Position numbers and translations under genes: made by a program
Source of the DNA: Candidatus Krumholzibacteriia bacterium
Lineage (GTDB): Bacteria > Krumholzibacteriota > Krumholzibacteriia > WVZY01
Direction of reading: 5' to 3'
Length of the DNA stretch: 41,495 bases
NCBI GenBank assembly: GCA_036478295.1
Contig: JAZGDW010000151.1
Span: forward strand, 1 to 41,495
Part shown: piece by piece, positions 1 to 41,495 of the stretch
Layout: every line of letters begins with the position of its first letter
Position numbering within the stretch: the first letter of the stretch is position 1
The notes under the pieces: model-generated
Told to the model about the DNA's origin: nothing
Seen by the model: only the letters and a program-made list of their open reading frames with translations
Database searches by the model: none

Positions 1-16
1 AATTGCAGATCGTCCC

Positions 17-853
17 CTACATGCGCGCCAGGGCGATGGCCGCGATTCCGAATAACATACCCAATTTGAGGATGCGGCTCGGGCGGTGGAGCGCCACCGT
101 CCGCGGTGATCGCAAGGCCACGTACACGGCAAGGAGAATCCCCGGCACGCACGCCAGTTCGACCACGAACGTATACGGCCTCGCATACAGCTGTGCCAGC
201 CCCGGCAGCGGCGCGGCCAGCACGCAAAGGAACAGCGGCAGCGATGCCCATGCAACCGCTTTCTCCGCACCGAGCCTCACGGCCAGCGTGGACGCGCCCG
301 CCAGGCGGTCGCCATGGATGTCTTCCGCTCCTTTGACCAGTTCTCGTCCCATCACGAGCAGGAAAGCAAACGCGACCGGAAAAGCCACCAGTTTGAAGTG
401 CCCCGTCAGCATCGCTCCCGCCACGAATGCGCTCGACACGATTGCGCTGATGAGGAGGTTGCCCAGCAGGGGGACCCGCTTGCCGCGGTACGCGTAGAGA
501 AAGAGCAGGATCTCCCACCCCAACATGAGGAGCCACAGCCGGGCCGGAAGCATCGCGATCATCAGCGGCGTGATGATCACGGTGCCGGTCCAGTAGACGT
601 TACGGACGTACGGAGCGGACAACCGCCCTGAGGGGATCGGCCGGCGTGGCCGGTTGACGCGGTCGATGTCGGCGTCGTAATAATCGTTGATGAGATTGCC
701 CAGACCGGTTACCAGCGCGGTCAGAAGTGAGGGCACCAACACCGCCTGGTAGTTCCCGCCACCCGTCAAGTGATAGCCGCACGCCACGCACACACCGGTG
801 GCCAGCATATTATGAGGACGAAGTATAGCAAGCGTCGCGAGTAGGCGCTTCAT
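17..853 (-). CDS. UbiA-family prenyltransferase, DGGGP-synthase-like
   Basis: Hydrophobic 278 aa; RPHN N-terminus, NDYYDADIDRVNRPRRPIPSGR first Asp-rich motif, RELVKGAEDIHGD second motif. Confidence 0.85.
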   Translation of the reverse strand: MKRLLATLAILRPHNMLATGVCVACGYHLTGGGNYQAVLVPSLLTALVTGLGNLINDYYDADIDRVNRPRRPIPSGRLSAPYVRNVYWTGTVIITPLMIAMLPARLWLLMLGWEILLFLYAYRGKRVPLLGNLLISAIVSSAFVAGAMLTGHFKLVAFPVAFAFLLVMGRELVKGAEDIHGDRLAGASTLAVRLGAEKAVAWASLPLFLCVLAAPLPGLAQLYARPYTFVVELACVPGILLAVYVALRSPRTVALHRPSRILKLGMLFGIAAIALARM

Positions 854-863
854 ATCCGTCCCT

Positions 864-2435
864 CTATCGAAAATCCCATCTGAGGTCCGCGCGCACGGCG
901 GTCCGCCACCCGTTTGCTCCGCGGACGTGATCGCTGTTGCGCACGTACTCGTGCCGCACGTTCACACCGATCAACGAGCCTGCCGCAAGCTCCCACAGGA
1001 CTCGGTAACCGAACGAATATGTCTTTTCCACCACACCGAGCGGAAACGGCGGTGACGCATCGAGGCCGGGCTCGAAGCGCCGAAAATCGTTGCCTTCACC
1101 GCGCCGTTGGTAAAAAAAGGAAAGCGTCGATACCACGTCGGGCCGTGGATACAACTCCGCACTGACCTGCAGGCGGTCGCTGTCCGGCCCCTGTTCGGCA
1201 CCCAGGAAGGGGTCGCCCTGTGACGGTTCGCCGAAACCCGTCACGAACGCCTTGCCCGAATCCCGGTGGGAATACGTGTAAATGTCCACGAAGCGGTAGC
1301 GAAGACGCACCGTCAAGGGCAGCGGCCGCACGAAGGCGGTGCGGGCGCCGACGTCGAACGCGATCTTGTCCGGATTCTTGTTGTCCCTTTCGAACTGAAA
1401 GTCGTCGATCAAGAACGCCCCGTAGACAACCCCGGCGCGGCCAAGCCTGTATTTGAGATCGACCGACCACAGGACGTTATCGTCGGAGCGCTCGTTGAAC
1501 TGGTTCGCGTAGAAGCTGCTCAAGGGAAGACTGTAGGCGGGGTCGAAACCGCGGTCGACGTAGAGCACCGCCTCGGAGACTCCGAACACCAGGCGGCTCA
1601 TGTCGACCTCCAAGCGGTGTGCCGACAGGGAGCGGCTGGCCTCGGCCGAAAGGTTCGCATAAAAGGTACTCACGTGAAGATTCTTGAAGTTCAGCCGTGC
1701 ACCGAACTTGTCGAGGCTCTCCGCCGTCTGCGACACCAGCAGATTCCCGTCAGCCGAGGGGCCCCAGTCCACGAAGTCACGGCCCCAGAACAGCGTCACC
1801 TGTTTCCACGGAAAGACGATATACGAGCGCTCGAACAGCGAGGTTAACCCCTTGAAACTTCTTTCTCGTGGGGAGGGTTTGGCATTCCGCGCTCGGCTGC
1901 CGCGCTCGGGACCCATGGTCAGCCGATAGCGAACCTCGTACGTGATCTTGTCGTCGACGTGCACCCGCGCGGTCGGACTGCTGACCCCGAGAAACTCCCA
2001 GCGCTCGCCGGCGAGCTTGTCCTGTGGAACCAGTGACAGATCCAGGTCTCCCTCGAACCGGAAGGGCTCGTCCGTTGTGTAGAGCAGCGGGGGATTGTAA
2101 CGCACCAGCGGGTTACGCCGTGAGGCATCGTCCGTGAATTCGCTCCGCAGGCGGTCGAGATTGAACCGGTCCCGGCGGGACAGCTGCCGGCCGCGGTCCC
2201 TCACAGTCTGATCGACGCGTTCCGCAAAACCGATAATGTCGTCGCGCGAGAACAGCTTGTATGACGGCAGGTCAACGAGGCCAAGCGATTCGAACCGATA
2301 GAGCGCATCGTAGCTCCAATGTTCCGGTGGCAGAAATTCATGGCCGAGCGCACGCACGCCGCCGGGACCCAGGCAGAGAAATATGTTTGTTGTTAAGAAA
2401 ACGGCTAAAACTGCGCACGACGGGAACCGGCGCAC
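864..2435 (-). CDS. Capsule assembly Wzi-family outer-membrane beta-barrel protein
   Basis: Signal-peptide-like N-terminus from GTG 2435 (ORF-track start overlaps the TPR gene); HWSYDAL, GRDFVDWGP, AHRLE, GVSEAVLY, FLIDD, GPDSD motifs; terminal aromatic (WDFR). Confidence 0.75.
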   Translation of the reverse strand: MRRFPSCAVLAVFLTTNIFLCLGPGGVRALGHEFLPPEHWSYDALYRFESLGLVDLPSYKLFSRDDIIGFAERVDQTVRDRGRQLSRRDRFNLDRLRSEFTDDASRRNPLVRYNPPLLYTTDEPFRFEGDLDLSLVPQDKLAGERWEFLGVSSPTARVHVDDKITYEVRYRLTMGPERGSRARNAKPSPRERSFKGLTSLFERSYIVFPWKQVTLFWGRDFVDWGPSADGNLLVSQTAESLDKFGARLNFKNLHVSTFYANLSAEASRSLSAHRLEVDMSRLVFGVSEAVLYVDRGFDPAYSLPLSSFYANQFNERSDDNVLWSVDLKYRLGRAGVVYGAFLIDDFQFERDNKNPDKIAFDVGARTAFVRPLPLTVRLRYRFVDIYTYSHRDSGKAFVTGFGEPSQGDPFLGAEQGPDSDRLQVSAELYPRPDVVSTLSFFYQRRGEGNDFRRFEPGLDASPPFPLGVVEKTYSFGYRVLWELAAGSLIGVNVRHEYVRNSDHVRGANGWRTAVRADLRWDFR

Positions 2436-2457
2436 GCAGCCGTTTTGCCCCGTGGTG

Positions 2458-3561
2458 TTAGCTCTTTTGAAACTTGAGGTCCGCTGTCCGGTAGTTTTCT
2501 TGGGCTTTGTCAACTTGGCCAGCTTTGTCGTAGACAACACCAAGATAGTAATAGGCCTTGCCGTCATCGGGATTGATTTCGATCGCTCGTTTGAGGGGCG
2601 GAATCGCCTTGCTGGGTTCGTCCAGACGATTGTAACACAAACCGATGTGATACAAGATCGTCGGGTTTTCGGGATCCACGTGCAGCGCCTGCTGCAGGCT
2701 CTTCACCGCTTTGCCGTACAACCCTTTCTTGTCGTAGGCGAGTCCCAGGTAGAGATAAGCGTCTTTGTGGCGGCCGTCCAGTTTTATTGCTTTCTTGAAC
2801 GACTCGATGGCGTCTCCGATGCTGCCCCGCTCGAATAAGGCGAGGCCGAGATTGTAGTGTCCTTCCGCACTTCGCGGATCCAGTTCGATGGCCATTTCGA
2901 ATTCGTGAATCGCCCGCTCGTGCATGCCCGCATCGCCGTACAACGCGCCGAGGTTGAAATGAGCCGCGGCGCTTTGCGGATTGAATTGAACCGCTTTCCT
3001 GAAGAGCTGAAGGGCCGTGTCGCCCTCGCCTTTCAAGTCGAGCAGGTAACCGAGATTGGTGTATGCGTTGGAATGGGCGCGATCCAGATCGATGGCACGG
3101 CGGTAGCACCCCTCAGCTTCCTCGAAACGGTTGTGCCGCGCGAGGGTAACGCCGAACCGGTAATGACATTCGGCGTTCTCCGGCTCGAGCTCGATGGCGC
3201 GTTGGTGCTCCTTGGTGGCACGGTCCACGTCTCCCATCTGTTCGTAGATACGGCCCAGGTAGAAATGCGACAACGCCCGCTCCGGGTGCATCGATGCGAG
3301 CCGCTGATAACAGGGTACGGCGTCCTTCAGAAATTTGTTGTCCAGGAAGAACTTTGCCGCGGCCTCTAACAGTGTGCCGGATATTTCGGGGATCTCGATC
3401 AAGCGCCGACAGTAGTCCACCGCCTCGTCCCGCTCGCCGTTCGACCACAGCGAATGCACGAGCTCGTAGATGGCAAACTGGTCCCGGGGGTTGTCCTTGA
3501 CCCGCTGCTTCAACTGGCTCTCGTAACGAAGATCTTTTCTGGTTGGCGGCTGATCCGGCAA
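2458..3561 (-). CDS. Tetratricopeptide-repeat protein (367 aa, about 9-10 TPRs)
   Basis: Repeated 34-aa A-x-Y/F-NLG...A...F/Y...A...P units; TTG start with GGGAG RBS. Confidence 0.9.
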   Translation of the reverse strand: MPDQPPTRKDLRYESQLKQRVKDNPRDQFAIYELVHSLWSNGERDEAVDYCRRLIEIPEISGTLLEAAAKFFLDNKFLKDAVPCYQRLASMHPERALSHFYLGRIYEQMGDVDRATKEHQRAIELEPENAECHYRFGVTLARHNRFEEAEGCYRRAIDLDRAHSNAYTNLGYLLDLKGEGDTALQLFRKAVQFNPQSAAAHFNLGALYGDAGMHERAIHEFEMAIELDPRSAEGHYNLGLALFERGSIGDAIESFKKAIKLDGRHKDAYLYLGLAYDKKGLYGKAVKSLQQALHVDPENPTILYHIGLCYNRLDEPSKAIPPLKRAIEINPDDGKAYYYLGVVYDKAGQVDKAQENYRTADLKFQKS

Positions 3562-3592
3562 ACTGGCTCCCTTTGCTAACTGGCTTTATTGG

Positions 3593-3635
3593 AAGCTAGT
3601 ACAGCCACAAAAATCCTGTCAAGAATTATTGACAG
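3593..3635 (-). promoter_or_regulatory. Putative sigma70 promoter for TPR-wzi-ubiA, with a palindrome over the -35
   Basis: Minus strand TTGACA (3622-3617), 18 bp, TAGCTT (3598-3593); inverted repeat CTGTCAA-N6-TTGACAG at 3616-3635. Confidence 0.5.
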
Positions 3636-3663
3636 AAGAGGAAACGTCTTCTGATCCGGCAGA

Positions 3664-4899
3664 TCAGACCTCTTCGTCGACAACCTGGATTTCGAGGTTG
3701 ATTTTGAGCGGGATGCTCTTCTTCATCTGTGATCGGGTAATGACCACAGGAACGGACACGCAGACCTCGTCACCGTCCCCTGACGGTGGCGGCGGAGCTG
3801 CCCGTGGTGGGGGCGGAGCCGCCCGTGGTGGGGGCGGAGCCGCCCGTGGTGGGAGCGGAGCTGCCCGCGGTGCCGGCGGCGGTTTGGGCCGGGCGGCCTT
3901 CGCTGACTCGGCCTCCTTGCGCTCGCTCGATTGAAAAGGATCCAGCACGAATTCGCCGTCGACAGCCTTTTCGGTCGGGCTGGACTCCGTGTCGTCGAGG
4001 TCAATGACCCGTCCTACCGTTTCATCGATTTCGTCCATTTTTCCCTCCTGGGCCGGCGCTTTTGCTTTTGTACGGCGCGCGGACGATCGTTTTTCGGATG
4101 CGGCCTTGCGCTTGGGCGGCGGCGGTGGGGCCGGTCGTGCAGTCTCGGCGTCATCGATCTCGCGCAGCGCGACGTCGACCACGTCGGTCACGGAGCGTTC
4201 TTCTTCGTCTGACGGGGGTGCGGCGGCTTTTCGGGCCGCATTCGTCCCCGCCCGCGTCGCGCGGGTCGGCGCCTTGCTTTCCCTGGATTTTTTCCGCGGC
4301 TGCTGGGTTTCGGACAAGCGATCTATCAGCTGGTTGTAGAGCATGCCGGCGATCGCCTCGAACGTTTCGTAAATCCCGGTCCCGACCGTGGCCACCGCCT
4401 CGAAGACCGGGACGTTGAGCAGGTTCAATTTTTCCGACAACGCCTTCACGGGGAGGGCTCCGTCGACGTCACGCTTGTTGTATTGGATCACCCACGGAAT
4501 GGTATCCAAAGTGAGGTCGTGCTCGTTGAGGTTCTCTTCCAGATTGCGGAGGCTCTCGAGGTTCTCCTCCATTTTCTCTGGGGTCGAGTCCGCCACGAAT
4601 ACGACGGCGTCGGCGCCTTTGAGAACCAGCTTACGGGTGGCATTGTAGTAGACCTGGCCGGGAACCGTATACAACAGCATTCGGGTGCGGTACCCGCTGA
4701 TTTCACCCAGTTCCAGAGGAAGGAAATCGAAGAAAAGGGTCCGGTCGGTCCGGGTTTTCATCGAGACCATCTTGCCCTTCGCGTCGGCGGGCATTTTTTC
4801 GTAGATGTACTCGAGATTGGTTGTTTTCCCGCTGAGCGCTGGTCCGTAATAGACCACTTTGGCGTTGATCTCAGCCCCCGAGTAATTGAAAACAACCAT
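3664..4899 (-). CDS. mglA: MglA-family small GTPase with long acidic/Pro-rich C-terminal extension (411 aa)
   Basis: From ATG 4899: EINAKVVYYGPALSGKTTNL, TDRTLFFDFLPL, LYTVPGQ, VFVADS, QYNKRD, closely matching Myxococcus MglA; about 215 extra C-terminal aa. Confidence 0.9.
   Translation of the reverse strand: MVVFNYSGAEINAKVVYYGPALSGKTTNLEYIYEKMPADAKGKMVSMKTRTDRTLFFDFLPLELGEISGYRTRMLLYTVPGQVYYNATRKLVLKGADAVVFVADSTPEKMEENLESLRNLEENLNEHDLTLDTIPWVIQYNKRDVDGALPVKALSEKLNLLNVPVFEAVATVGTGIYETFEAIAGMLYNQLIDRLSETQQPRKKSRESKAPTRATRAGTNAARKAAAPPSDEEERSVTDVVDVALREIDDAETARPAPPPPPKRKAASEKRSSARRTKAKAPAQEGKMDEIDETVGRVIDLDDTESSPTEKAVDGEFVLDPFQSSERKEAESAKAARPKPPPAPRAAPLPPRAAPPPPRAAPPPPRAAPPPPSGDGDEVCVSVPVVITRSQMKKSIPLKINLEIQVVDEEV
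3794..3877. repeat. 4 x 21-bp coding tandem repeat (RAAPPPP-like) in the mglA tail
   Basis: Units GGAGCYGCCCGTGGTGGGRGC at 3794, 3815, 3836 and a degenerate unit at 3857. Confidence 0.9.
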
Positions 4900-5043
4900 C
4901 TTTACCCTTTCGAATGTCCGTCGCCACCCCGTGTGGATGGCCGTAGGTCGGGCCGCCAGGAGCCCATTTGCCCCCTTTCGCCCACTGCACCTACCGGACA
5001 TGTCAGTGGTAGCTACCGTGTCCACCCCGACGTTGCGTGGTTG

Positions 5044-5060
5044 CGCAAAGAATGTGCCAA
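5044..5060 (-). promoter_or_regulatory. Sigma54 (-24/-12) promoter upstream of mglA
   Basis: Minus strand TTGGCACATTCTTTGCG = TGGCAC-N5-TTGC with exact GG-N10-GC spacing, about 145 bp before the mglA ATG. Confidence 0.7.
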
Positions 5061-5189
5061 AGAAAGCGGCGCCATCTGCGAAAAAACCGCTTAACTCCTT
5101 ATCTGAAAATCGTATACAATACTGCAATCGCCGGTACCGGGGATGCGGCCTTCGTGAACCATGCAATCCGCTCAAGTTCTTGTGATTTA

Positions 5190-6053
5190 ATGACGATAGC
5201 TCCGACGTTTTCCGCGGGATCCAACAACCGCCACCACCCGCCGCTGTCATTCGCCGTGGCTGCCGGCCTGGCGTCCGCCGTCCCCCACTGGCTGCTCTAC
5301 GCTGCCTCTCGTGTGGGAGGCGCAGTTCACTACTGCATGGCCGGGGACAAGCGGAGAAACTATCTCGCCAACACGCGATCACTCCCGAAACCGCGACGGC
5401 ACCGTCCGTGGCACGCATTTCAAAACCAGGCCCTCAACGTCCTCGAACTCCTGAAAGCGGCCAGCGAGGGGGAGGTGGCGTCGGACTTGTCCCTCCACGG
5501 CGAGCACACCATCCGCTCGGCGTTGGATCAGGGCCGCGGCCTGATCCTCACTACGTTCCATACGGGTAACTGGGAACTGGCGGGTCTCCAGCTGGCGCTC
5601 AGAGGGTATCCGGTAACCACCGTGGCCGGTGAGCAGTTACGAAAGGGTTGGTCCGATCAGGTGAAAGCGTTGAAGGAACGGTTCGGTCTGAGGATGGTCG
5701 GGCCCGGCGGCGGTGTGCGTGAACTGGTCCGCAACCTCCAAGCCAACCGGGTCGTCGCGCTGCATCTCGACGGCGACCTTTTCATCGGGGGACTCGAAGT
5801 GCTATTCTTCAACCGGCGCGTCCGGGTTCCGCGCGGCCCCGCACATCTCTCGCGGATTACCGGCGCACCGATCGCGTTTGCGTTCAGTCATCGCACCGGG
5901 AAAAGACAGCTCGAGCTTACCATCGAAAACAAAACCCCACCGCCGGCGTCGGCCGACGAAGAGCTGCGGTTGACACAGCGTCTCGTCACGCGCGTGGAGG
6001 AGCGCATCACCGAGGCGCCTGGGCAGTGGTGTATTTTTCGCCGGATCGAGTAA
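5190..6053 (+). CDS. Lysophospholipid/glycolipid acyltransferase (PatA/LpxL family)
   Basis: GRGLILTTFHTGNWELAG, V-x-FF...PRGPA-x-L, PGQW motifs; ATG 5190 chosen, start uncertain. Confidence 0.8.
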   Translation: MTIAPTFSAGSNNRHHPPLSFAVAAGLASAVPHWLLYAASRVGGAVHYCMAGDKRRNYLANTRSLPKPRRHRPWHAFQNQALNVLELLKAASEGEVASDLSLHGEHTIRSALDQGRGLILTTFHTGNWELAGLQLALRGYPVTTVAGEQLRKGWSDQVKALKERFGLRMVGPGGGVRELVRNLQANRVVALHLDGDLFIGGLEVLFFNRRVRVPRGPAHLSRITGAPIAFAFSHRTGKRQLELTIENKTPPPASADEELRLTQRLVTRVEERITEAPGQWCIFRRIE

Positions 6054-6069
6054 CGGAAAAGACAACTAC

Positions 6070-7245
6070 ATGAAGCTCGTTATTGTTTCCCAGTCGTACC
6101 ACCCCCGCCCGGGCGGCGTAACCGAGAATGTGTATCATTCCGCCGAGGTGTTGCGGCAGCGCGGCCATCGGGTAACGGTCGTCACCACCCATTTCGAAAG
6201 TCGGGACAACGGAAGTCACCCGGAACCCGACGTCGTCCGTATCGGCAGGAACGTCCTGGCACCCGTGAACGGCGCGTGGGTAAACGTCACCGTCGGCCAT
6301 GGCATTTACGGCAGACTGAAAGAGGTTCTGCATTCGCTCGACCCCGACGTCATTCACACGCATTGCCCCGCCGCTCCCACCCTGCCGTTGATGGCGCTGC
6401 TCGCGGCGCCGGCCCGTAGTCGTGTCGTGGGTACGTTCCACGCCGCGGGCAGGAGCATCATGGGATACCACCTCTTCAAACCGGTCATTCGACGTCTCCT
6501 CCAGCGTATCGACCGCAGGATCGCCGTGTCGAACGCCGCGATGGATCTTGCCAGCCGTTATTTCCCCGGTATGTACGACGTCATCCCCAACGGGGTCGAC
6601 TGCCGTCGATTTGCGCCGGAGCACCTGCCGCTGGATCATCTCCGGGATGACGCCTTCAACGTGCTTTTTGTGGGGCGCATGGACAAACGCAAGGGGCTGA
6701 AGTATCTCTTCCGTGCCGTCGCCTCCCTGGCCGGACGCACGTCCAGGCGGCTGCGTTTGATCGTGGTGGGCGATGACGGGCCGCGGCGCCATCTTCTTCC
6801 GGGCCTGCCCGGGAGAGTGGATCTCGTTTACACCGGTGTGGTGTCCAAGGATGAGCTGCCCCGATACCTTGCGTCGGGTGACGTGCTGTGTTCACCCGCC
6901 ACCGAGCGCGAAAGCTTTGGCATCGTCCTGCTGGAAGCCATGGCTTCCGGCATCCCCGTCATTGGCACCGGCATTCCTGGTTATCTGACCATCCTGCGCG
7001 ACGGCTGGAACTCGCTGGTGGTTCCCGCCAGGGACGCGCGCTCGTTGTCAGAATCAATCGAGAAGCTCATGAACGATGAGACTCTGCGCTGGAAACTTCG
7101 TAGCAACGCGCTGGACTTTGCGCAACTCTACCGATGGGACCGCATCGTCGACCGGTTGGAGGCGGTGTACCGCAGCGAACCAGCGGACGAGGTCGACCTG
7201 GTGCCTGCGTCGGCGACACCTTTCGCGCGGGCGCAGAAAGCGTAA
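6070..7245 (+). CDS. GT4 glycosyltransferase, PimA-like (phosphatidylinositol mannosyltransferase)
   Basis: PGGV, PVNG, DVIHTHCP, VGTFH, RIAVS, IPNGVD, GR..RKG and ESFGIVLLEAMA are colinear with PimA as recalled. Confidence 0.8.
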   Translation: MKLVIVSQSYHPRPGGVTENVYHSAEVLRQRGHRVTVVTTHFESRDNGSHPEPDVVRIGRNVLAPVNGAWVNVTVGHGIYGRLKEVLHSLDPDVIHTHCPAAPTLPLMALLAAPARSRVVGTFHAAGRSIMGYHLFKPVIRRLLQRIDRRIAVSNAAMDLASRYFPGMYDVIPNGVDCRRFAPEHLPLDHLRDDAFNVLFVGRMDKRKGLKYLFRAVASLAGRTSRRLRLIVVGDDGPRRHLLPGLPGRVDLVYTGVVSKDELPRYLASGDVLCSPATERESFGIVLLEAMASGIPVIGTGIPGYLTILRDGWNSLVVPARDARSLSESIEKLMNDETLRWKLRSNALDFAQLYRWDRIVDRLEAVYRSEPADEVDLVPASATPFARAQKA

Positions 7246-7247
7246 GC

Positions 7248-8495
7248 TTGACCCACCCACGCTATCTGAAACTCTGCTTCTTTTCATTCTGTTTCGCCCA
7301 GCTCATTTCGATATTCGGCGACCGGCTGCACCAGTTTTCCGTCGTGGGAATGATCGGTAAGGTCGCAGCCGGGTCGAGTCTGGAGCTCTTCCAGTTCGCG
7401 CTTTTCAGCCACCTGCCCGTTCTCCTCTTCGCACCGCTGTTTGGAAGCATCATCGATCGTTCCAACAAGGTGGCGGTGCTCATCGTGGTCGACGTCGTCA
7501 GGGGCTGCATCGTACTGGCGGTACCTGCGCTTTTCCACCTGTCGGGTAGCCTGTATGCGTTCTACGTTCCCACGCTTTTTCTCACCCTCGCCAACCTGCT
7601 CTTCTCCCCCGCCAAATCCGCGGTCGTCCCCGAGTTGTTCGGACCGCTGCGCCTGCTCAGGATCAACGCGGTGCTCTGGGGACTGGGCATCGTCGGCACC
7701 CTGGCCGGTTTCGTCACCGGGGGCTGGCTCTTCGACTTTCACACCTGGGAGATGAGCTTCTACTCGGATGCCGCAAGCTACTTCGTCTCGGTGCTTTTTC
7801 TGCTGCCGCTGATTGCGCTGTGGCGCTCCACCGAACGGCCACAGGTCGAGGTTCGCCCGCCAGGTGGAAGCGCCTGGCGCTGGTATTCCGGCGTCGCCAT
7901 GATTGGTGATTCAGTTCGGGAGGGGCTCGTTCACATCAAGACCAACCGTCAGGTCGCCTACTGCCTCATCACCCAGACAGCGCTGTTCGCCTGCCTGGGA
8001 GTGCTGTACGTTGTCGGCGTCGCGCGCATCCAGTCCGTCTTTCCATCGGAGAAAACTATCTACCTGAGTGCAGTCGCCTCCGCGGGAACCGTCGGCTTGC
8101 TCGCTGGCGCGGCCGTTGCCACTGTGCTTAGACGACTGTTCTCATCGAACCGCGTTATCGCCCACGCCACACTGCTCTTCGCCGTCACCTGCATGGGTGT
8201 CGCCGCGGCGCGGGGGCTCGTCGCAATAATGTCGTGGACATTCGTCATGGGGCTGGCCCTGTCACCCATCTTTATCATCACGGAAACGCTGCTTCAAATC
8301 CATGCCCCGCGGTCGTATCGGGGGCGCATATTTTCGAGTCGCGAGGTGGTGACGAAGACGGCGTTTCTCGCGTTCTCCATGGTCGCAGTCGTGCTCAGTG
8401 CGCTGCTCAGCAAAGCCTCGATCATGCTGTTCCTAGGCGTAATTCTTGCAGGAACGGGTGTTGTACTCGAAAGAAAAGACTTTCTCAAAGTTTAG
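7248..8495 (+). CDS. MFS transporter (DHA3/LplT-like)
   Basis: About 12 TM segments; AQLISIFGD, GSIIDRSNK motif A, PAKSAVVP, RGRIFS; TTG start 2 nt after the GT4 stop. Confidence 0.85.
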   Translation: MTHPRYLKLCFFSFCFAQLISIFGDRLHQFSVVGMIGKVAAGSSLELFQFALFSHLPVLLFAPLFGSIIDRSNKVAVLIVVDVVRGCIVLAVPALFHLSGSLYAFYVPTLFLTLANLLFSPAKSAVVPELFGPLRLLRINAVLWGLGIVGTLAGFVTGGWLFDFHTWEMSFYSDAASYFVSVLFLLPLIALWRSTERPQVEVRPPGGSAWRWYSGVAMIGDSVREGLVHIKTNRQVAYCLITQTALFACLGVLYVVGVARIQSVFPSEKTIYLSAVASAGTVGLLAGAAVATVLRRLFSSNRVIAHATLLFAVTCMGVAAARGLVAIMSWTFVMGLALSPIFIITETLLQIHAPRSYRGRIFSSREVVTKTAFLAFSMVAVVLSALLSKASIMLFLGVILAGTGVVLERKDFLKV

Positions 8496-8524
8496 AATCG
8501 TTCCCTGGAAGGGATGATCCTGCC

Positions 8525-8965
8525 ATGCGCATCATCGAAAAGATGCTCACCGAGATGTTCGCCCGGCTGCTGAATGTGGAAATTGGCCCAAGGGTGTTGG
8601 AAAAACTCGTACCCGTAGTCGAGGGCGTTTCGGACAAAGTCCATGGAACGCTGGACCTCGAGACGGTGCAGGGTGAAAATACATTTCGCGCGCTGATCTG
8701 CAGCATGATCGTACATGGCTGGGGACTGGGAATGCACCCCGACAACAACGCCGATCACAACCTCGACGGCAAGCCGGTCGAAGTGAAGGTGTGCAAGGAC
8801 ATCCTCGTGCCGATCGACACGCTCAAGTCCATCCGCTACGTCAAGAAAGACGAGTACGGCCGCGTCAAGAAAGCACTTTTCGAACCGGATCAAAACGCCA
8901 GAATCTGGACCCAGATCGACGACATGCTGGTGCGGATCGCCAAAGAAAAATGGCAGGAAGAATAA
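8525..8965 (+). CDS. Hypothetical soluble protein (146 aa)
   Basis: ATG 8525 after GGAAGGG; C/G-ending codon use typical of real genes; no family recognised. Confidence 0.7.
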   Translation: MRIIEKMLTEMFARLLNVEIGPRVLEKLVPVVEGVSDKVHGTLDLETVQGENTFRALICSMIVHGWGLGMHPDNNADHNLDGKPVEVKVCKDILVPIDTLKSIRYVKKDEYGRVKKALFEPDQNARIWTQIDDMLVRIAKEKWQEE

Positions 8966-9041
8966 ACCGGCTCGAACCCGCCGAAACAGCTTCCCGGTAG
9001 CCCGGTCGGAGCACCTAACTGCGTGAGTTCTGTGGTGAGAT

Positions 9042-9064
9042 AGCCCGACTTGACTCGTCGGGCT
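9042..9064. terminator. Hairpin between convergent genes
   Basis: AGCCCGAC-ttgactc-GTCGGGCT 8-bp stem; no strong U-tract. Confidence 0.4.
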
Positions 9065-9678
9065 TAGAAGACCTTTTGCCCTTCGGCGAGGATCTCGTTC
9101 AGCGCTTCTTTGAAGTAATCCGTGGACTTGGCGACATCGGCCCCGACCTTTTCCTTATAGAGCTCCCAAGATTTCTTGATCTCGTCACCCAGGACCGTCA
9201 TCAGGTTGCCGTCGATCAGCGCCTGGTCACGTTTTTCCTGGTTGTAGCAGAGGATATCCGACACCAGAACACGGGCCAGGCGTCTGGCCCTGGCCTCCTT
9301 ACGGTTGTTCTTTCCGGGCGCTTGCGGCCGCGGCTGGCTTACCTCGCTCGGCCTTGGGGTGGTCGGAGCAGCTACGGGGGCTGCCGCGGCTACTGGAGCG
9401 GCTTGAGCGGGTTTAGGGGTGGTCCCGGCCACTGGAGCGGCTTGAGCGGGTTTGGGGGCGGTCCCGGCTACTGGAGCGGCTTGAGCGGGTTTGGGGGCGG
9501 TCCCGGCTACCGGAGCGGCCGGAGCGGCAGGTTTCTTGGCGGTAGCGGCCACCACCGTTGGCGGCACCAGGGTGAACACGGCCCGGCACTGCGGACATCT
9601 CACCTTGACCGGATTCTCGGGGATCTTTGACTCCGGTAGAAAGTACTTCGCCGCACAGCCTTCACATCGAACGATCAT
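9064..9678 (-). CDS. Zinc-ribbon (MJ0042-like) + Pro/Ala linker + RomX-like domain protein
   Basis: N-terminal CEGC...RCPQC; C-terminal RLARVLVSDILCYNQEK...NLMTVLGDEIKKSWELYKEKV...F..ALNEIL matches the RomX pattern as recalled. Confidence 0.8.
   Translation of the reverse strand: MIVRCEGCAAKYFLPESKIPENPVKVRCPQCRAVFTLVPPTVVAATAKKPAAPAAPVAGTAPKPAQAAPVAGTAPKPAQAAPVAGTTPKPAQAAPVAAAAPVAAPTTPRPSEVSQPRPQAPGKNNRKEARARRLARVLVSDILCYNQEKRDQALIDGNLMTVLGDEIKKSWELYKEKVGADVAKSTDYFKEALNEILAEGQKVF
9388..9519. repeat. About 3.4 x 39-bp coding tandem repeat (PKPAQAAPVAGTA)
   Basis: Units start at 9388, 9427, 9466, with a partial unit at 9505. Confidence 0.9.
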
Positions 9679-9796
9679 CGGGATACCTTTGTCATTGGTC
9701 TCTGAGATTCATGCCAAGGTTCTAAAATGCACGCGTTTCAACAATTCGCAACGATCGCGAGCAACCGCGGGGCCACCATGGCCGCCTGCGGAAACA

Positions 9797-9813
9797 AGCA
9801 ACATTTGCGCCAA
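9797..9813 (-). promoter_or_regulatory. Sigma54 (-24/-12) promoter upstream of the zinc-ribbon/RomX-like gene
   Basis: Minus strand TTGGCGCAAATGTTGCT, exact GG-N10-GC, in the recG/ZnR intergenic gap. Confidence 0.6.
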
Positions 9814-9826
9814 ATGGCACGCTATT

Positions 9827-11926
9827 TCAGCCAACCGGCTGTGACAGGCCGCCCGTCTGTGTCTCCTGCAGGTATTCACGGCAAAGGCGCGCTTCGGGAC
9901 TATCGAGGCGAGGATCCGCGGCCATCAGCCTCTTGACGTGGCGCGCCGCGATCTCTACCAGGCGCTGGTCCACCGCCGGGTTTGCGACCTTGAGCCCCGG
10001 GACACCGTGCTGCCGTACGCCGAGGAATTCTCCCGGGCCCCGGATGCGAAGATCCTCCTCGGCGATGCGGAAACCATCATCGATCCGGTCGAGAATCCCC
10101 AGGCGCTCGCGCCCGATGCGTGAAGTACCCTCACCAAGCAGCAGAAAGCAGAACCCGCGCTCTCGTCCCCGTCCCACGCGGCCGCGTAGTTGGTGCAGCT
10201 GGGAGAGGCCATAACGTTCGGGATGATGAACCACCATGATGGTCGCCTCGGGGACGTGGACGCCGACCTCCACCACAGTCGTCGTCACTAGCAGTCGGAT
10301 GCGGCCGGCGGCGAAATCTGCCATGGCGGCTTCCTTCTCGGCGAAGACCATCCGCCCGTGGAGAAGGCCCACCGGCTGATCCCTGAAGGTGGTCCGTGAC
10401 AGCTCCTCGTAGGCAGAGACCGCCGCCTCGAGGTCCTGTTTCTCCGTCTCTTCGATCGCCGGATATAGAAAGTAGGCGCGGGCACCTCCCTCCAGCTTGT
10501 CGCGGACGAATTCGTACATTGCTTCCTTTTTTTCCGGTGCCACCAGCCTCGTCTTCACCCCGGAACGCCCCGGCGGCATCTCGTCGATAACGGACAAGTC
10601 CAGATCCGCGTACGCGGTCAAGGCCAGCGTGCGGGGGATCGGGGTTGCGGTCATTACCAGCAAGTGCGGGTTCCGATTCCGCGTGAGCAGGGCCGCGCGC
10701 TGGCGAACACCGAAACGGTGTTGCTCATCAACGACCACCACGCCGAGGCGGTCGAAAGTGACACCTTCCTGGATCAGGGCGTGGGTTCCGACCACCACCC
10801 GCGCAGTGCCGGCCGCTATATCAGCGTGAATGGCCCGCTTTTCGGCGGGCTTCAGCGAGCCGATCAACAACGACACGGGCACGTCGACCTCGTCAAAAAA
10901 TCCGGCGAGGGTCCGAGCGTGCTGCACCGCCAGGATTTCGGTCGGCACCATCAAGGCGCCTTGATGACCGGCTTCCACCGCCGCCAACATGGCCGCGCCA
11001 GCGACAATGGTCTTGCCCGAACCCACGTCCCCCTGAAGCAGGCGGTGCATGCCACGCTCGCTGGTCAGGTCGTTGTGGATCTCATCCAGCGTCCTGCGTT
11101 GCGCCGCGGTCAGTTCGAACGGCAGGGCGTCGATATAGCGTTTCTCCAGCTCGAACCCGCCATTCAGGCGCGGCCGATCACGCTGGTCCAGATGGCGCCG
11201 CCGCTGCAGCGACAGCACGAGTTGCAGATAAAACAGCTCTTCAATTTTGAGGCGTCTCAACGCCTCCTTGAAGTGCGTGCCGTCTTCAGGGAAATGGATT
11301 CCCTGCAGGGCCTGCCGCCGGCCGCATAGCTTCTCGGCCCGCATGAGACCGGCCGGCAGGTTTTCACGAATGAGATCTCCGAACTCGCGCAACCCTCTCG
11401 CGATGAGCTCCCTGAGAAACAGTTGCGAGACACCACGGGTGAGCGAATAGACGGGAACTACACGGCCCGTGTGAAGGAGTTCGGCGTCTAGCGCCTCCTC
11501 CAGCACTTCGAACTCCGGATTCACCACCTCCCTGGCCCCACGAAAGTAGGTCAGGGTGCCGGAGAAAATCGCTTCGTTCCCCGGTTTGAGGTGTCTGGCG
11601 AGGTAGGGCTGGTTGAACCACACAATCTGGACGATGCCGGTGTCGTCGCCCACCGCGGCTGCGATGCGCGACCGGCGGCCATGGCGGCCCCTCGGTTGGG
11701 CAACCGTCAGGATCTGGCCGAGGAAACACGTTTCTTCACCAATATTTAAGTCCTTGATTTTGGATAGGTTACGACGATCGTAGTACGTGCGCGGGAAATG
11801 CGTCAGCAACTCCTCGACAGTTTCGATCCCGAGCTTGCGCAGCCGCTGCGCGCGAACCGGTCCTACACCCTTGAGGAACTGGCACAGATCCGCCAGACCA
11901 CGCTGTCGCTTTTCAGGTCGCACCAC
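9827..11926 (-). CDS. recG: ATP-dependent DNA helicase RecG
   Basis: [53 protein letters not shown] start after AAGGAGG. Confidence 0.97.
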
Positions 11927-11936
11927 CTCGTCCTCC

Positions 11937-11989
11937 TTGCCAACGGCGTGCACATTTGCTATCTTAGGTGAAATTTACTGGGAGGTCTA
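11937..11989. promoter_or_regulatory. Bidirectional sigma70 promoter for rpmB/recG
   Basis: Plus strand: TTGCCA (11937-42), 17 bp, TGn-TATCTT (11960-65). Minus strand: TAGACC (11989-84), 17 bp, TAAGAT (11966-61). Confidence 0.6.
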
Positions 11990-11993
11990 TAAA

Positions 11994-12185
11994 ATGAGTC
12001 GTAAGTGTGCGGTATGTGAAAAGAAGCCGATGACGGGCAACACCGTAAGCCACGCGCACAATCTGAACAAGCGCCGGTGGCTACCCAACCTGCAGAAAAT
12101 CACGGTCGAGCTCAAGGGCAAAGTCAAGAACGTCTACGTCTGCACTTCTTGTATCCGGTCCGGCAAGGTACGAAAAGTCGTCTAG
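11994..12185 (+). CDS. rpmB: 50S ribosomal protein L28 (Zn-binding C+ form)
   Basis: [44 protein letters not shown]. Confidence 0.97.
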
Positions 12186-12302
12186 GCCGGTCTTCCCTTC
12201 TCTGAAAGCTACCCACTGTCACTCGCTTAAAGCCGATTCTGAGGCCGAAGGTTTATCGGCAAGACATCGCTTGAGATAACCGACTGCGGCAAGGGCCAGA
12301 GT

Positions 12303-12330
12303 CGCTCATGGTGCCCACGCACCACGAGCG
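12303..12330. other. Intergenic hairpin
   Basis: CGCTC-a-TGGTGC-ccac-GCACCA-c-GAGCG; the A/C mismatch becomes G-U on the minus strand. Confidence 0.45.
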
Positions 12331-12336
12331 GTGACG

Positions 12337-12365
12337 TTGACATCCCTCGGGTTTGCGTCTACACT
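12337..12365 (+). promoter_or_regulatory. Near-consensus sigma70 promoter driving a candidate sRNA
   Basis: TTGACA (12337-42), 17 bp, TACACT (12360-65). Confidence 0.75.
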
Positions 12366-12371
12366 AAACAT

Positions 12372-12488
12372 GGAAGGATTCTCTGAGAGCTGGTGTGCCG
12401 CATTATCTGGGACGAAACTTTAATTCCTCTTCCTGTGTTCTCGATCCAAGAAATCGGCCACTCTTTCAAGGGAATCCTTCCGTTTTTT
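12372..12488 (+). ncRNA. Candidate ~117-nt structured sRNA of unknown family
   Basis: Starts at the predicted TSS; 5' GGAAGGATTC pairs perfectly with GAATCCTTCC (12472-81) followed by T6; long imperfect rod with G-U pairs on the plus strand; pyrimidine-rich loop. Confidence 0.6.
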
Positions 12489-12530
12489 CGGTTCGACAGT
12501 GCCTGCGACACCGGCGCCGCCGGCGAGTAG

Positions 12531-14183
12531 TCAGACCTCTTCCAGTTTCATCCGTTCCTGTGTGAGCAGAATTCGCGCGGCCAGGTCCGCAGGGTTTCGT
12601 CGCAGATATGCCTGCAGGATATGATCGGCCTCTTTGCCCCGACCGAGGCGCCGCATCGCGACGACCAGACCCTGCACGGCGTCCGAGTAATTGCGGTTGA
12701 TCGACAAACTGGATTCGTACTCCTCAAGGGCCTGTGACAGGTTATCGGTTTGGAAATGAATGTCGCCGAGGATCTTGTGCAGGTCGGCGTAGTCCTGGTG
12801 CAGCTCCAGCGCGTCCGTGATCAGCGACTCGGCACGGTCATATTTTTTGCGCTTGAAATAGACGAGTGCGAGTTGCTTCTTCGCCTCGATGTATTCCGGG
12901 TTGATCTCCAGCGCCGTCTTGAGATGTTTCTCGGCCGTCCCGAGTTCATCCCGCTCGAGGTACACGCCCCCGAGAAAACAGAGTGCGTCGGCATGCTTGG
13001 GATTCCTACCCACGACCCGCTCGAAACACTCCGCCGCCTCTTGCCAGTCCGATGCCCTGAGCCGCTCGACGCCCAGATCGAGGTCGAGCGCGAACAGGTT
13101 CGGATCCAGCGTCAGCGATTGTTTGAACTCCTGGTTGGCGCCCGATTCATCCTGGAGCGCGTGTAGCGTGAGTCCCAACATGTAGTGGGCACGCGCGTAG
13201 TCAGGCGAAAGCTCCAACGCTCTCTGCAGTCGTTCCTTTGCTTTGGCGTACTCGCCTAGCGAGAGGTGGACGATACCCAATTGGCACTGGATATCGGAGT
13301 ATCCCGGTTTTTGTGACACCGCTTTGACCAGGCATTCTCGACTCGAAGCGTAGTCGTGGCGCCGGTACTGCATGACCCCGAGACAATAGAGTCCCTCCGC
13401 GTAGTCGGGATTGCATCCCACCGAGCGTTTGAAGCACTCGACGGCCCGTTCCTCCTTGCCACAGTGGAGATAGGACAGCCCGAGCCTGCATTGCAGGTCC
13501 GCGTAGTCGGGCTTGAGCGTGGCGGCTTCACCGAAACAAACCACGGCCTGATCGTAATCTCCGCGGTTGAAGGCACTGTTTCCCTCTTTTATCTGATTCT
13601 GAAAACTGGAGTTCTCCATCACCACCCGCTTCAGCTCCTGAAGCTGGGGGTGTTCAAAAGAACGTGAATCGAGCTTTTCCACCAACAGACGGCTGAGCGG
13701 ATTCGGTGCTATCCGGGTCAGCTCGAGCGCCCGTGAGAAGCACTGGCTCGCCTGATCGAAGAAGCCCGCGTCGTGCAGGGCAATGCCCAGATAACACGTG
13801 GCCTCGGCGTACTCGGAGTTCAATTCGACCGCTTTGGTCAAATGTTCGATCGCCGAATCCAGATCGTCTTTTTGGTGATAAACGACGCCGAGGTAGTAGT
13901 AGAGGTCGGGGTAGTGGGGATTGACGGTCAGCGCCGTTTTGAAATGGCCGCGCGCCCGGTCCAGTCTGCCGCGGTAGAATTCGGCCATCCCCAGCTTGCT
14001 GTGCGCTTCCGCCGCGTAGAAAGCCCCCAGCTTTGCGATGGCGCTATCGCGACTCTTCTCACCGGCAACAACCTTTTCCAGATATTCTACGGCTCGATCG
14101 TAGTCGCCCTCGTTGAAGTACCGTATTCCCTTCTGGTAGTGTTCGCTGGCAGAGCTTCTAAAAAGCCTGCTCCAGAGAGACAA
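12531..14183 (-). CDS. Large TPR protein (about 550 aa) immediately downstream of ftsZ
   Basis: About 14 TPR units (P-x-YADL, YYLG); TTG 14183 with GGAGG RBS, 14 nt after the ftsZ stop. Confidence 0.9.
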   Translation of the reverse strand: MSLWSRLFRSSASEHYQKGIRYFNEGDYDRAVEYLEKVVAGEKSRDSAIAKLGAFYAAEAHSKLGMAEFYRGRLDRARGHFKTALTVNPHYPDLYYYLGVVYHQKDDLDSAIEHLTKAVELNSEYAEATCYLGIALHDAGFFDQASQCFSRALELTRIAPNPLSRLLVEKLDSRSFEHPQLQELKRVVMENSSFQNQIKEGNSAFNRGDYDQAVVCFGEAATLKPDYADLQCRLGLSYLHCGKEERAVECFKRSVGCNPDYAEGLYCLGVMQYRRHDYASSRECLVKAVSQKPGYSDIQCQLGIVHLSLGEYAKAKERLQRALELSPDYARAHYMLGLTLHALQDESGANQEFKQSLTLDPNLFALDLDLGVERLRASDWQEAAECFERVVGRNPKHADALCFLGGVYLERDELGTAEKHLKTALEINPEYIEAKKQLALVYFKRKKYDRAESLITDALELHQDYADLHKILGDIHFQTDNLSQALEEYESSLSINRNYSDAVQGLVVAMRRLGRGKEADHILQAYLRRNPADLAARILLTQERMKLEEV

Positions 14184-14197
14184 GCGTACCTCCAAAT

Positions 14198-15388
14198 CTA
14201 GTCCATCTGTTTCCTGACGAACGTCGGGACCCTGAAGTTATCGGAATTGAACGAGCGTATCGACCCGTTGTCAACAACAACCGTCTCGTCTTCCTGTTCT
14301 TCTGGCCGCTCGAGGACCGGTCTTGCCGCCGGCTCGGGGGCGATCTCGACCACCGGGCGCCGGCTCGCCAGCAGCCGGGCGAAGTTAATGTCTTTTTCCT
14401 GAATGATTTCCTCGTCCTTGACCTTCGGAACGGCGTTGAAACCGGTCGCGATGACTGTCACACGCAGCTCGTCGGCCTGTAACTTTTCGTTTATGACCGC
14501 CCCGAGGAAAACGTGCGCGCCGGGACCCGCCTCGTTGTTAACGATGGAAGCGGCCCTGCTCACCTGCTGCAAACTCAACAACTTGGAGCCAGTGATATTG
14601 ACCAGTATCCCGCTCGCGCCCCTGATGGAAATATTGTCGAGCAGCGGGCTGGCGATGGCCATGTGGGCGGCCTCCTCGGCGCAGTTGGGGCCGCAGCTGA
14701 CCCCCGTACCCATGATGGCGTCGCCGCCGTCGCTCATCACGCTCTTCACGTCCGCGAAGTCGAGGTTGACCACGCCGGTCTCGGTAATAAGGTCGGAAAT
14801 GCCGCGGGTGGCGTTGCACAGCACCTCATCGGCCTGGGAAAACGCGTCGAGCAGCGACGTGTCTTCGTCAGTGATGCTGAGCAGCTTATCGTTGGGAATG
14901 ACGAGCAACGTGTCCACTTCACGCTTCAACTCCTCTATCCCCGCGTCCGCCTGACCGGCACGCTTGTCACCCTCGAACGAAAACGGGCGGCTGACCACGC
15001 CGACGGTCAAAGCTCCCGTTTCGCGCGCGATCGCCGCAACGACCGGTGAAGCGCCGGTCCCCGTACCACCACCCATGCCGGCGGTGAGGAATACCATGTC
15101 GGCCCCCTGTAGGCTCTCCTTGAGAATCTCTCTGCTCTCTTCGGCCGCCATTTCTCCGATGGCCGGGTCGCCACCCGATCCGAGCCCGCGCGTTAGCTTG
15201 GCACCTATCTGCACTCGCTGCTGCGCCTCCGAGCTCCGCAGCACCTGTAGATCGGTATTCAACGCGATGAAATCAACACCGGTAAACCCGCTGCAGACCA
15301 TTCGATTCACAGCGTTGCCACCCGCACCACCGATGCCAACAACTTTCAAGACGGTCAGTCTCTTGTCTTCTTCGAGCTCAAAACGCAT
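14198..15388 (-). CDS. ftsZ: Cell division protein FtsZ
   Basis: [28 protein letters not shown]-terminal [10 protein letters not shown]. Confidence 0.99.
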
Positions 15389-15407
15389 GTCTTGCTCCTT
15401 TCACAAA

Positions 15408-16649
15408 TTAGATGAAACTGGCAATCGCTTTGCGAAGCTGGCTCACCGATTGTGTCCACCAATGTCGCGCAGATAATCTGCCCGGGCTTCTCTTTTCCGC
15501 CGCACCGTCGAAAAGCAGGAGCCCGACACCGGTCGCGTACATCGGATGATTCACGACTTCGGTCAGACCTTCGACGGCCAGGGGCGTGCCGATTCTCACA
15601 GGCAGGTCGAAAACCTGCTCGGCCAACTCACGCGTACCGAGCAGCATGCAAGAACCGCCTGTGAGGACGACGCCTGCGCCGATAGACTGTTTGTATTCCT
15701 GATCGATCATTTGATCGTTTATCAGCGTGAATAATTCGGTCACACGGGGTTCGATGATCCCCGCAAGAAAATGCGTTCCCACCCGCCGTGACCCTCCGAA
15801 ACCGATGTCCGGCACCTCGATAGAGGTCTGTGACGACACCAGGCTCGAGAGCGCGCAACCGTGTTTGATCTTGATCACTTCCGCCGCCCTCATGGCGGTA
15901 CGGAGACCGTAGGCTATGTCGCTGGTAATGTTGTTTCCGCCGATGCCGATGACGCCGCTGGCAATCACGCCCACGTCGCTGTATATCATGACATCGGTCG
16001 TGCCCCCACCGATGTCGATCAGCGCGACGCCAATCTCCTTTTCGTCCTCCGTCAGAAGGGAGCAGCTCGAAGCGAGCGGTTCCAGGACCAGATTGCCGAT
16101 CTCGAGATTGGACATCTCGATGGCTTTCTCGATGTTGTCCAGCGCCGCGCGGGAGGCGGTCACCACGTGCGTCCTCGCCTCGAGGCGCGAGCCGTACATT
16201 CCGGACGGTTCACGAATTCCGCCCTGGTTGTCTATGATGTACTGCTGGGGTAGCATGTGGAGAATCTCGCGGTCCTGCGGCAGTTCGAAGTTTCTAGCCG
16301 CAGTGAGCGAGCGTTCCACATCTTCACCCCCGATTTCGTTGTCGGGATTCGGGATTCCGACCACCCCACGGCTGTTCATGCTGCGGATGTGCTCTCCCGC
16401 CACCCCCACGTTGTAGGTGGCGACGGATGTTCCGGCCATTTTCTCCGCGTCCGCCACCGCGCGCGTGACCGAGCGGGACGCCTTGTCGATATCCACCACG
16501 ACCCCCTGCTTCAAGCCATCGGCCGCCGTGGTCCCGATACCAATGATGCGAACGCTATCGCCCCTCCTCTCACCCAGCATGGCGGATACCTTGGTGGTTC
16601 CCATATCGAGGCTTCCAACCAGCTGTGCATCCGTTCTCACTGTGGACAC
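15408..16649 (-). CDS. ftsA: Cell division protein FtsA
   Basis: LDMGTTKV, IDIGGGTTD, VLTGG, YATGVGL, C-terminal amphipathic helix. Confidence 0.98.
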   Translation of the reverse strand: MSTVRTDAQLVGSLDMGTTKVSAMLGERRGDSVRIIGIGTTAADGLKQGVVVDIDKASRSVTRAVADAEKMAGTSVATYNVGVAGEHIRSMNSRGVVGIPNPDNEIGGEDVERSLTAARNFELPQDREILHMLPQQYIIDNQGGIREPSGMYGSRLEARTHVVTASRAALDNIEKAIEMSNLEIGNLVLEPLASSCSLLTEDEKEIGVALIDIGGGTTDVMIYSDVGVIASGVIGIGGNNITSDIAYGLRTAMRAAEVIKIKHGCALSSLVSSQTSIEVPDIGFGGSRRVGTHFLAGIIEPRVTELFTLINDQMIDQEYKQSIGAGVVLTGGSCMLLGTRELAEQVFDLPVRIGTPLAVEGLTEVVNHPMYATGVGLLLFDGAAEKRSPGRLSARHWWTQSVSQLRKAIASFI

Positions 16650-16662
16650 CTACCTCTCAGGT

Positions 16663-17433
16663 CTAGATTCCGCCTCGCAATACGATCTGGTCGTCGAATC
16701 GCAGATCGACGAATCTTGCCCCCAGATCTTTTTCACTAATCTGGTTTCTCAATACAAAGAATTTCTTCAAACGATTTTCAACCTGCTCTTTACCCAGCAG
16801 CAGTACCATATCCTCTTTCAGGGAGACAACACTTATTCCGGCCTTGCCAAGCCTCAATTCCGAGATGTTTTCGGCGAAGCGCCCGCCGTATTTCTTGCAC
16901 ACGCCGAGCGCGGCGAGAGCCTCCAAAAGCCTCGGGTCGCTGCACGGTTTCCCTGCCCTCACCGTTTCGCCGTTCAGGCCGGTGATGATCGGCAAATCGA
17001 GCAGATCGGTGAGGTCGTCCGGGGGCATGATCATGCCCTCTACGTCCACCTCGTAGAAGTTGCCCGCAAAGACGAGGGCAACCGGTTCTCGTTCCTCGAT
17101 CACGCATACGACACGGTTGGGAAGTACACGCTTGAGGTCCGCGCGACGCACTCGCGGGTGCCCGCTGAATCTTGCCGAATACTGCTCCAAAGGGACAAGC
17201 AAAATGTTCTGACCCTCCAGGTCAGCCACCAGCCTCGCGATTTCGGCGGTGTCCACCCTGCTCAGCCCCCGGAACTCAACGTTTGCAATAGCCAGTTTTT
17301 CGTTTGTTGTCAAGAAGTTATAAAAGTGCAAGCTGGCCACAATCATCACGCCCAGGCCGGCCGAAGTCAGCAGTCGCCTGAACACCGCCTTGAGCGCTTT
17401 TCGCCGCTGCGCCTTGGTTCTACCGATTGCCAA
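16663..17433 (-). CDS. ftsQ: Cell division protein FtsQ/DivIB
   Basis: Single TM, POTRA domain (V-x-R-x-LPN...EREP), DLRFDDQIV; position in dcw. Confidence 0.92.
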   Translation of the reverse strand: MAIGRTKAQRRKALKAVFRRLLTSAGLGVMIVASLHFYNFLTTNEKLAIANVEFRGLSRVDTAEIARLVADLEGQNILLVPLEQYSARFSGHPRVRRADLKRVLPNRVVCVIEEREPVALVFAGNFYEVDVEGMIMPPDDLTDLLDLPIITGLNGETVRAGKPCSDPRLLEALAALGVCKKYGGRFAENISELRLGKAGISVVSLKEDMVLLLGKEQVENRLKKFFVLRNQISEKDLGARFVDLRFDDQIVLRGGI

Positions 17434-18349
17434 TGATGATCACCTCCGGTTTGAGACGTACGCCGAACTTCGCCATGACTCTCTCGATGATGAAGTCGAT
17501 GAGGTCCTCGAAATCGTTTGCGCCAGTGTCCTCTCCCACGTTGATCATGAAATTGGCGTGCTTTTCCGAAACCATCGCCCCCCCACGCCGTTCACCCTTC
17601 AGGCCGCACTGCTCGATCATCTGCGCGGCGAACCCGTCGGGCGGGTTCTTGAATGTGCTGCCGAAGCTTTTTTCCGAGAGCGGCTGGGTTACCTTGCGGT
17701 TCAGCGTGCGCTCGAGCTGGGTTTCGTCCATCTCACCGGGGGGACAGTTGAACGTGGCCGACAGGACAATCGCCCTCGGGGGCAGCGTGCTTCCCCGGTA
17801 GCGGAAAGCCAGGTCCTCCGGCTCCATGACCCGCATGCGACCCTCTTCGTCGACGACCTTCACGTTTTTTATGACCCGCGCCAGCTCCGAGCCGAAGGCT
17901 CCCGCGTTCATGCGGACGGCACCGCCCACAGACCCGGGGATGCCGATGGCAAACTCGAAACCCGGGCGTGAATTCCGGGTCACGATGCGGCCCAGCCGGG
18001 TGAACGAGGCACCGGCCTCGGCAAAGGCCGTGCGCTTGTACATGCGGACCCTCCCCATGCTGCCGGTAATCTTGATGATCAACCCGTCGTAGCCCCCGTC
18101 ACGGACCAGCAGGTTCGAACCGCGCCCGACGCCCATGTATTCGATTCCATTCTTTATCGCCGAGCGCACCAACCCCACGACCTCCCGAGCGCTGCCCGGG
18201 ATCGCGAAATAGCGGGCGTTGCCGCCGGCGCAGATGAAGGTGTGGTGCTTCATGGGTTCGTCCCTGCGAAAGCCGCCTGGACATTGCCCACGAAGTTCAT
18301 CAGCGATTCTGTCGTCTTTGTTTACTACCATCCGTTGAACCGTCTGCAT
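17420..18349 (-). CDS. murB: UDP-N-acetylenolpyruvoylglucosamine reductase
   Basis: GRGSNLLVRD, GIPGSVGGAVRMNAGA, GSTFKNP, HANF. Confidence 0.96.
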   Translation of the reverse strand: MQTVQRMVVNKDDRIADELRGQCPGGFRRDEPMKHHTFICAGGNARYFAIPGSAREVVGLVRSAIKNGIEYMGVGRGSNLLVRDGGYDGLIIKITGSMGRVRMYKRTAFAEAGASFTRLGRIVTRNSRPGFEFAIGIPGSVGGAVRMNAGAFGSELARVIKNVKVVDEEGRMRVMEPEDLAFRYRGSTLPPRAIVLSATFNCPPGEMDETQLERTLNRKVTQPLSEKSFGSTFKNPPDGFAAQMIEQCGLKGERRGGAMVSEKHANFMINVGEDTGANDFEDLIDFIIERVMAKFGVRLKPEVIIIGNR

Positions 18350-18355
18350 GATGCC

Positions 18356-19738
18356 CTAGCCGCCTTCTTCCAGGCGCTGAAGCAGCATTTCCCCTACTTT
18401 GTAAATATCGCCCGCTCCGAGCGTCAGTACCAGGTCCCCGTCCTTGACGCGTTCCATGGCCAGCTCGACCATGTGGTGGAAAGACGCCGCGTGGTACACC
18501 TCGATCCCCCCAGCCCGCCGTACTCCCTCTATGATCAAGTCCGAGGAGACCCCCGGGATCGGCGCCTCGCCCGCCGCGTAAATGTCTGTAATGAAAACCG
18601 TATGCGCTCCGGCAAAGCAATTGCCGAACTGCTCGGCAAGCGCCTGGGTTCGCGTGTAGCGGTGCGGCTGAAAGAAAACCATCAGCCTTTTATTGTAGCT
18701 CTGGCGGGCGGCGAGAATGGTGGCGGCTATTTCCGTGGGGTGATGCCCGTAGTCGTCAACCACGGTGACGCCCCCCGCGTCACCCTTGATTTCGAAACGC
18801 CTGCCGACACCCTCAAAATCCTCGATACCGCGTTTGATCGCTTCGAACGGAATATCGAGCTCCAGGCCGATGGCGACTGCAGCCAAGGCGTTGCGCACGT
18901 AGTGGTCTCCGGGCAGGCCCGCCCGGATCTCGCCGAGGGTTTCGTCCTGGTGTTTTACGTCGAACACGCACCCGTACTCGCCCCGCTTGCGGACGCTTCC
19001 CTGCAGGTCGCCCGCCCCTCCAAGCGAGTAGGTGACCTTGCGTTTGCGGATACGGGGCATTATGGAGACCACGTTGGGGTCGTCTGCGCACAGAATCACG
19101 GAGCCGTAAAACGGCACACGGCCGGCATATTCTACGAAAGCGTCTTTGATCGCTTCGAGATCGGGATAGAAATCGAGGTGCTCCAAATCGATGTTGGTTA
19201 TCACGGCGATGCTCGACGGGAGCTGAACGAACTTGCCGTCGCTTTCGTCGGCCTCCGCGATGATATAGCGGCTCCCGCCCAGCCGCGCGTTGCTACCGAT
19301 GGCTTTGAGCTTGCCGCCGACCACGACCGTTGGATCCAGTCCTCCGCAGGCGAGCACGGAAGAAACGAGAGACGTGGTTGTGGTCTTGCCGTGTGACCCG
19401 GCGACCGTCACGGCGAATTTCAGTCGCATCAATTCGGCGAGCATCTCCGTACGAGGGATCGTGGGAACAACGTTCTTCTTTGCCTCAACCAACTCGGGGT
19501 TGGTGGCGTTTACGGCACTCGAGTACACGACCACGTCGGCCCCGGCGACGTTCTCCGCCTTGTGCGAGATGTGGACCGTCGCGCCGAGTTTCTGCAGGTT
19601 GTCCGTGGTATCGGATCGCCGAAGATCCGACCCGGACACTTCGAATCCCAAGTTGAGAAGAACCTCCGCGATACCGCTCATACCGATACCACCGATCCCG
19701 ACGAAATGGATCCTTCTCGTTCTCCCCAGATAGACCAT
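18356..19738 (-). CDS. murC: UDP-N-acetylmuramate--L-alanine ligase
   Basis: HFVGIGGIGMSG, GSHGKTTT, EADESD, DDYGHHPTE, FQPHRY. Confidence 0.98.
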   Translation of the reverse strand: MVYLGRTRRIHFVGIGGIGMSGIAEVLLNLGFEVSGSDLRRSDTTDNLQKLGATVHISHKAENVAGADVVVYSSAVNATNPELVEAKKNVVPTIPRTEMLAELMRLKFAVTVAGSHGKTTTTSLVSSVLACGGLDPTVVVGGKLKAIGSNARLGGSRYIIAEADESDGKFVQLPSSIAVITNIDLEHLDFYPDLEAIKDAFVEYAGRVPFYGSVILCADDPNVVSIMPRIRKRKVTYSLGGAGDLQGSVRKRGEYGCVFDVKHQDETLGEIRAGLPGDHYVRNALAAVAIGLELDIPFEAIKRGIEDFEGVGRRFEIKGDAGGVTVVDDYGHHPTEIAATILAARQSYNKRLMVFFQPHRYTRTQALAEQFGNCFAGAHTVFITDIYAAGEAPIPGVSSDLIIEGVRRAGGIEVYHAASFHHMVELAMERVKDGDLVLTLGAGDIYKVGEMLLQRLEEGG

Positions 19739-19753
19739 GACAGACTCTCCGCC

Positions 19754-20896
19754 CTATATCGGCAGCGTGCCTCGCAGCTCTACGCGCCGGTCCTCTTGTT
19801 TCGAAGCGATCACATCCCGGATGTGCCGGGCGGCCGCATCATCGGCATCGACCTTGGACCATTCGCGCAGCCGGCTTGACATCCGCGCCCTCCCGTCCCC
19901 GTCGTCGAGGAGCGACAGGATGATGGCCTCAAGTTTTTCTCCATCCACATTCTTGTTGTCGAGCAGCACCGCCGCGCCTTGCCGCTCCAGCGCGGCGACG
20001 TTGCGCCGCTGGTGATCGTCCGCCGCGTACGGATAGGGAATGAATACGGAAGGCACGCCAAACGCGGCCAACTCGAAGACCGCCGACGCGCCGGCCCGCG
20101 ACACGGCAATACTCGCCAGGGCGTACGCATGCTGGATCTCATTCAAGAACGGGTACACACGCACGTACGGTCCACAATCGGCAAGGGCACTGGAAACCGT
20201 CTGGAAATCGCCCTCGCCGGTAAGAAGCACGAACTGCACTTCTCGCCCCTCGAGAATCCTCCGCACGGCAGAGCAGGCAGCGGTATTGATCGCGTGAGCT
20301 CCACGGCTGCCACCGAAGACAAGGACCGTGGGCAGATCCGCTCGTAGATCGAAGAAGCGCCGCGCCGCCTCCCGATCGACGCCGGGCTTTACCCGGAGCG
20401 GGTTTCCCACTACCGCACACCGCACCTTGCTACCGATGAACGCGCGGGACTCCTCGTACGACAGCAGCATGAGATGGGCGAATCTCGACAACACGCGGTT
20501 GGCCATTCCCGGCACGCTGTTTTGTTCTTGCAGCACGCGGCGCCTGCGGCACAGGACGGCGGCAACCACCGTCGCCACACTCGCATACCCCCCGGTGCCG
20601 ATGACGACGTCGGGGTTGAACGACGAGATCGCCCGGATACCGGCGACCACCCCTGCCACCAGCAGGAACGGGCTTGTGATTTTCGAGAGGAACGACGTGC
20701 CGCGTACTCCACGGCCGGACAGCAGGATGTTGGGCAGGCCAAGGTCGTCGAAGATGCGGGATTCCACACCAGCCTTGGAGCCGACAAACAACACTTCTAC
20801 ATCACCGCTGGCCCTGCGCAATGCGTTGTATATCGCAATGCCGGGATATACATGACCCCCGGTACCTCCGCCTGCGATCATTACACGCAAGGTCAA
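19754..20896 (-). CDS. murG: Lipid II GlcNAc transferase
   Basis: GGGTGGH, GTGGY, EQN, GNP, GGSRGA, RAGAS. Confidence 0.97.
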   Translation of the reverse strand: MTLRVMIAGGGTGGHVYPGIAIYNALRRASGDVEVLFVGSKAGVESRIFDDLGLPNILLSGRGVRGTSFLSKITSPFLLVAGVVAGIRAISSFNPDVVIGTGGYASVATVVAAVLCRRRRVLQEQNSVPGMANRVLSRFAHLMLLSYEESRAFIGSKVRCAVVGNPLRVKPGVDREAARRFFDLRADLPTVLVFGGSRGAHAINTAACSAVRRILEGREVQFVLLTGEGDFQTVSSALADCGPYVRVYPFLNEIQHAYALASIAVSRAGASAVFELAAFGVPSVFIPYPYAADDHQRRNVAALERQGAAVLLDNKNVDGEKLEAIILSLLDDGDGRARMSSRLREWSKVDADDAAARHIRDVIASKQEDRRVELRGTLPI

Positions 20897-20912
20897 TTCC
20901 CCCTCTTACCGG

Positions 20913-22049
20913 CTACGCCGGTGAGTGGCCGTTCCGCGCCGGGCGCTGACCCGGCCTCTTCTTCGACACGTTCAACAAGATGCCGACGGAGAACGCGTTG
21001 ACCACCAGAGCCGACCCCCCGTAACTCAAAAAGGGCAGTGGAAGACCAGTTACCGGGAAAAGCCCCGTGGCAACCAGCATATTCATCAACGCGTACACAA
21101 AAATGGAACATCCGATGCCGACAGCCAGCATATGGCCGAACCGGTCCCCGCTATTGAATGATATCTTGAGCGCGCGAAGCGCGAGCAACAGAAACGCGAG
21201 ACTTACCGCCAGCGTCCCGAGGAGCCCCATCTCCTCCCCCAATATCGAGAAAATGAAATCGGTATGCGCGTCGGGCAGCCAACCTAGTTTCTGGCGGCTT
21301 CCCCCGATGCCAACTCCAACGATCCCTCCGCTGCCAAGAGCGATGAGGGACTGTCGGATCTGCCAATTGATGTCGCTGAGCCCTTCGTTCTGATTCAAGA
21401 ATGCCAGGAATCGGTCGCGGACGTATCCGACACCCATCAGCCGAACGGCCGCCGCGCTGCCCATTGCAAGGGCGAGCAGCAGCAGGTGTCGTATGCGAGC
21501 CCCGCCCAGGTAGAGCATGAGGAACGCTATCGCGGCCGTGGCGAACGCCGACCCGTAGTTCGGTTGGGCCGCTATCAAGCCCAGCACCACGACCACGGCC
21601 AGGGCCACGGGCAGAAACCCTCTCTTGAAATCCTCCAGTGCGGTGCCCTTGCGGGCGACCCAATAAGCGACAAACATTACGAGCGCCAAACGGGCGACCT
21701 CCACCGGCTGAAACGTCACCTGCAGAATCGTCAACCAGCGCTCAGTATCCCGCACCTTATGTCCGAAGATGAGGAGCGCGACCAGCATGGCCACCCCCAC
21801 TCCAAATGCGAAGGGTGCCGGCTTGCGGAGAATCCGATAGTCGATATGACAAGCCAGCAACAAGAAGAACGCTGCGATCACTATGCGGACCAGGTGGCGT
21901 TTCAGGAGAAAATAAACGTCGTCAAACCGCAGTCCCGAAAAATGAGAACCGGCCGAACCGACCAGGCTCGCGCCAATCACCATCAAGAAGACGACAATCA
22001 GAAGAATTCGCTTGTCACACTTGAGCTGCGGTACCGTAATCATCGCCAT
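20913..22049 (-). CDS. ftsW: SEDS peptidoglycan polymerase FtsW
   Basis: RW..FQPVE, LPDAHTDFIF, GLPLPFLSYGGS. Confidence 0.96.
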   Translation of the reverse strand: MAMITVPQLKCDKRILLIVVFLMVIGASLVGSAGSHFSGLRFDDVYFLLKRHLVRIVIAAFFLLLACHIDYRILRKPAPFAFGVGVAMLVALLIFGHKVRDTERWLTILQVTFQPVEVARLALVMFVAYWVARKGTALEDFKRGFLPVALAVVVVLGLIAAQPNYGSAFATAAIAFLMLYLGGARIRHLLLLALAMGSAAAVRLMGVGYVRDRFLAFLNQNEGLSDINWQIRQSLIALGSGGIVGVGIGGSRQKLGWLPDAHTDFIFSILGEEMGLLGTLAVSLAFLLLALRALKISFNSGDRFGHMLAVGIGCSIFVYALMNMLVATGLFPVTGLPLPFLSYGGSALVVNAFSVGILLNVSKKRPGQRPARNGHSPA

Positions 22050-22058
22050 GGCGTACCC

Positions 22059-23417
22059 CTACAGCCTGTTGACCGCGTCGCGGAAGGCGTTGCCGCGGTC
22101 CTCATAGTTCTTGAACATGTCAAAGCTGGCGCACGCCGGTGCCAGCAACACCGTGTCGCCGGCGGTCGCTTTCTTGCTCGCCTTTCCCACTGCCTCTTCC
22201 ATGGTGTTGGCCTGGCCCACCTCGCAGTGCCCACCTATGACCGACTGGATCTTTTCTGCGGCATCCCCGATGAGAACCACCTGTTTGACGCGTGAAAGTT
22301 GATCCAACATCGGCCTGAAATCGCTGCTCTTGTCCAGCCCGCCCATGATCAAGACCACGGAACCTTCGATGCTGCGCACGCTCTTTATCGCCGCATCGAC
22401 GTTCGTCGCTTTAGAATCGTTGATATAGGCGACACCCCCCACGACGCGCGTCAGTTCCATACGATGGGGCAGCGGACGGTAGGCCTTGAGGGATTCGTTG
22501 ATGTGACGGGTCTCCACCTCGTAGGGCGTGACCGCGGCCACGGCGGCCATGGCGTTCTCGAGGTTGTGGATGCCCACCGGTGAGAACTCCTTGATAGGGA
22601 TGATATTCTCCACCTGTCCCTCCCAGCTGCGCACGATCGCACCCTGCCGCGCGAAGACACCCTCGTCGAGCACGGTGTTCGAGCTGAACGCCATCTTTCG
22701 ACCGTGAAAGTCACCGGCGATCTTCTCGCAAACATGGTCCTCGTAATTGTAGACAAAGAAGGTTTCGTCATCGGAGCGGTTGAGTATGCGCGACTTCGAC
22801 GCGGCGTATTCATCCAGCGAATCGTTGTAGCGGTCGAGGTGGTCCTCAGTCACGTTCAACAGCACGGCAACGTCGGCCCGAAAGTCGGTAATGGTATCGA
22901 GCTGGAAGCTGCTTATCTCCAGAACAACGGTATCGAACACCTCGCCACCTACCACCACATCCGACAGCGGCAGCCCGATGTTTCCCGCGACGGTGCAGCT
23001 CCGGCCCGCTGTTTTCAGTATGTTTCCAAGCATACTGACCACCGTCGACTTGCCGTTCGTGCCGGTGACTCCGAGGATTCCCATTGAACAGAAAGAATAT
23101 GCCACTTCCAGCTCGCCGGTAATCCCGACACCGTTGTCCCGCGCCAGCATCACAAGCGGATGCTGCAGGGGCACACCCGGGCTGACCACCAGCGTGTCAC
23201 ATTGCAGCAGCTTTTGGCGGGCATCCCCGGCACTGGCGATATCGATCCTCTCGACGCCTGCCCCGAAATCCTTTCCCCGCCGCAAGCCCCCGACTACACC
23301 GTCGTCCTCATCGTAGACCACAACGTTCGAACCCTTGCGCGCGAGCAACCGTGCCACGGCCAGCCCGCTCTTGCCGAGCCCGAGCACAAAAAAAGTCTTC
23401 TCGTCTTTTACCGGCAT
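22059..23417 (-). CDS. murD: UDP-MurNAc-L-Ala--D-Glu ligase
   Basis: SPGVP, GTNGKST, EISSFQL, NDSKATN, PACASFD. Confidence 0.98.
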   Translation of the reverse strand: MPVKDEKTFFVLGLGKSGLAVARLLARKGSNVVVYDEDDGVVGGLRRGKDFGAGVERIDIASAGDARQKLLQCDTLVVSPGVPLQHPLVMLARDNGVGITGELEVAYSFCSMGILGVTGTNGKSTVVSMLGNILKTAGRSCTVAGNIGLPLSDVVVGGEVFDTVVLEISSFQLDTITDFRADVAVLLNVTEDHLDRYNDSLDEYAASKSRILNRSDDETFFVYNYEDHVCEKIAGDFHGRKMAFSSNTVLDEGVFARQGAIVRSWEGQVENIIPIKEFSPVGIHNLENAMAAVAAVTPYEVETRHINESLKAYRPLPHRMELTRVVGGVAYINDSKATNVDAAIKSVRSIEGSVVLIMGGLDKSSDFRPMLDQLSRVKQVVLIGDAAEKIQSVIGGHCEVGQANTMEEAVGKASKKATAGDTVLLAPACASFDMFKNYEDRGNAFRDAVNRL

Positions 23418-23429
23418 TTTTCCGCGCGA

Positions 23430-24515
23430 CTACTGGAGTTTGAGTGTGCTGAGACTCAACAGCGTCAGCAGGCTAGCGATTATCCAGAACCGCGCCACGA
23501 TCTTGGACTCGGACCACCCGCTCAATTCAAAATGGTGATGCAGCGGAGCCATCCGGAAGATCCGCTTTTTCCTGATTTTGAAAGAAGCGACCTGCAGAAT
23601 GACGCTGACGGCCTCGGCCACGAAAACACCGCCAATTATCAGCAGCAGCAGTTCTCTCTTCAGAAGAACCGCGACGACGCCCAGCGCCCCACCCAGAGCG
23701 AGCGAACCGGTGTCACCCATGAACACCTGCGCCGGGTGGCTGTTGTACCAGAGAAATCCCAGCGACGCCCCTACGACCGCCATACAGTAGATGCTCAGCT
23801 CACCCGCTCCCTGCAGGTAAAGGATGTTCAAGTAGTCCGAGAACACCCTGTTGCCGCTCAGGTAGGCCAGTCCGGCGAATGCCAAAAAGCAAAACGCCCC
23901 GAGACCGATGGCGAGTCCGTCTACACCGTCGGTCAGGTTGACGCTGTTGCTGGTGGCGGTCAGCACAAGCATGACCAGAATAACGTAGAAAGGCCCCAGG
24001 TTAATGAAGAGCCCCTTCATGAAGGGAATGCTCGTGAGGGTGCCGGCGTCCTTTACCATCGGGTTGAAATAAAGAAACAGACCCAACGCGAGCCCGAAGA
24101 CGATCTGGCCGGCGAGTTTGTAGCGCCCTATCAGACCCTTTGGTCTGCGTTTGATAACTCCCAAATAATCGTCGATAAAACCGATGGCCCCCATCCACAG
24201 CGTCGTAATGAAAGCAATCTGTACGTAAGGATTCTTGAGATTGCACCACAGAAGCGTGGGAATGAAAATCGAAGCGAGAATCAGCAGCCCGCCCATGGTC
24301 GGCGTTCCCTTCTTGACCTCATGCGAGCTGGGACTGTCCTCGCTGATTTGCTCGCACACGTTGCGCTTCTGCAAGAAACGGATGAAGCGAGGCCCGATCA
24401 CAAAGCTTATGAGCAACGCCGTTACCATGGCGTACGCCGCTCTGAACGTGATATAGCGAAAGACGTTCAGGGCAGAGAAATACTCGTGCAGCGGGTATAG
24501 CAAGTGATACAACAT
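23430..24515 (-). CDS. mraY: Phospho-MurNAc-pentapeptide transferase
   Basis: KKGTPTMGG, GFIDDY, NLTDGVDGL, FMGDTGS, APLHHHFE. Confidence 0.98.
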   Translation of the reverse strand: MLYHLLYPLHEYFSALNVFRYITFRAAYAMVTALLISFVIGPRFIRFLQKRNVCEQISEDSPSSHEVKKGTPTMGGLLILASIFIPTLLWCNLKNPYVQIAFITTLWMGAIGFIDDYLGVIKRRPKGLIGRYKLAGQIVFGLALGLFLYFNPMVKDAGTLTSIPFMKGLFINLGPFYVILVMLVLTATSNSVNLTDGVDGLAIGLGAFCFLAFAGLAYLSGNRVFSDYLNILYLQGAGELSIYCMAVVGASLGFLWYNSHPAQVFMGDTGSLALGGALGVVAVLLKRELLLLIIGGVFVAEAVSVILQVASFKIRKKRIFRMAPLHHHFELSGWSESKIVARFWIIASLLTLLSLSTLKLQ

Positions 24516-25915
24516 TAGGCATCCGCCTCTTTCAGGGATGTCCGCCGTAGTTCACGGACGAAGCGGTCGAGCTCGGCAGCGCGAGATCCCTTGACCAGGA
24601 TTACGTCGCCCTCCTGCAACTTTGCCGTGACGGCCTGCACCAGGCCGGCCGGGGCATCGAAACCGTAAAACTCGATCTTCGTGCCCTTCACGCCCTCTTT
24701 TACGTGGGTCGCCTGCTCGCCCAGCCAGAAAACGACGTCGATACCGGATTGCGCGATAAAGGCCCCCAGCTCGCGGTGCGCCTCGGCGGAAAACGACCCC
24801 AGTTCGCCCATGTCGCCCAACACCAACACCCGGCGCCCGGCAGCGCGGGCGACCAGCGCTGAGATCGCGGCCCTCATGCTGGTCGGGTTGGCGTTGTAAG
24901 AGTCATCTACAAGTGTCAACCCGCGTGCCTGGTAGACTCTCGCACGGCCAGCCATCGGTTCGAATTCACCGAGGGCCTCGCGGACGCGGTCGCTTTCGAC
25001 ACCGCAAATGTCACCGACTGCAAAGGCCGCACATGCATTGAGAACGTTGTACGACGCAAAGCTGGTAATCTTCACCGCTTCCCCATTGACCTGGAACCGG
25101 ATGTGATCATCCGCTCCTTGGACCGCGGACAGGCGAAAGGTGCTGCCGTCTGCATAGCCGAACGTGACCACGCGACACTGGGCGCGGCCACTGAGCAGCT
25201 CGATGTAATCATCGTCCTGCGGGAGCACGGCGTAACCTTGCGGATCGATCCCCGCAAAGAGTTCGGCCTTGGCCTCGGCGATGCGGTCGCGGCTGCCGAA
25301 CAGCCCGATGTGCGCGTCTCCAATGTTGGAGACGACCCCGATATCGGGCCTGAGCATACGGCTGAGAAAATCGACCTCGCCCACGTGATTGGCGCCTATT
25401 TCGGACACCAGGTACTCCTTGTCATGATCCGTGTCCAGCAAGGTCAGCGGCACCCCGATGTGGTTATTGAAGTTGCCTGGGTTCGAGTGCACGCGATACT
25501 TCTTCTTGAGAATGATGCGGATGTACTCTTTGATCGTTGTCTTGCCGGCGCTGCCCGTTATGGCAACGACGCGGATTTTCAACGTGTCGCGGTACGCGCG
25601 GGACAGTTCCTGCAGCGCCCGCAGGGTGCTTCGGACCAGAAGCAAAGGTCGGCCGGAATCCTCGATAGCGACCGTTGCGTCCTTGTCGTCGGCAACCACC
25701 GCCGCACAGCCCCGATCCAGCGCCTCGCTTGCGAATCGATGGCCGTCGGTCCGTTCGCCCTTCATGGCGAAGAACAGCCGTTGACGGCAGTCGGTCCGCG
25801 TGTCGATCGTGGCTCCGAACCACGTCCTCTCCTCGCACCCGTGGAGGTTGCTGCGCACCAGCTCTCCTTCGTTCTCCAGCGCTTTTCGGGCCCATTCCAG
25901 CGAGTTTACGTTCAT
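24515..25915 (-). CDS. murF: UDP-MurNAc-tripeptide--D-Ala-D-Ala ligase
   Basis: TGSAGKTT, NNHIGVP, DSYNANP, GDMGELG, KGSR. Confidence 0.97.
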   Translation of the reverse strand: MNVNSLEWARKALENEGELVRSNLHGCEERTWFGATIDTRTDCRQRLFFAMKGERTDGHRFASEALDRGCAAVVADDKDATVAIEDSGRPLLLVRSTLRALQELSRAYRDTLKIRVVAITGSAGKTTIKEYIRIILKKKYRVHSNPGNFNNHIGVPLTLLDTDHDKEYLVSEIGANHVGEVDFLSRMLRPDIGVVSNIGDAHIGLFGSRDRIAEAKAELFAGIDPQGYAVLPQDDDYIELLSGRAQCRVVTFGYADGSTFRLSAVQGADDHIRFQVNGEAVKITSFASYNVLNACAAFAVGDICGVESDRVREALGEFEPMAGRARVYQARGLTLVDDSYNANPTSMRAAISALVARAAGRRVLVLGDMGELGSFSAEAHRELGAFIAQSGIDVVFWLGEQATHVKEGVKGTKIEFYGFDAPAGLVQAVTAKLQEGDVILVKGSRAAELDRFVRELRRTSLKEADA

Positions 25916-27441
25916 GAGTCGCTCCAGACGCGCAGCGCCGCGGATGCCTCTTCTCGATCGTCGAAATGATGACGAACGGCACCGATGATCTGGTAGTCCT
26001 CATGACCTTTTCCGCATATGGCAACGAGGTCGGCGGAACGCGCCTGCGCGATGGCATCGTGGATTGCCTTGCGCCTGTCGACTTGCACGATGAGCCCTTT
26101 TCTCCCACGGTCCATGCCGCCGAGAATGTCCACTATGATATCGTTTGGATCCTCGGTTCGAGGATTGTCGCTCGTGACGTAGGCGACATCGCATTTCTCC
26201 TGGGCGATCGCTCCCATCAACGGTCTCTTGCCCCGGTCCCTGTCACCGCCACAGCCGAACACGCCTATCAGCCGGTCCGGCTTGAGCCCACGGCAGAACT
26301 CGAGCGTGCGCTCCAGGCTGTCCGGTGTGTGGGAATAATCGACGACAACAACCGGGCGGCCCGCGCCGCCCAGCGCTTCGAACCGGCCCGGCACGCTGTC
26401 GAGGGCCGCCAGCCCGCCCTTGATGCTATCCGCGTCGATCCCCAACACGTGTGCGGCGGCTGCGGCCAGCGTGGCGTTCGCCGCGGTAAACAGTCCAAGC
26501 AGCTTCATCGATACGGATACAACCGCATCTCCGATATGCAGGTCGAAGCGGGTGCCGCGCAGCGTGGCCTCGACGTTGTCCGCATAAGCGTCGGCTTGCC
26601 CGACGATGCTCGTCGAGATTTTATTGCCTGGAAAGACCGACCCGATTTCTCGGGAAAAGTCATTGTCCTTCGAATAAACCAGCGTGCCGCCCTTCTTACC
26701 CCGCCTCCCAGACGTTAACGAGAAACAGAACTCGCGCTTTGCGTCGACGTAGTCCTCGAATGACGAATGGTAATCGAGGTGGTCACGGGTCACATTGGTT
26801 AGCATCCCAATCTCAAAATCGAGTCCCCATATGCGCTGCTGCCTCACCGCGTGAGAACTGACTTCCATGACCACCCCGTTACAATCCTGTTCGACCATTT
26901 CACCCAACAGCCTGTGCAGCGTTACCGGTTCGGGCGTTGTGTGGGTCCCCGCTTCGAGCCTCGCACCGGTACCATGCCCCACCGTTCCCATGATTCCCAT
27001 GTTGCGCAACGGGCCCGTGCGTGCACAGATCGCACGAAACATGTGCGCGGTCGATGTCTTTCCGTTGGTACCGGTGATGCCGTATATCCTCAGCTTTGAG
27101 GCCGGATCGCCAAAAAATCTCGCCGCCAGTTCGGCCAGGGCCCGGGTTGAGTCCCGGACCACGACGTTCGCGGGACCTTTGACACTGACCGGTTCTTCGG
27201 TCACCACTGCCACCGCTCCGTTTCTTGCCGCCTCCTGGACGAAATCGTGTCCGTCGGCTTCACCTCCGCGCACTGCCACGAATACATCGCCTTTCCCGAC
27301 AGTGCGGGAGTCGCTGGTGATACCGTGAACCTCCACCGCTCTCAACTCCTGCACGGGCTGACCCTCCAGCGCCTCGATCAGATCCGGGAGCTGAATCGGT
27401 TCAGCTGGTGTGCTGCGGGAAGTGCTCATGGTGTTACCCAT
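25912..27441 (-). CDS. murE: UDP-MurNAc-dipeptide--meso-DAP ligase
   Basis: GTNGKTS, MEVSSH, DYSHTPD, DNPR (DAP specificity), GKGHE; start ATG 27441 or 27429. Confidence 0.97.
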   Translation of the reverse strand: MGNTMSTSRSTPAEPIQLPDLIEALEGQPVQELRAVEVHGITSDSRTVGKGDVFVAVRGGEADGHDFVQEAARNGAVAVVTEEPVSVKGPANVVVRDSTRALAELAARFFGDPASKLRIYGITGTNGKTSTAHMFRAICARTGPLRNMGIMGTVGHGTGARLEAGTHTTPEPVTLHRLLGEMVEQDCNGVVMEVSSHAVRQQRIWGLDFEIGMLTNVTRDHLDYHSSFEDYVDAKREFCFSLTSGRRGKKGGTLVYSKDNDFSREIGSVFPGNKISTSIVGQADAYADNVEATLRGTRFDLHIGDAVVSVSMKLLGLFTAANATLAAAAAHVLGIDADSIKGGLAALDSVPGRFEALGGAGRPVVVVDYSHTPDSLERTLEFCRGLKPDRLIGVFGCGGDRDRGKRPLMGAIAQEKCDVAYVTSDNPRTEDPNDIIVDILGGMDRGRKGLIVQVDRRKAIHDAIAQARSADLVAICGKGHEDYQIIGAVRHHFDDREEASAALRVWSDS

Positions 27442-29536
27442 CGTTGCGCGCTTTGTCGTTGCAGTAGACACGCACCACTCCGTTTTTCGATGTCTTGCCC
27501 GGTTCCGGGCGCTGAGAGGCAACAAAGCCAGTACCGACGATGTCGCAACGAAAACCTGCCTCGACCGCCCGCCGCTTGGCGAGCCGCATGGGCAACCCCC
27601 GCAGATCTGGTGTACGCGCCCCGGACGGTTTCGATACCCGTCCGTTCAGGTAAAGCCTGATCACGTCGTCCGAGTTCATCGCGACGCCTGGATCCGGGTC
27701 TTGCGACACCACTTCTCCTTCTTCCCCCTTGCACAGCACGTTCAACCCGAGTTTCCTGGCTCTCTCCATGGCCCGGGCACGATCCAGGCGGAGAAAGTTG
27801 GGAGCTTTGAACGGCCCGGGGGCTAAGCGGGCGTCTTCGATTACGTCGTGCGTAAGTACCCCGTCATAGAACGATGAGGAATAGGCGATCGCTTCGTTTA
27901 CGCGGGCGAAGAGCGGCGCGGCGGATACCCCGCCAAAACGGTAATAGTAATCGGGCTCGTCCAGCATGATCAGACATACAATCTTTGGATCCTCGTGTGG
28001 CGCGAAGCCGATAAAACTCGCAATGAACTTGTCTCGAAGATAACCGTTACGTGTGGCCTTTTCGGCGGTTCCCGTTTTTCCCGAAACGGCGACGAAAGAC
28101 ACTTCCGCTTTGGTGCCGGTACCCTCCTCCACCACCGACCGACAGAAGTCCCTCAGGCGCCGTGATGTGTCCTTGGAGATGACTCTGCGGACCCTAACCG
28201 GCTCGAACTCATCAATGCGGCCCGTGTTCTCATCGACCACCGACTTGACGATTCGCGGTGTCATCAGCACGCCTTCATTCGCAACGGCCGCGAAGGCATT
28301 TATCATTTGCAGCGGAGTCACCGCGATCTCCTGACCAAACGCCATTGTGATTTGCGTTCTTCGCGACCATTGCTCAACCGGCGCCACGCGACCCGGAGAT
28401 TCCCCTAACAGGCGCACGCCCGTTCGTGCGCCAAAGCCGAATAAGCGGACGAACTCAAAAAACTCTCTCGCGCTGAGGTTGAGACTCGCCTTGGCCATGA
28501 CGATGTTGCTCGAGAACACAAACCCTTCCCTGAACGTGAGGTGACCATGAGGATGGGAATCCGAGATGGTGGCGCGACCTATGACGGCCCGCCCGTTCTC
28601 GGCGTCGAACACGTCAAAGCTCCGCACCTTTTTTGTCTCGAGCAAGGCACCTGCGGTGATCAGCTTGAACGTCGAACCGGGTTCATAGATCCAGGAAATG
28701 GAGCGAATCGTCCACATCGAGTCCGCCAGCGAGCCGGGAGCGCGTGATGCCGCTGAGGGGAATTCGGCAAGCGCGAGAATGTCTCCTGTCTCACAGTGCA
28801 TCACGATAAGTCCACCGCTCTTCGCGTTCGTCGCCTTGACGGTGCGCTCCAGCTCATGTTCCGTAAGCTCCTGGAGCCTGACATCGATCGTCAACACCAC
28901 ATGCTTGCCGTCCCGCGGCTTCTGTTGCGCGTAGGTCTGGTAGCCGCGCGACCGGTAGGCACCGTCTATCTGCACGACCTCCCAACCCATTGCACCGGCG
29001 AGTTCCTTGTCGAATGCCGCTTCGATACCGGCCATCCCGGTGTTGTCGTGACCGATGAAACCGACGATCTTGTTGGCCGTTCTGCCGTAAGGGTAGACTC
29101 GGTCTGCTTCCCATCGCACATCGACGCCGGCGAGGGCGCGGATCTCCTTGCGCTGTTTTTCGGAAAGCGAACACTGTCTCTTGACCCACACAAAAGAGCT
29201 GGTGGAACGGAGCTTCTTACGAATGACGCTCGACGACAGGTTGAGATGTCTGGATAGCACCGATGCCACTTCGCTCCGGTTCTTGACATCTCTGGGGTGA
29301 ATCGAGATCGAACACGAGCGGATGCTCAAGGCCAGCGGTCGGCCGTTGCGGTCGAATATCCCCCCGCGACTTGGCGGAACGTTTCTCTTTACCTCACCCT
29401 GTCGCCTGGCGGCCTCGGCGTATGCACTTCGACCAAACACCTGCACCTGAACGAGGCGGACCCACAACGTGACGGTCGCGACCACAAACAAACAGCCGAC
29501 CAGGTACACTCGCAGGTTTTTCTTGCGCTTCCTCAT
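27434..29536 (-). CDS. ftsI: Class B PBP FtsI with two C-terminal PASTA domains
   Basis: RGGIFDRNG, EPGSTFK, SSN, KTGT; two P-x-F/L...VxSQxP PASTA repeats. Confidence 0.95.
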   Translation of the reverse strand: MRKRKKNLRVYLVGCLFVVATVTLWVRLVQVQVFGRSAYAEAARRQGEVKRNVPPSRGGIFDRNGRPLALSIRSCSISIHPRDVKNRSEVASVLSRHLNLSSSVIRKKLRSTSSFVWVKRQCSLSEKQRKEIRALAGVDVRWEADRVYPYGRTANKIVGFIGHDNTGMAGIEAAFDKELAGAMGWEVVQIDGAYRSRGYQTYAQQKPRDGKHVVLTIDVRLQELTEHELERTVKATNAKSGGLIVMHCETGDILALAEFPSAASRAPGSLADSMWTIRSISWIYEPGSTFKLITAGALLETKKVRSFDVFDAENGRAVIGRATISDSHPHGHLTFREGFVFSSNIVMAKASLNLSAREFFEFVRLFGFGARTGVRLLGESPGRVAPVEQWSRRTQITMAFGQEIAVTPLQMINAFAAVANEGVLMTPRIVKSVVDENTGRIDEFEPVRVRRVISKDTSRRLRDFCRSVVEEGTGTKAEVSFVAVSGKTGTAEKATRNGYLRDKFIASFIGFAPHEDPKIVCLIMLDEPDYYYRFGGVSAAPLFARVNEAIAYSSSFYDGVLTHDVIEDARLAPGPFKAPNFLRLDRARAMERARKLGLNVLCKGEEGEVVSQDPDPGVAMNSDDVIRLYLNGRVSKPSGARTPDLRGLPMRLAKRRAVEAGFRCDIVGTGFVASQRPEPGKTSKNGVVRVYCNDKARNDG

Positions 29537-29973
29537 AGCTTTGACTTGCCATTCTCGTCTTGCAGCGTGAAGCGAAGCGGATCAAGGGCCGCTGAGCCCT
29601 TCTCGGTGAACTCGACCGGCGGGGAGAATTTCCAGTCAACGCCGTCGACCGCAAACCGCCGCAGGCTACCATTACTCGCATGCACCATACCGAGGACCTT
29701 CTCGCAGTAATTCGACACCCGCGCCCGCGAAGATAGCGACACGTAGTCGCTTGTCAATCGATTCAGCTTTTCTTTCTGGAACGATCGCGCCTGTTTGATG
29801 TCGGCGATATCCTGTGTAACGGCGCCGGTGAAGACCTGGGCTGACACGTAACCCAGAAGCAGCAGGGCGATGGTCACGTAGACGAGGAGCGTGGTGCCGA
29901 CATTTGCGTTGCCGGTGAGCGCCGAAACCAAAATATTGCTGAACCAACGATATGCCAGTGTTTTCTTTTTCAA
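29533..29973 (-). CDS. ftsL: FtsL-like cell division protein (146 aa)
   Basis: Between rsmH and ftsI; single TM plus coiled coil, LSSRARV..LGM; TTG start overlaps the rsmH TGA. Confidence 0.75.
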   Translation of the reverse strand: MKKKTLAYRWFSNILVSALTGNANVGTTLLVYVTIALLLLGYVSAQVFTGAVTQDIADIKQARSFQKEKLNRLTSDYVSLSSRARVSNYCEKVLGMVHASNGSLRRFAVDGVDWKFSPPVEFTEKGSAALDPLRFTLQDENGKSKL

Positions 29974-30905
29974 TTGGTCAAACTCCTGACTCCTTGGCCG
30001 AGAAACTTCGCCGCGCGAAGCCGGGCGCTCCGGGAGCGCGGGTTGCCGGCGATTTCCTCGGCAGACGGTTTGAGAACGCGGGGGGTGAGAAGCTCCAGGG
30101 TGGCCTTGTGTCCGCAAACGCACTGCGGGACTCTAGGCGGACACAGGCAATCCGATGATTCCCGTTTGAAGAACCTCTTGACGATGCGGTCTTCGAGTGA
30201 GTGATAGCTGACGATGACCAATCGGCCGTTTGCATGGAGGTGGTCCAGCACGCGGTCCAGAAACACTTCGAGGTTGGCGAGCTCGCGGTTAAGGGCGATA
30301 CGGATGCCCTGGAACACCTTGCTCAGGAGCCCGGGGGAGGGTTTGCCGACCAGCGCCGCCTCGATGGCGCGCCTGAGATCGAAGGTCGATGCCATTCCGC
30401 CGCTGTCCGCTGCTTGGCGGATCGATCTTGCGATACGGGCCGCTCCGCGCACTTCGCCGTACTCTCTGAGGATACGCGCCAGTTGCTCCACAGTGGAATT
30501 CTCGATGAGGGATTTCGCCGTCTGGCCGGTGGCGCCCATTCGCATGTCCAGGGGACCATCCTGCTTGTAACCGAACCCGCGTGACGCCCTGTCCAGCTGC
30601 AGACTGGAAACACCGAGATCGACGAGAATCCCGTCGACCGCTTTGCGATCGGCGAGCGCCGCGTCGAGGTCGGCGTAGTTACCTTCAATGAGGCTCAGCC
30701 GACCCTCATATTCCTGGAGAAACCGGCGTGCCCCGGCAAGCGCCTCCGGGTCCCGGTCGATACCGACGAGTGAAACTTCGCTGTTGCTATCCAGAACGGC
30801 TTTGGCGTGGCCCCCGCCCCCCACCGTACAGTCCACTACCCATCTCGAGTTATCGTGCAGCAGGTAGCGCAGCGTTTCCGCGACCATGACCGGAGTGTGG
30901 ATCAT
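29970..30905 (-). CDS. rsmH: 16S rRNA m4C1402 methyltransferase
   Basis: HTPVM, DCTVGGGGH, DLGVSS, PLDMRM, SYHSLED, NPRSRSA. Confidence 0.97.
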   Translation of the reverse strand: MIHTPVMVAETLRYLLHDNSRWVVDCTVGGGGHAKAVLDSNSEVSLVGIDRDPEALAGARRFLQEYEGRLSLIEGNYADLDAALADRKAVDGILVDLGVSSLQLDRASRGFGYKQDGPLDMRMGATGQTAKSLIENSTVEQLARILREYGEVRGAARIARSIRQAADSGGMASTFDLRRAIEAALVGKPSPGLLSKVFQGIRIALNRELANLEVFLDRVLDHLHANGRLVIVSYHSLEDRIVKRFFKRESSDCLCPPRVPQCVCGHKATLELLTPRVLKPSAEEIAGNPRSRSARLRAAKFLGQGVRSLTN

Positions 30906-30979
30906 CGAAGCCCTCCGCACCAACAAATCGTTGGGATCTCTCTCAGTATGGGAATGTCCCACGAACAACGTCACGCACA

Positions 30980-31423
30980 TCAAAAAATCCGATCGTTCGT
31001 CTTTTTGAAAGCCTTCACCAACTCGGGGTACTTCTTCTCCATGTGGTCACCGGACCAGACTTCGATGTAAATCGCCATGTTGATTACGGCAACCGTTTCG
31101 TCGAGGCCGCACGCCTTTTTTATACGTTGTGGGATCAAAATCCGGCCCTGCCCGTCGACGGTTGCCGTCTCTTTGGCCAGCATCGCGTAGCGGAACGTAT
31201 CCTTCTTCTGCGCGCTGCCCTCATCCGCCCGCAGCGTCTTGCAGTAGAGGTCCCACTGTTTCCGGGTCCGGAGCTCCAGATAAGGCAGTGCCGAGAAATC
31301 GGGCAGCAGGTAGAGCACATCCCCCTTGTTGATCTTGAGGTCCACCCGGATGTCCTTAGGGAGCAGCAGACGACCCTTTGGATCGGTGGAATGTAATGAC
31401 TTCTCGTTGAAGTAATTGTTCAT
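30980..31423 (-). CDS. mraZ: Transcriptional regulator MraZ
   Basis: Two DxxGR motifs (DPKGRLLLP, DGQGRILIP), EVW; heads the dcw cluster. Confidence 0.9.
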   Translation of the reverse strand: MNNYFNEKSLHSTDPKGRLLLPKDIRVDLKINKGDVLYLLPDFSALPYLELRTRKQWDLYCKTLRADEGSAQKKDTFRYAMLAKETATVDGQGRILIPQRIKKACGLDETVAVINMAIYIEVWSGDHMEKKYPELVKAFKKTNDRIF

Positions 31424-31494
31424 ATAAAAGAGAAAATATCCGGTTTAACGCTCGACAGCGTTCAAGTTTGGGATTCACTCCCACAATGACGCCG

Positions 31495-31523
31495 AGAATA
31501 GGTTTTTTTTGGGAATCGGTCAA
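31495..31523 (-). promoter_or_regulatory. Sigma70 promoter of the dcw cluster
   Basis: Minus strand TTGACC (31523-18), 17 bp, TATTCT (31500-495); TGGGA boxes overlap it. Confidence 0.7.
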
Positions 31524-31642
31524 GCGCAAAATTATGTTTTTGGGAACCGCCGCTCGGATTCCTATAGAAAACATAACAAGCTGGAGTCAAATGAGTTGCG
31601 GGGCCAGCAAACGACGAGTGGCCGGCGGCGGGCACAAGAGAG

Positions 31643-32461
31643 TCAGGGGCCGGCTTGACGATCGGCAACGACGCAGACGGTCGCAGCAAGTTGTTTCAAG
31701 ATTGGGGCTTGCTCCATGAGGGTCTCAGTGGAGCGCACGAGCGGGAACAGGCCGTCCGGCGTGTTCTTGGTCACGAACAGAAAACAGGTCACGCTGCGGA
31801 CGGAGAAACCCGCCCCTTCCAGGTAGCCGCGGATTGCCTCAGGCGTTGCCGGTTGATGATACCGGTACGGGTGGTACGTGGAACGGTCGACCCCGTCCGC
31901 GGGGTAGCACATGGTGGGCAGGCGCCGCCGGAGCCAGGGCAACCTTACGGCAACCCGCTTGAACCGCTCGACGATGCCGTAATAGTTCGGCGTCGACAGG
32001 ACCAGCCGCCCGCCGTCCTTGAGCACTCGGTGGCACTCGCGTAAGACGGCCGGGCGGTCGTCCTCGAAGACGTGCTCGAAAGTCTCGACCATCGTGATGC
32101 CATCGAACTGGCCGTCGCCGAATGGAAGCCGGGCGGCGTCGCCCCCCACCACCCGGAACTCGGCCCCGTTCTCGTGGGCGATACGGGCCCCAACCTCGAA
32201 TTGATCCACCACCAGGTCCATCCCCACCACTCGCATTCCGAGCGCCTCCAGGGCCATCACGTTGTATCCCCACGCCGAGCCGATGTCGAGCACGCTGGCG
32301 CCTGGGTTGCCCACCAGCCACCGGTCCACCTCCGAGAATCGCCTCAGCACCATGTGACGGCGGCCCCTGGAACCGAGGTACCAGTGGCGGAGCAGGTCCG
32401 GCATCTCCTCGGCCTTCATTCCCGCGGGGACACGGATATCGGGGAGTTCGAATTTAGCCAT
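31643..32461 (-). CDS. Class I SAM-dependent methyltransferase
   Basis: VLDIGSAWG, GDAARLPFGDGQFD, EHV, RVLKDGG..STPN; ATG overlaps the GT-C stop. Confidence 0.9.
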   Translation of the reverse strand: MAKFELPDIRVPAGMKAEEMPDLLRHWYLGSRGRRHMVLRRFSEVDRWLVGNPGASVLDIGSAWGYNVMALEALGMRVVGMDLVVDQFEVGARIAHENGAEFRVVGGDAARLPFGDGQFDGITMVETFEHVFEDDRPAVLRECHRVLKDGGRLVLSTPNYYGIVERFKRVAVRLPWLRRRLPTMCYPADGVDRSTYHPYRYHQPATPEAIRGYLEGAGFSVRSVTCFLFVTKNTPDGLFPLVRSTETLMEQAPILKQLAATVCVVADRQAGP

Positions 32462-33962
32462 CGTCGACGCGGTGGAGTCGGTACAACGTGTAGAAAAACG
32501 GGCCTGGTTTCTTGATGCCGAGGTTGTCGACGCGAACCACCCGTACGCTTTCAAAACGGTGACCGTTGATAACAGCACCGTCAAAGCGCTCCGCCACGGG
32601 GACCCGGTCTATGAAGTAGTCCACACGCGGGTATGCTCGCAGATCCAGATAGAGACCGCCTTCCACGATCTCGTCGTAACTGTGTGTCTCGCGCAACTCA
32701 CCGGTGGCGTTTTCCACCAGGCCCCCGAGGTCCAACACGCGGCGATGGGAATAGAATGCCAGGTACCCGATGTCGGCTGCGGCGACCACGGTTCCCTCCG
32801 GTGTGGTATTCCGGATGAAGAGACCGAGCCTTTTGAGGTTATGAGTGAGATCGTGCGAGAACGCACGCGATGGCCCAGCAATGACCACGAAGTACAGGAC
32901 GACGTTGATAAGTACGGCGGCGAGCGTCACCAGCCCCGTGAACACCCGCCCGCTACGACTGCTCCAGGCCACGGCCCTGGAGCAGTCCGCGAGCGCGACG
33001 AAGCCAAGTACAACAACGAAAGGACTGGTCAGCAGCATGTAACGCGACAGCACCTGAATATCGAAGATCGCGTAGGCAAGAGGCAGCGAGACAATCCACA
33101 ACAAGAAGAACCGGCAGTCCGCCGAAAAGATGCGGCTCCTCCGCCTCAGCACGACGGCCGCTATGATAATCAGCAGGACCGGAATCGCTTCCGCGCTGCC
33201 GACAATCTTCGCCATGGGAATCAGTTTTTGGAGCAGCAGGCCGGGGTTGAGAACCAGACCGCCGCTCTTCGCTCCAGCGGTGTTCGGCAAGAACGCGCCG
33301 ATGTGCAGCCTGGCGAAAGCGAGCCACGGCAAGAGCAGCGCCGCGTACACGCCTGCGGTTCGCGCGACGCAGGCGGAGCTTGCCTGCCGCCGTCGAACGA
33401 CAGCCGACACCAGGTACACGGGGAACAACAGATAGGTTTCGGGCCGGAGCAGCGCGGCGGCGGCCATAAAGAATCCGAGCTGCAACGCCCGGCGCGGGTC
33501 ACGCAAGGCGCCCAGCGAACTGATGCCGACCGCCGTCATCATGGCAACGGCGGAGGAAGTCTCCATGGCGAGCGCCGTCCATCGAACCAGCCACGCGTGT
33601 GCGCCGAACGCCAGCGTGCATAGAAAGCACATCCATGGACCGAGGCCCAGCGAGCGGGCCAGCGTGAACATGAGGAGCAGCGTGGCGATGCCGGCCAGCC
33701 ACGAAAAAATACGGCTGGTGATCATCAGTCGCTCTCCCCCACCCACGATACGTCCGGCGGCGGCCTGCACCATCACCCACAGCGGGCTCGTCGTACCGAA
33801 CGAAACTTCACCGGGGTTGAAACTGTACTCGCCGTGCGTGATGATATTGTTGGCATACTGGATATGGATATAGCCATCGTCGGTGAAGCCAGCCCGGAGC
33901 GGCGTCAGCAGCGCCACGAACACGATCACCGGTACGACGACTCCCCAGTATTGCTTTTTCAC
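32454..33962 (-). CDS. Polytopic GT-C glycosyltransferase (AftB/GT89-like)
   Basis: DDGYI..YA.N...FNPGE...TSPLW, MET, RPE, PNT..AK, DIG...VLDLGGLV; many TM helices. Confidence 0.7.
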   Translation of the reverse strand: MKKQYWGVVVPVIVFVALLTPLRAGFTDDGYIHIQYANNIITHGEYSFNPGEVSFGTTSPLWVMVQAAAGRIVGGGERLMITSRIFSWLAGIATLLLMFTLARSLGLGPWMCFLCTLAFGAHAWLVRWTALAMETSSAVAMMTAVGISSLGALRDPRRALQLGFFMAAAALLRPETYLLFPVYLVSAVVRRRQASSACVARTAGVYAALLLPWLAFARLHIGAFLPNTAGAKSGGLVLNPGLLLQKLIPMAKIVGSAEAIPVLLIIIAAVVLRRRSRIFSADCRFFLLWIVSLPLAYAIFDIQVLSRYMLLTSPFVVVLGFVALADCSRAVAWSSRSGRVFTGLVTLAAVLINVVLYFVVIAGPSRAFSHDLTHNLKRLGLFIRNTTPEGTVVAAADIGYLAFYSHRRVLDLGGLVENATGELRETHSYDEIVEGGLYLDLRAYPRVDYFIDRVPVAERFDGAVINGHRFESVRVVRVDNLGIKKPGPFFYTLYRLHRVDDG

Positions 33963-33968
33963 CTCGAT

Positions 33969-35282
33969 CTACTTCCGGTTGGAGGTGATGAACTGCAGGT
34001 AATCGGCCAGTTGTCCGGCGGTTTCTTCTCGAGTACAACCCACGACCACCGACAGGTCGTAGTCCCTGTCGAGCGAGCCGTTCTTATATTTGTCGTACAT
34101 GAGCGCGATCCGCCCGGCAATCGCGTCCTCATCATCCTGCGGCGCAACTTCACCGCGACGCCGCTGCACAATGATGTCCTTCGCTTCGCCGTCCGGCGCC
34201 AGGGCGAGAATGGGCCGCGCGGCCCCCAGGTACTCGTACAACTTTCCCGGAACAATCCCACGGTACGCCGGATCCGTGTGCTTGAGCAGGAGCAGTATAT
34301 GAGAACTGCGCTCCAGTTTCAACGATTCTGGATGCGCCACGCTGTCGCGGAACTCGACGATCGACGACAGCCCGAGAACCTCTACATGCCGCTCGTTCTC
34401 GCTCTCGCGCGGGCCCACGAAGATGACACGGCATCGCTCACGCGCGTCTTCGTCGCGGTCGAGAAAAACTTTCAAGCCATTGAGAAAAGGAATCGCGCTT
34501 CTCTTCTGCGTAAGCATACCGGCATGCAGAATTCGAAACTCATCGCGCGGGGGCTCACAGTCACGGTACGCCTCGAATTTTTCATGGTCGTACCCGTTCG
34601 GAATCAGGCGGATGTCTCTCAATCCCTGGTAGCGGCGGCGAAGGAGCTCCTCGTGCCAGCGACTGGTCACGATCACGGAGGCGGCAGAGCATATGGCGCG
34701 TTCGTACCGCCGGTGCAGCCATGCGTGCACACGGGTCGGAACGGGCAGGAGATACAGATTCATCCACGGGTCCCGGAAATCCGCCACCCAGGGCAGCGCG
34801 GACAGCTTGTGCAGCTTGTGGCCGATCAGGTGCGCGGTCTCCGGCGGGGATGTGGAGTAGATCGCATCGAATTTGTGCCGCGCGAGAAGTCGCCGGCCCA
34901 TGCGCACTGCGAACGGGTACCAACCGATGTAGGTATCGGGCACGAGGGTCCACGCGCCCAACTTTCTCAGGTGCGAGAACCTGCGGCTCGACCGAACCTG
35001 GGCTCTTTCTCCCATCCGTTTCTTTCGTCCCAAGCGCGAGAGAATGAACTGGCCACTCAACGATTCGGTGCGGAACACGGAACACGACTCGGGAACCTCG
35101 CCGAGAAGGCTGCGATCGTCGATCCAGAACGCGTCGGGACGCGGCGATACCACGGTCGCCTGCCAGCCGAATTTCTCCAGATATTTCACGAAGCCCAGCG
35201 GCCGGTGAACGCCGCCGCCGCCACTGGGAGGAAAAAACGGCACGATCATCAACAGTTGCCTCGAAGCGCTCCCTCGTTTCAT
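33969..35282 (-). CDS. GT4 glycosyltransferase
   Basis: FPP.GG.GV.R...VKYL, STSPP, DFRDPW, IPNGYD, GKLYEY; ATGA overlap with wzx. Confidence 0.9.
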   Translation of the reverse strand: MKRGSASRQLLMIVPFFPPSGGGGVHRPLGFVKYLEKFGWQATVVSPRPDAFWIDDRSLLGEVPESCSVFRTESLSGQFILSRLGRKKRMGERAQVRSSRRFSHLRKLGAWTLVPDTYIGWYPFAVRMGRRLLARHKFDAIYSTSPPETAHLIGHKLHKLSALPWVADFRDPWMNLYLLPVPTRVHAWLHRRYERAICSAASVIVTSRWHEELLRRRYQGLRDIRLIPNGYDHEKFEAYRDCEPPRDEFRILHAGMLTQKRSAIPFLNGLKVFLDRDEDARERCRVIFVGPRESENERHVEVLGLSSIVEFRDSVAHPESLKLERSSHILLLLKHTDPAYRGIVPGKLYEYLGAARPILALAPDGEAKDIIVQRRRGEVAPQDDEDAIAGRIALMYDKYKNGSLDRDYDLSVVVGCTREETAGQLADYLQFITSNRK

Positions 35283-36838
35283 AACACACCGCGCACGAAC
35301 CGGATTCCCCTGCTCTCGAAGATGCTGTAGAGGGTCTCCCGTTCTTCTCGCGTAAAAACGTTCATCCTGCGAATCAAACCGCGAAACACGACCATCCCAC
35401 CCACAAAGAGAACGATTTTCGCGGGCACGATCAGTCCTCCCAGAGCCTCCCGGGCAAGCGTGGTCGCCAGCAGCACCGGTAGAAACGCTGCCGCGCCCGC
35501 AGTGCCCAGACGAAAGACCAGCCCGGCGGTGAAGCCCAGGTCGATTGCCAGAGGCGATAAGCGCAGGGTAACGAGCAGCTGCAGCACACAGGCGCAGAGC
35601 TGGGCCAGACCAACGCCGACCAGGCCAAAGCGGGGCGCTAGCACTACCATCAGAGTAAGGTACGTAGACGCCCACGCAATATCCGTCATGAGCGCGCTAC
35701 GTATCTGATCCATCGCCTTCATCACTGTAGTCAACGGCGCCGTCACCGTATTCAGCGGCAGGCACAGCGCGAGAATTATCAGGAGGGGGGTTGCGGCGAG
35801 GTAATCGCGGCTGGCAACAACCACGATGATCTCCTGCGCGAATAGAACGATGACACACATGATCAGCACTGCTACGGCGGAGTTGAACTTGATGAATATA
35901 CGCGTGGCAGGCTGGATGCCGGAGGTCCTTCCTTCCGCTTTGAGACGTGTAATCTCGGGCTGAAAAGCCAGGTGGGCGGCGCCGAGCAGCCGGTTGGCCA
36001 ACCGGCCCAAACGAGCACCGATGTGGAACACGGCCAGCACCTCCAGTGTGAGCAGCTGGGCAAGCAGATACCTGTCCACATCGCTAAAAGCCACCGCGAC
36101 GAAACCGAGCCCGATCGCCCACACCAGGTAGGGACGGTACCGGTAACGGACCGCTTCTTTGCCTGTGCCGCTCGTGTCCGCCGGGTGCGGGCGAGGTAGT
36201 CGCATCAGCGACAGGAAGAAAAGCGGCACGGCCAGCCCCAGGGCGGCCAGATGAACCGTGCCAAATATCTTGAAGAGCAACAGGAGCGACAGGTGTTCAC
36301 GCTCGACCACGATCCACAACAGGATTGCCAGCAGAGACGCCGTTTCCAGGACCATTTGCGTTCCGAGACGCCGCAGACCGTTCAGGCCGCCGTAGACCAC
36401 TGTCTTCAGCATGATCCCCAGGGTCATGGCGTAGAACCACAGCAGCATCCCCCTGCCAAGAAGTGCCGGTTCGGTGAATGCAAGGAGCCACGGGCGCAAC
36501 AGCTGTACGGCTGCTGCAAGCACGACGAGCAAACCAAAAGAGACCGCGACACAGGCCGCACTCAGTCGCAAGGCGTACTCGCGCTCCCCTTTTGACTCGT
36601 GCTCCGGCAGGTACCGCACGAGCAGCTGCGGCAGCCCGTTGGCCGCGATAATCGTCAACAAGAGCGAAAAGCCGCGAAGTGAAGCAAAGAGCCCGAATGT
36701 TTCCTGTTGCAGATAGTTTGACAGGATTTTGACCTGGGCCAGCGTGATGAGCGTGGCGACTACCGTCTGCAGCACCAGCGCAAACGTATTGGGAACAAAT
36801 CGGGATCTGCCTGGCCGGTTTGTTGGGGGATTGTCCAT
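35279..36838 (-). CDS. wzx: Wzx/MATE-like polysaccharide flippase
   Basis: About 14 TM segments; FG...LPQLLVRY.PE, DRYLL, FQPEIT pattern. Confidence 0.85.
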   Translation of the reverse strand: MDNPPTNRPGRSRFVPNTFALVLQTVVATLITLAQVKILSNYLQQETFGLFASLRGFSLLLTIIAANGLPQLLVRYLPEHESKGEREYALRLSAACVAVSFGLLVVLAAAVQLLRPWLLAFTEPALLGRGMLLWFYAMTLGIMLKTVVYGGLNGLRRLGTQMVLETASLLAILLWIVVEREHLSLLLLFKIFGTVHLAALGLAVPLFFLSLMRLPRPHPADTSGTGKEAVRYRYRPYLVWAIGLGFVAVAFSDVDRYLLAQLLTLEVLAVFHIGARLGRLANRLLGAAHLAFQPEITRLKAEGRTSGIQPATRIFIKFNSAVAVLIMCVIVLFAQEIIVVVASRDYLAATPLLIILALCLPLNTVTAPLTTVMKAMDQIRSALMTDIAWASTYLTLMVVLAPRFGLVGVGLAQLCACVLQLLVTLRLSPLAIDLGFTAGLVFRLGTAGAAAFLPVLLATTLAREALGGLIVPAKIVLFVGGMVVFRGLIRRMNVFTREERETLYSIFESRGIRFVRGVL

Positions 36839-36842
36839 GGGG

Positions 36843-37808
36843 TCATTGTTTCGGCAGGTATTGCATCACTGCGGACGCAATCCTCGCGCCCAGTGAACGC
36901 CAGCGCAGTGTCACATACGGGTACGAACGGGCTCCGAGTGCCTGCTTGTACTCGACGAGCGAGTCCGAGCCGAGGCTGCCCCCAAGGTTGTATTCGCTGT
37001 AGCCCGCTTCGCACGCGTGCCGGATGCACGTCGCGTAGAGCAACGTACCGGCTTGCGTGCCACGGCTGCTGGCCGTTGTGACGCCGTTCCAAGCGATGAC
37101 GGTGTTCTTGAAATAGAAATTCAAGTGTCCGCCGAGAAGCGTATCATCCTTCCATGCGAGAAACAATTTGACGCTTTCGCCTCCCCGGTCCAGCAGGTCG
37201 ATGAACAGGCTTTCCGGGTACCTGACCCGCTGCTGCCAGGCCGCCGATCGCTCCTTGTAAATCCCGTAGTAGCTTTTCACCTCGTCGACCGACGCCGCCT
37301 CTCGAACCACCAAGCCCTCGCGCTCGGCTCTTCGGGTCTGGCGGCGCTTTGATTTTTCGAAATGATCGGACCATAAGCCGTCGAACCCCGGCCCCAGGTC
37401 GAGCACGTGCGTGGCGTCGTGGATACGCTTCAACGCGGGCGCGGACAAGCGGCCATGAAAATCCACCAGCCCGATCTCATATACACCCCGCCGGCTCTTC
37501 ATGGCAACAAACGTTTCCAGCAACGATCGTTCGACCGCCGAATCCCCAAGGGTCACAGGACCACCGTACGTACCGAACGGCAGCGACCACAGCCGCCGGG
37601 CCGCGCCCTTGCGGATCTCGAAAAACGGCAGGTATCCCTGCAGGCATCCCGCGTCAACGGCGGCGATGATGCCTAGGTGTGTTGCCGGGTAGGCGCCGGC
37701 AAGACTTTCGAGCCATATCGTTGTGTGGTAGAACGTCGACTGCTTGGATTGCAGCGCCAGTTCTTCGAGTCCGGCGGGGAGATGATGAAGTACCTCGACT
37801 TGCATCAC
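36843..37808 (-). CDS. FemAB-like/GNAT protein
   Basis: TFYH...W, SLPFGTYGGP, RRQTRRAEREGL, YNLGGS, YKQALGA. Confidence 0.8.
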   Translation of the reverse strand: MMQVEVLHHLPAGLEELALQSKQSTFYHTTIWLESLAGAYPATHLGIIAAVDAGCLQGYLPFFEIRKGAARRLWSLPFGTYGGPVTLGDSAVERSLLETFVAMKSRRGVYEIGLVDFHGRLSAPALKRIHDATHVLDLGPGFDGLWSDHFEKSKRRQTRRAEREGLVVREAASVDEVKSYYGIYKERSAAWQQRVRYPESLFIDLLDRGGESVKLFLAWKDDTLLGGHLNFYFKNTVIAWNGVTTASSRGTQAGTLLYATCIRHACEAGYSEYNLGGSLGSDSLVEYKQALGARSYPYVTLRWRSLGARIASAVMQYLPKQ

Positions 37809-39013
37809 GGCTTTGCGTAGTAGGTGGCGACCCGATCCACGGCGTTTACGACGTCATCCACGTCGTCCGCTCCCATGTCGGGAAAGATCGGCAGCGAAAC
37901 ACATCGCGAAAAGTACTCTTCACAGCGTGGATACTCGATGCGGGGCTCGCGGTAGGGCTGGAAGAACGAATGTTTGTATACCGGAATGAAATGAACGGAG
38001 CATCCGATGCGCTCCGCGGCGAGCGCCTTTATGAATTGATCCCGGTCGATGGTCAGCCGATCCAGGTTGAGCAACAACACGAACAGGTGCCAGGTGTGTG
38101 AATTGCCCGGAGCGATCCGGGGAATCTCCAGATAAGGAGAGTTTCCGAGACATTCAACAAAACGTTCCGCAACTCGCCGGCGTCTTTCCAGGAGACGGTC
38201 GATCTTCCTCAGCTGCGACAGACCCAGCGAAGAGAGGATGTCGCTCAGGTTGAATTTGTAACCCGCCTCGTTCACCTCGTAGTACCACGAACCGCGCTCC
38301 GTGTAGCGGGCCCAGCTGTCCACCGACATGCCATGACAGGACAACCTCCGGATGCGGTCCGCCAGAGCGTCGTCATTCGTGCATACACAGCCTCCCTCAC
38401 CGCAGGTGAGGTTCTTCGTTGCGTAGAAGCTGAATGCCGTGGCCTCTCCGAACGCGCCGATTTTCCTCCCACCCGAGGACGCACCGAAACCGTGCGCCGC
38501 GTCCTCGACCACCGCGAGCCCACGGCTTCGGGCCAGCGCGAGAACGTCGGCGATCTTGCAGGCCTGCCCCCCGAGGTGGACCGGCAGGTATGCCTTCGCC
38601 CGTGCCGTCGTCCGCTTTTCCATCTCGGCCGGATCGGGCCCGAAGGTGTCCATCTCGATATCAGTCAGCACAGGCCGGGCACCGGCGTGGATAATCGCGT
38701 GCACCGTCGAAACGAACGTTAGCGCCGACGTGACCACCTCGTCGCCGGGACCGATACCGAGCCCCTTCATGGCAAGCAACATGGCGGCGCTGCAGGACCC
38801 GACGGCGACTACGTTTCCGACTCCGAGATACTCCTTCAGCGCCTGCTCGAATGATGCCGTTTGCGGACCCAGGGTGAGCCACCCCGACCGCAGGGCGCAC
38901 GCGACGCTTTCTACATCCTGCTCGTCGATCGAGGGGCGGAAGAACGGGAGGAACTCCTCGCGAACGGGTTTTCCGCCGGCGATCGCCGGTACGTCGTTCT
39001 TGCTGGCTGCCAT
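37805..39013 (-). CDS. DegT/DnrJ/EryC1 PLP sugar aminotransferase
   Basis: SGWLTLGP, EDAAH, SFYATKNLTCGEGG, GYKFN, SLPIFP. Confidence 0.95.
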   Translation of the reverse strand: MAASKNDVPAIAGGKPVREEFLPFFRPSIDEQDVESVACALRSGWLTLGPQTASFEQALKEYLGVGNVVAVGSCSAAMLLAMKGLGIGPGDEVVTSALTFVSTVHAIIHAGARPVLTDIEMDTFGPDPAEMEKRTTARAKAYLPVHLGGQACKIADVLALARSRGLAVVEDAAHGFGASSGGRKIGAFGEATAFSFYATKNLTCGEGGCVCTNDDALADRIRRLSCHGMSVDSWARYTERGSWYYEVNEAGYKFNLSDILSSLGLSQLRKIDRLLERRRRVAERFVECLGNSPYLEIPRIAPGNSHTWHLFVLLLNLDRLTIDRDQFIKALAAERIGCSVHFIPVYKHSFFQPYREPRIEYPRCEEYFSRCVSLPIFPDMGADDVDDVVNAVDRVATYYAKP

Positions 39014-39040
39014 GTGGATACTCGAATCGAAGTTGCGCCG

Positions 39041-40462
39041 TCAGTGACGTTCAAGCCTGGCATCGGGTATGATCGAATCGAGAAATCTCCGAATGCCGTC
39101 GCCGTCTCCCGTCCTGACCAGGTCATTCAATCGCTCCATCACCGACGAAAGCTCCCAATCGTCCGGAAGTTCCGGACGAGCCGTCCGTATATGTGCATGA
39201 GATGAATCCTCGAGGCGTTCCCCGTCAACCACCAGATCCTCGTGCAGCTTTTCCCCTTCGCGAAGCCCGGTGATCTCGATCGGCACGTCCAACTCCGGAC
39301 GCAAGCCGTGCATCGTGATGAGGTCCCTTGCCATTTCCATGATCTTTATTGGTGTTCCCATTCTCAAAATGAATACTTCGCCGCCCTGCGCCATCACCGA
39401 AGCCTGCACGACCAGCATGCACGCCTCTTTGAGCGTCATAAAAAAACGTGTCGCTGCAGGATCGCTAACGGTTACCGGACCTCCGGCGCGTATCTGCCGC
39501 ATGAACAACGGCACCACGCTGCCACGGCTGCCCAGCACGTTGCCGAAACGGACCGTGGCGAGTCGCAGGTCGTTCGACGCATTGGCGCTGCCCAGCATCA
39601 GGTATTCCGCCAGGCGCTTGGTGGCTCCCATGACGCCGCGCGGGTTGACCGCCTTGTCCGTCGACAGCATGACCAGGCGCCGGGCGCCGGCTTCGCGGCA
39701 TACTTTAATGATGTTCGCCGTACCAAAAATGTTGTTCTTGACCGCTTCCTCCGGAAACGCCTCCATGTAGTGCACGTGTTTGTGCGCGGCTGCATGATAG
39801 ACGAACTCTGGCCGCGCGCGGTCGAATGCGTGCATGAGCCCGTCGCTGTCGCGTATATCACAGATGATCGATCGGATCTCGAGGTCGGGATAGGCACGCC
39901 GCAGTTGCTCTTCGATCTCGTAAATCTGGTTCTCACCGCGCCCGAACAGCTGCAGCTCGCCCAGGGCGAACCGCCCCAGTTGCCGGCATATCTCGCCACC
40001 GATGGAACCACCTGCACCGGTGACCATGACGCGGCGACCGGCCAGTTTGCTCGCGATAGCCGCTTCGTCGAACTCGACCGTCTCCCGCCCCAGCAAATCC
40101 TCGGGATGGACCTCCCGCACCTGATCCAGGCTGACCGACCCGCGAATGATTTCGATAAGGCCGGGGACGATCTTGAAGGCCACCCCCGCATCACGGCACA
40201 GGATGATGACGCGCCGGATGAAATCACGTGACTCCGACGGTACGGCGATGATCGCTTCATCGACCCGCCGACGGTCCGTCTCTGCCCGTAAGCGGTCGCT
40301 CGACCCAAGCACGGGGACGGCCTCGATCGTTTTCCCGTGCAGGCCAGCGTCGTCATCGAGAAACCCGACCACCTCCAACTCGGTTTCCGGGTGGGCCGCG
40401 ATCTCGCGCGCGATCATGCGTCCCGCTTCACCCGCGCCGATTATGATCACCCTGCTCACCAT
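39041..40462 (-). CDS. UDP-GlcNAc 4,6-dehydratase (PglF/CapD/WbpM family) lacking the N-terminal TM domain
   Basis: IIGAGEAG, EDLLGR, TGAGGSIG, HAAAHKHV, STDKAV, MGATK, RFGNVLGSRGSV; GGAGG RBS. Confidence 0.93.
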   Translation of the reverse strand: MVSRVIIIGAGEAGRMIAREIAAHPETELEVVGFLDDDAGLHGKTIEAVPVLGSSDRLRAETDRRRVDEAIIAVPSESRDFIRRVIILCRDAGVAFKIVPGLIEIIRGSVSLDQVREVHPEDLLGRETVEFDEAAIASKLAGRRVMVTGAGGSIGGEICRQLGRFALGELQLFGRGENQIYEIEEQLRRAYPDLEIRSIICDIRDSDGLMHAFDRARPEFVYHAAAHKHVHYMEAFPEEAVKNNIFGTANIIKVCREAGARRLVMLSTDKAVNPRGVMGATKRLAEYLMLGSANASNDLRLATVRFGNVLGSRGSVVPLFMRQIRAGGPVTVSDPAATRFFMTLKEACMLVVQASVMAQGGEVFILRMGTPIKIMEMARDLITMHGLRPELDVPIEITGLREGEKLHEDLVVDGERLEDSSHAHIRTARPELPDDWELSSVMERLNDLVRTGDGDGIRRFLDSIIPDARLERH

Positions 40463-40493
40463 ATGTACAATGCTCCTCCAGCGCCGACGCGTC

Positions 40494-41495
40494 CTACTGG
40501 ATCAACGCCACCCTCTTGACCAACGTCCCAGAACGGTCGCTGATGTGAACGATATAGACGCCGCTAGCGGCGAGACGTCCGGAGTTGGTCTTGAGATCCC
40601 AAATAACATCCTCGGAGCTGCTCACGTCCTGCACTTCGTGCACCAGCTCGCCCTCTAGACTGTAGATCTTGATATTTACCGGCGAATTGATATTGAAAAT
40701 CTTCAGCGACCCGTCGCCACGATTGGCCATGATCGGATTGGGATAAACGTACACCCTGGAGAGATTGGTCTCCTGAGGCTCAAGCGAGGTCAGATCCAGA
40801 ATGGACAGTCCGCCGTTGGTGGCGATGTAAAGCCGGTCCTGTGTCGGGTGCAGCGCCAGGGCATTACACCTGGCATCGACGATCGGTGAGACGGCATCGA
40901 TGGGCACAAAAAGACTCAGCTGCTCCTGCCACGCCGCGGCGGTGGTAAACGAAAGGATATCGCTCTCATCGCGGAAGTTGATGCGATTGAGGCCCAGATC
41001 CGTCGCCACCCAAAGGTTGTTGTCGCGATCCAGTTCCAGGTCCCGCACGACGTTGCCGAGCAGCCCGGTGCCGAAACCACGATCCGCGATAATGGACCGG
41101 ATTAAACCGCTCTCCCACCTGTAGAGACCGGCCGTAGTGCCAATCCACAGAACACCGTCGTCGCGCAGCTCCAGAGATATAACATCCGCGGTCGATGCGA
41201 TTTCCCCTTGTTTACCAATTTCGGCCACGGACTCCCACGTGTCATTAGTGAGGTCGAAAAGCTCCGCCGACGGGTAGCCACGGCTGGACCACCTCTGGAC
41301 GCCGAACGTCCTCAACGCCACGAATATCTGGCCGCCGGGCCCAAACGCCACATCGGTGACGTTCCCCGATTTCATTTGGCTCGTTGAACCACTCTGGTCG
41401 GTGGTCAGCGGATTGACCTGCCGCCATTCGCTCCTGGCCTGGTTAAAGATATTGATGCCCCACCAGCCCGCCGGTTCCTGATCGTCGTCCGACAG
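40494..41495 (-). CDS. Beta-propeller protein with C-terminal T9SS-CTD/FlgD-like Ig domain (PorZ-like); 5' end outside the window
   Basis: D..G.LWIGT..GL propeller repeats; YVYPNP...IKIYSLEGELV...WDL....G...ASGVY; frame open to the window end. Confidence 0.75.
   Translation of the reverse strand: MSDDDQEPAGWWGINIFNQARSEWRQVNPLTTDQSGSTSQMKSGNVTDVAFGPGGQIFVALRTFGVQRWSSRGYPSAELFDLTNDTWESVAEIGKQGEIASTADVISLELRDDGVLWIGTTAGLYRWESGLIRSIIADRGFGTGLLGNVVRDLELDRDNNLWVATDLGLNRINFRDESDILSFTTAAAWQEQLSLFVPIDAVSPIVDARCNALALHPTQDRLYIATNGGLSILDLTSLEPQETNLSRVYVYPNPIMANRGDGSLKIFNINSPVNIKIYSLEGELVHEVQDVSSSEDVIWDLKTNSGRLAASGVYIVHISDRSGTLVKRVALIQ

Follow-up and report, generated by a model that had tools for sequence, protein, structure and literature searches.

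A conserved ZnR-RomX, MglA2 and hyp146 cassette with sigma54-type sites in Candidatus Krumholzibacteriota, a candidate arm of type IVa pilus control

Can RomX serve an MglA GTPase on its own, and what would such a pair control? For Myxococcus, two points about RomX are unsettled, namely whether it acts as GEF or effector and what role it has apart from RomR: Dinet et al. describe it as an effector rather than a GEF, one study reported exchange activity for RomX alone, and the premise of our initial annotation, that RomR/RomX is the GEF, is disputed in the literature (10.1101/2024.10.31.621274). The question is raised here by a 41,495-nt stretch of DNA (the window; contig JAZGDW010000151.1 of GCA_036478295.1) from Ca. 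Krumholzibacteriota, in which the gene of an MglA GTPase (mglA2) and that of a fusion protein ending in a RomX domain (znr-romX) lie 4.2 kb apart. The source genome (3.5 Mb, 91% complete) was compared with a phylum sample of 151 genomes, and 40 romX loci were fetched from nine families (f1-f9). Based on the observed homologies, gene order, site conservation, co-occurrence and residue patterns, we consider it on balance probable that the cassette is the sigma54-inducible arm of a system that controls the type IVa pili of this phylum by two GTPases and without RomR; binding, polar localisation, use of sigma54 and pilus control are the parts that we infer.

The three proteins of the cassette

The znr-romX gene (9064..9678, minus strand) encodes 204 residues, with a zinc ribbon (9571-9678), a Pro/Ala linker and a three-helix RomX domain (9064-9315). 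The RomX likeness proposed by the initial annotation was borne out by a profile/structure-database search, in which the C-terminal 83 residues match 8zna_A over 74 residues without gaps (E 2.8e-11; second-best match, E 0.48). Residues 1-36 form a four-cysteine zinc ribbon of the MJ0042 type (Pfam E 9e-14), whose top PDB matches are GltJ (7zok, E 8e-5) and 2nb9 (E 5e-4), which we take to be the ZitP zinc ribbon. Ribbons of this type have differing ligands: that of ZitP binds PopZ, and that of GltJ binds the C-terminal helix of MglB and raises GAP efficiency fourfold (PMC11135422). The RomX domain was found in 147 of the 151 genomes, its in-frame fusion to the zinc ribbon was detected in 36 of the 40 loci, and across most of the phylum the domain is 56-100% identical to that of the window, with the MglA-contact residues kept. 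The lineage is non-myxobacterial, as the initial annotation had it.

In M. xanthus, MglA-GTP binding by RomX requires R11, R14 and D19 of helix 1 (10.1101/2024.02.20.581209); all three are present in the window and in 36, 39 and 36 of the 40 orthologues, respectively. For helix 3, the preprint lists L75, R76 and W87 as the residues that bind the RomR receiver domain (76 and 77 by the numbering of the PDB chain), and here the arginine position holds R or K in none of the 40 rows, as counted by eye in the alignment, while the chain stops at a Phe a few residues short of Trp87, for which this terminal Phe may substitute. The MglA-binding face is the best-conserved surface of RomX and is relaxed where mglBA1 was lost: in f6, RomX is 56-70% identical to that of the window where mglBA1 is present (n=37) and 33-65% (median 41) where it is not (n=19). 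On mixed evidence from these comparisons, RomX conservation appears to follow the neighbouring MglA2 less closely than it follows mglBA1.

MglA2 (3664..4899, minus strand; 411 residues) consists of a GTPase domain (4330-4899) and a 220-residue tail. The search against profiles and structures also confirmed its homology, with a gap-free alignment of residues 3-187 to the M. xanthus protein (6hjh, E 1.5e-71). The Group 1 motifs (P-loop GKT, switch-I Arg-Thr, TVPGQ, NKxD) are intact in all 32 orthologues outside f6 and gone in the five f6 copies, which are pseudo-GTPases. In the AF2 model the GTPase part is folded and most of the tail is disordered; the tail holds three conserved motifs. These include an acidic amphipathic motif (about residues 236-250; 4150..4194, minus strand), conserved in the alignment consensus and matched by its profile (E<0.01) in 15 of 35 tails, ten of which were the seed, and a C-terminal beta-alpha-beta motif (3667..3768, minus strand), retained even in the f6 pseudo-GTPases, absent from MglA1 and from the Gemmatimonadota MglA loci, and without a match in family searches. 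The Pro-rich tandem repeats reported in both genes are present (21-nt unit, 3785..3879, in the MglA2 tail; 39-nt unit, 9376..9527, in the fusion linker; both minus strand), but neither is kept as a repeat in relatives. Since exact repeats are rare (in the fetched loci, window counted, 3 of 37 MglA2 and 2 of 37 ZnR-RomX proteins) and mostly genome-specific, the conserved feature is the low-complexity linker. MglA2 has no adjacent mglB, and the alpha-5 pocket for the MglB helix is altered: K181 and K185 are E181 and G185 in the window, and persist in 5 and 4 of 32 MglA2, respectively, versus both in 21 of 21 MglA1.

The third gene, hyp146 (8525..8965, plus strand), is convergent with romX and encodes 146 residues; the initial annotation had overlooked both the gene and its sigma54-type site. 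It occurs in 149 of the 151 genomes and in all 40 romX loci, and its scores in f6 are not reduced where mglBA1 is missing. Pfam, NCBIfam and PDB-sequence searches gave no match and the fold search no clear one; several of its top rows were sigma-factor region 2, weakly (Z up to 6.4; for helical bundles, values below 8 do not rise above noise). The hyp146 product is a single-copy signature protein of the phylum without a recognisable fold.

Gene order, sigma54-type sites and the neighbouring TPR genes

Cassette order and orientation are kept across all nine families, and the proposed synteny thus proved conserved in relatives; in f1 and f2, romX and mglA2 lie within 7 kb on one contig in 21 of 27 genomes. 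The acyltransferase, GT4 glycosyltransferase and MFS genes that part them in the window (5037..8495, plus strand, by Pfam; the first gene's start is uncertain) are a variable insertion outside the core cassette: all three occur in f1 and in part of f5 and f9, the MFS gene alone in f2, and none in f3, f4, f6, f7 and f8.

Both genes had been annotated as sigma54-controlled from GG-N10-GC matches, a pattern uninformative in its bare form (637 matches in the window). With a scored consensus, the mglA2 site (5044..5060, minus strand, -24/-12 type, 161 nt upstream of the start) and the znr-romX site (9797..9813, minus strand, 135 nt upstream) each fit 12 of 13 positions; the whole 3.5-Mb genome has just 28 sites scoring at least 12, these two included, so that 0.0016 are expected in any 400 nt. 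The predicted sites hold up in relatives, at 33 of 37 loci for mglA2 (1.4 expected from shuffles) and 32 of 37 for znr-romX (1.6 expected). A second, weaker site precedes znr-romX (9760-9776, minus strand), and that of hyp146 (8434..8450, plus strand, 91 nt upstream, within the 3' end of the MFS gene; 10 of 13 positions) recurs at a score of at least 9 in 35 of 40 loci versus 1.7 expected. The check for rpoN found it in the source genome, which also has enhancer-binding proteins, and in 61 of 61 phylum genomes. Sigma54-type sites also lie upstream of the pilus genes of this genome (pilA 11 of 13, pilB 10, pilM 10, a pilT paralogue 12). The divIVA gene has a 12 of 13 site, which means that the regulon is not confined to pilus genes, and many unrelated genes are preceded by such sites as well.

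Two all-TPR genes had been put forward as SgmX-type effectors. TPR1 (2458..3561, minus strand, 367 residues) is a conserved neighbour, 102 nt after mglA2; the inverted repeat between them (3614..3637, minus strand) is a candidate terminator containing a perfect sigma70 -35 hexamer, and TPR1 probably has its own promoter. TPR2 (12531..14195, minus strand, 554 residues) starts 2 nt past the ftsZ stop; it does belong to the same gene run, as annotated, but as a separate gene and not as a protein fusion. Searches with either protein, in comparisons that included no SgmX sequence, returned generic TPR matches only, and the genome has 51 TPR-like ORFs. With these generic repeats, a sigma54 site at 1 of 39 TPR1 loci and TPR1 retained where MglA2 is lost, the effector assignment is not supported. 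The suggested coupling to division is likewise unsupported: rpmB (L28; 11994..12185), on the plus strand, parts the dcw-TPR2 run from recG (9827..11953, minus strand, by Pfam; the usual gene upstream of znr-romX) and romX, and in f5, f8 and f9 recG has other genes upstream of it.

Partners elsewhere in the genome and the link to pili

No mglB or romR lies beside mglA2 and romX in the window, as the initial annotation stated. A polarity switch without MglB is not supported, because a canonical recR-mglB-mglA1 operon was found on another contig (C249) of the same genome. The genome search it proposed found mglB and did not find romR: none of 22 receiver-domain proteins has the RomR architecture (receiver, disordered linker, conserved C-terminal helix), in a genome 91% complete and by a comparison run without a RomR profile or a positive control. 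The acidic C-terminal helix that the GltJ ribbon binds is retained by the MglB proteins of this phylum. Of the 151 genomes, 118 have a roadblock (PF03259) match, just one in every case, so that no MglC paralogue is seen, with the proviso that a divergent second copy could escape.

With MglA and PilM called at E<=1e-30, 112 of 113 PilM-positive genomes have MglA, and PilM occurs in one of the 22 MglA-less genomes (G131, 85% complete). The orthologous PilB (60-63% identity) was found in G131 and in 7 of 7 MglA-positive controls, and in none of 24 other genomes tested; the MglA-less genomes keep a divergent PilB/PilM/PilT-like cluster. Of the ten f3 genomes, none has MglB, and MglA and PilM occur in the same six. 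MglA and PilM have thus been gained and lost together across the phylum. Their co-loss traces to a small number of independent events, in part of f3 and probably in one or two lineages of f6, and the output of the cassette is likely type IVa pili rather than division. Additionally, znr-romX and hyp146 are still present in most of the 22 genomes without MglA; outlasting it in this way, they must have some MglA-independent role.

In the mechanism that we propose, the housekeeping recR-mglB-mglA1 operon would supply the canonical GTPase and its GAP, and the sigma54 programme of pilA, pilB, pilM and the pilT paralogue, whose activator would most obviously be of the PilR type, would also turn on znr-romX, mglA2 and hyp146. 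As an effector or adaptor, ZnR-RomX would use helix 1 of its RomX domain to bind MglA-GTP, probably that of MglA1 and MglA2 both, and its GltJ-like zinc ribbon would make a second contact in cis, most plausibly with the acidic C-terminal helix of MglB; with both contacts in one chain, MglA-GTP could be linked to its GAP. MglA2 would provide a second GTPase with intact catalysis and little coupling to MglB, functionally comparable to the orphan SofG or Bdellovibrio MglA, with tail motifs that may serve anchoring or oligomerisation, and hyp146 would be a co-regulated factor. A bolder version, which we regard as rather unlikely, makes ZnR-RomX a one-chain stand-in for RomR/MglC/RomY with a built-in timer, MglA-GTP being sensed by RomX and handed to MglB by the zinc ribbon; the MglA2 tail would combine an MglB-like acidic helix with an oligomerising motif, hyp146 would be a polar landmark of undescribed fold, the unit would be sigma54-gated with the pilus genes, and the second GTPase would have independently replaced mglBA (f3) or decayed to a pseudo-GTPase (f6).

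Alternative readings and known systems

One rival, the initial annotation's picture of a dedicated GTPase-GEF pair of MglA2 and ZnR-RomX without MglB, with TPR effectors and an output tied to division, draws on the adjacency of romX and mglA2, their shared sigma54 sites, the divIVA site and the exchange activity reported for RomX alone. In the window, MglA2 carries the acidic RomX-contact residues E108, E111 and E115; in f3, MglA2 and RomX are kept without MglB; and in four of five f6 genomes with a pseudo-GTPase MglA2 and an intact MglA1, R11 of RomX has become Met, which indicates MglA2, not MglA1, as its partner there. However, E108 is found in just 1 of 32 MglA2 orthologues, and an acidic residue occupies position 111 in half of them (16 of 32), versus 21 of 21 MglA1, so that these contacts are no better retained in MglA2 than in MglA1. 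The four RomX orthologues with a substituted D19 all come from f3, whose members have MglA2 as their sole MglA or no MglA left. Together with the divergence of RomX where mglBA1 is missing, this counts against the dedicated pairing. The effector behaviour of RomX in Dinet et al., the fate of TPR1 and the dcw linkage, interrupted by rpmB and absent in f5, f8 and f9, also weigh against this reading, which we consider quite unlikely.

The persistence of znr-romX and hyp146 after MglA loss could instead reflect an MglA-independent signalling unit, with RomX as a receiver-binding adaptor, a pseudo-receiver/RsbW-like kinase whose gene is the next one downstream in most relatives, and MglA2 as merely a co-regulated neighbour. 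Of the 40 fetched loci, 31, drawn from all nine families, do have a HATPase_c_2 gene after romX; in f3, f4, f5, f8 and f9, mglA2 is followed by a solitary receiver gene; RomX folds are often joined to receiver domains; and the sigma-factor-like hits of hyp146 would fit. Against this, the kinase gene is absent at the window locus, with no full-length orthologue found in the source genome, the MglA-binding face is what RomX keeps best and relaxes upon mglBA1 loss, and the hyp146 hits lie within helical-bundle noise; we judge it unlikely. Finally, the products might share only a neighbourhood and a regulon and act separately, RomX being a relic and the zinc ribbon functional, as the separate promoters of the three genes, the tolerated insertions of up to five genes, the Gemmatimonadota fusion lying near neither MglA nor hyp146, and the many unrelated sigma54 sites would allow; the identity of RomX across most of the phylum, its retained MglA-contact residues and the constant gene order make this very unlikely. 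RomR-free pilus control by two GTPases thus stays our preferred reading.

Set beside the M. xanthus MglA/MglB/RomR/RomX module, the window shares the three-helix RomX domain (MXAN_3350, 8ZNA) with R11, R14 and D19, and its genome the coupled mglB-mglA and type IVa pili; the window adds the N-terminal zinc ribbon, the fusion gene's own sigma54-type promoter and a second, tailed MglA nearby, whereas the RomR-binding arginine is lost and RomR and MglC were not found in the genome. The Desulfuromonas ZnR-REC-RomX protein (A0A2N6E6P0; 10.1101/2024.02.20.581209) likewise combines a zinc ribbon with a RomX fold, but with a receiver domain where the window protein has just the Pro/Ala linker. In the N-terminal switch of M. 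xanthus GltJ (ZnR-linker-GYF), the related zinc ribbon also stands next to an MglA-GTP-binding element; the window protein is soluble, without GYF or membrane part, and its putative MglA-binding element is RomX, not a linker motif. SofG of M. xanthus and the Bdellovibrio MglA resemble MglA2 in their orphan Group 1 motifs, lack of an adjacent mglB and type IV pilus link (PMC4316618), and differ from it in the tail with its three motifs and in the f6 decay. SgmX/Bd2492 are also all-TPR proteins near an MglA gene, but SgmX has 1,060 residues against 367 and 554 here, the similarity is generic and there is no shared regulation.

Gemmatimonas aurantiaca (GAU_1577) is the only RomX-positive, RomR-negative genome among the 29 RomX-bearing genomes tabulated (PMC9481161 S1 Table), so that RomX without RomR is already on record, and the parts besides hyp146 and the MglA2 tail are already known. 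At other Gemmatimonadota loci than GAU_1577, the ZnR-linker-RomX design recurs in 66 of 80, but the sampled fusions have no sigma54 site, hyp146 is in none of five genomes, and both MglA copies are untailed and beside roadblock genes in 9 of 10 loci. In Krumholzibacteriota, a near-universal RomX, with no RomR found and fused to a relative of a known MglB recruiter, would be a natural simplification of the switch, accompanied by two natural experiments (mglBA lost with MglA2 kept; MglA2 decayed with mglBA kept). The cassette, which most likely steers type IV pili without RomR, offers a natural test of RomX function on its own, and, as the same fusion design occurs in Gemmatimonadota, which have cultured members, the question is testable.

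The romX-mglA2 cassette and its conservation

Both homologies proposed in the initial annotation are borne out. In the product of mglA2 (3664-4899, minus strand), the window's 411-aa MglA paralogue, residues 1-190 align without gaps to Myxococcus xanthus MglA (E 1.5e-71) and are followed by a 220-residue low-complexity tail, and the 204-aa product of znr-romX (9064-9678, minus strand) combines a zinc ribbon with a domain that matches RomX (8ZNA, E 2.8e-11), the two being joined by a Pro/Ala linker. The source labels attached to close homologues assign the organism to Ca. Krumholzibacteriota. The tandem repeats reported for both proteins are real in the window, but exact repeats occur in just 3/37 MglA2 and 2/37 fusion orthologues. 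A further gene, missed by the initial annotation (8525-8965, plus strand), encodes a 146-aa protein, hyp146, present in 149/151 genomes of the phylum and at all 40 romX loci.

Among these 151 genomes (families f1-f9), the RomX domain was detected in 147, MglA (E<=1e-30) in 129 and a roadblock protein in 118, always as a single match. For synteny, 40 regions were fetched from 39 genomes, giving, with the window, 40 romX loci; since the choice aimed to cover every family and, as far as they were known, to include both genes, this sample is not random. The order recG, znr-romX, convergent hyp146, divergent mglA2 and TPR1 (an all-TPR gene, 2458-3561, minus strand) is kept across all nine families. 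mglA2 is present at 36 of the 40 loci (five of these copies being degenerate), and the window's block of acyltransferase, GT4 and MFS genes is an insertion that varies between loci. This block (5037-8495) resembles an inserted unit for making and flipping glycolipids, the best match of its acyltransferase, below the cut-off, being the phosphatidylinositol mannoside acyltransferase family; another group of genes (31643-40462, upstream of mraZ), read by eye, looks like a polysaccharide modification/export cluster (methyltransferase, GT4, flippase and other sugar-pathway genes).

Two other neighbours were seen in the relatives. In 31 fetched loci, from all nine families (e.g. L035:8250-9194), a gene absent from the window directly follows or overlaps znr-romX and encodes an RsbW-type HATPase_c_2 domain together with an N-terminus that, by eye, looks like a degenerate receiver, which makes its product a candidate receiver partner for RomX. 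A single-domain response regulator lies directly after mglA2 in loci of f3, f4, f5, f8 and f9 (e.g. L045:8200-8619), and is absent there in f1 and f2.

Concerning hyp146 itself, a full profile search retrieved only 35 clusters, mostly fragments, with a few distant full-length relatives; two of these, P0126 (E 3e-42) and P0141 (E 2e-12), suggest, at the sequence level, that the family extends beyond the phylum. No locus for P0126 was found in a search of genome contigs, nor was hyp146 found in five Gemmatimonadota genomes. The predicted structure (pLDDT 76) begins with three helices, ends with a further one and includes a small sheet. Neither a usable Atlas match nor a PDB sequence match was obtained, the best Pfam hit (E 0.003) was below the cut-off, Foldseek gave no match at E<=0.001, and the best VIA alignment (Z 6.4), covering residues 1-83 only, was not a clear match. 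This absence of matches does not establish a new fold.

Sigma54-type sites and the cellular output

The sigma54 motifs that had been noticed upstream of mglA2 and the romX gene hold up well in relatives. In the window, each gene is preceded by a 12/13 match to the sigma54 consensus, a score reached by only 28 sites in the whole genome. Counting sites with a score >=9 within 300 nt upstream of a gene, we found them at 32/37 romX, 33/37 mglA2 and 35/40 hyp146 loci (1.4-1.7 expected from shuffles), with control genes at background (TPR1 1/39, recG 0/31, wzi 1/20, GT4 0/11). Lineage-wide exceptions are f3, with none before mglA2, and f6, with none before romX. The rpoN gene is present in this genome and in 61/61 phylum genomes, and, judging from the sequences, this genome encodes about nine receiver-bearing sigma54 activators. 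Sites of the same type also precede pilA, pilB, pilM, a pilT paralogue and divIVA in this genome. The divIVA site scores 12/13, and the gene (L185, G000:C79:4268-5556) encodes a 357-aa DivIVA-domain protein, a possible polar landmark in a diderm bacterium.

The output of the cassette is probably type IVa pili. Besides a pilM operon, this genome has the gene cluster pilB-pilT-pilC-pilS-pilR-pilA, a bactofilin and additional ATPases of the PilT family; flagellin was not found in this 91% complete assembly. PilM (E<=1e-30) occurs in 113 genomes, 112 of which have MglA, the remaining one being among the 22 MglA-less genomes; in f3, the six genomes with PilM are the six with MglA. Because 1e-30 sits near the f6 scores, 32 genomes were rechecked without the PilM cut-off: true PilM matches (E<=3e-25) appeared only in the single MglA-less genome with PilM (G131) and in 5/7 MglA-positive controls, and orthologous PilB only in G131 and all seven controls. 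We consider it reasonably likely that the cassette regulates pili. Most of the other rechecked genomes keep a divergent PilB/PilM/PilT-like cluster (~40% identity). In MglA-less genomes (e.g. G001:C1:135648-148196, G014:C13, G132:C1:74704-85399) it comprises PilB-like (~40%), weakly PilM-like and PilT-like genes, and by its sequence is a putative second, uncharacterised type IV filament system.

A coupling to cell division, as initially suggested, finds little support: the stretch between ftsZ and recG is broken by rpmB, which lies on the other strand, and other genes lie upstream of recG in f5, f8 and f9, the single observation in favour being the sigma54-type site before divIVA. The all-TPR gene behind ftsZ (12531-14195, minus strand), described as fused to the ftsZ operon, is a separate gene. 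The placing of TPR genes in the polarity module fares no better, given that TPR1 is a steady neighbour, yet is kept in the three loci that have lost MglA2, almost always lacks a sigma54-type site, and is one of 51 TPR-like ORFs in this genome. An inverted repeat lies between mglA2 and TPR1. SgmX, with which the TPR proteins had been compared, is 1,060 aa long (PMC7668184).

The two MglA proteins and the partner of RomX

The initial annotation saw no adjacent mglB or romR. mglB does exist elsewhere, in a recR-mglB-mglA operon (contig C249) that lacks a sigma54-type site on its own strand and whose MglA1 is 54% identical to MglA2. The RomR part stands: none of the 22 receiver proteins of this genome has the RomR layout, and, as the assembly is 91% complete and the judgement was made without a RomR profile, we speak of RomR as not found rather than absent. 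A short RomR motif, used with no positive control and hence a weak probe, matched nothing in this genome or in 21 genomes of the phylum.

MglA1 and the active MglA2 proteins fall into two distinct clades (99/97 and 89/81). K181 and K185, the MglA pocket for the MglB helix (PMC6785124), are kept in 21/21 MglA1 and mostly not in MglA2. In RomX, R11, R14 and D19 are assigned to MglA binding and L75, R76 and W87 to RomR binding (10.1101/2024.02.20.581209); by alignment count, 36, 39 and 36 of 40 orthologues retain R11, R14 and D19, respectively, the RomR-binding arginine position holds R or K in 0/40, and 38/40 end in Phe.

A preference of RomX for MglA2, which E108/E111/E115 of the window copy had seemed to offer, was rejected, as across orthologues MglA2 keeps these residues no better than MglA1. 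Two patterns bear on a service to the mglBA1 system instead. The five f6 copies of MglA2 that were examined lack the P-loop threonine or the switch motifs; in this family, RomX is 56-70% identical in genomes with mglBA1 (n=37) and has a median of 41% in those without it (n=19, leaving out one partial match and three genomes with no match). In f3, which has MglB in 0/10 genomes and at most one MglA (adjoining romX in the five cases listed), RomX identity is 38-55%, and all four D19 changes are found there. This divergence points to RomX serving the mglBA1 system, although R11 is Met in 4/5 f6 pseudo-GTPase genomes, which counts against that reading. With few independent events to judge from, what fits best is that RomX may engage both MglA1 and MglA2.

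The f6 MglA2 proteins (L068-L072), decayed to pseudo-GTPases with 27-31% identity, retain the C-terminal motif and a strong sigma54-type site. This motif has no Atlas match and no clear fold in the monomer model. In f3 only (L061-L064), where mglBA1 is missing, it resembles the zinc-ribbon core in short sequence, which may reflect a common ligand or mutual binding; homology between the two, considered because of this likeness, was rejected, the profile comparison being non-significant (probability 0.8%).

A possible adaptor role and relation to known systems

The closest solved relative of the fusion's zinc ribbon is that of GltJ, which binds the C-terminal helix of MglB and increases GAP efficiency fourfold (PMC11135422); the MglB proteins here retain this helix. 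RomX, in turn, is an MglA-GTP effector and not a GEF according to Dinet et al. (10.1101/2024.10.31.621274). Based on these three points we favour a model in which ZnR-RomX, expressed together with the pilus genes, would act as an adaptor, RomX holding MglA-GTP and the zinc ribbon recruiting MglB. That the ribbon bridges MglA-GTP to MglB, a binding we infer, is nevertheless a tentative proposal, somewhat short of an even chance. Complex prediction for the ribbon, an MglB dimer and zinc scored 0.00 in two runs in which the controls did not fold either, and weighs neither for nor against the bridge.

We found nothing in the literature joining Krumholzibacteriota and MglA, and no account of the cassette, with subscription papers mostly outside coverage; the Foldseek table of the RomX preprint may list such fusions. 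Orphan Group 1 MglAs are already known (PMC4316618), and ZnR-receiver-RomX proteins of Desulfuromonas are noted in the RomX preprint (10.1101/2024.02.20.581209). In Gemmatimonadota, in-frame zinc ribbons were seen by profile in 66/80 loci (the best 80 of 578 confirmed), most of the remainder being cut by contig ends or frame-shifted; unlike the window, these best 80 of 578 have a sigma54-type site in 0/80 and a neighbouring MglA in 0/80. Gemmatimonadota genomes (L175-L184) carry two MglA genes, with a roadblock gene beside each in 9/10 loci, and one MglA type has a ~30-residue insertion ahead of the last helix. Among the 29 genomes with RomX in PMC9481161 (S1 Table), 28 also have RomR, the exception being Gemmatimonas aurantiaca. 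Compared with these systems, the cassette is a real, phylum-wide variant of the MglA/RomX module, RomR-free as far as RomR was not found, and with hyp146 as a core protein.

What the first reader, a model, noticed from the sequence alone, without database searches (positions are those of the whole stretch)
9064..9678. Zinc ribbon tethered to a RomX-like domain by a 13-aa repeat linker
The C-terminal ~75 aa (ARRLARVLVSDILCYNQEK..NL..VL..E.....ELYK..V.......F..A.N.I) follows my recollection of M. xanthus RomX (AMRLARAIASDISLYNEQK..NLFEVLKEELEEGRELYKSRV..FFERAINDI). RomX is normally a standalone ~90-aa protein. Here it is fused to an MJ0042-type CxxC...CxxC ribbon, a module found in myxobacterial polarity/motility proteins. 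Inference: the ribbon supplies localisation or partner binding in place of RomR.
Basis: partly seen in the sequence, partly recalled or inferred. Interest (0 to 1): 0.7.

Follow-up and report, generated by a model that had tools for sequence, protein, structure and literature searches.

The report
Zinc-ribbon-tethered RomX homologue
This gene encodes a true relative of the Myxococcus cell-polarity protein RomX joined by a floppy linker to a small zinc ribbon, which likely lets it hold an MglA-type GTPase switch without the usual RomR anchor; the family is common in several little-known phyla but has not been studied.

Summary
ORF 9064-9678 (-) encodes 204 aa in three parts. First, an MJ0042/GltJ/ZitP-type zinc ribbon (Pfam E 9e-14). 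Second, a disordered Pro/Ala-rich linker holding a 39-nt (13-aa) tandem repeat of 3.9 copies. Third, a C-terminal domain that is a true RomX homologue: PDB 8ZNA at E 5e-11, profile E 2e-15, and top Foldseek hit.

The three RomX helix-1 residues that contact MglA-GTP are kept. The basic residue that contacts RomR is acidic here, and the Trp-bearing tail is missing. No RomR-like protein was found in the genome.

The architecture is not a one-off. It was found as a single copy in 118 of 121 sampled genomes of the phylum, and also in a clade whose named members are Gemmatimonadota. In the window's clade the gene follows recG. It also precedes an unknown conserved gene and a long-tailed MglA paralogue. 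Conserved sigma-54-type motifs lie upstream of it and of the paralogue.

Binding to MglA, and any partner of the ribbon, are inferred and not shown. Four sampled genomes keep the protein without any detectable MglA-family GTPase.

This scan had already noted the same family in at least 24 other genomes. I found no paper describing the receiver-less form. I class it as a new variant of a known kind, of moderate interest.

The parts
9064..9678 (-). Whole gene, 204 codons plus stop at 9064-9066: zinc ribbon, linker and RomX-like domain
   Evidence: ORF list. 958 homologues at E<=1e-3 among near-length proteins; 119 of the 120 listed carry the N-terminal CxxC...CxxC.
9571..9678 (-). Residues 1-36: MJ0042 / GltJ / ZitP-type zinc ribbon with C5, C8, C28, C31
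   Evidence: PF13717 E 9e-14; TIGR02098 E 4.4e-9. PDB 7zok_A (AgmX = GltJ ribbon) E 8.3e-5 and 2nb9_A (ZitP) E 4.9e-4. Second Foldseek hit is the ZitP finger.
9313..9570 (-). Residues 37-122: disordered Pro/Ala-rich linker
   Evidence: AlphaFold2 pLDDT 42-53 in 10-residue blocks with no secondary structure. Linker length in homologues is 39-498 aa, median 78.
9376..9527 (-). 39-nt tandem repeat, 3.9 copies, encoding the 13-aa units inside the linker
   Evidence: TRF score 241, 89% matches. Same length in Logan contigs of X1 and X3. Absent from the closest homologue P0001.
9067..9312 (-). Residues 123-204: RomX-homologous helical bundle. R133, R136 and D141 align with RomX R11, R14 and D19. A198-E199 align with the RomX Leu-Arg pair of helix 3.
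   Evidence: Invariant columns in the 45-sequence alignment A2.
9797..9812 (-). Sigma-54-type -24/-12 motif TGGCGCAAATGTTGCT, 119-134 nt upstream of the start codon and just after the recG stop
   Evidence: A like motif lies within 220 nt upstream of the gene in 32 of 78 related loci, against 2.9% of background 220-nt windows. rpoN and nine receiver-type sigma-54 activators are in the genome.
3664..4899 (-). Context: long-tailed MglA paralogue, 411 aa from the Met at codon 174 of the long ORF. G domain is 52% identical to the genome's own MglA, followed by a ~220-aa Pro/Ala/Lys-rich tail with a conserved C-terminal beta-type motif.
   Evidence: Downstream on the same strand in 46 of 49 loci with enough flank.
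5044..5059 (-). Context: sigma-54-type motif TGGCACATTCTTTGCG upstream of the MglA paralogue
   Evidence: A like motif lies upstream of the paralogue in 28 of 40 loci.
8534..8965 (+). Context: conserved gene of no known family ('orfX', about 140 aa), convergent with the ZnR-RomX gene
   Evidence: No Pfam, PDB or Atlas hit. Present on the opposite strand in 58 of 80 loci. 70% mean column identity with invariant CSM..HGWG.GMHP and LFEPDQ motifs.
9827..11953 (-). Context: recG, immediately upstream on the same strand
   Evidence: Pfam RecG_wedge, DEAD, Helicase_C and RecG_dom3_C. Upstream on the same strand in 56 of 56 loci with at least 3.5 kb of upstream flank.

Best explanation
The gene encodes a zinc ribbon and a true RomX homologue joined by a disordered linker, and it likely works as a RomR-independent adaptor for MglA-type polarity GTPases. 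The RomX-like bundle would bind the GTP form of an MglA-family GTPase through helix 1 (R133, R136, D141). The GltJ/ZitP-type ribbon, on its flexible tether, would fix that complex to a second partner. I predict that partner to be the C-terminal helix of MglB or a polar landmark. One chain would thus do what the RomR/RomX pair does in Myxococcus.

Shown here: the domain identities, the fold, the conservation, the gene context and the promoter motifs. Inferred: both binding events, the localisation, and which of the two GTPases in this genome is the partner (canonical MglA with MglB on another contig, or the long-tailed paralogue 4 kb downstream).
For: **Homology to RomX.** Sequence E 5.4e-11, profile E 1.7e-15, and top Foldseek hit.

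**MglA-contact residues kept.** The preprint identifies RomX R11, R14 and D19 by mutation as the MglA-GTP face. They align with R133, R136 and D141, which are invariant in the 45-sequence alignment A2.

**RomR-contact residues missing.** The RomX helix-3 Leu-Arg pair aligns with A198-E199, and there is no Trp tail.

**No RomR found.** All 16 receiver proteins with tails carry known output domains.

**The ribbon resembles known partner-binding ribbons.** Its best solved relatives are the GltJ ribbon, which binds the MglB C-terminal helix and GltJ's own MglA-binding linker, and the ZitP ribbon, a polar PopZ binder according to that paper.

**Plausible clients in this genome.** mglB-mglA, a second intact MglA paralogue in the window, and type IV pilus genes.

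**Co-occurrence.** The RomX-domain gene is found once per genome in 118 of 121 sampled genomes of the phylum. An MglA-family gene is found in 115 of 121, and two of the three genomes without the RomX gene also lack MglA.

**Linkage.** An MglA-derived GTPase lies downstream on the same strand in 46 of 49 loci. It also does so in 5 of 5 genomes where only a profile search could detect it. Both genes carry conserved sigma-54-type motifs.
Against: No binding has been shown for either domain.

G001, G004, G005 (99-100% complete) and G015 keep a zinc ribbon-RomX-like gene but gave no MglA-family match. For the first three this held even with a profile at E<=1e-3; G015 was tested only with the single-protein query at E<=1e-15.

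In that family of genomes (f3) the Asp matching RomX D19 is lost in 3 of 5 genomes with a GTPase and in 2 of 4 without. The residue is therefore not universally constrained, and its loss does not track loss of the GTPase.

The recG/orfX/paralogue context is absent from the Gemmatimonadota-labelled clade (0 of 32 loci of at least 4 kb). There the gene follows a GGDEF protein and precedes prfB-lysS.

The most invariant part of the family is helix 3 and the C-terminus (F..ALNEILA.G...F). No function is known for it here.

Confidence: 0.55

Rival explanations
1. The protein belongs to a separate, sigma-54-controlled module with the neighbouring long-tailed MglA paralogue and orfX, and does not act on the canonical MglA/MglB pair. 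The RomX-like domain would serve the paralogue alone.
For: An MglA-derived GTPase follows on the same strand in 46 of 49 loci, and no MglB lies in any of the 80 loci. It is kept next to the gene even where it is very divergent (5 of 5 genomes). In 55 of 57 loci the neighbour scores higher against the paralogue than against the genome's own MglA. Sigma-54-type motifs lie before the ZnR-RomX gene (32 of 78), the paralogue (28 of 40) and, in another sub-clade, orfX (24 of 55).
Against: RomX-domain scores are strong (E<=1e-35) in sampled genomes that have the canonical MglA, including five whose neighbouring GTPase is very divergent. They are weak (1e-7 to 1e-28) in the 22 genomes without a canonical MglA. 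This pattern is confounded by relatedness. The synteny is missing in the Gemmatimonadota-labelled clade.
Confidence: 0.25
2. The RomX-like bundle here does not bind a GTPase. It binds another partner, such as a receiver domain or a sigma-54 activator, through its invariant helix 3. The protein would be a general signalling adaptor.
For: Four sampled genomes keep the protein with no detectable MglA-family gene. Helix 3 and the C-terminus are the most conserved part, even in those genomes. RomX-like domains occur in cis with receiver domains in other proteins.
Against: The RxxR of helix 1 is kept in all sequences seen, and the Asp is kept in all 45 of A2. There is near-universal co-occurrence and linkage with MglA-family genes. 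The RomX residue that pairs with the RomR receiver is charge-reversed.
Confidence: 0.12
3. The protein works with RecG in DNA repair or replication restart, and the ribbon binds DNA.
For: recG lies immediately upstream on the same strand in 56 of 56 loci with enough flank. The canonical mglBA pair also sits beside ybaB-recR.
Against: The gene has its own conserved sigma-54-type motif between the recG stop and its start. The recG linkage is absent in the Gemmatimonadota-labelled clade. Both domains have their closest solved relatives in polarity and motility proteins, not nucleic-acid binders.
Confidence: 0.04

Closest known systems
RomX of Myxococcus xanthus (PDB 8ZNA), partner of RomR and MglA-GTP
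   Same: Homologous helical bundle: 33% identity over 75 columns, E 5.4e-11. The helix-1 Arg-x-x-Arg and Asp are kept, and the helix-3 motif A-(I/L)-N-(D/E)-I-(V/L) is shared.
   Different: Here the domain is fused behind a zinc ribbon and an 86-residue disordered linker. The helix-3 Arg/Lys that pairs with RomR Glu-108 is Glu/Asp/Gly/Asn. There is no Trp-bearing C-terminal tail, and no RomR was found in the genome.
N-terminal region of GltJ (AgmX) of M. xanthus: zinc ribbon - MglA-binding linker - GYF domain
   Same: Best solved sequence relative of the ribbon (7zok_A, E 8.3e-5), with cysteines at the same positions 5, 8, 28 and 31. The logic is the same: a ribbon tethered to a module that binds MglA-GTP.
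   Different: In GltJ the MglA-binding element is the linker itself, followed by a GYF domain and a membrane part. Here the linker is low-complexity and the likely binder is a folded RomX-like domain. MglB binding by this ribbon is untested.
Response regulators with receiver + 'zinc finger/thioredoxin putative' + RomX-like fold, noted by Chakraborty and Gayathri (A0A2N6E6P0)
   Same: The same two domain families occur together. I found relatives with ribbon + receiver + 3-5 RomX-like repeats, such as P0278, P0279 and P0329.
   Different: The window's family has no receiver domain and a single RomX-like domain that ends the protein, 73 residues after the motif start in 146 of 150.
ZitP of Caulobacter crescentus (zinc-finger pilus regulator, PDB 2NB9)
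   Same: Same ribbon type (E 4.9e-4; second Foldseek hit). That ribbon is a protein-binding, pole-targeting module.
   Different: ZitP binds PopZ and has a different C-terminal part. No PopZ link was examined here.

Membership tests
RomX domain family | Significant sequence similarity to M. xanthus RomX | tested here: met
   phmmer E 5.4e-11; family profile E 1.7e-15 against 8zna_A; next best hits are eIF3b fragments, at E 0.43 or worse (phmmer) and E 0.011 or worse (profile).
RomX domain family | Short all-helical bundle (three-helix bundle in 8ZNA) | tested here: met
   AlphaFold2 helices span 123-199 at pLDDT 82-94. The middle helix is kinked into 147-156/159-162 plus 164-178 in DSSP. Foldseek top hit is 8zna, TM 0.68, rmsd 2.2.
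RomX domain family | Helix-1 residues R11, R14, D19 (MglA-GTP face, from mutagenesis in the preprint) | tested here: met
   They align with R133, R136 and D141, all invariant in the 45 sequences of A2. In family f3 of the phylum the Asp is lost in 5 of 9 sequences.
RomX domain family | Helix-3 Leu/Arg(Lys) and C-terminal Trp that contact the RomR receiver | tested here: not met
   The Leu-Arg pair of RomX (chain positions 76-77 in the HMMER alignment; L75/R76 in the preprint's numbering) aligns with A198-E199. Position 199 is E, D, G or N in all 28 sequences of A1. The protein ends 5 residues later, before the Trp position. A conserved terminal aromatic (F204) exists, but at a different distance.
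RomX domain family | Standalone protein of about 90 aa working with a RomR encoded in the same genome | tested here: not met
   The protein is a fusion. tblastn found no second RomX-like gene in the genome. None of the 22 receiver ORFs is RomR-like; one is cut by a contig end, and the genome is 91% complete.
RomX domain family | GTP-dependent binding to MglA | not testable with these tools
   Needs ITC or pull-down with purified proteins.
MJ0042 / Zn_ribbon_4 (GltJ, ZitP type) | N-terminal CxxC-(about 19)-CxxC ribbon scoring above the curated cut-offs | tested here: met
   PF13717 51.6 bits (cut-off 30.3); PF13719 39.4 (29.3); TIGR02098 35.9 (20.9); C5, C8, C28, C31.
MJ0042 / Zn_ribbon_4 (GltJ, ZitP type) | Binds a protein partner (MglB C-terminal helix for GltJ; PopZ for ZitP) | not tested
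   The genome's MglB (165 aa) has a C-terminal extension beyond the Roadblock domain. No binding test was run.
RomR | Receiver domain + variable linker + conserved helical RomR-C (Keilberg 2012, passages) | tested here: not met
   This protein has no receiver domain. RomR-C could not be searched because I held no RomR sequence.

The most novel reading that the evidence does not exclude
The zinc ribbon-linker-RomX protein is a single-chain equivalent of the RomR/RomX pair and works as a GltJ-like conformational switch. Binding of a GTP-loaded MglA-family GTPase to the RomX bundle would free the ribbon to recruit MglB or another partner. Together with orfX and the long-tailed MglA paralogue it would form a second, sigma-54-controlled polarity switch. 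That switch would be ancestral to Krumholzibacteriota, Latescibacterota, Eisenbacteria and Fibrobacterota-type lineages, and would be wired without RomR.
Probability: 0.2. Interest if true: 0.75.

Novelty: new variant of a known kind. Interest (0 to 1): 0.5.

Why it matters
What RomX does is currently disputed. It was first described as a nucleotide exchange factor acting with RomR. A 2024 preprint (abstract seen) argues that it is a strict effector of MglA-GTP.

A natural RomX domain that lacks the RomR contact residues offers a simpler system for asking what the RomX fold does by itself and how it is localised. It is tethered to a ribbon of the GltJ/ZitP type, and it is near-universal and single-copy in a whole candidate phylum.

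It also extends a Myxococcus-type polarity toolkit to uncultured sediment and soil phyla that carry type IV pilus genes. And it ties that toolkit to an undescribed long-tailed MglA paralogue and a conserved protein of no known family.

Tried and rejected
**Complex prediction.** I submitted the paralogue G domain with GTP and Mg against the RomX-like domain. The verdict was 'no answer' (score 0.04, mark 0.32). I do not count it either way.

**RNA evidence.** No RNA holder was listed, so nothing can be said about expression.

**orfX.** There was no Pfam, PDB-sequence or Atlas hit. The AlphaFold2 model had mean pLDDT 56.6, too poor to search with.

**First sigma-54 conservation test.** It used a wrongly spaced pattern (8 instead of 7 bases between TGGC and TTGC) and gave 1 of 78. 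That result is void and is replaced (32 of 78). Across the whole window the loose consensus is not enriched: 8 matches against 7.0 expected. What counts is position and conservation.

**Using the MglA glutamates to choose between the two GTPases.** The preprint places Glu-108, Glu-111 and Glu-115 of MglA at the RomX interface. The window's paralogue has all three and the canonical MglA has one plus an Asp. Across paralogues, however, positions 108 and 111 vary, so I dropped this test.

**A natural experiment.** I asked whether loss of the Asp matching RomX D19 tracks loss of MglA in family f3. It does not: 3 of 5 with a GTPase have lost it, against 2 of 4 without.

**A 'canonical-MglA-only' class of genomes.** I inferred it. 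It was wrong: 5 of 5 re-searched with a profile have a divergent GTPase next to the gene.

**Short 'standalone' hits.** Most are fragments or internal starts. In the Gemmatimonadota-labelled clade 60 of 80 loci show the ribbon upstream in frame, 17 run off the contig, and 3 lack it.

**Spurious ORF.** I rejected this on the conservation evidence.

**Szadkowski 2019.** The paper is not held.
Full report
**1. What is there**

The ORF at 9064..9678 on the minus strand starts with ATG and encodes 204 residues. Residues 1-36 score above the curated cut-offs of Pfam Zn_ribbon_4 (E 9e-14), Zn_ribbon_5 and NCBIfam MJ0042_CXXC. The cysteines are at 5, 8, 28 and 31.

A 39-nt unit is repeated 3.9 times at 9376-9527 with 89% matches. 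It encodes three 13-residue units and a partial one inside a Pro/Ala-rich stretch.

The last 78 residues hit exactly one meaningful entry in the PDB, chain 8zna_A named RomX. The match is E 5.4e-11 over 71 ungapped positions. No Pfam or NCBIfam model covers this part.

An AlphaFold2 model built on 45 homologues gives three regions:
- a ribbon at pLDDT about 75;
- no structure for residues 42-120;
- a helical C-terminal domain at pLDDT 82-94.

The best Foldseek match in the PDB is 8zna (probability 1.00, target-normalised TM 0.68, rmsd 2.2, 33% identity). The second is the ZitP zinc finger. By sequence, the ribbon's best solved relatives are 7zok_A, 'Adventurous gliding motility protein X' (the GltJ ribbon), at E 8.3e-5, and ZitP 2nb9_A at E 4.9e-4.

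The repeat array has the same length in Logan contigs of two runs of one study. It is absent from the closest homologue, P0001, which has the same flanking residues. The repeat is a recent local expansion of a linker that varies freely in the family.

**2. The family**

A near-length search gave 958 proteins at E<=1e-3. Of the 120 listed, 119 have the N-terminal CxxC...CxxC.

Among 153 ribbon-bearing proteins from the three searches, 150 matched my helix-1 motif. Their linkers run from 39 to 498 residues (median 78). In 146 of the 150 the protein ends exactly 73 residues after the motif start. The RomX-like domain is therefore always the C-terminus.

A profile of 28 domain sequences (A1) hits RomX at E 1.7e-15. 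Against 1.84 billion representatives it finds 3,364 clusters at E<=1e-3 and 1,139 at E<=1e-10. The 150 listed break down as follows:
- 87 are ribbon-linker-RomX;
- 41 lack a ribbon but start with Met;
- 13 are fragments;
- 9 are long.

Several of the long ones carry a ribbon, a receiver domain and three to five RomX-like repeats.

In species-representative genomes, 486 of 533 pattern matches were confirmed. The best 80 are labelled Krumholzibacteriota, Latescibacterota, Eisenbacteria, Fibrobacteraceae and Chitinivibrionia, with a few other labels. The closest is a Krumholzibacteriia MAG, so the window's organism probably belongs there.

In a sample of 121 genomes of the window's GTDB phylum, 118 have the domain, each exactly once.

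A second clade has named members that are Gemmatimonadota (names). I sampled it from metagenome contigs: 508 of 600 stretches were confirmed. Of the best 80, 60 have the ribbon in frame upstream, 17 run off the contig and 3 lack it. Most short 'standalone' hits are therefore truncated calls.

**3. Comparison with RomX, residue by residue**

I read the preprint of Chakraborty and Gayathri as outline and abstract, passages, and sections 5 and 6. It reports four things:
- RomX is a monomeric three-helix bundle.
- Helix-3 residues Leu-75 and Arg-76 (often Lys) and Trp-87 contact the RomR receiver.
- Foldseek finds RomX-like folds in response regulators that also carry a 'zinc finger/thioredoxin putative' domain.

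In the ungapped HMMER alignment, R11, R14 and D19 fall on R133, R136 and D141. All three are invariant in the 45-sequence alignment A2.

RomX has only one Leu-Arg pair at the end of helix 3. It sits at chain positions 76-77 by my count, one off the preprint's numbering. It falls on A198-E199. Position 199 is E, D, G or N in all 28 sequences of A1. The protein ends five residues later, so there is no counterpart of the Trp tail.

The MglA face is thus kept, and the specific RomR contacts are not.

**4. The rest of the genome**

The assembly is 3.52 Mb in 316 contigs and 91% complete.

*MglA and MglB.* An mglB-mglA pair lies on another contig, downstream of ybaB-recR. tblastn found no second RomX-like gene.

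*Receiver proteins.* Of 22 receiver-domain ORFs, none has a Pro-rich tail. All 16 with tails of 90 residues or more have ordinary output domains. Nine of those are sigma-54 activators. Two more are bare receivers, one of them cut by a contig end. The remaining four of the 22 ORFs were not sent to Pfam; three have no tail beyond the receiver and one carries its receiver at the C-terminus. RomR is defined as receiver + linker + RomR-C (Keilberg 2012, passages). It was not found by architecture. I held no RomR sequence to search with.

*Possible outputs.* Type IV pilus genes (a PilB/PilT pair, two more PilT-like ATPases, PilM) and rpoN are present.

**5. Gene context**

*recG.* In loci with enough flank, recG lies upstream on the same strand in 56 of 56.

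*The neighbouring GTPase.* An MglA-family GTPase lies downstream on the same strand in 46 of 49. In the window it is at 3664-4899. It has an intact P-loop, switch I Arg and TVPGQ, is 52% identical to the genome's own MglA, and matches M. xanthus MglA at E 2.4e-70. It carries a tail of about 220 residues with its own Pro-rich repeat and a conserved C-terminal motif.

In 55 of 57 loci the neighbour resembles this paralogue more than the canonical MglA. No MglB lies in any of the 80 loci.

*orfX.* Between the two genes, on the other strand, lies a conserved gene of no known family, found in 58 of 80 loci. In Fibrobacteraceae-labelled loci it is the only gene in between.

*Divergent neighbours.* Five genomes that looked as if they had only the canonical MglA turned out, under a profile search, to have a very divergent GTPase 1-2 kb downstream of the gene.

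*Promoter motifs.* A sigma-54-type -24/-12 motif lies 119-134 nt upstream of the start codon, just past the recG stop. A very similar motif lies within 220 nt upstream in 32 of 78 loci, against 2.9% of background windows. A canonical TGGCA(C/T)-N5-TTGC lies upstream of the paralogue in 28 of 40 loci and in the window at 5044-5059. In another sub-clade orfX has one too, in 24 of 55 loci. My first test of this used a wrong spacing and is void.

*The other clade.* In the Gemmatimonadota-labelled clade none of this context is seen (0 of 32 loci of at least 4 kb). There the gene follows a GGDEF protein by 12-15 bp and precedes prfB-lysS.

**6. How it most likely works**

The ribbon of GltJ binds GltJ's own linker. 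When MglA-GTP takes the linker, the ribbon is freed to bind the C-terminal helix of MglB, which speeds GTP hydrolysis (Attia 2024; abstract, passages and section 15).

The protein here has the same logic in a different build: the same kind of ribbon, tethered to a folded module whose homologue binds MglA-GTP.

I therefore commit to an adaptor model. The RomX-like domain would hold a GTP-bound MglA-family GTPase. The ribbon would tie it to a second partner, possibly MglB or a polar landmark, replacing RomR. Both contacts are inferred.

Which GTPase is served is open:
- Synteny and shared promoter type point to the paralogue.
- RomX-domain scores point the other way. They stay high where the canonical MglA exists and drop in the 22 sampled genomes without it. 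That pattern is confounded by relatedness.

**7. What speaks against**

G001, G004, G005 and G015 keep a ribbon-RomX-like gene but gave no MglA-family match. For the first three this held even with a profile at E<=1e-3.

In their family of genomes the Asp matching D19 is often lost, whether or not a GTPase is present. What stays invariant everywhere is RxxR in helix 1 and F..ALNEILA.G...F at the end. The latter has no known role.

The protein may thus have an MglA-independent partner as well.

**8. Known or new**

Full-text searches for RomX alone, for RomX with zinc, for GltJ/ZnR/MglA, and for MglA with these phyla found only the preprint's remark on receiver-containing proteins. I could not see its supplementary table of hits. 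I found no description of the receiver-less ribbon-linker-RomX family, of the long-tailed paralogue, or of orfX.

Wuichet and Sogaard-Andersen 2014 (passages) list Group 1 MglA in Fibrobacteres, Gemmatimonadetes and Acidobacteria, which fits the distribution seen here.

Within this scan the same family has been reported before in at least 24 other genomes, with the same reading. My calls reproduce those points independently. They add the genomes without MglA, the different context in the second clade, and the always-present divergent neighbour.

**Verdict:** a real, ordinary-looking gene of an undescribed but widespread variant of a known polarity protein. Moderate interest.

Noticed in passing
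window 3664-5418 (-): The long ORF (584 codons) probably starts at its Met 174 (window 4899), giving a 411-aa MglA paralogue. It has an intact G domain plus a ~220-aa Pro/Ala/Lys-rich tail with a PPRAAPPP-type tandem repeat and a conserved C-terminal motif (VPVVITRSQ...IPLK..LEIQVVD). The tail motif recurs in relatives, including short and very divergent ones.
   Followed up: partly
window 8534-8965 (+): Conserved ~140-aa protein of no known family (orfX), with invariant CSM..HGWG.GMHP and LFEPDQ motifs. It always lies between the ZnR-RomX gene and the GTPase, on the other strand. In the window it ends a GT4-MFS-orfX run; in another sub-clade it has its own sigma-54-type motif. The AlphaFold2 model was too poor to use.
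   Followed up: partly
L067 6929-7810 (+); also L059, L065, L075, L079: In Fibrobacteraceae-labelled loci the neighbouring GTPase is short (261-293 aa) and only 27-34% identical. The L067 copy has a P-loop reading GCGKR instead of GKT, so it may be a pseudo-GTPase. It keeps the C-terminal tail motif.
   Followed up: no
P0278, P0279, P0280, P0281, P0285, P0288, P0329: Proteins of 600-990 aa carry an N-terminal zinc ribbon, a receiver domain and three to five tandem RomX-like domains. P0382 (754 aa) has four RomX-like stretches but showed no receiver or ribbon hit in Pfam.
   Followed up: partly
L001 (G000 contig C249): The canonical mglB-mglA pair lies directly downstream of ybaB and recR, while the ZnR-RomX gene lies downstream of recG. 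The two polarity loci thus sit beside recombination genes, which may be coincidence.
   Followed up: no
L168 6442-8258; L169 5813-7803; L161 2777-4577: In the Gemmatimonadota-labelled clade the ZnR-RomX gene follows a ~325-aa protein by 12-15 bp. That protein has a C-terminal GGDEF domain and an unassigned N-terminal half. The ZnR-RomX gene is followed by prfB and lysS.
   Followed up: partly
window 9042-9064: An 8-bp GC-rich inverted repeat (7-nt loop) abuts the stop codon of the ZnR-RomX gene, between the two convergent genes. No T-run follows, so the terminator scan did not list it.
   Followed up: no
G001, G004, G005, G015 (loci L180-L182, L188): Four genomes of one family of the phylum keep a zinc ribbon-RomX-like gene but gave no MglA-family GTPase match. 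G059 and G083 lack both.
   Followed up: partly

Follow-up and report, generated by a model that had tools for sequence, protein, structure and literature searches.

The window, the whole 41,495-nt stretch of DNA that was analyzed, belongs to G000, a genome of the phylum Krumholzibacteriota. In the intergenic region between rpmB (ribosomal protein L28, Pfam PF00830; 11994–12185, + strand) and a TPR-repeat gene (12531–14195, − strand), we analyzed a candidate small RNA, designated RNA A. recG (9827–11953, − strand) also lies nearby, and the TPR gene follows ftsZ; RNA A converges on the 3′ end of the dcw-TPR transcript. ftsZ and ftsA lie beyond the TPR gene, farther from RNA A. A −35 box, TTGACA (12337–12342, + strand), and a −10 box, TACACT (12360–12365, + strand), are separated by a 17-nt spacer, and three promoter-like sites were found in this region, compared with 0.6 expected from shuffled sequences. 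Transcription is predicted to start at G12372 and to end at a U-tract, giving an RNA of about 115 nt (12372–12488, + strand). Its 5′ arm GGAAGGAUUC (= GGAAGGATTC; 12372–12381) and 3′ arm GAAUCCUUCC (= GAATCCTTCC; 12472–12481) form a perfect closing stem of 10 bp, which is followed by a single G and then by the U6 tract (12483–12488), a predicted intrinsic terminator.

The minimum free energy (MFE) structure of RNA A is one long rod of −47.7 kcal/mol (z = −5.18), and none of 200 shuffled sequences folded as well. The minus strand of the locus gave a weaker fold (−37.2 kcal/mol, z = −2.93). At the tip of the rod, an 18-nt apical loop, UUUAAUUCCUCUUCCUGU (12419–12436), is unpaired in the MFE structure and contains the core CCUCUUCCUG (12426–12435). 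An earlier note on this DNA had described the promoter, the closing stem with its U6 tract, the rod-like fold, the apical loop of about 18 nt, and the convergence on the dcw-TPR transcript, and all of these were recovered here. RNA A thus has the predicted features of a free-standing, structured RNA gene on the plus strand, with its own promoter and terminator.

We then asked whether RNA A corresponds to a known RNA. No Rfam 15 family reached its gathering score anywhere in the window, including the RNA A locus, and a permissive scan (E up to 10) of positions 12150–12600 returned just two matches, both at chance level. SRP RNA (RF00169) and 6S RNA (RF00013), which the note had set aside, were rejected as identities of RNA A: the genome carries its own copies on other contigs, C249 (70.4 bits) and C240 (77.4 bits), respectively. 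RNA A belongs to no catalogued family.

RNA A was next sought in related genomes of a single Krumholzibacteriota order, which includes both the family of G000 (f1) and its sister family (f2). A DNA search of 41 related genomes recovered RNA A from all 12 other f1 genomes and from two of the 23 in f2. With a covariance model built from 15 sequences, which matched the window at 12372–12489 with 121.3 bits, RNA A was found in 29 of the 36 genomes of the order (12/12 in f1, 16/23 in f2, plus G000), normally as one copy per genome; G009 had two matches. A divergent syntenic copy (26 bits) with its own TTGACA-17-TAGACT promoter is present in a 30th genome, G013. Among the seven genomes lacking a model match, G034 and G024 have a contig that stops at the TPR gene, and the TPR gene was not found in G031 and G022; the other three are G013, G026, and G028. 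The model matched none of 126 sampled genomes from seven other families, and in a sample of the phylum RNA A was present in 21 of 151 genomes, all of them f1 or f2. Similarly, at 23 loci of other families, no homologue was found 3′ of rpmB; these positions held terminator-like hairpins (E of at least 0.18). A pattern scan of the genomes of 185,579 species yielded 28 loci, 22 of which passed the model at 57.8 bits or more; these are mostly labelled Candidatus Krumholzibacteriia or Latescibacterota, with one labelled Chitinivibrionia and one "beta proteobacterium". The six loci that failed were rejected as chance matches in unrelated taxa.

The surroundings of the gene are conserved as well. The order recG(−), rpmB(+), RNA A(+), TPR or ftsZ(−) was kept in nearly all loci, and the downstream gene was convergent in all loci examined, its stop codon (TPR or ftsZ) lying −13 to +146 nt from the end of the RNA A stem. 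The promoter, as TTGAC[AG]-17-TAnAnT, was present in all 28 homologous loci with enough upstream sequence. A T-run of at least four directly followed the stem in 19 of 28 homologues; in several f1 homologues an additional small hairpin replaces the direct T-run.

The homologues were also examined for covariation, as the earlier note had proposed. When the rod was imposed on 29 aligned homologues, 87.2% of 876 cells were paired, double-sided changes occurred in 19 of 31 pairs (96 cells), and the covariation score was 0.305, compared with 0.143 for shuffles (0/500 reached it) and at most 0.105 with slid partners; the alignment was fitted to the model's own structure, which favors that structure. 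Within the closing stem, pairs 1-118, 2-117, 4-115, and 8-111 covary. The claim that some G-U pairs work only on the plus strand was borne out by 71 G-U cells against 25 A-C cells and by an invariant U11-G108 pair (29/29), and the plus strand folded better in 21 of 29 homologues. The loop core CCUCUUCCUG was unchanged in all 29. On visual inspection, a protein-coding reading was rejected: indel lengths are not divisible by three, and conservation tracks the helices and the loop. These patterns indicate that RNA A is a real RNA gene limited to one order of uncultured bacteria.

To look for partners of the loop, we searched the order for its 13-nt complement, allowing one mismatch at most. Most of the extra matches in relatives were coding (TTC CTC TTC CTG reads F-L-F-L, and Q-E-E-E on the other strand) and were discarded. 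A perfect 13-nt complement located 3′ of a sigma-54 promoter on contig C58 of G000 had one mismatch in G001 and was not conserved in four other genera, and was treated as chance or genus-specific. Some matches fell in conserved non-coding DNA, including an element on contig C93 of G000, designated RNA C.

RNA C (contig C93, about 5045–5345, + strand) is predicted to be about 270 nt long, with a −24/−12 promoter element and an intrinsic terminator. A DNA search detected it in all 36 genomes of the order and in none of 126 sampled genomes of other families. Of the 28 loci whose upstream sequence is available, 27 have TGGCA[CT]-N5-TTGC at 62–73 nt upstream of the site complementary to RNA A, and the 28th has a near-match by eye; sigma-54 is encoded in G000, a genome that is 90.9% complete. 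A 64-nt core is 89–100% identical across f1 and f2, and 3′ of it stands a GC-rich hairpin with a T-run. The gene on the 3′ side is convergent in most genomes, suggesting that RNA C is a free-standing RNA of about 270 nt. It has no convincing ORF and matched no Rfam family. The site lies about 50 nt into RNA C. In the MFE structure from G000, a hairpin contributes its 3′ arm to the site, and the remainder, GGAAGAGGGAAC, follows immediately on the 3′ side as an unpaired stretch. No common structure emerged when the 5′ part was folded as an alignment of 12 genomes, which was too divergent, so that the accessibility of the site is judged from this single MFE structure.

We next analyzed the complementarity between the two RNAs. 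The stretch of RNA A at 12424–12441 (+ strand), which corresponds to offsets −2 to +15 from the first base of the core, can pair with the RNA C site, and a duplex of −33.5 to −44.5 kcal/mol is predicted in each of the 22 genomes tested. In an ungapped count from the invariant core over 24 genomes, offset 0 and each of offsets 3–11 were paired in all 24. Pairing was found in 23 genomes at offset −2, in 14 at offset −1, in 17 at offset 1 (a C-U mismatch in the other seven), in 23 at offset 2 (a mismatch in one genome), in 22 at offset 12, in 23 at offset 13, in 21 at offset 14, and in 23 at offset 15. The identity of the pair varied at offset 11 (G-C in 10, A-U in 14), offset 12 (U-A in 16, C-G in 3, U-G in 3), offset 13 (U-A in 10, C-G in 13), and offset 15 (C-G in 11, U-G in 11, U-A in 1), and compensatory double changes were present at offsets 11, 12, and 13. 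The flanks form the following haplotypes (A loop/C site): GUGUUC/GAACAC, GUGCUC/GAGCAC, and GUGUUC/GAGCAC in f1, GUAUCCC/GGGAUAC in most f2, GUAUCCU/AGGAUAC in G017, and GUACCC/GGGUAC in G030. Seven of the 11 distinct haplotypes are fully paired over offsets 10–15. G008 combines a unique loop flank with a unique C site, which pair only in a shifted register, and in G013 pairing is restricted to the 12-nt core.

Cognate A-C pairs had a mean of 16.9 of 18 positions paired and −36.9 kcal/mol, compared with 15.8 of 18 and −31.3 kcal/mol for 286 non-cognate combinations across the two families, a modest advantage. Most of the duplex is invariant, the covariation is confined to three or four flank positions with few independent events, and the f1/f2 split accounts for much of it. 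G000 contains 2538 windows sharing an 8-nt seed with the loop; of these, the opposite strand of the RNA A gene itself formed the strongest duplex. Apart from that strand, RNA C ranked first genome-wide (−36.9 kcal/mol), with a limited lead over the remaining windows (1st percentile, −29.1), and a homologue of a second element, RNA B, ranked second (−33.0). These data suggest that a site complementary to the RNA A loop is conserved in the unlinked RNA C and kept by compensatory change, and that the two RNAs have extended complementarity at regions predicted to be accessible, as sRNA-sRNA antagonist pairs do.

RNA B (contig C107 of G000, − strand) is a conserved element of about 200 nt, confined like RNAs A and C to this order, with a 12–15-nt match to the RNA A loop. 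DNA similarity placed it in 22 of 23 f2 genomes and gave short, marginal matches in two of the 12 f1 genomes; a query derived from G000 matched G000 and five other f1 genomes. It contains a long helix (GAAGCCGGUGCCG...CGGCACCGGCUUC) and the conserved stretches GACAUGCGGCAACCG and AGUCCCCACC, and ends in a terminal hairpin with a U-rich tail, which defines its strand. On this strand, RNA B carries CAGGAAG(A/G)GGAAAC. Offsets −2 to +9 of the loop are paired with RNA B in all 15 f2 genomes that have both RNAs. At offset −3 the pair is U-A in seven, C-G in two, and U-G in one, and five are unpaired; covariation outside the core is thin. No Rfam family was matched. From promoter, terminator, and conservation pattern, we infer that RNA B, like RNA C, is non-coding. 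The start sites, 3′ ends, and strands of all three RNAs are predicted from promoter and terminator motifs and G-U counts.

On balance, RNA A probably binds the RNA C site as a duplex of 18–25 bp and thereby titrates or destroys one or both RNAs. The exposed pyrimidine loop of RNA A would start pairing on the single-stranded GGAAGAGG tract of RNA C, and pairing would then extend into the adjacent hairpin of RNA C to reach 18–25 bp. Such a long duplex would sequester both RNAs and could be cut as a substrate of RNase III, which is encoded in G000. Hfq (PF17209) was not found in this 90.9% complete genome, so that pairing would depend on the rod to present the loop. RNA A would be made constitutively from its near-consensus sigma-70-type promoter, and RNA C only upon a signal to a sigma-54 activator; the sigma-54-type promoter implies induction through an enhancer-binding protein. 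Expressed in this way, the two RNAs would set a stoichiometric threshold or antagonize each other. The consequence of pairing (titration, cleavage, and the direction of the effect) is entirely what we infer from these features.

We lean slightly toward RNA A, rather than RNA B or RNA C, as the hub. Its loop varies less than the sites in the other two (RNA C has GGAAGAUG in seven genomes, and the RNA B site is bulged in f1), as would be expected of the RNA with the largest number of partners. A more elaborate arrangement would make the three RNAs an RNA-only integration node that works without Hfq, in which the invariant loop of RNA A docks two larger structured RNAs and the duplex is the working form, a two-piece RNA that switches the core of C or B on or off. 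We regard this arrangement as rather doubtful.

Antagonism between RNA A and RNA C resembles several known systems. RosA-RoxS and RsaI-RsaG/RsaE are sRNA-sRNA or sponge pairs. Others are the sponge pair SroC-GcvB of Salmonella and E. coli (PMC4474525) and the sRNA-sRNA pair CjNC140-CjNC110 of Campylobacter jejuni (PMC10470494). All of these share with the A-C pair two separately made regulatory RNAs with conserved complementarity, a C/U-rich single-stranded module facing a purine-rich tract, and stoichiometric mutual titration as the expected outcome. By contrast, RNAs A, B, and C match no Rfam family and are unrelated in sequence to those pairs; the A-C pair was found by covariation alone, in uncultured bacteria in which no Hfq was found; its duplex is unusually long (18–25 bp); and one loop would serve two structured partners.

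The promoter of RNA C invites a second comparison. The sigma-54-dependent sRNAs Qrr1-5 of Vibrio act on mRNAs with Hfq, and GlmY is a protein decoy. GlmY and GlmZ of Enterobacteriaceae (PMC4152352) are likewise sigma-54-dependent, and RNA C, with its −24/−12 promoter, terminator, and lack of a convincing ORF, resembles both groups. Unlike either, RNA C would have a dedicated, apparently constitutive antisense-like partner encoded elsewhere.

The loop of RNA A recalls sRNAs with CU-rich anti-SD seeds, namely RsaE/RoxS of Bacillota and the CcsR or "cuckoo" RNAs of Alphaproteobacteria with their CCUCCUCCC loops, in that a pyrimidine-rich, anti-SD-like motif is conserved in a hairpin loop across an order. 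RNA A differs from them in having a single copy of the motif without repeats and no enriched complementarity to ribosome-binding sites (RBSs), and it has no Rfam match to the RsaE/RoxS or CcsR families. CopA and RNA I are plasmid-type stem-loop antisense RNAs encoded in cis, opposite their targets. RNA A likewise presents its loop on a long stable stem; pairing would start at a complementary single-stranded or loop region and extend to a long duplex cleaved by RNase III. Unlike them, it is a chromosomal RNA, with partners that lie in trans on other contigs. In kind, RNA A is likely a trans-acting base-pairing sRNA with RNA partners.

These results add three RNA families without an Rfam match, from a phylum without a cultured member; among the literature matches listed, none was by its title a study of RNA regulators in Krumholzibacteriota. 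They also suggest that intermolecular covariation, read from genome sequences alone, can reveal an RNA-RNA regulatory pair, and they give the sigma-54-controlled RNA C a concrete candidate partner. If the pair is a threshold device, a constitutive antisense-like RNA would buffer sigma-54 signaling here, in a genome in which no Hfq was found.

We considered other explanations for the invariant loop. The earlier note had proposed that RNA A occludes Shine-Dalgarno (SD) sequences in trans. In this reading, it would be a global sRNA acting on the purine-rich SD sequences of many mRNAs, and RNAs B and C would be incidental or sponges. The loop contains CCUC, as does the anti-SD of 16S rRNA (which ends in GGAUCACCUCCUUU in G015), G000 uses GGAGG-type SDs, and all 29 homologues keep the same loop core, including those with a mismatched C site, which suggests further partners. 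However, with GGAGG-type RBSs and an anti-SD of GGAUCACCUCCUUU, any CU-rich 21-mer finds many partners, and loop-complementary RBSs were no more common than with reversed or shuffled controls. Among 2519 start regions, the real loop gave 82 sites of −20 kcal/mol or below, the reversed loop 93, and six shuffles 18–62; perfect 8-mers before in-frame start codons numbered 22, compared with 14–52 for nine controls. No 5′-UTR site was among the top genome-wide matches, and pairing with the start regions of TPR, ftsZ, ftsA, recG, and rpmB was weak (−9 to −14 kcal/mol). These scans covered one genome, G000, with crude gene calls, and a few specific mRNA targets may exist; as a global function, SD occlusion is unlikely, with a small but real chance of being correct. 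Of the note's interpretation, the structured RNA gene and the loop as a base-pairing module were retained, and the proposed targets were not. Its other suggestion, a housekeeping RNA, found no support when read as a protein-binding RNA, and RNA A is confined to one order.

Alternatively, the rod might serve the convergent ftsZ-TPR operon, either as its 3′ hairpin or through RNA A acting as an antisense to the read-through 3′ UTR and controlling its stability. Nearly all loci preserve the convergent gene order, the minus-strand fold equals or surpasses that of the plus strand in 8 of 29 homologues, and the U-tract of RNA A contains the TPR stop codon in many f2 genomes, so that any TPR 3′ UTR must overlap RNA A. 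A role in cis, however, leaves unexplained the invariant loop, the invariant promoter placed exactly at the base of the stem, and the complementary, covarying sites in two unlinked RNAs; in addition, the minus-strand hairpin has no U-run in f2. We consider this explanation improbable.

A third possibility is that a single DNA-binding protein recognizes the shared 18-bp motif as a DNA site at all three genes (A, B, and C), and that the flanks track the specificity of that protein. Its distance from the predicted start is similar for the motif in A and the motif in C (about +50), and the motif changes in step between f1 and f2. Its orientation relative to transcription in A is nevertheless opposite to that in B and C; of the 60 non-Watson-Crick cells at offsets −2 to 15, 34 are compatible with G-U pairing, and in these the U is always on the A side; and the motif forms the exposed loop of a covarying rod in A and a single-stranded tract in the G000 fold of C. 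A DNA site is thus very unlikely.

Finally, pairing of the loop with domain I of 23S rRNA at (C/U)AGGAAGAGAA(A/G)GAAA, a 9-nt complement that might act, for example, in ribosome assembly, is scarcely credible: all 10 genomes of the order with that stretch assembled contain AGGAAGAG and the position of RNA A beside rpmB would fit, but roughly 0.1 chance matches of 9 nt would be expected in an rRNA operon (an estimate), two of the 10 genomes lack an RNA A model match (G013, which has the divergent copy, and G031), covariation is impossible, C and B offer far longer matches, and the same 23S sequence is common in phyla without RNA A.

Pairing of RNA A with RNA C in trans, the reading we favor, leaves room for a further effect at the locus itself. 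The convergent TPR/ftsZ mRNA probably overlaps RNA A, so that an added cis-antisense effect on the 3′ end of the dcw operon is possible.

The apical loop of RNA A, the rod-shaped sRNA predicted on the plus strand at window positions 12372-12488, has a core that is invariant in 29 of 29 homologues and is a candidate pairing module. A site complementary to this loop, and predicted to pair with it, is carried by RNA C, which lies outside the window on the plus strand of contig C93 of the same genome (about 5045-5345; loci L188 and L218), preceded by selB and a small secreted-protein gene. RNA C has a sigma-54-type promoter motif (TGGCACAATAGTTGC), is structured over about 270 nt (MFE z -4.66), and ends in an intrinsic terminator predicted from its sequence. 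Its 64-nt core is 89-100% identical across two families, and the RNA occurs order-wide, in 36 of 36 genomes. An Rfam search with RNA C matched no family.

A complement to the sRNA loop, 12-15 nt long, is also present in RNA B, which is conserved, about 200 nt long and predicted to be non-coding, and which lies on the minus strand of contig C107 of the window's genome (6768-6897 and flanks; L232) and at loci L158-L177 of the sister family, f2, where its neighbour is a divergently oriented gene for a LysR-type regulator. RNA B contains a helix formed by pairing of GAAGCCGGUGCCG with CGGCACCGGCUUC, the conserved motifs GACAUGCGGCAACCG and AGUCCCCACC, and a terminal hairpin with a U-tail. No Rfam family was matched when RNA B was searched.

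On contig C58 of the same genome (about 9490-9760, plus strand; L077 and L079), a sigma-54-like promoter (TGGCACCCGAATTGCG) located 3' of a response-regulator-like gene is followed by a non-coding stretch kept in six genomes of the window's family, f1, with a GAGAUGrG...UUCUCAUCUC hairpin and GGGAGGAACCG as conserved features. Only in the window's genome does the segment between promoter and hairpin include 13 nt that are perfectly complementary to the loop of the sRNA. The 5' domain of 23S rRNA from ten relatives (L088-L097) contains the stretch (C/U)AGGAAGAGAA(A/G)GAAA, a 9-nt complementarity to the loop that is probably fortuitous.

In the promoter spacer of RNA A (window 12343-12359 and homologues), f1 keeps TTTTG(C/T) about 5 nt 5' of the -10 box, and f2 keeps AACGTG or AACCTG in its place; the conserved bases may serve as a binding site for a regulator or extend the promoter. 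At f2 loci including L036, L039 and L045-L047, the sRNA and the convergent TPR gene share 3' ends, because the TPR stop codon lies inside the sRNA U-tract or a few bases away. Full-scoring sRNA copies were also present in records titled 'beta proteobacterium' (L058, 83.8 bits) and 'Chitinivibrionia' (L051, 103.7 bits), whose taxonomic labels are probably wrong.
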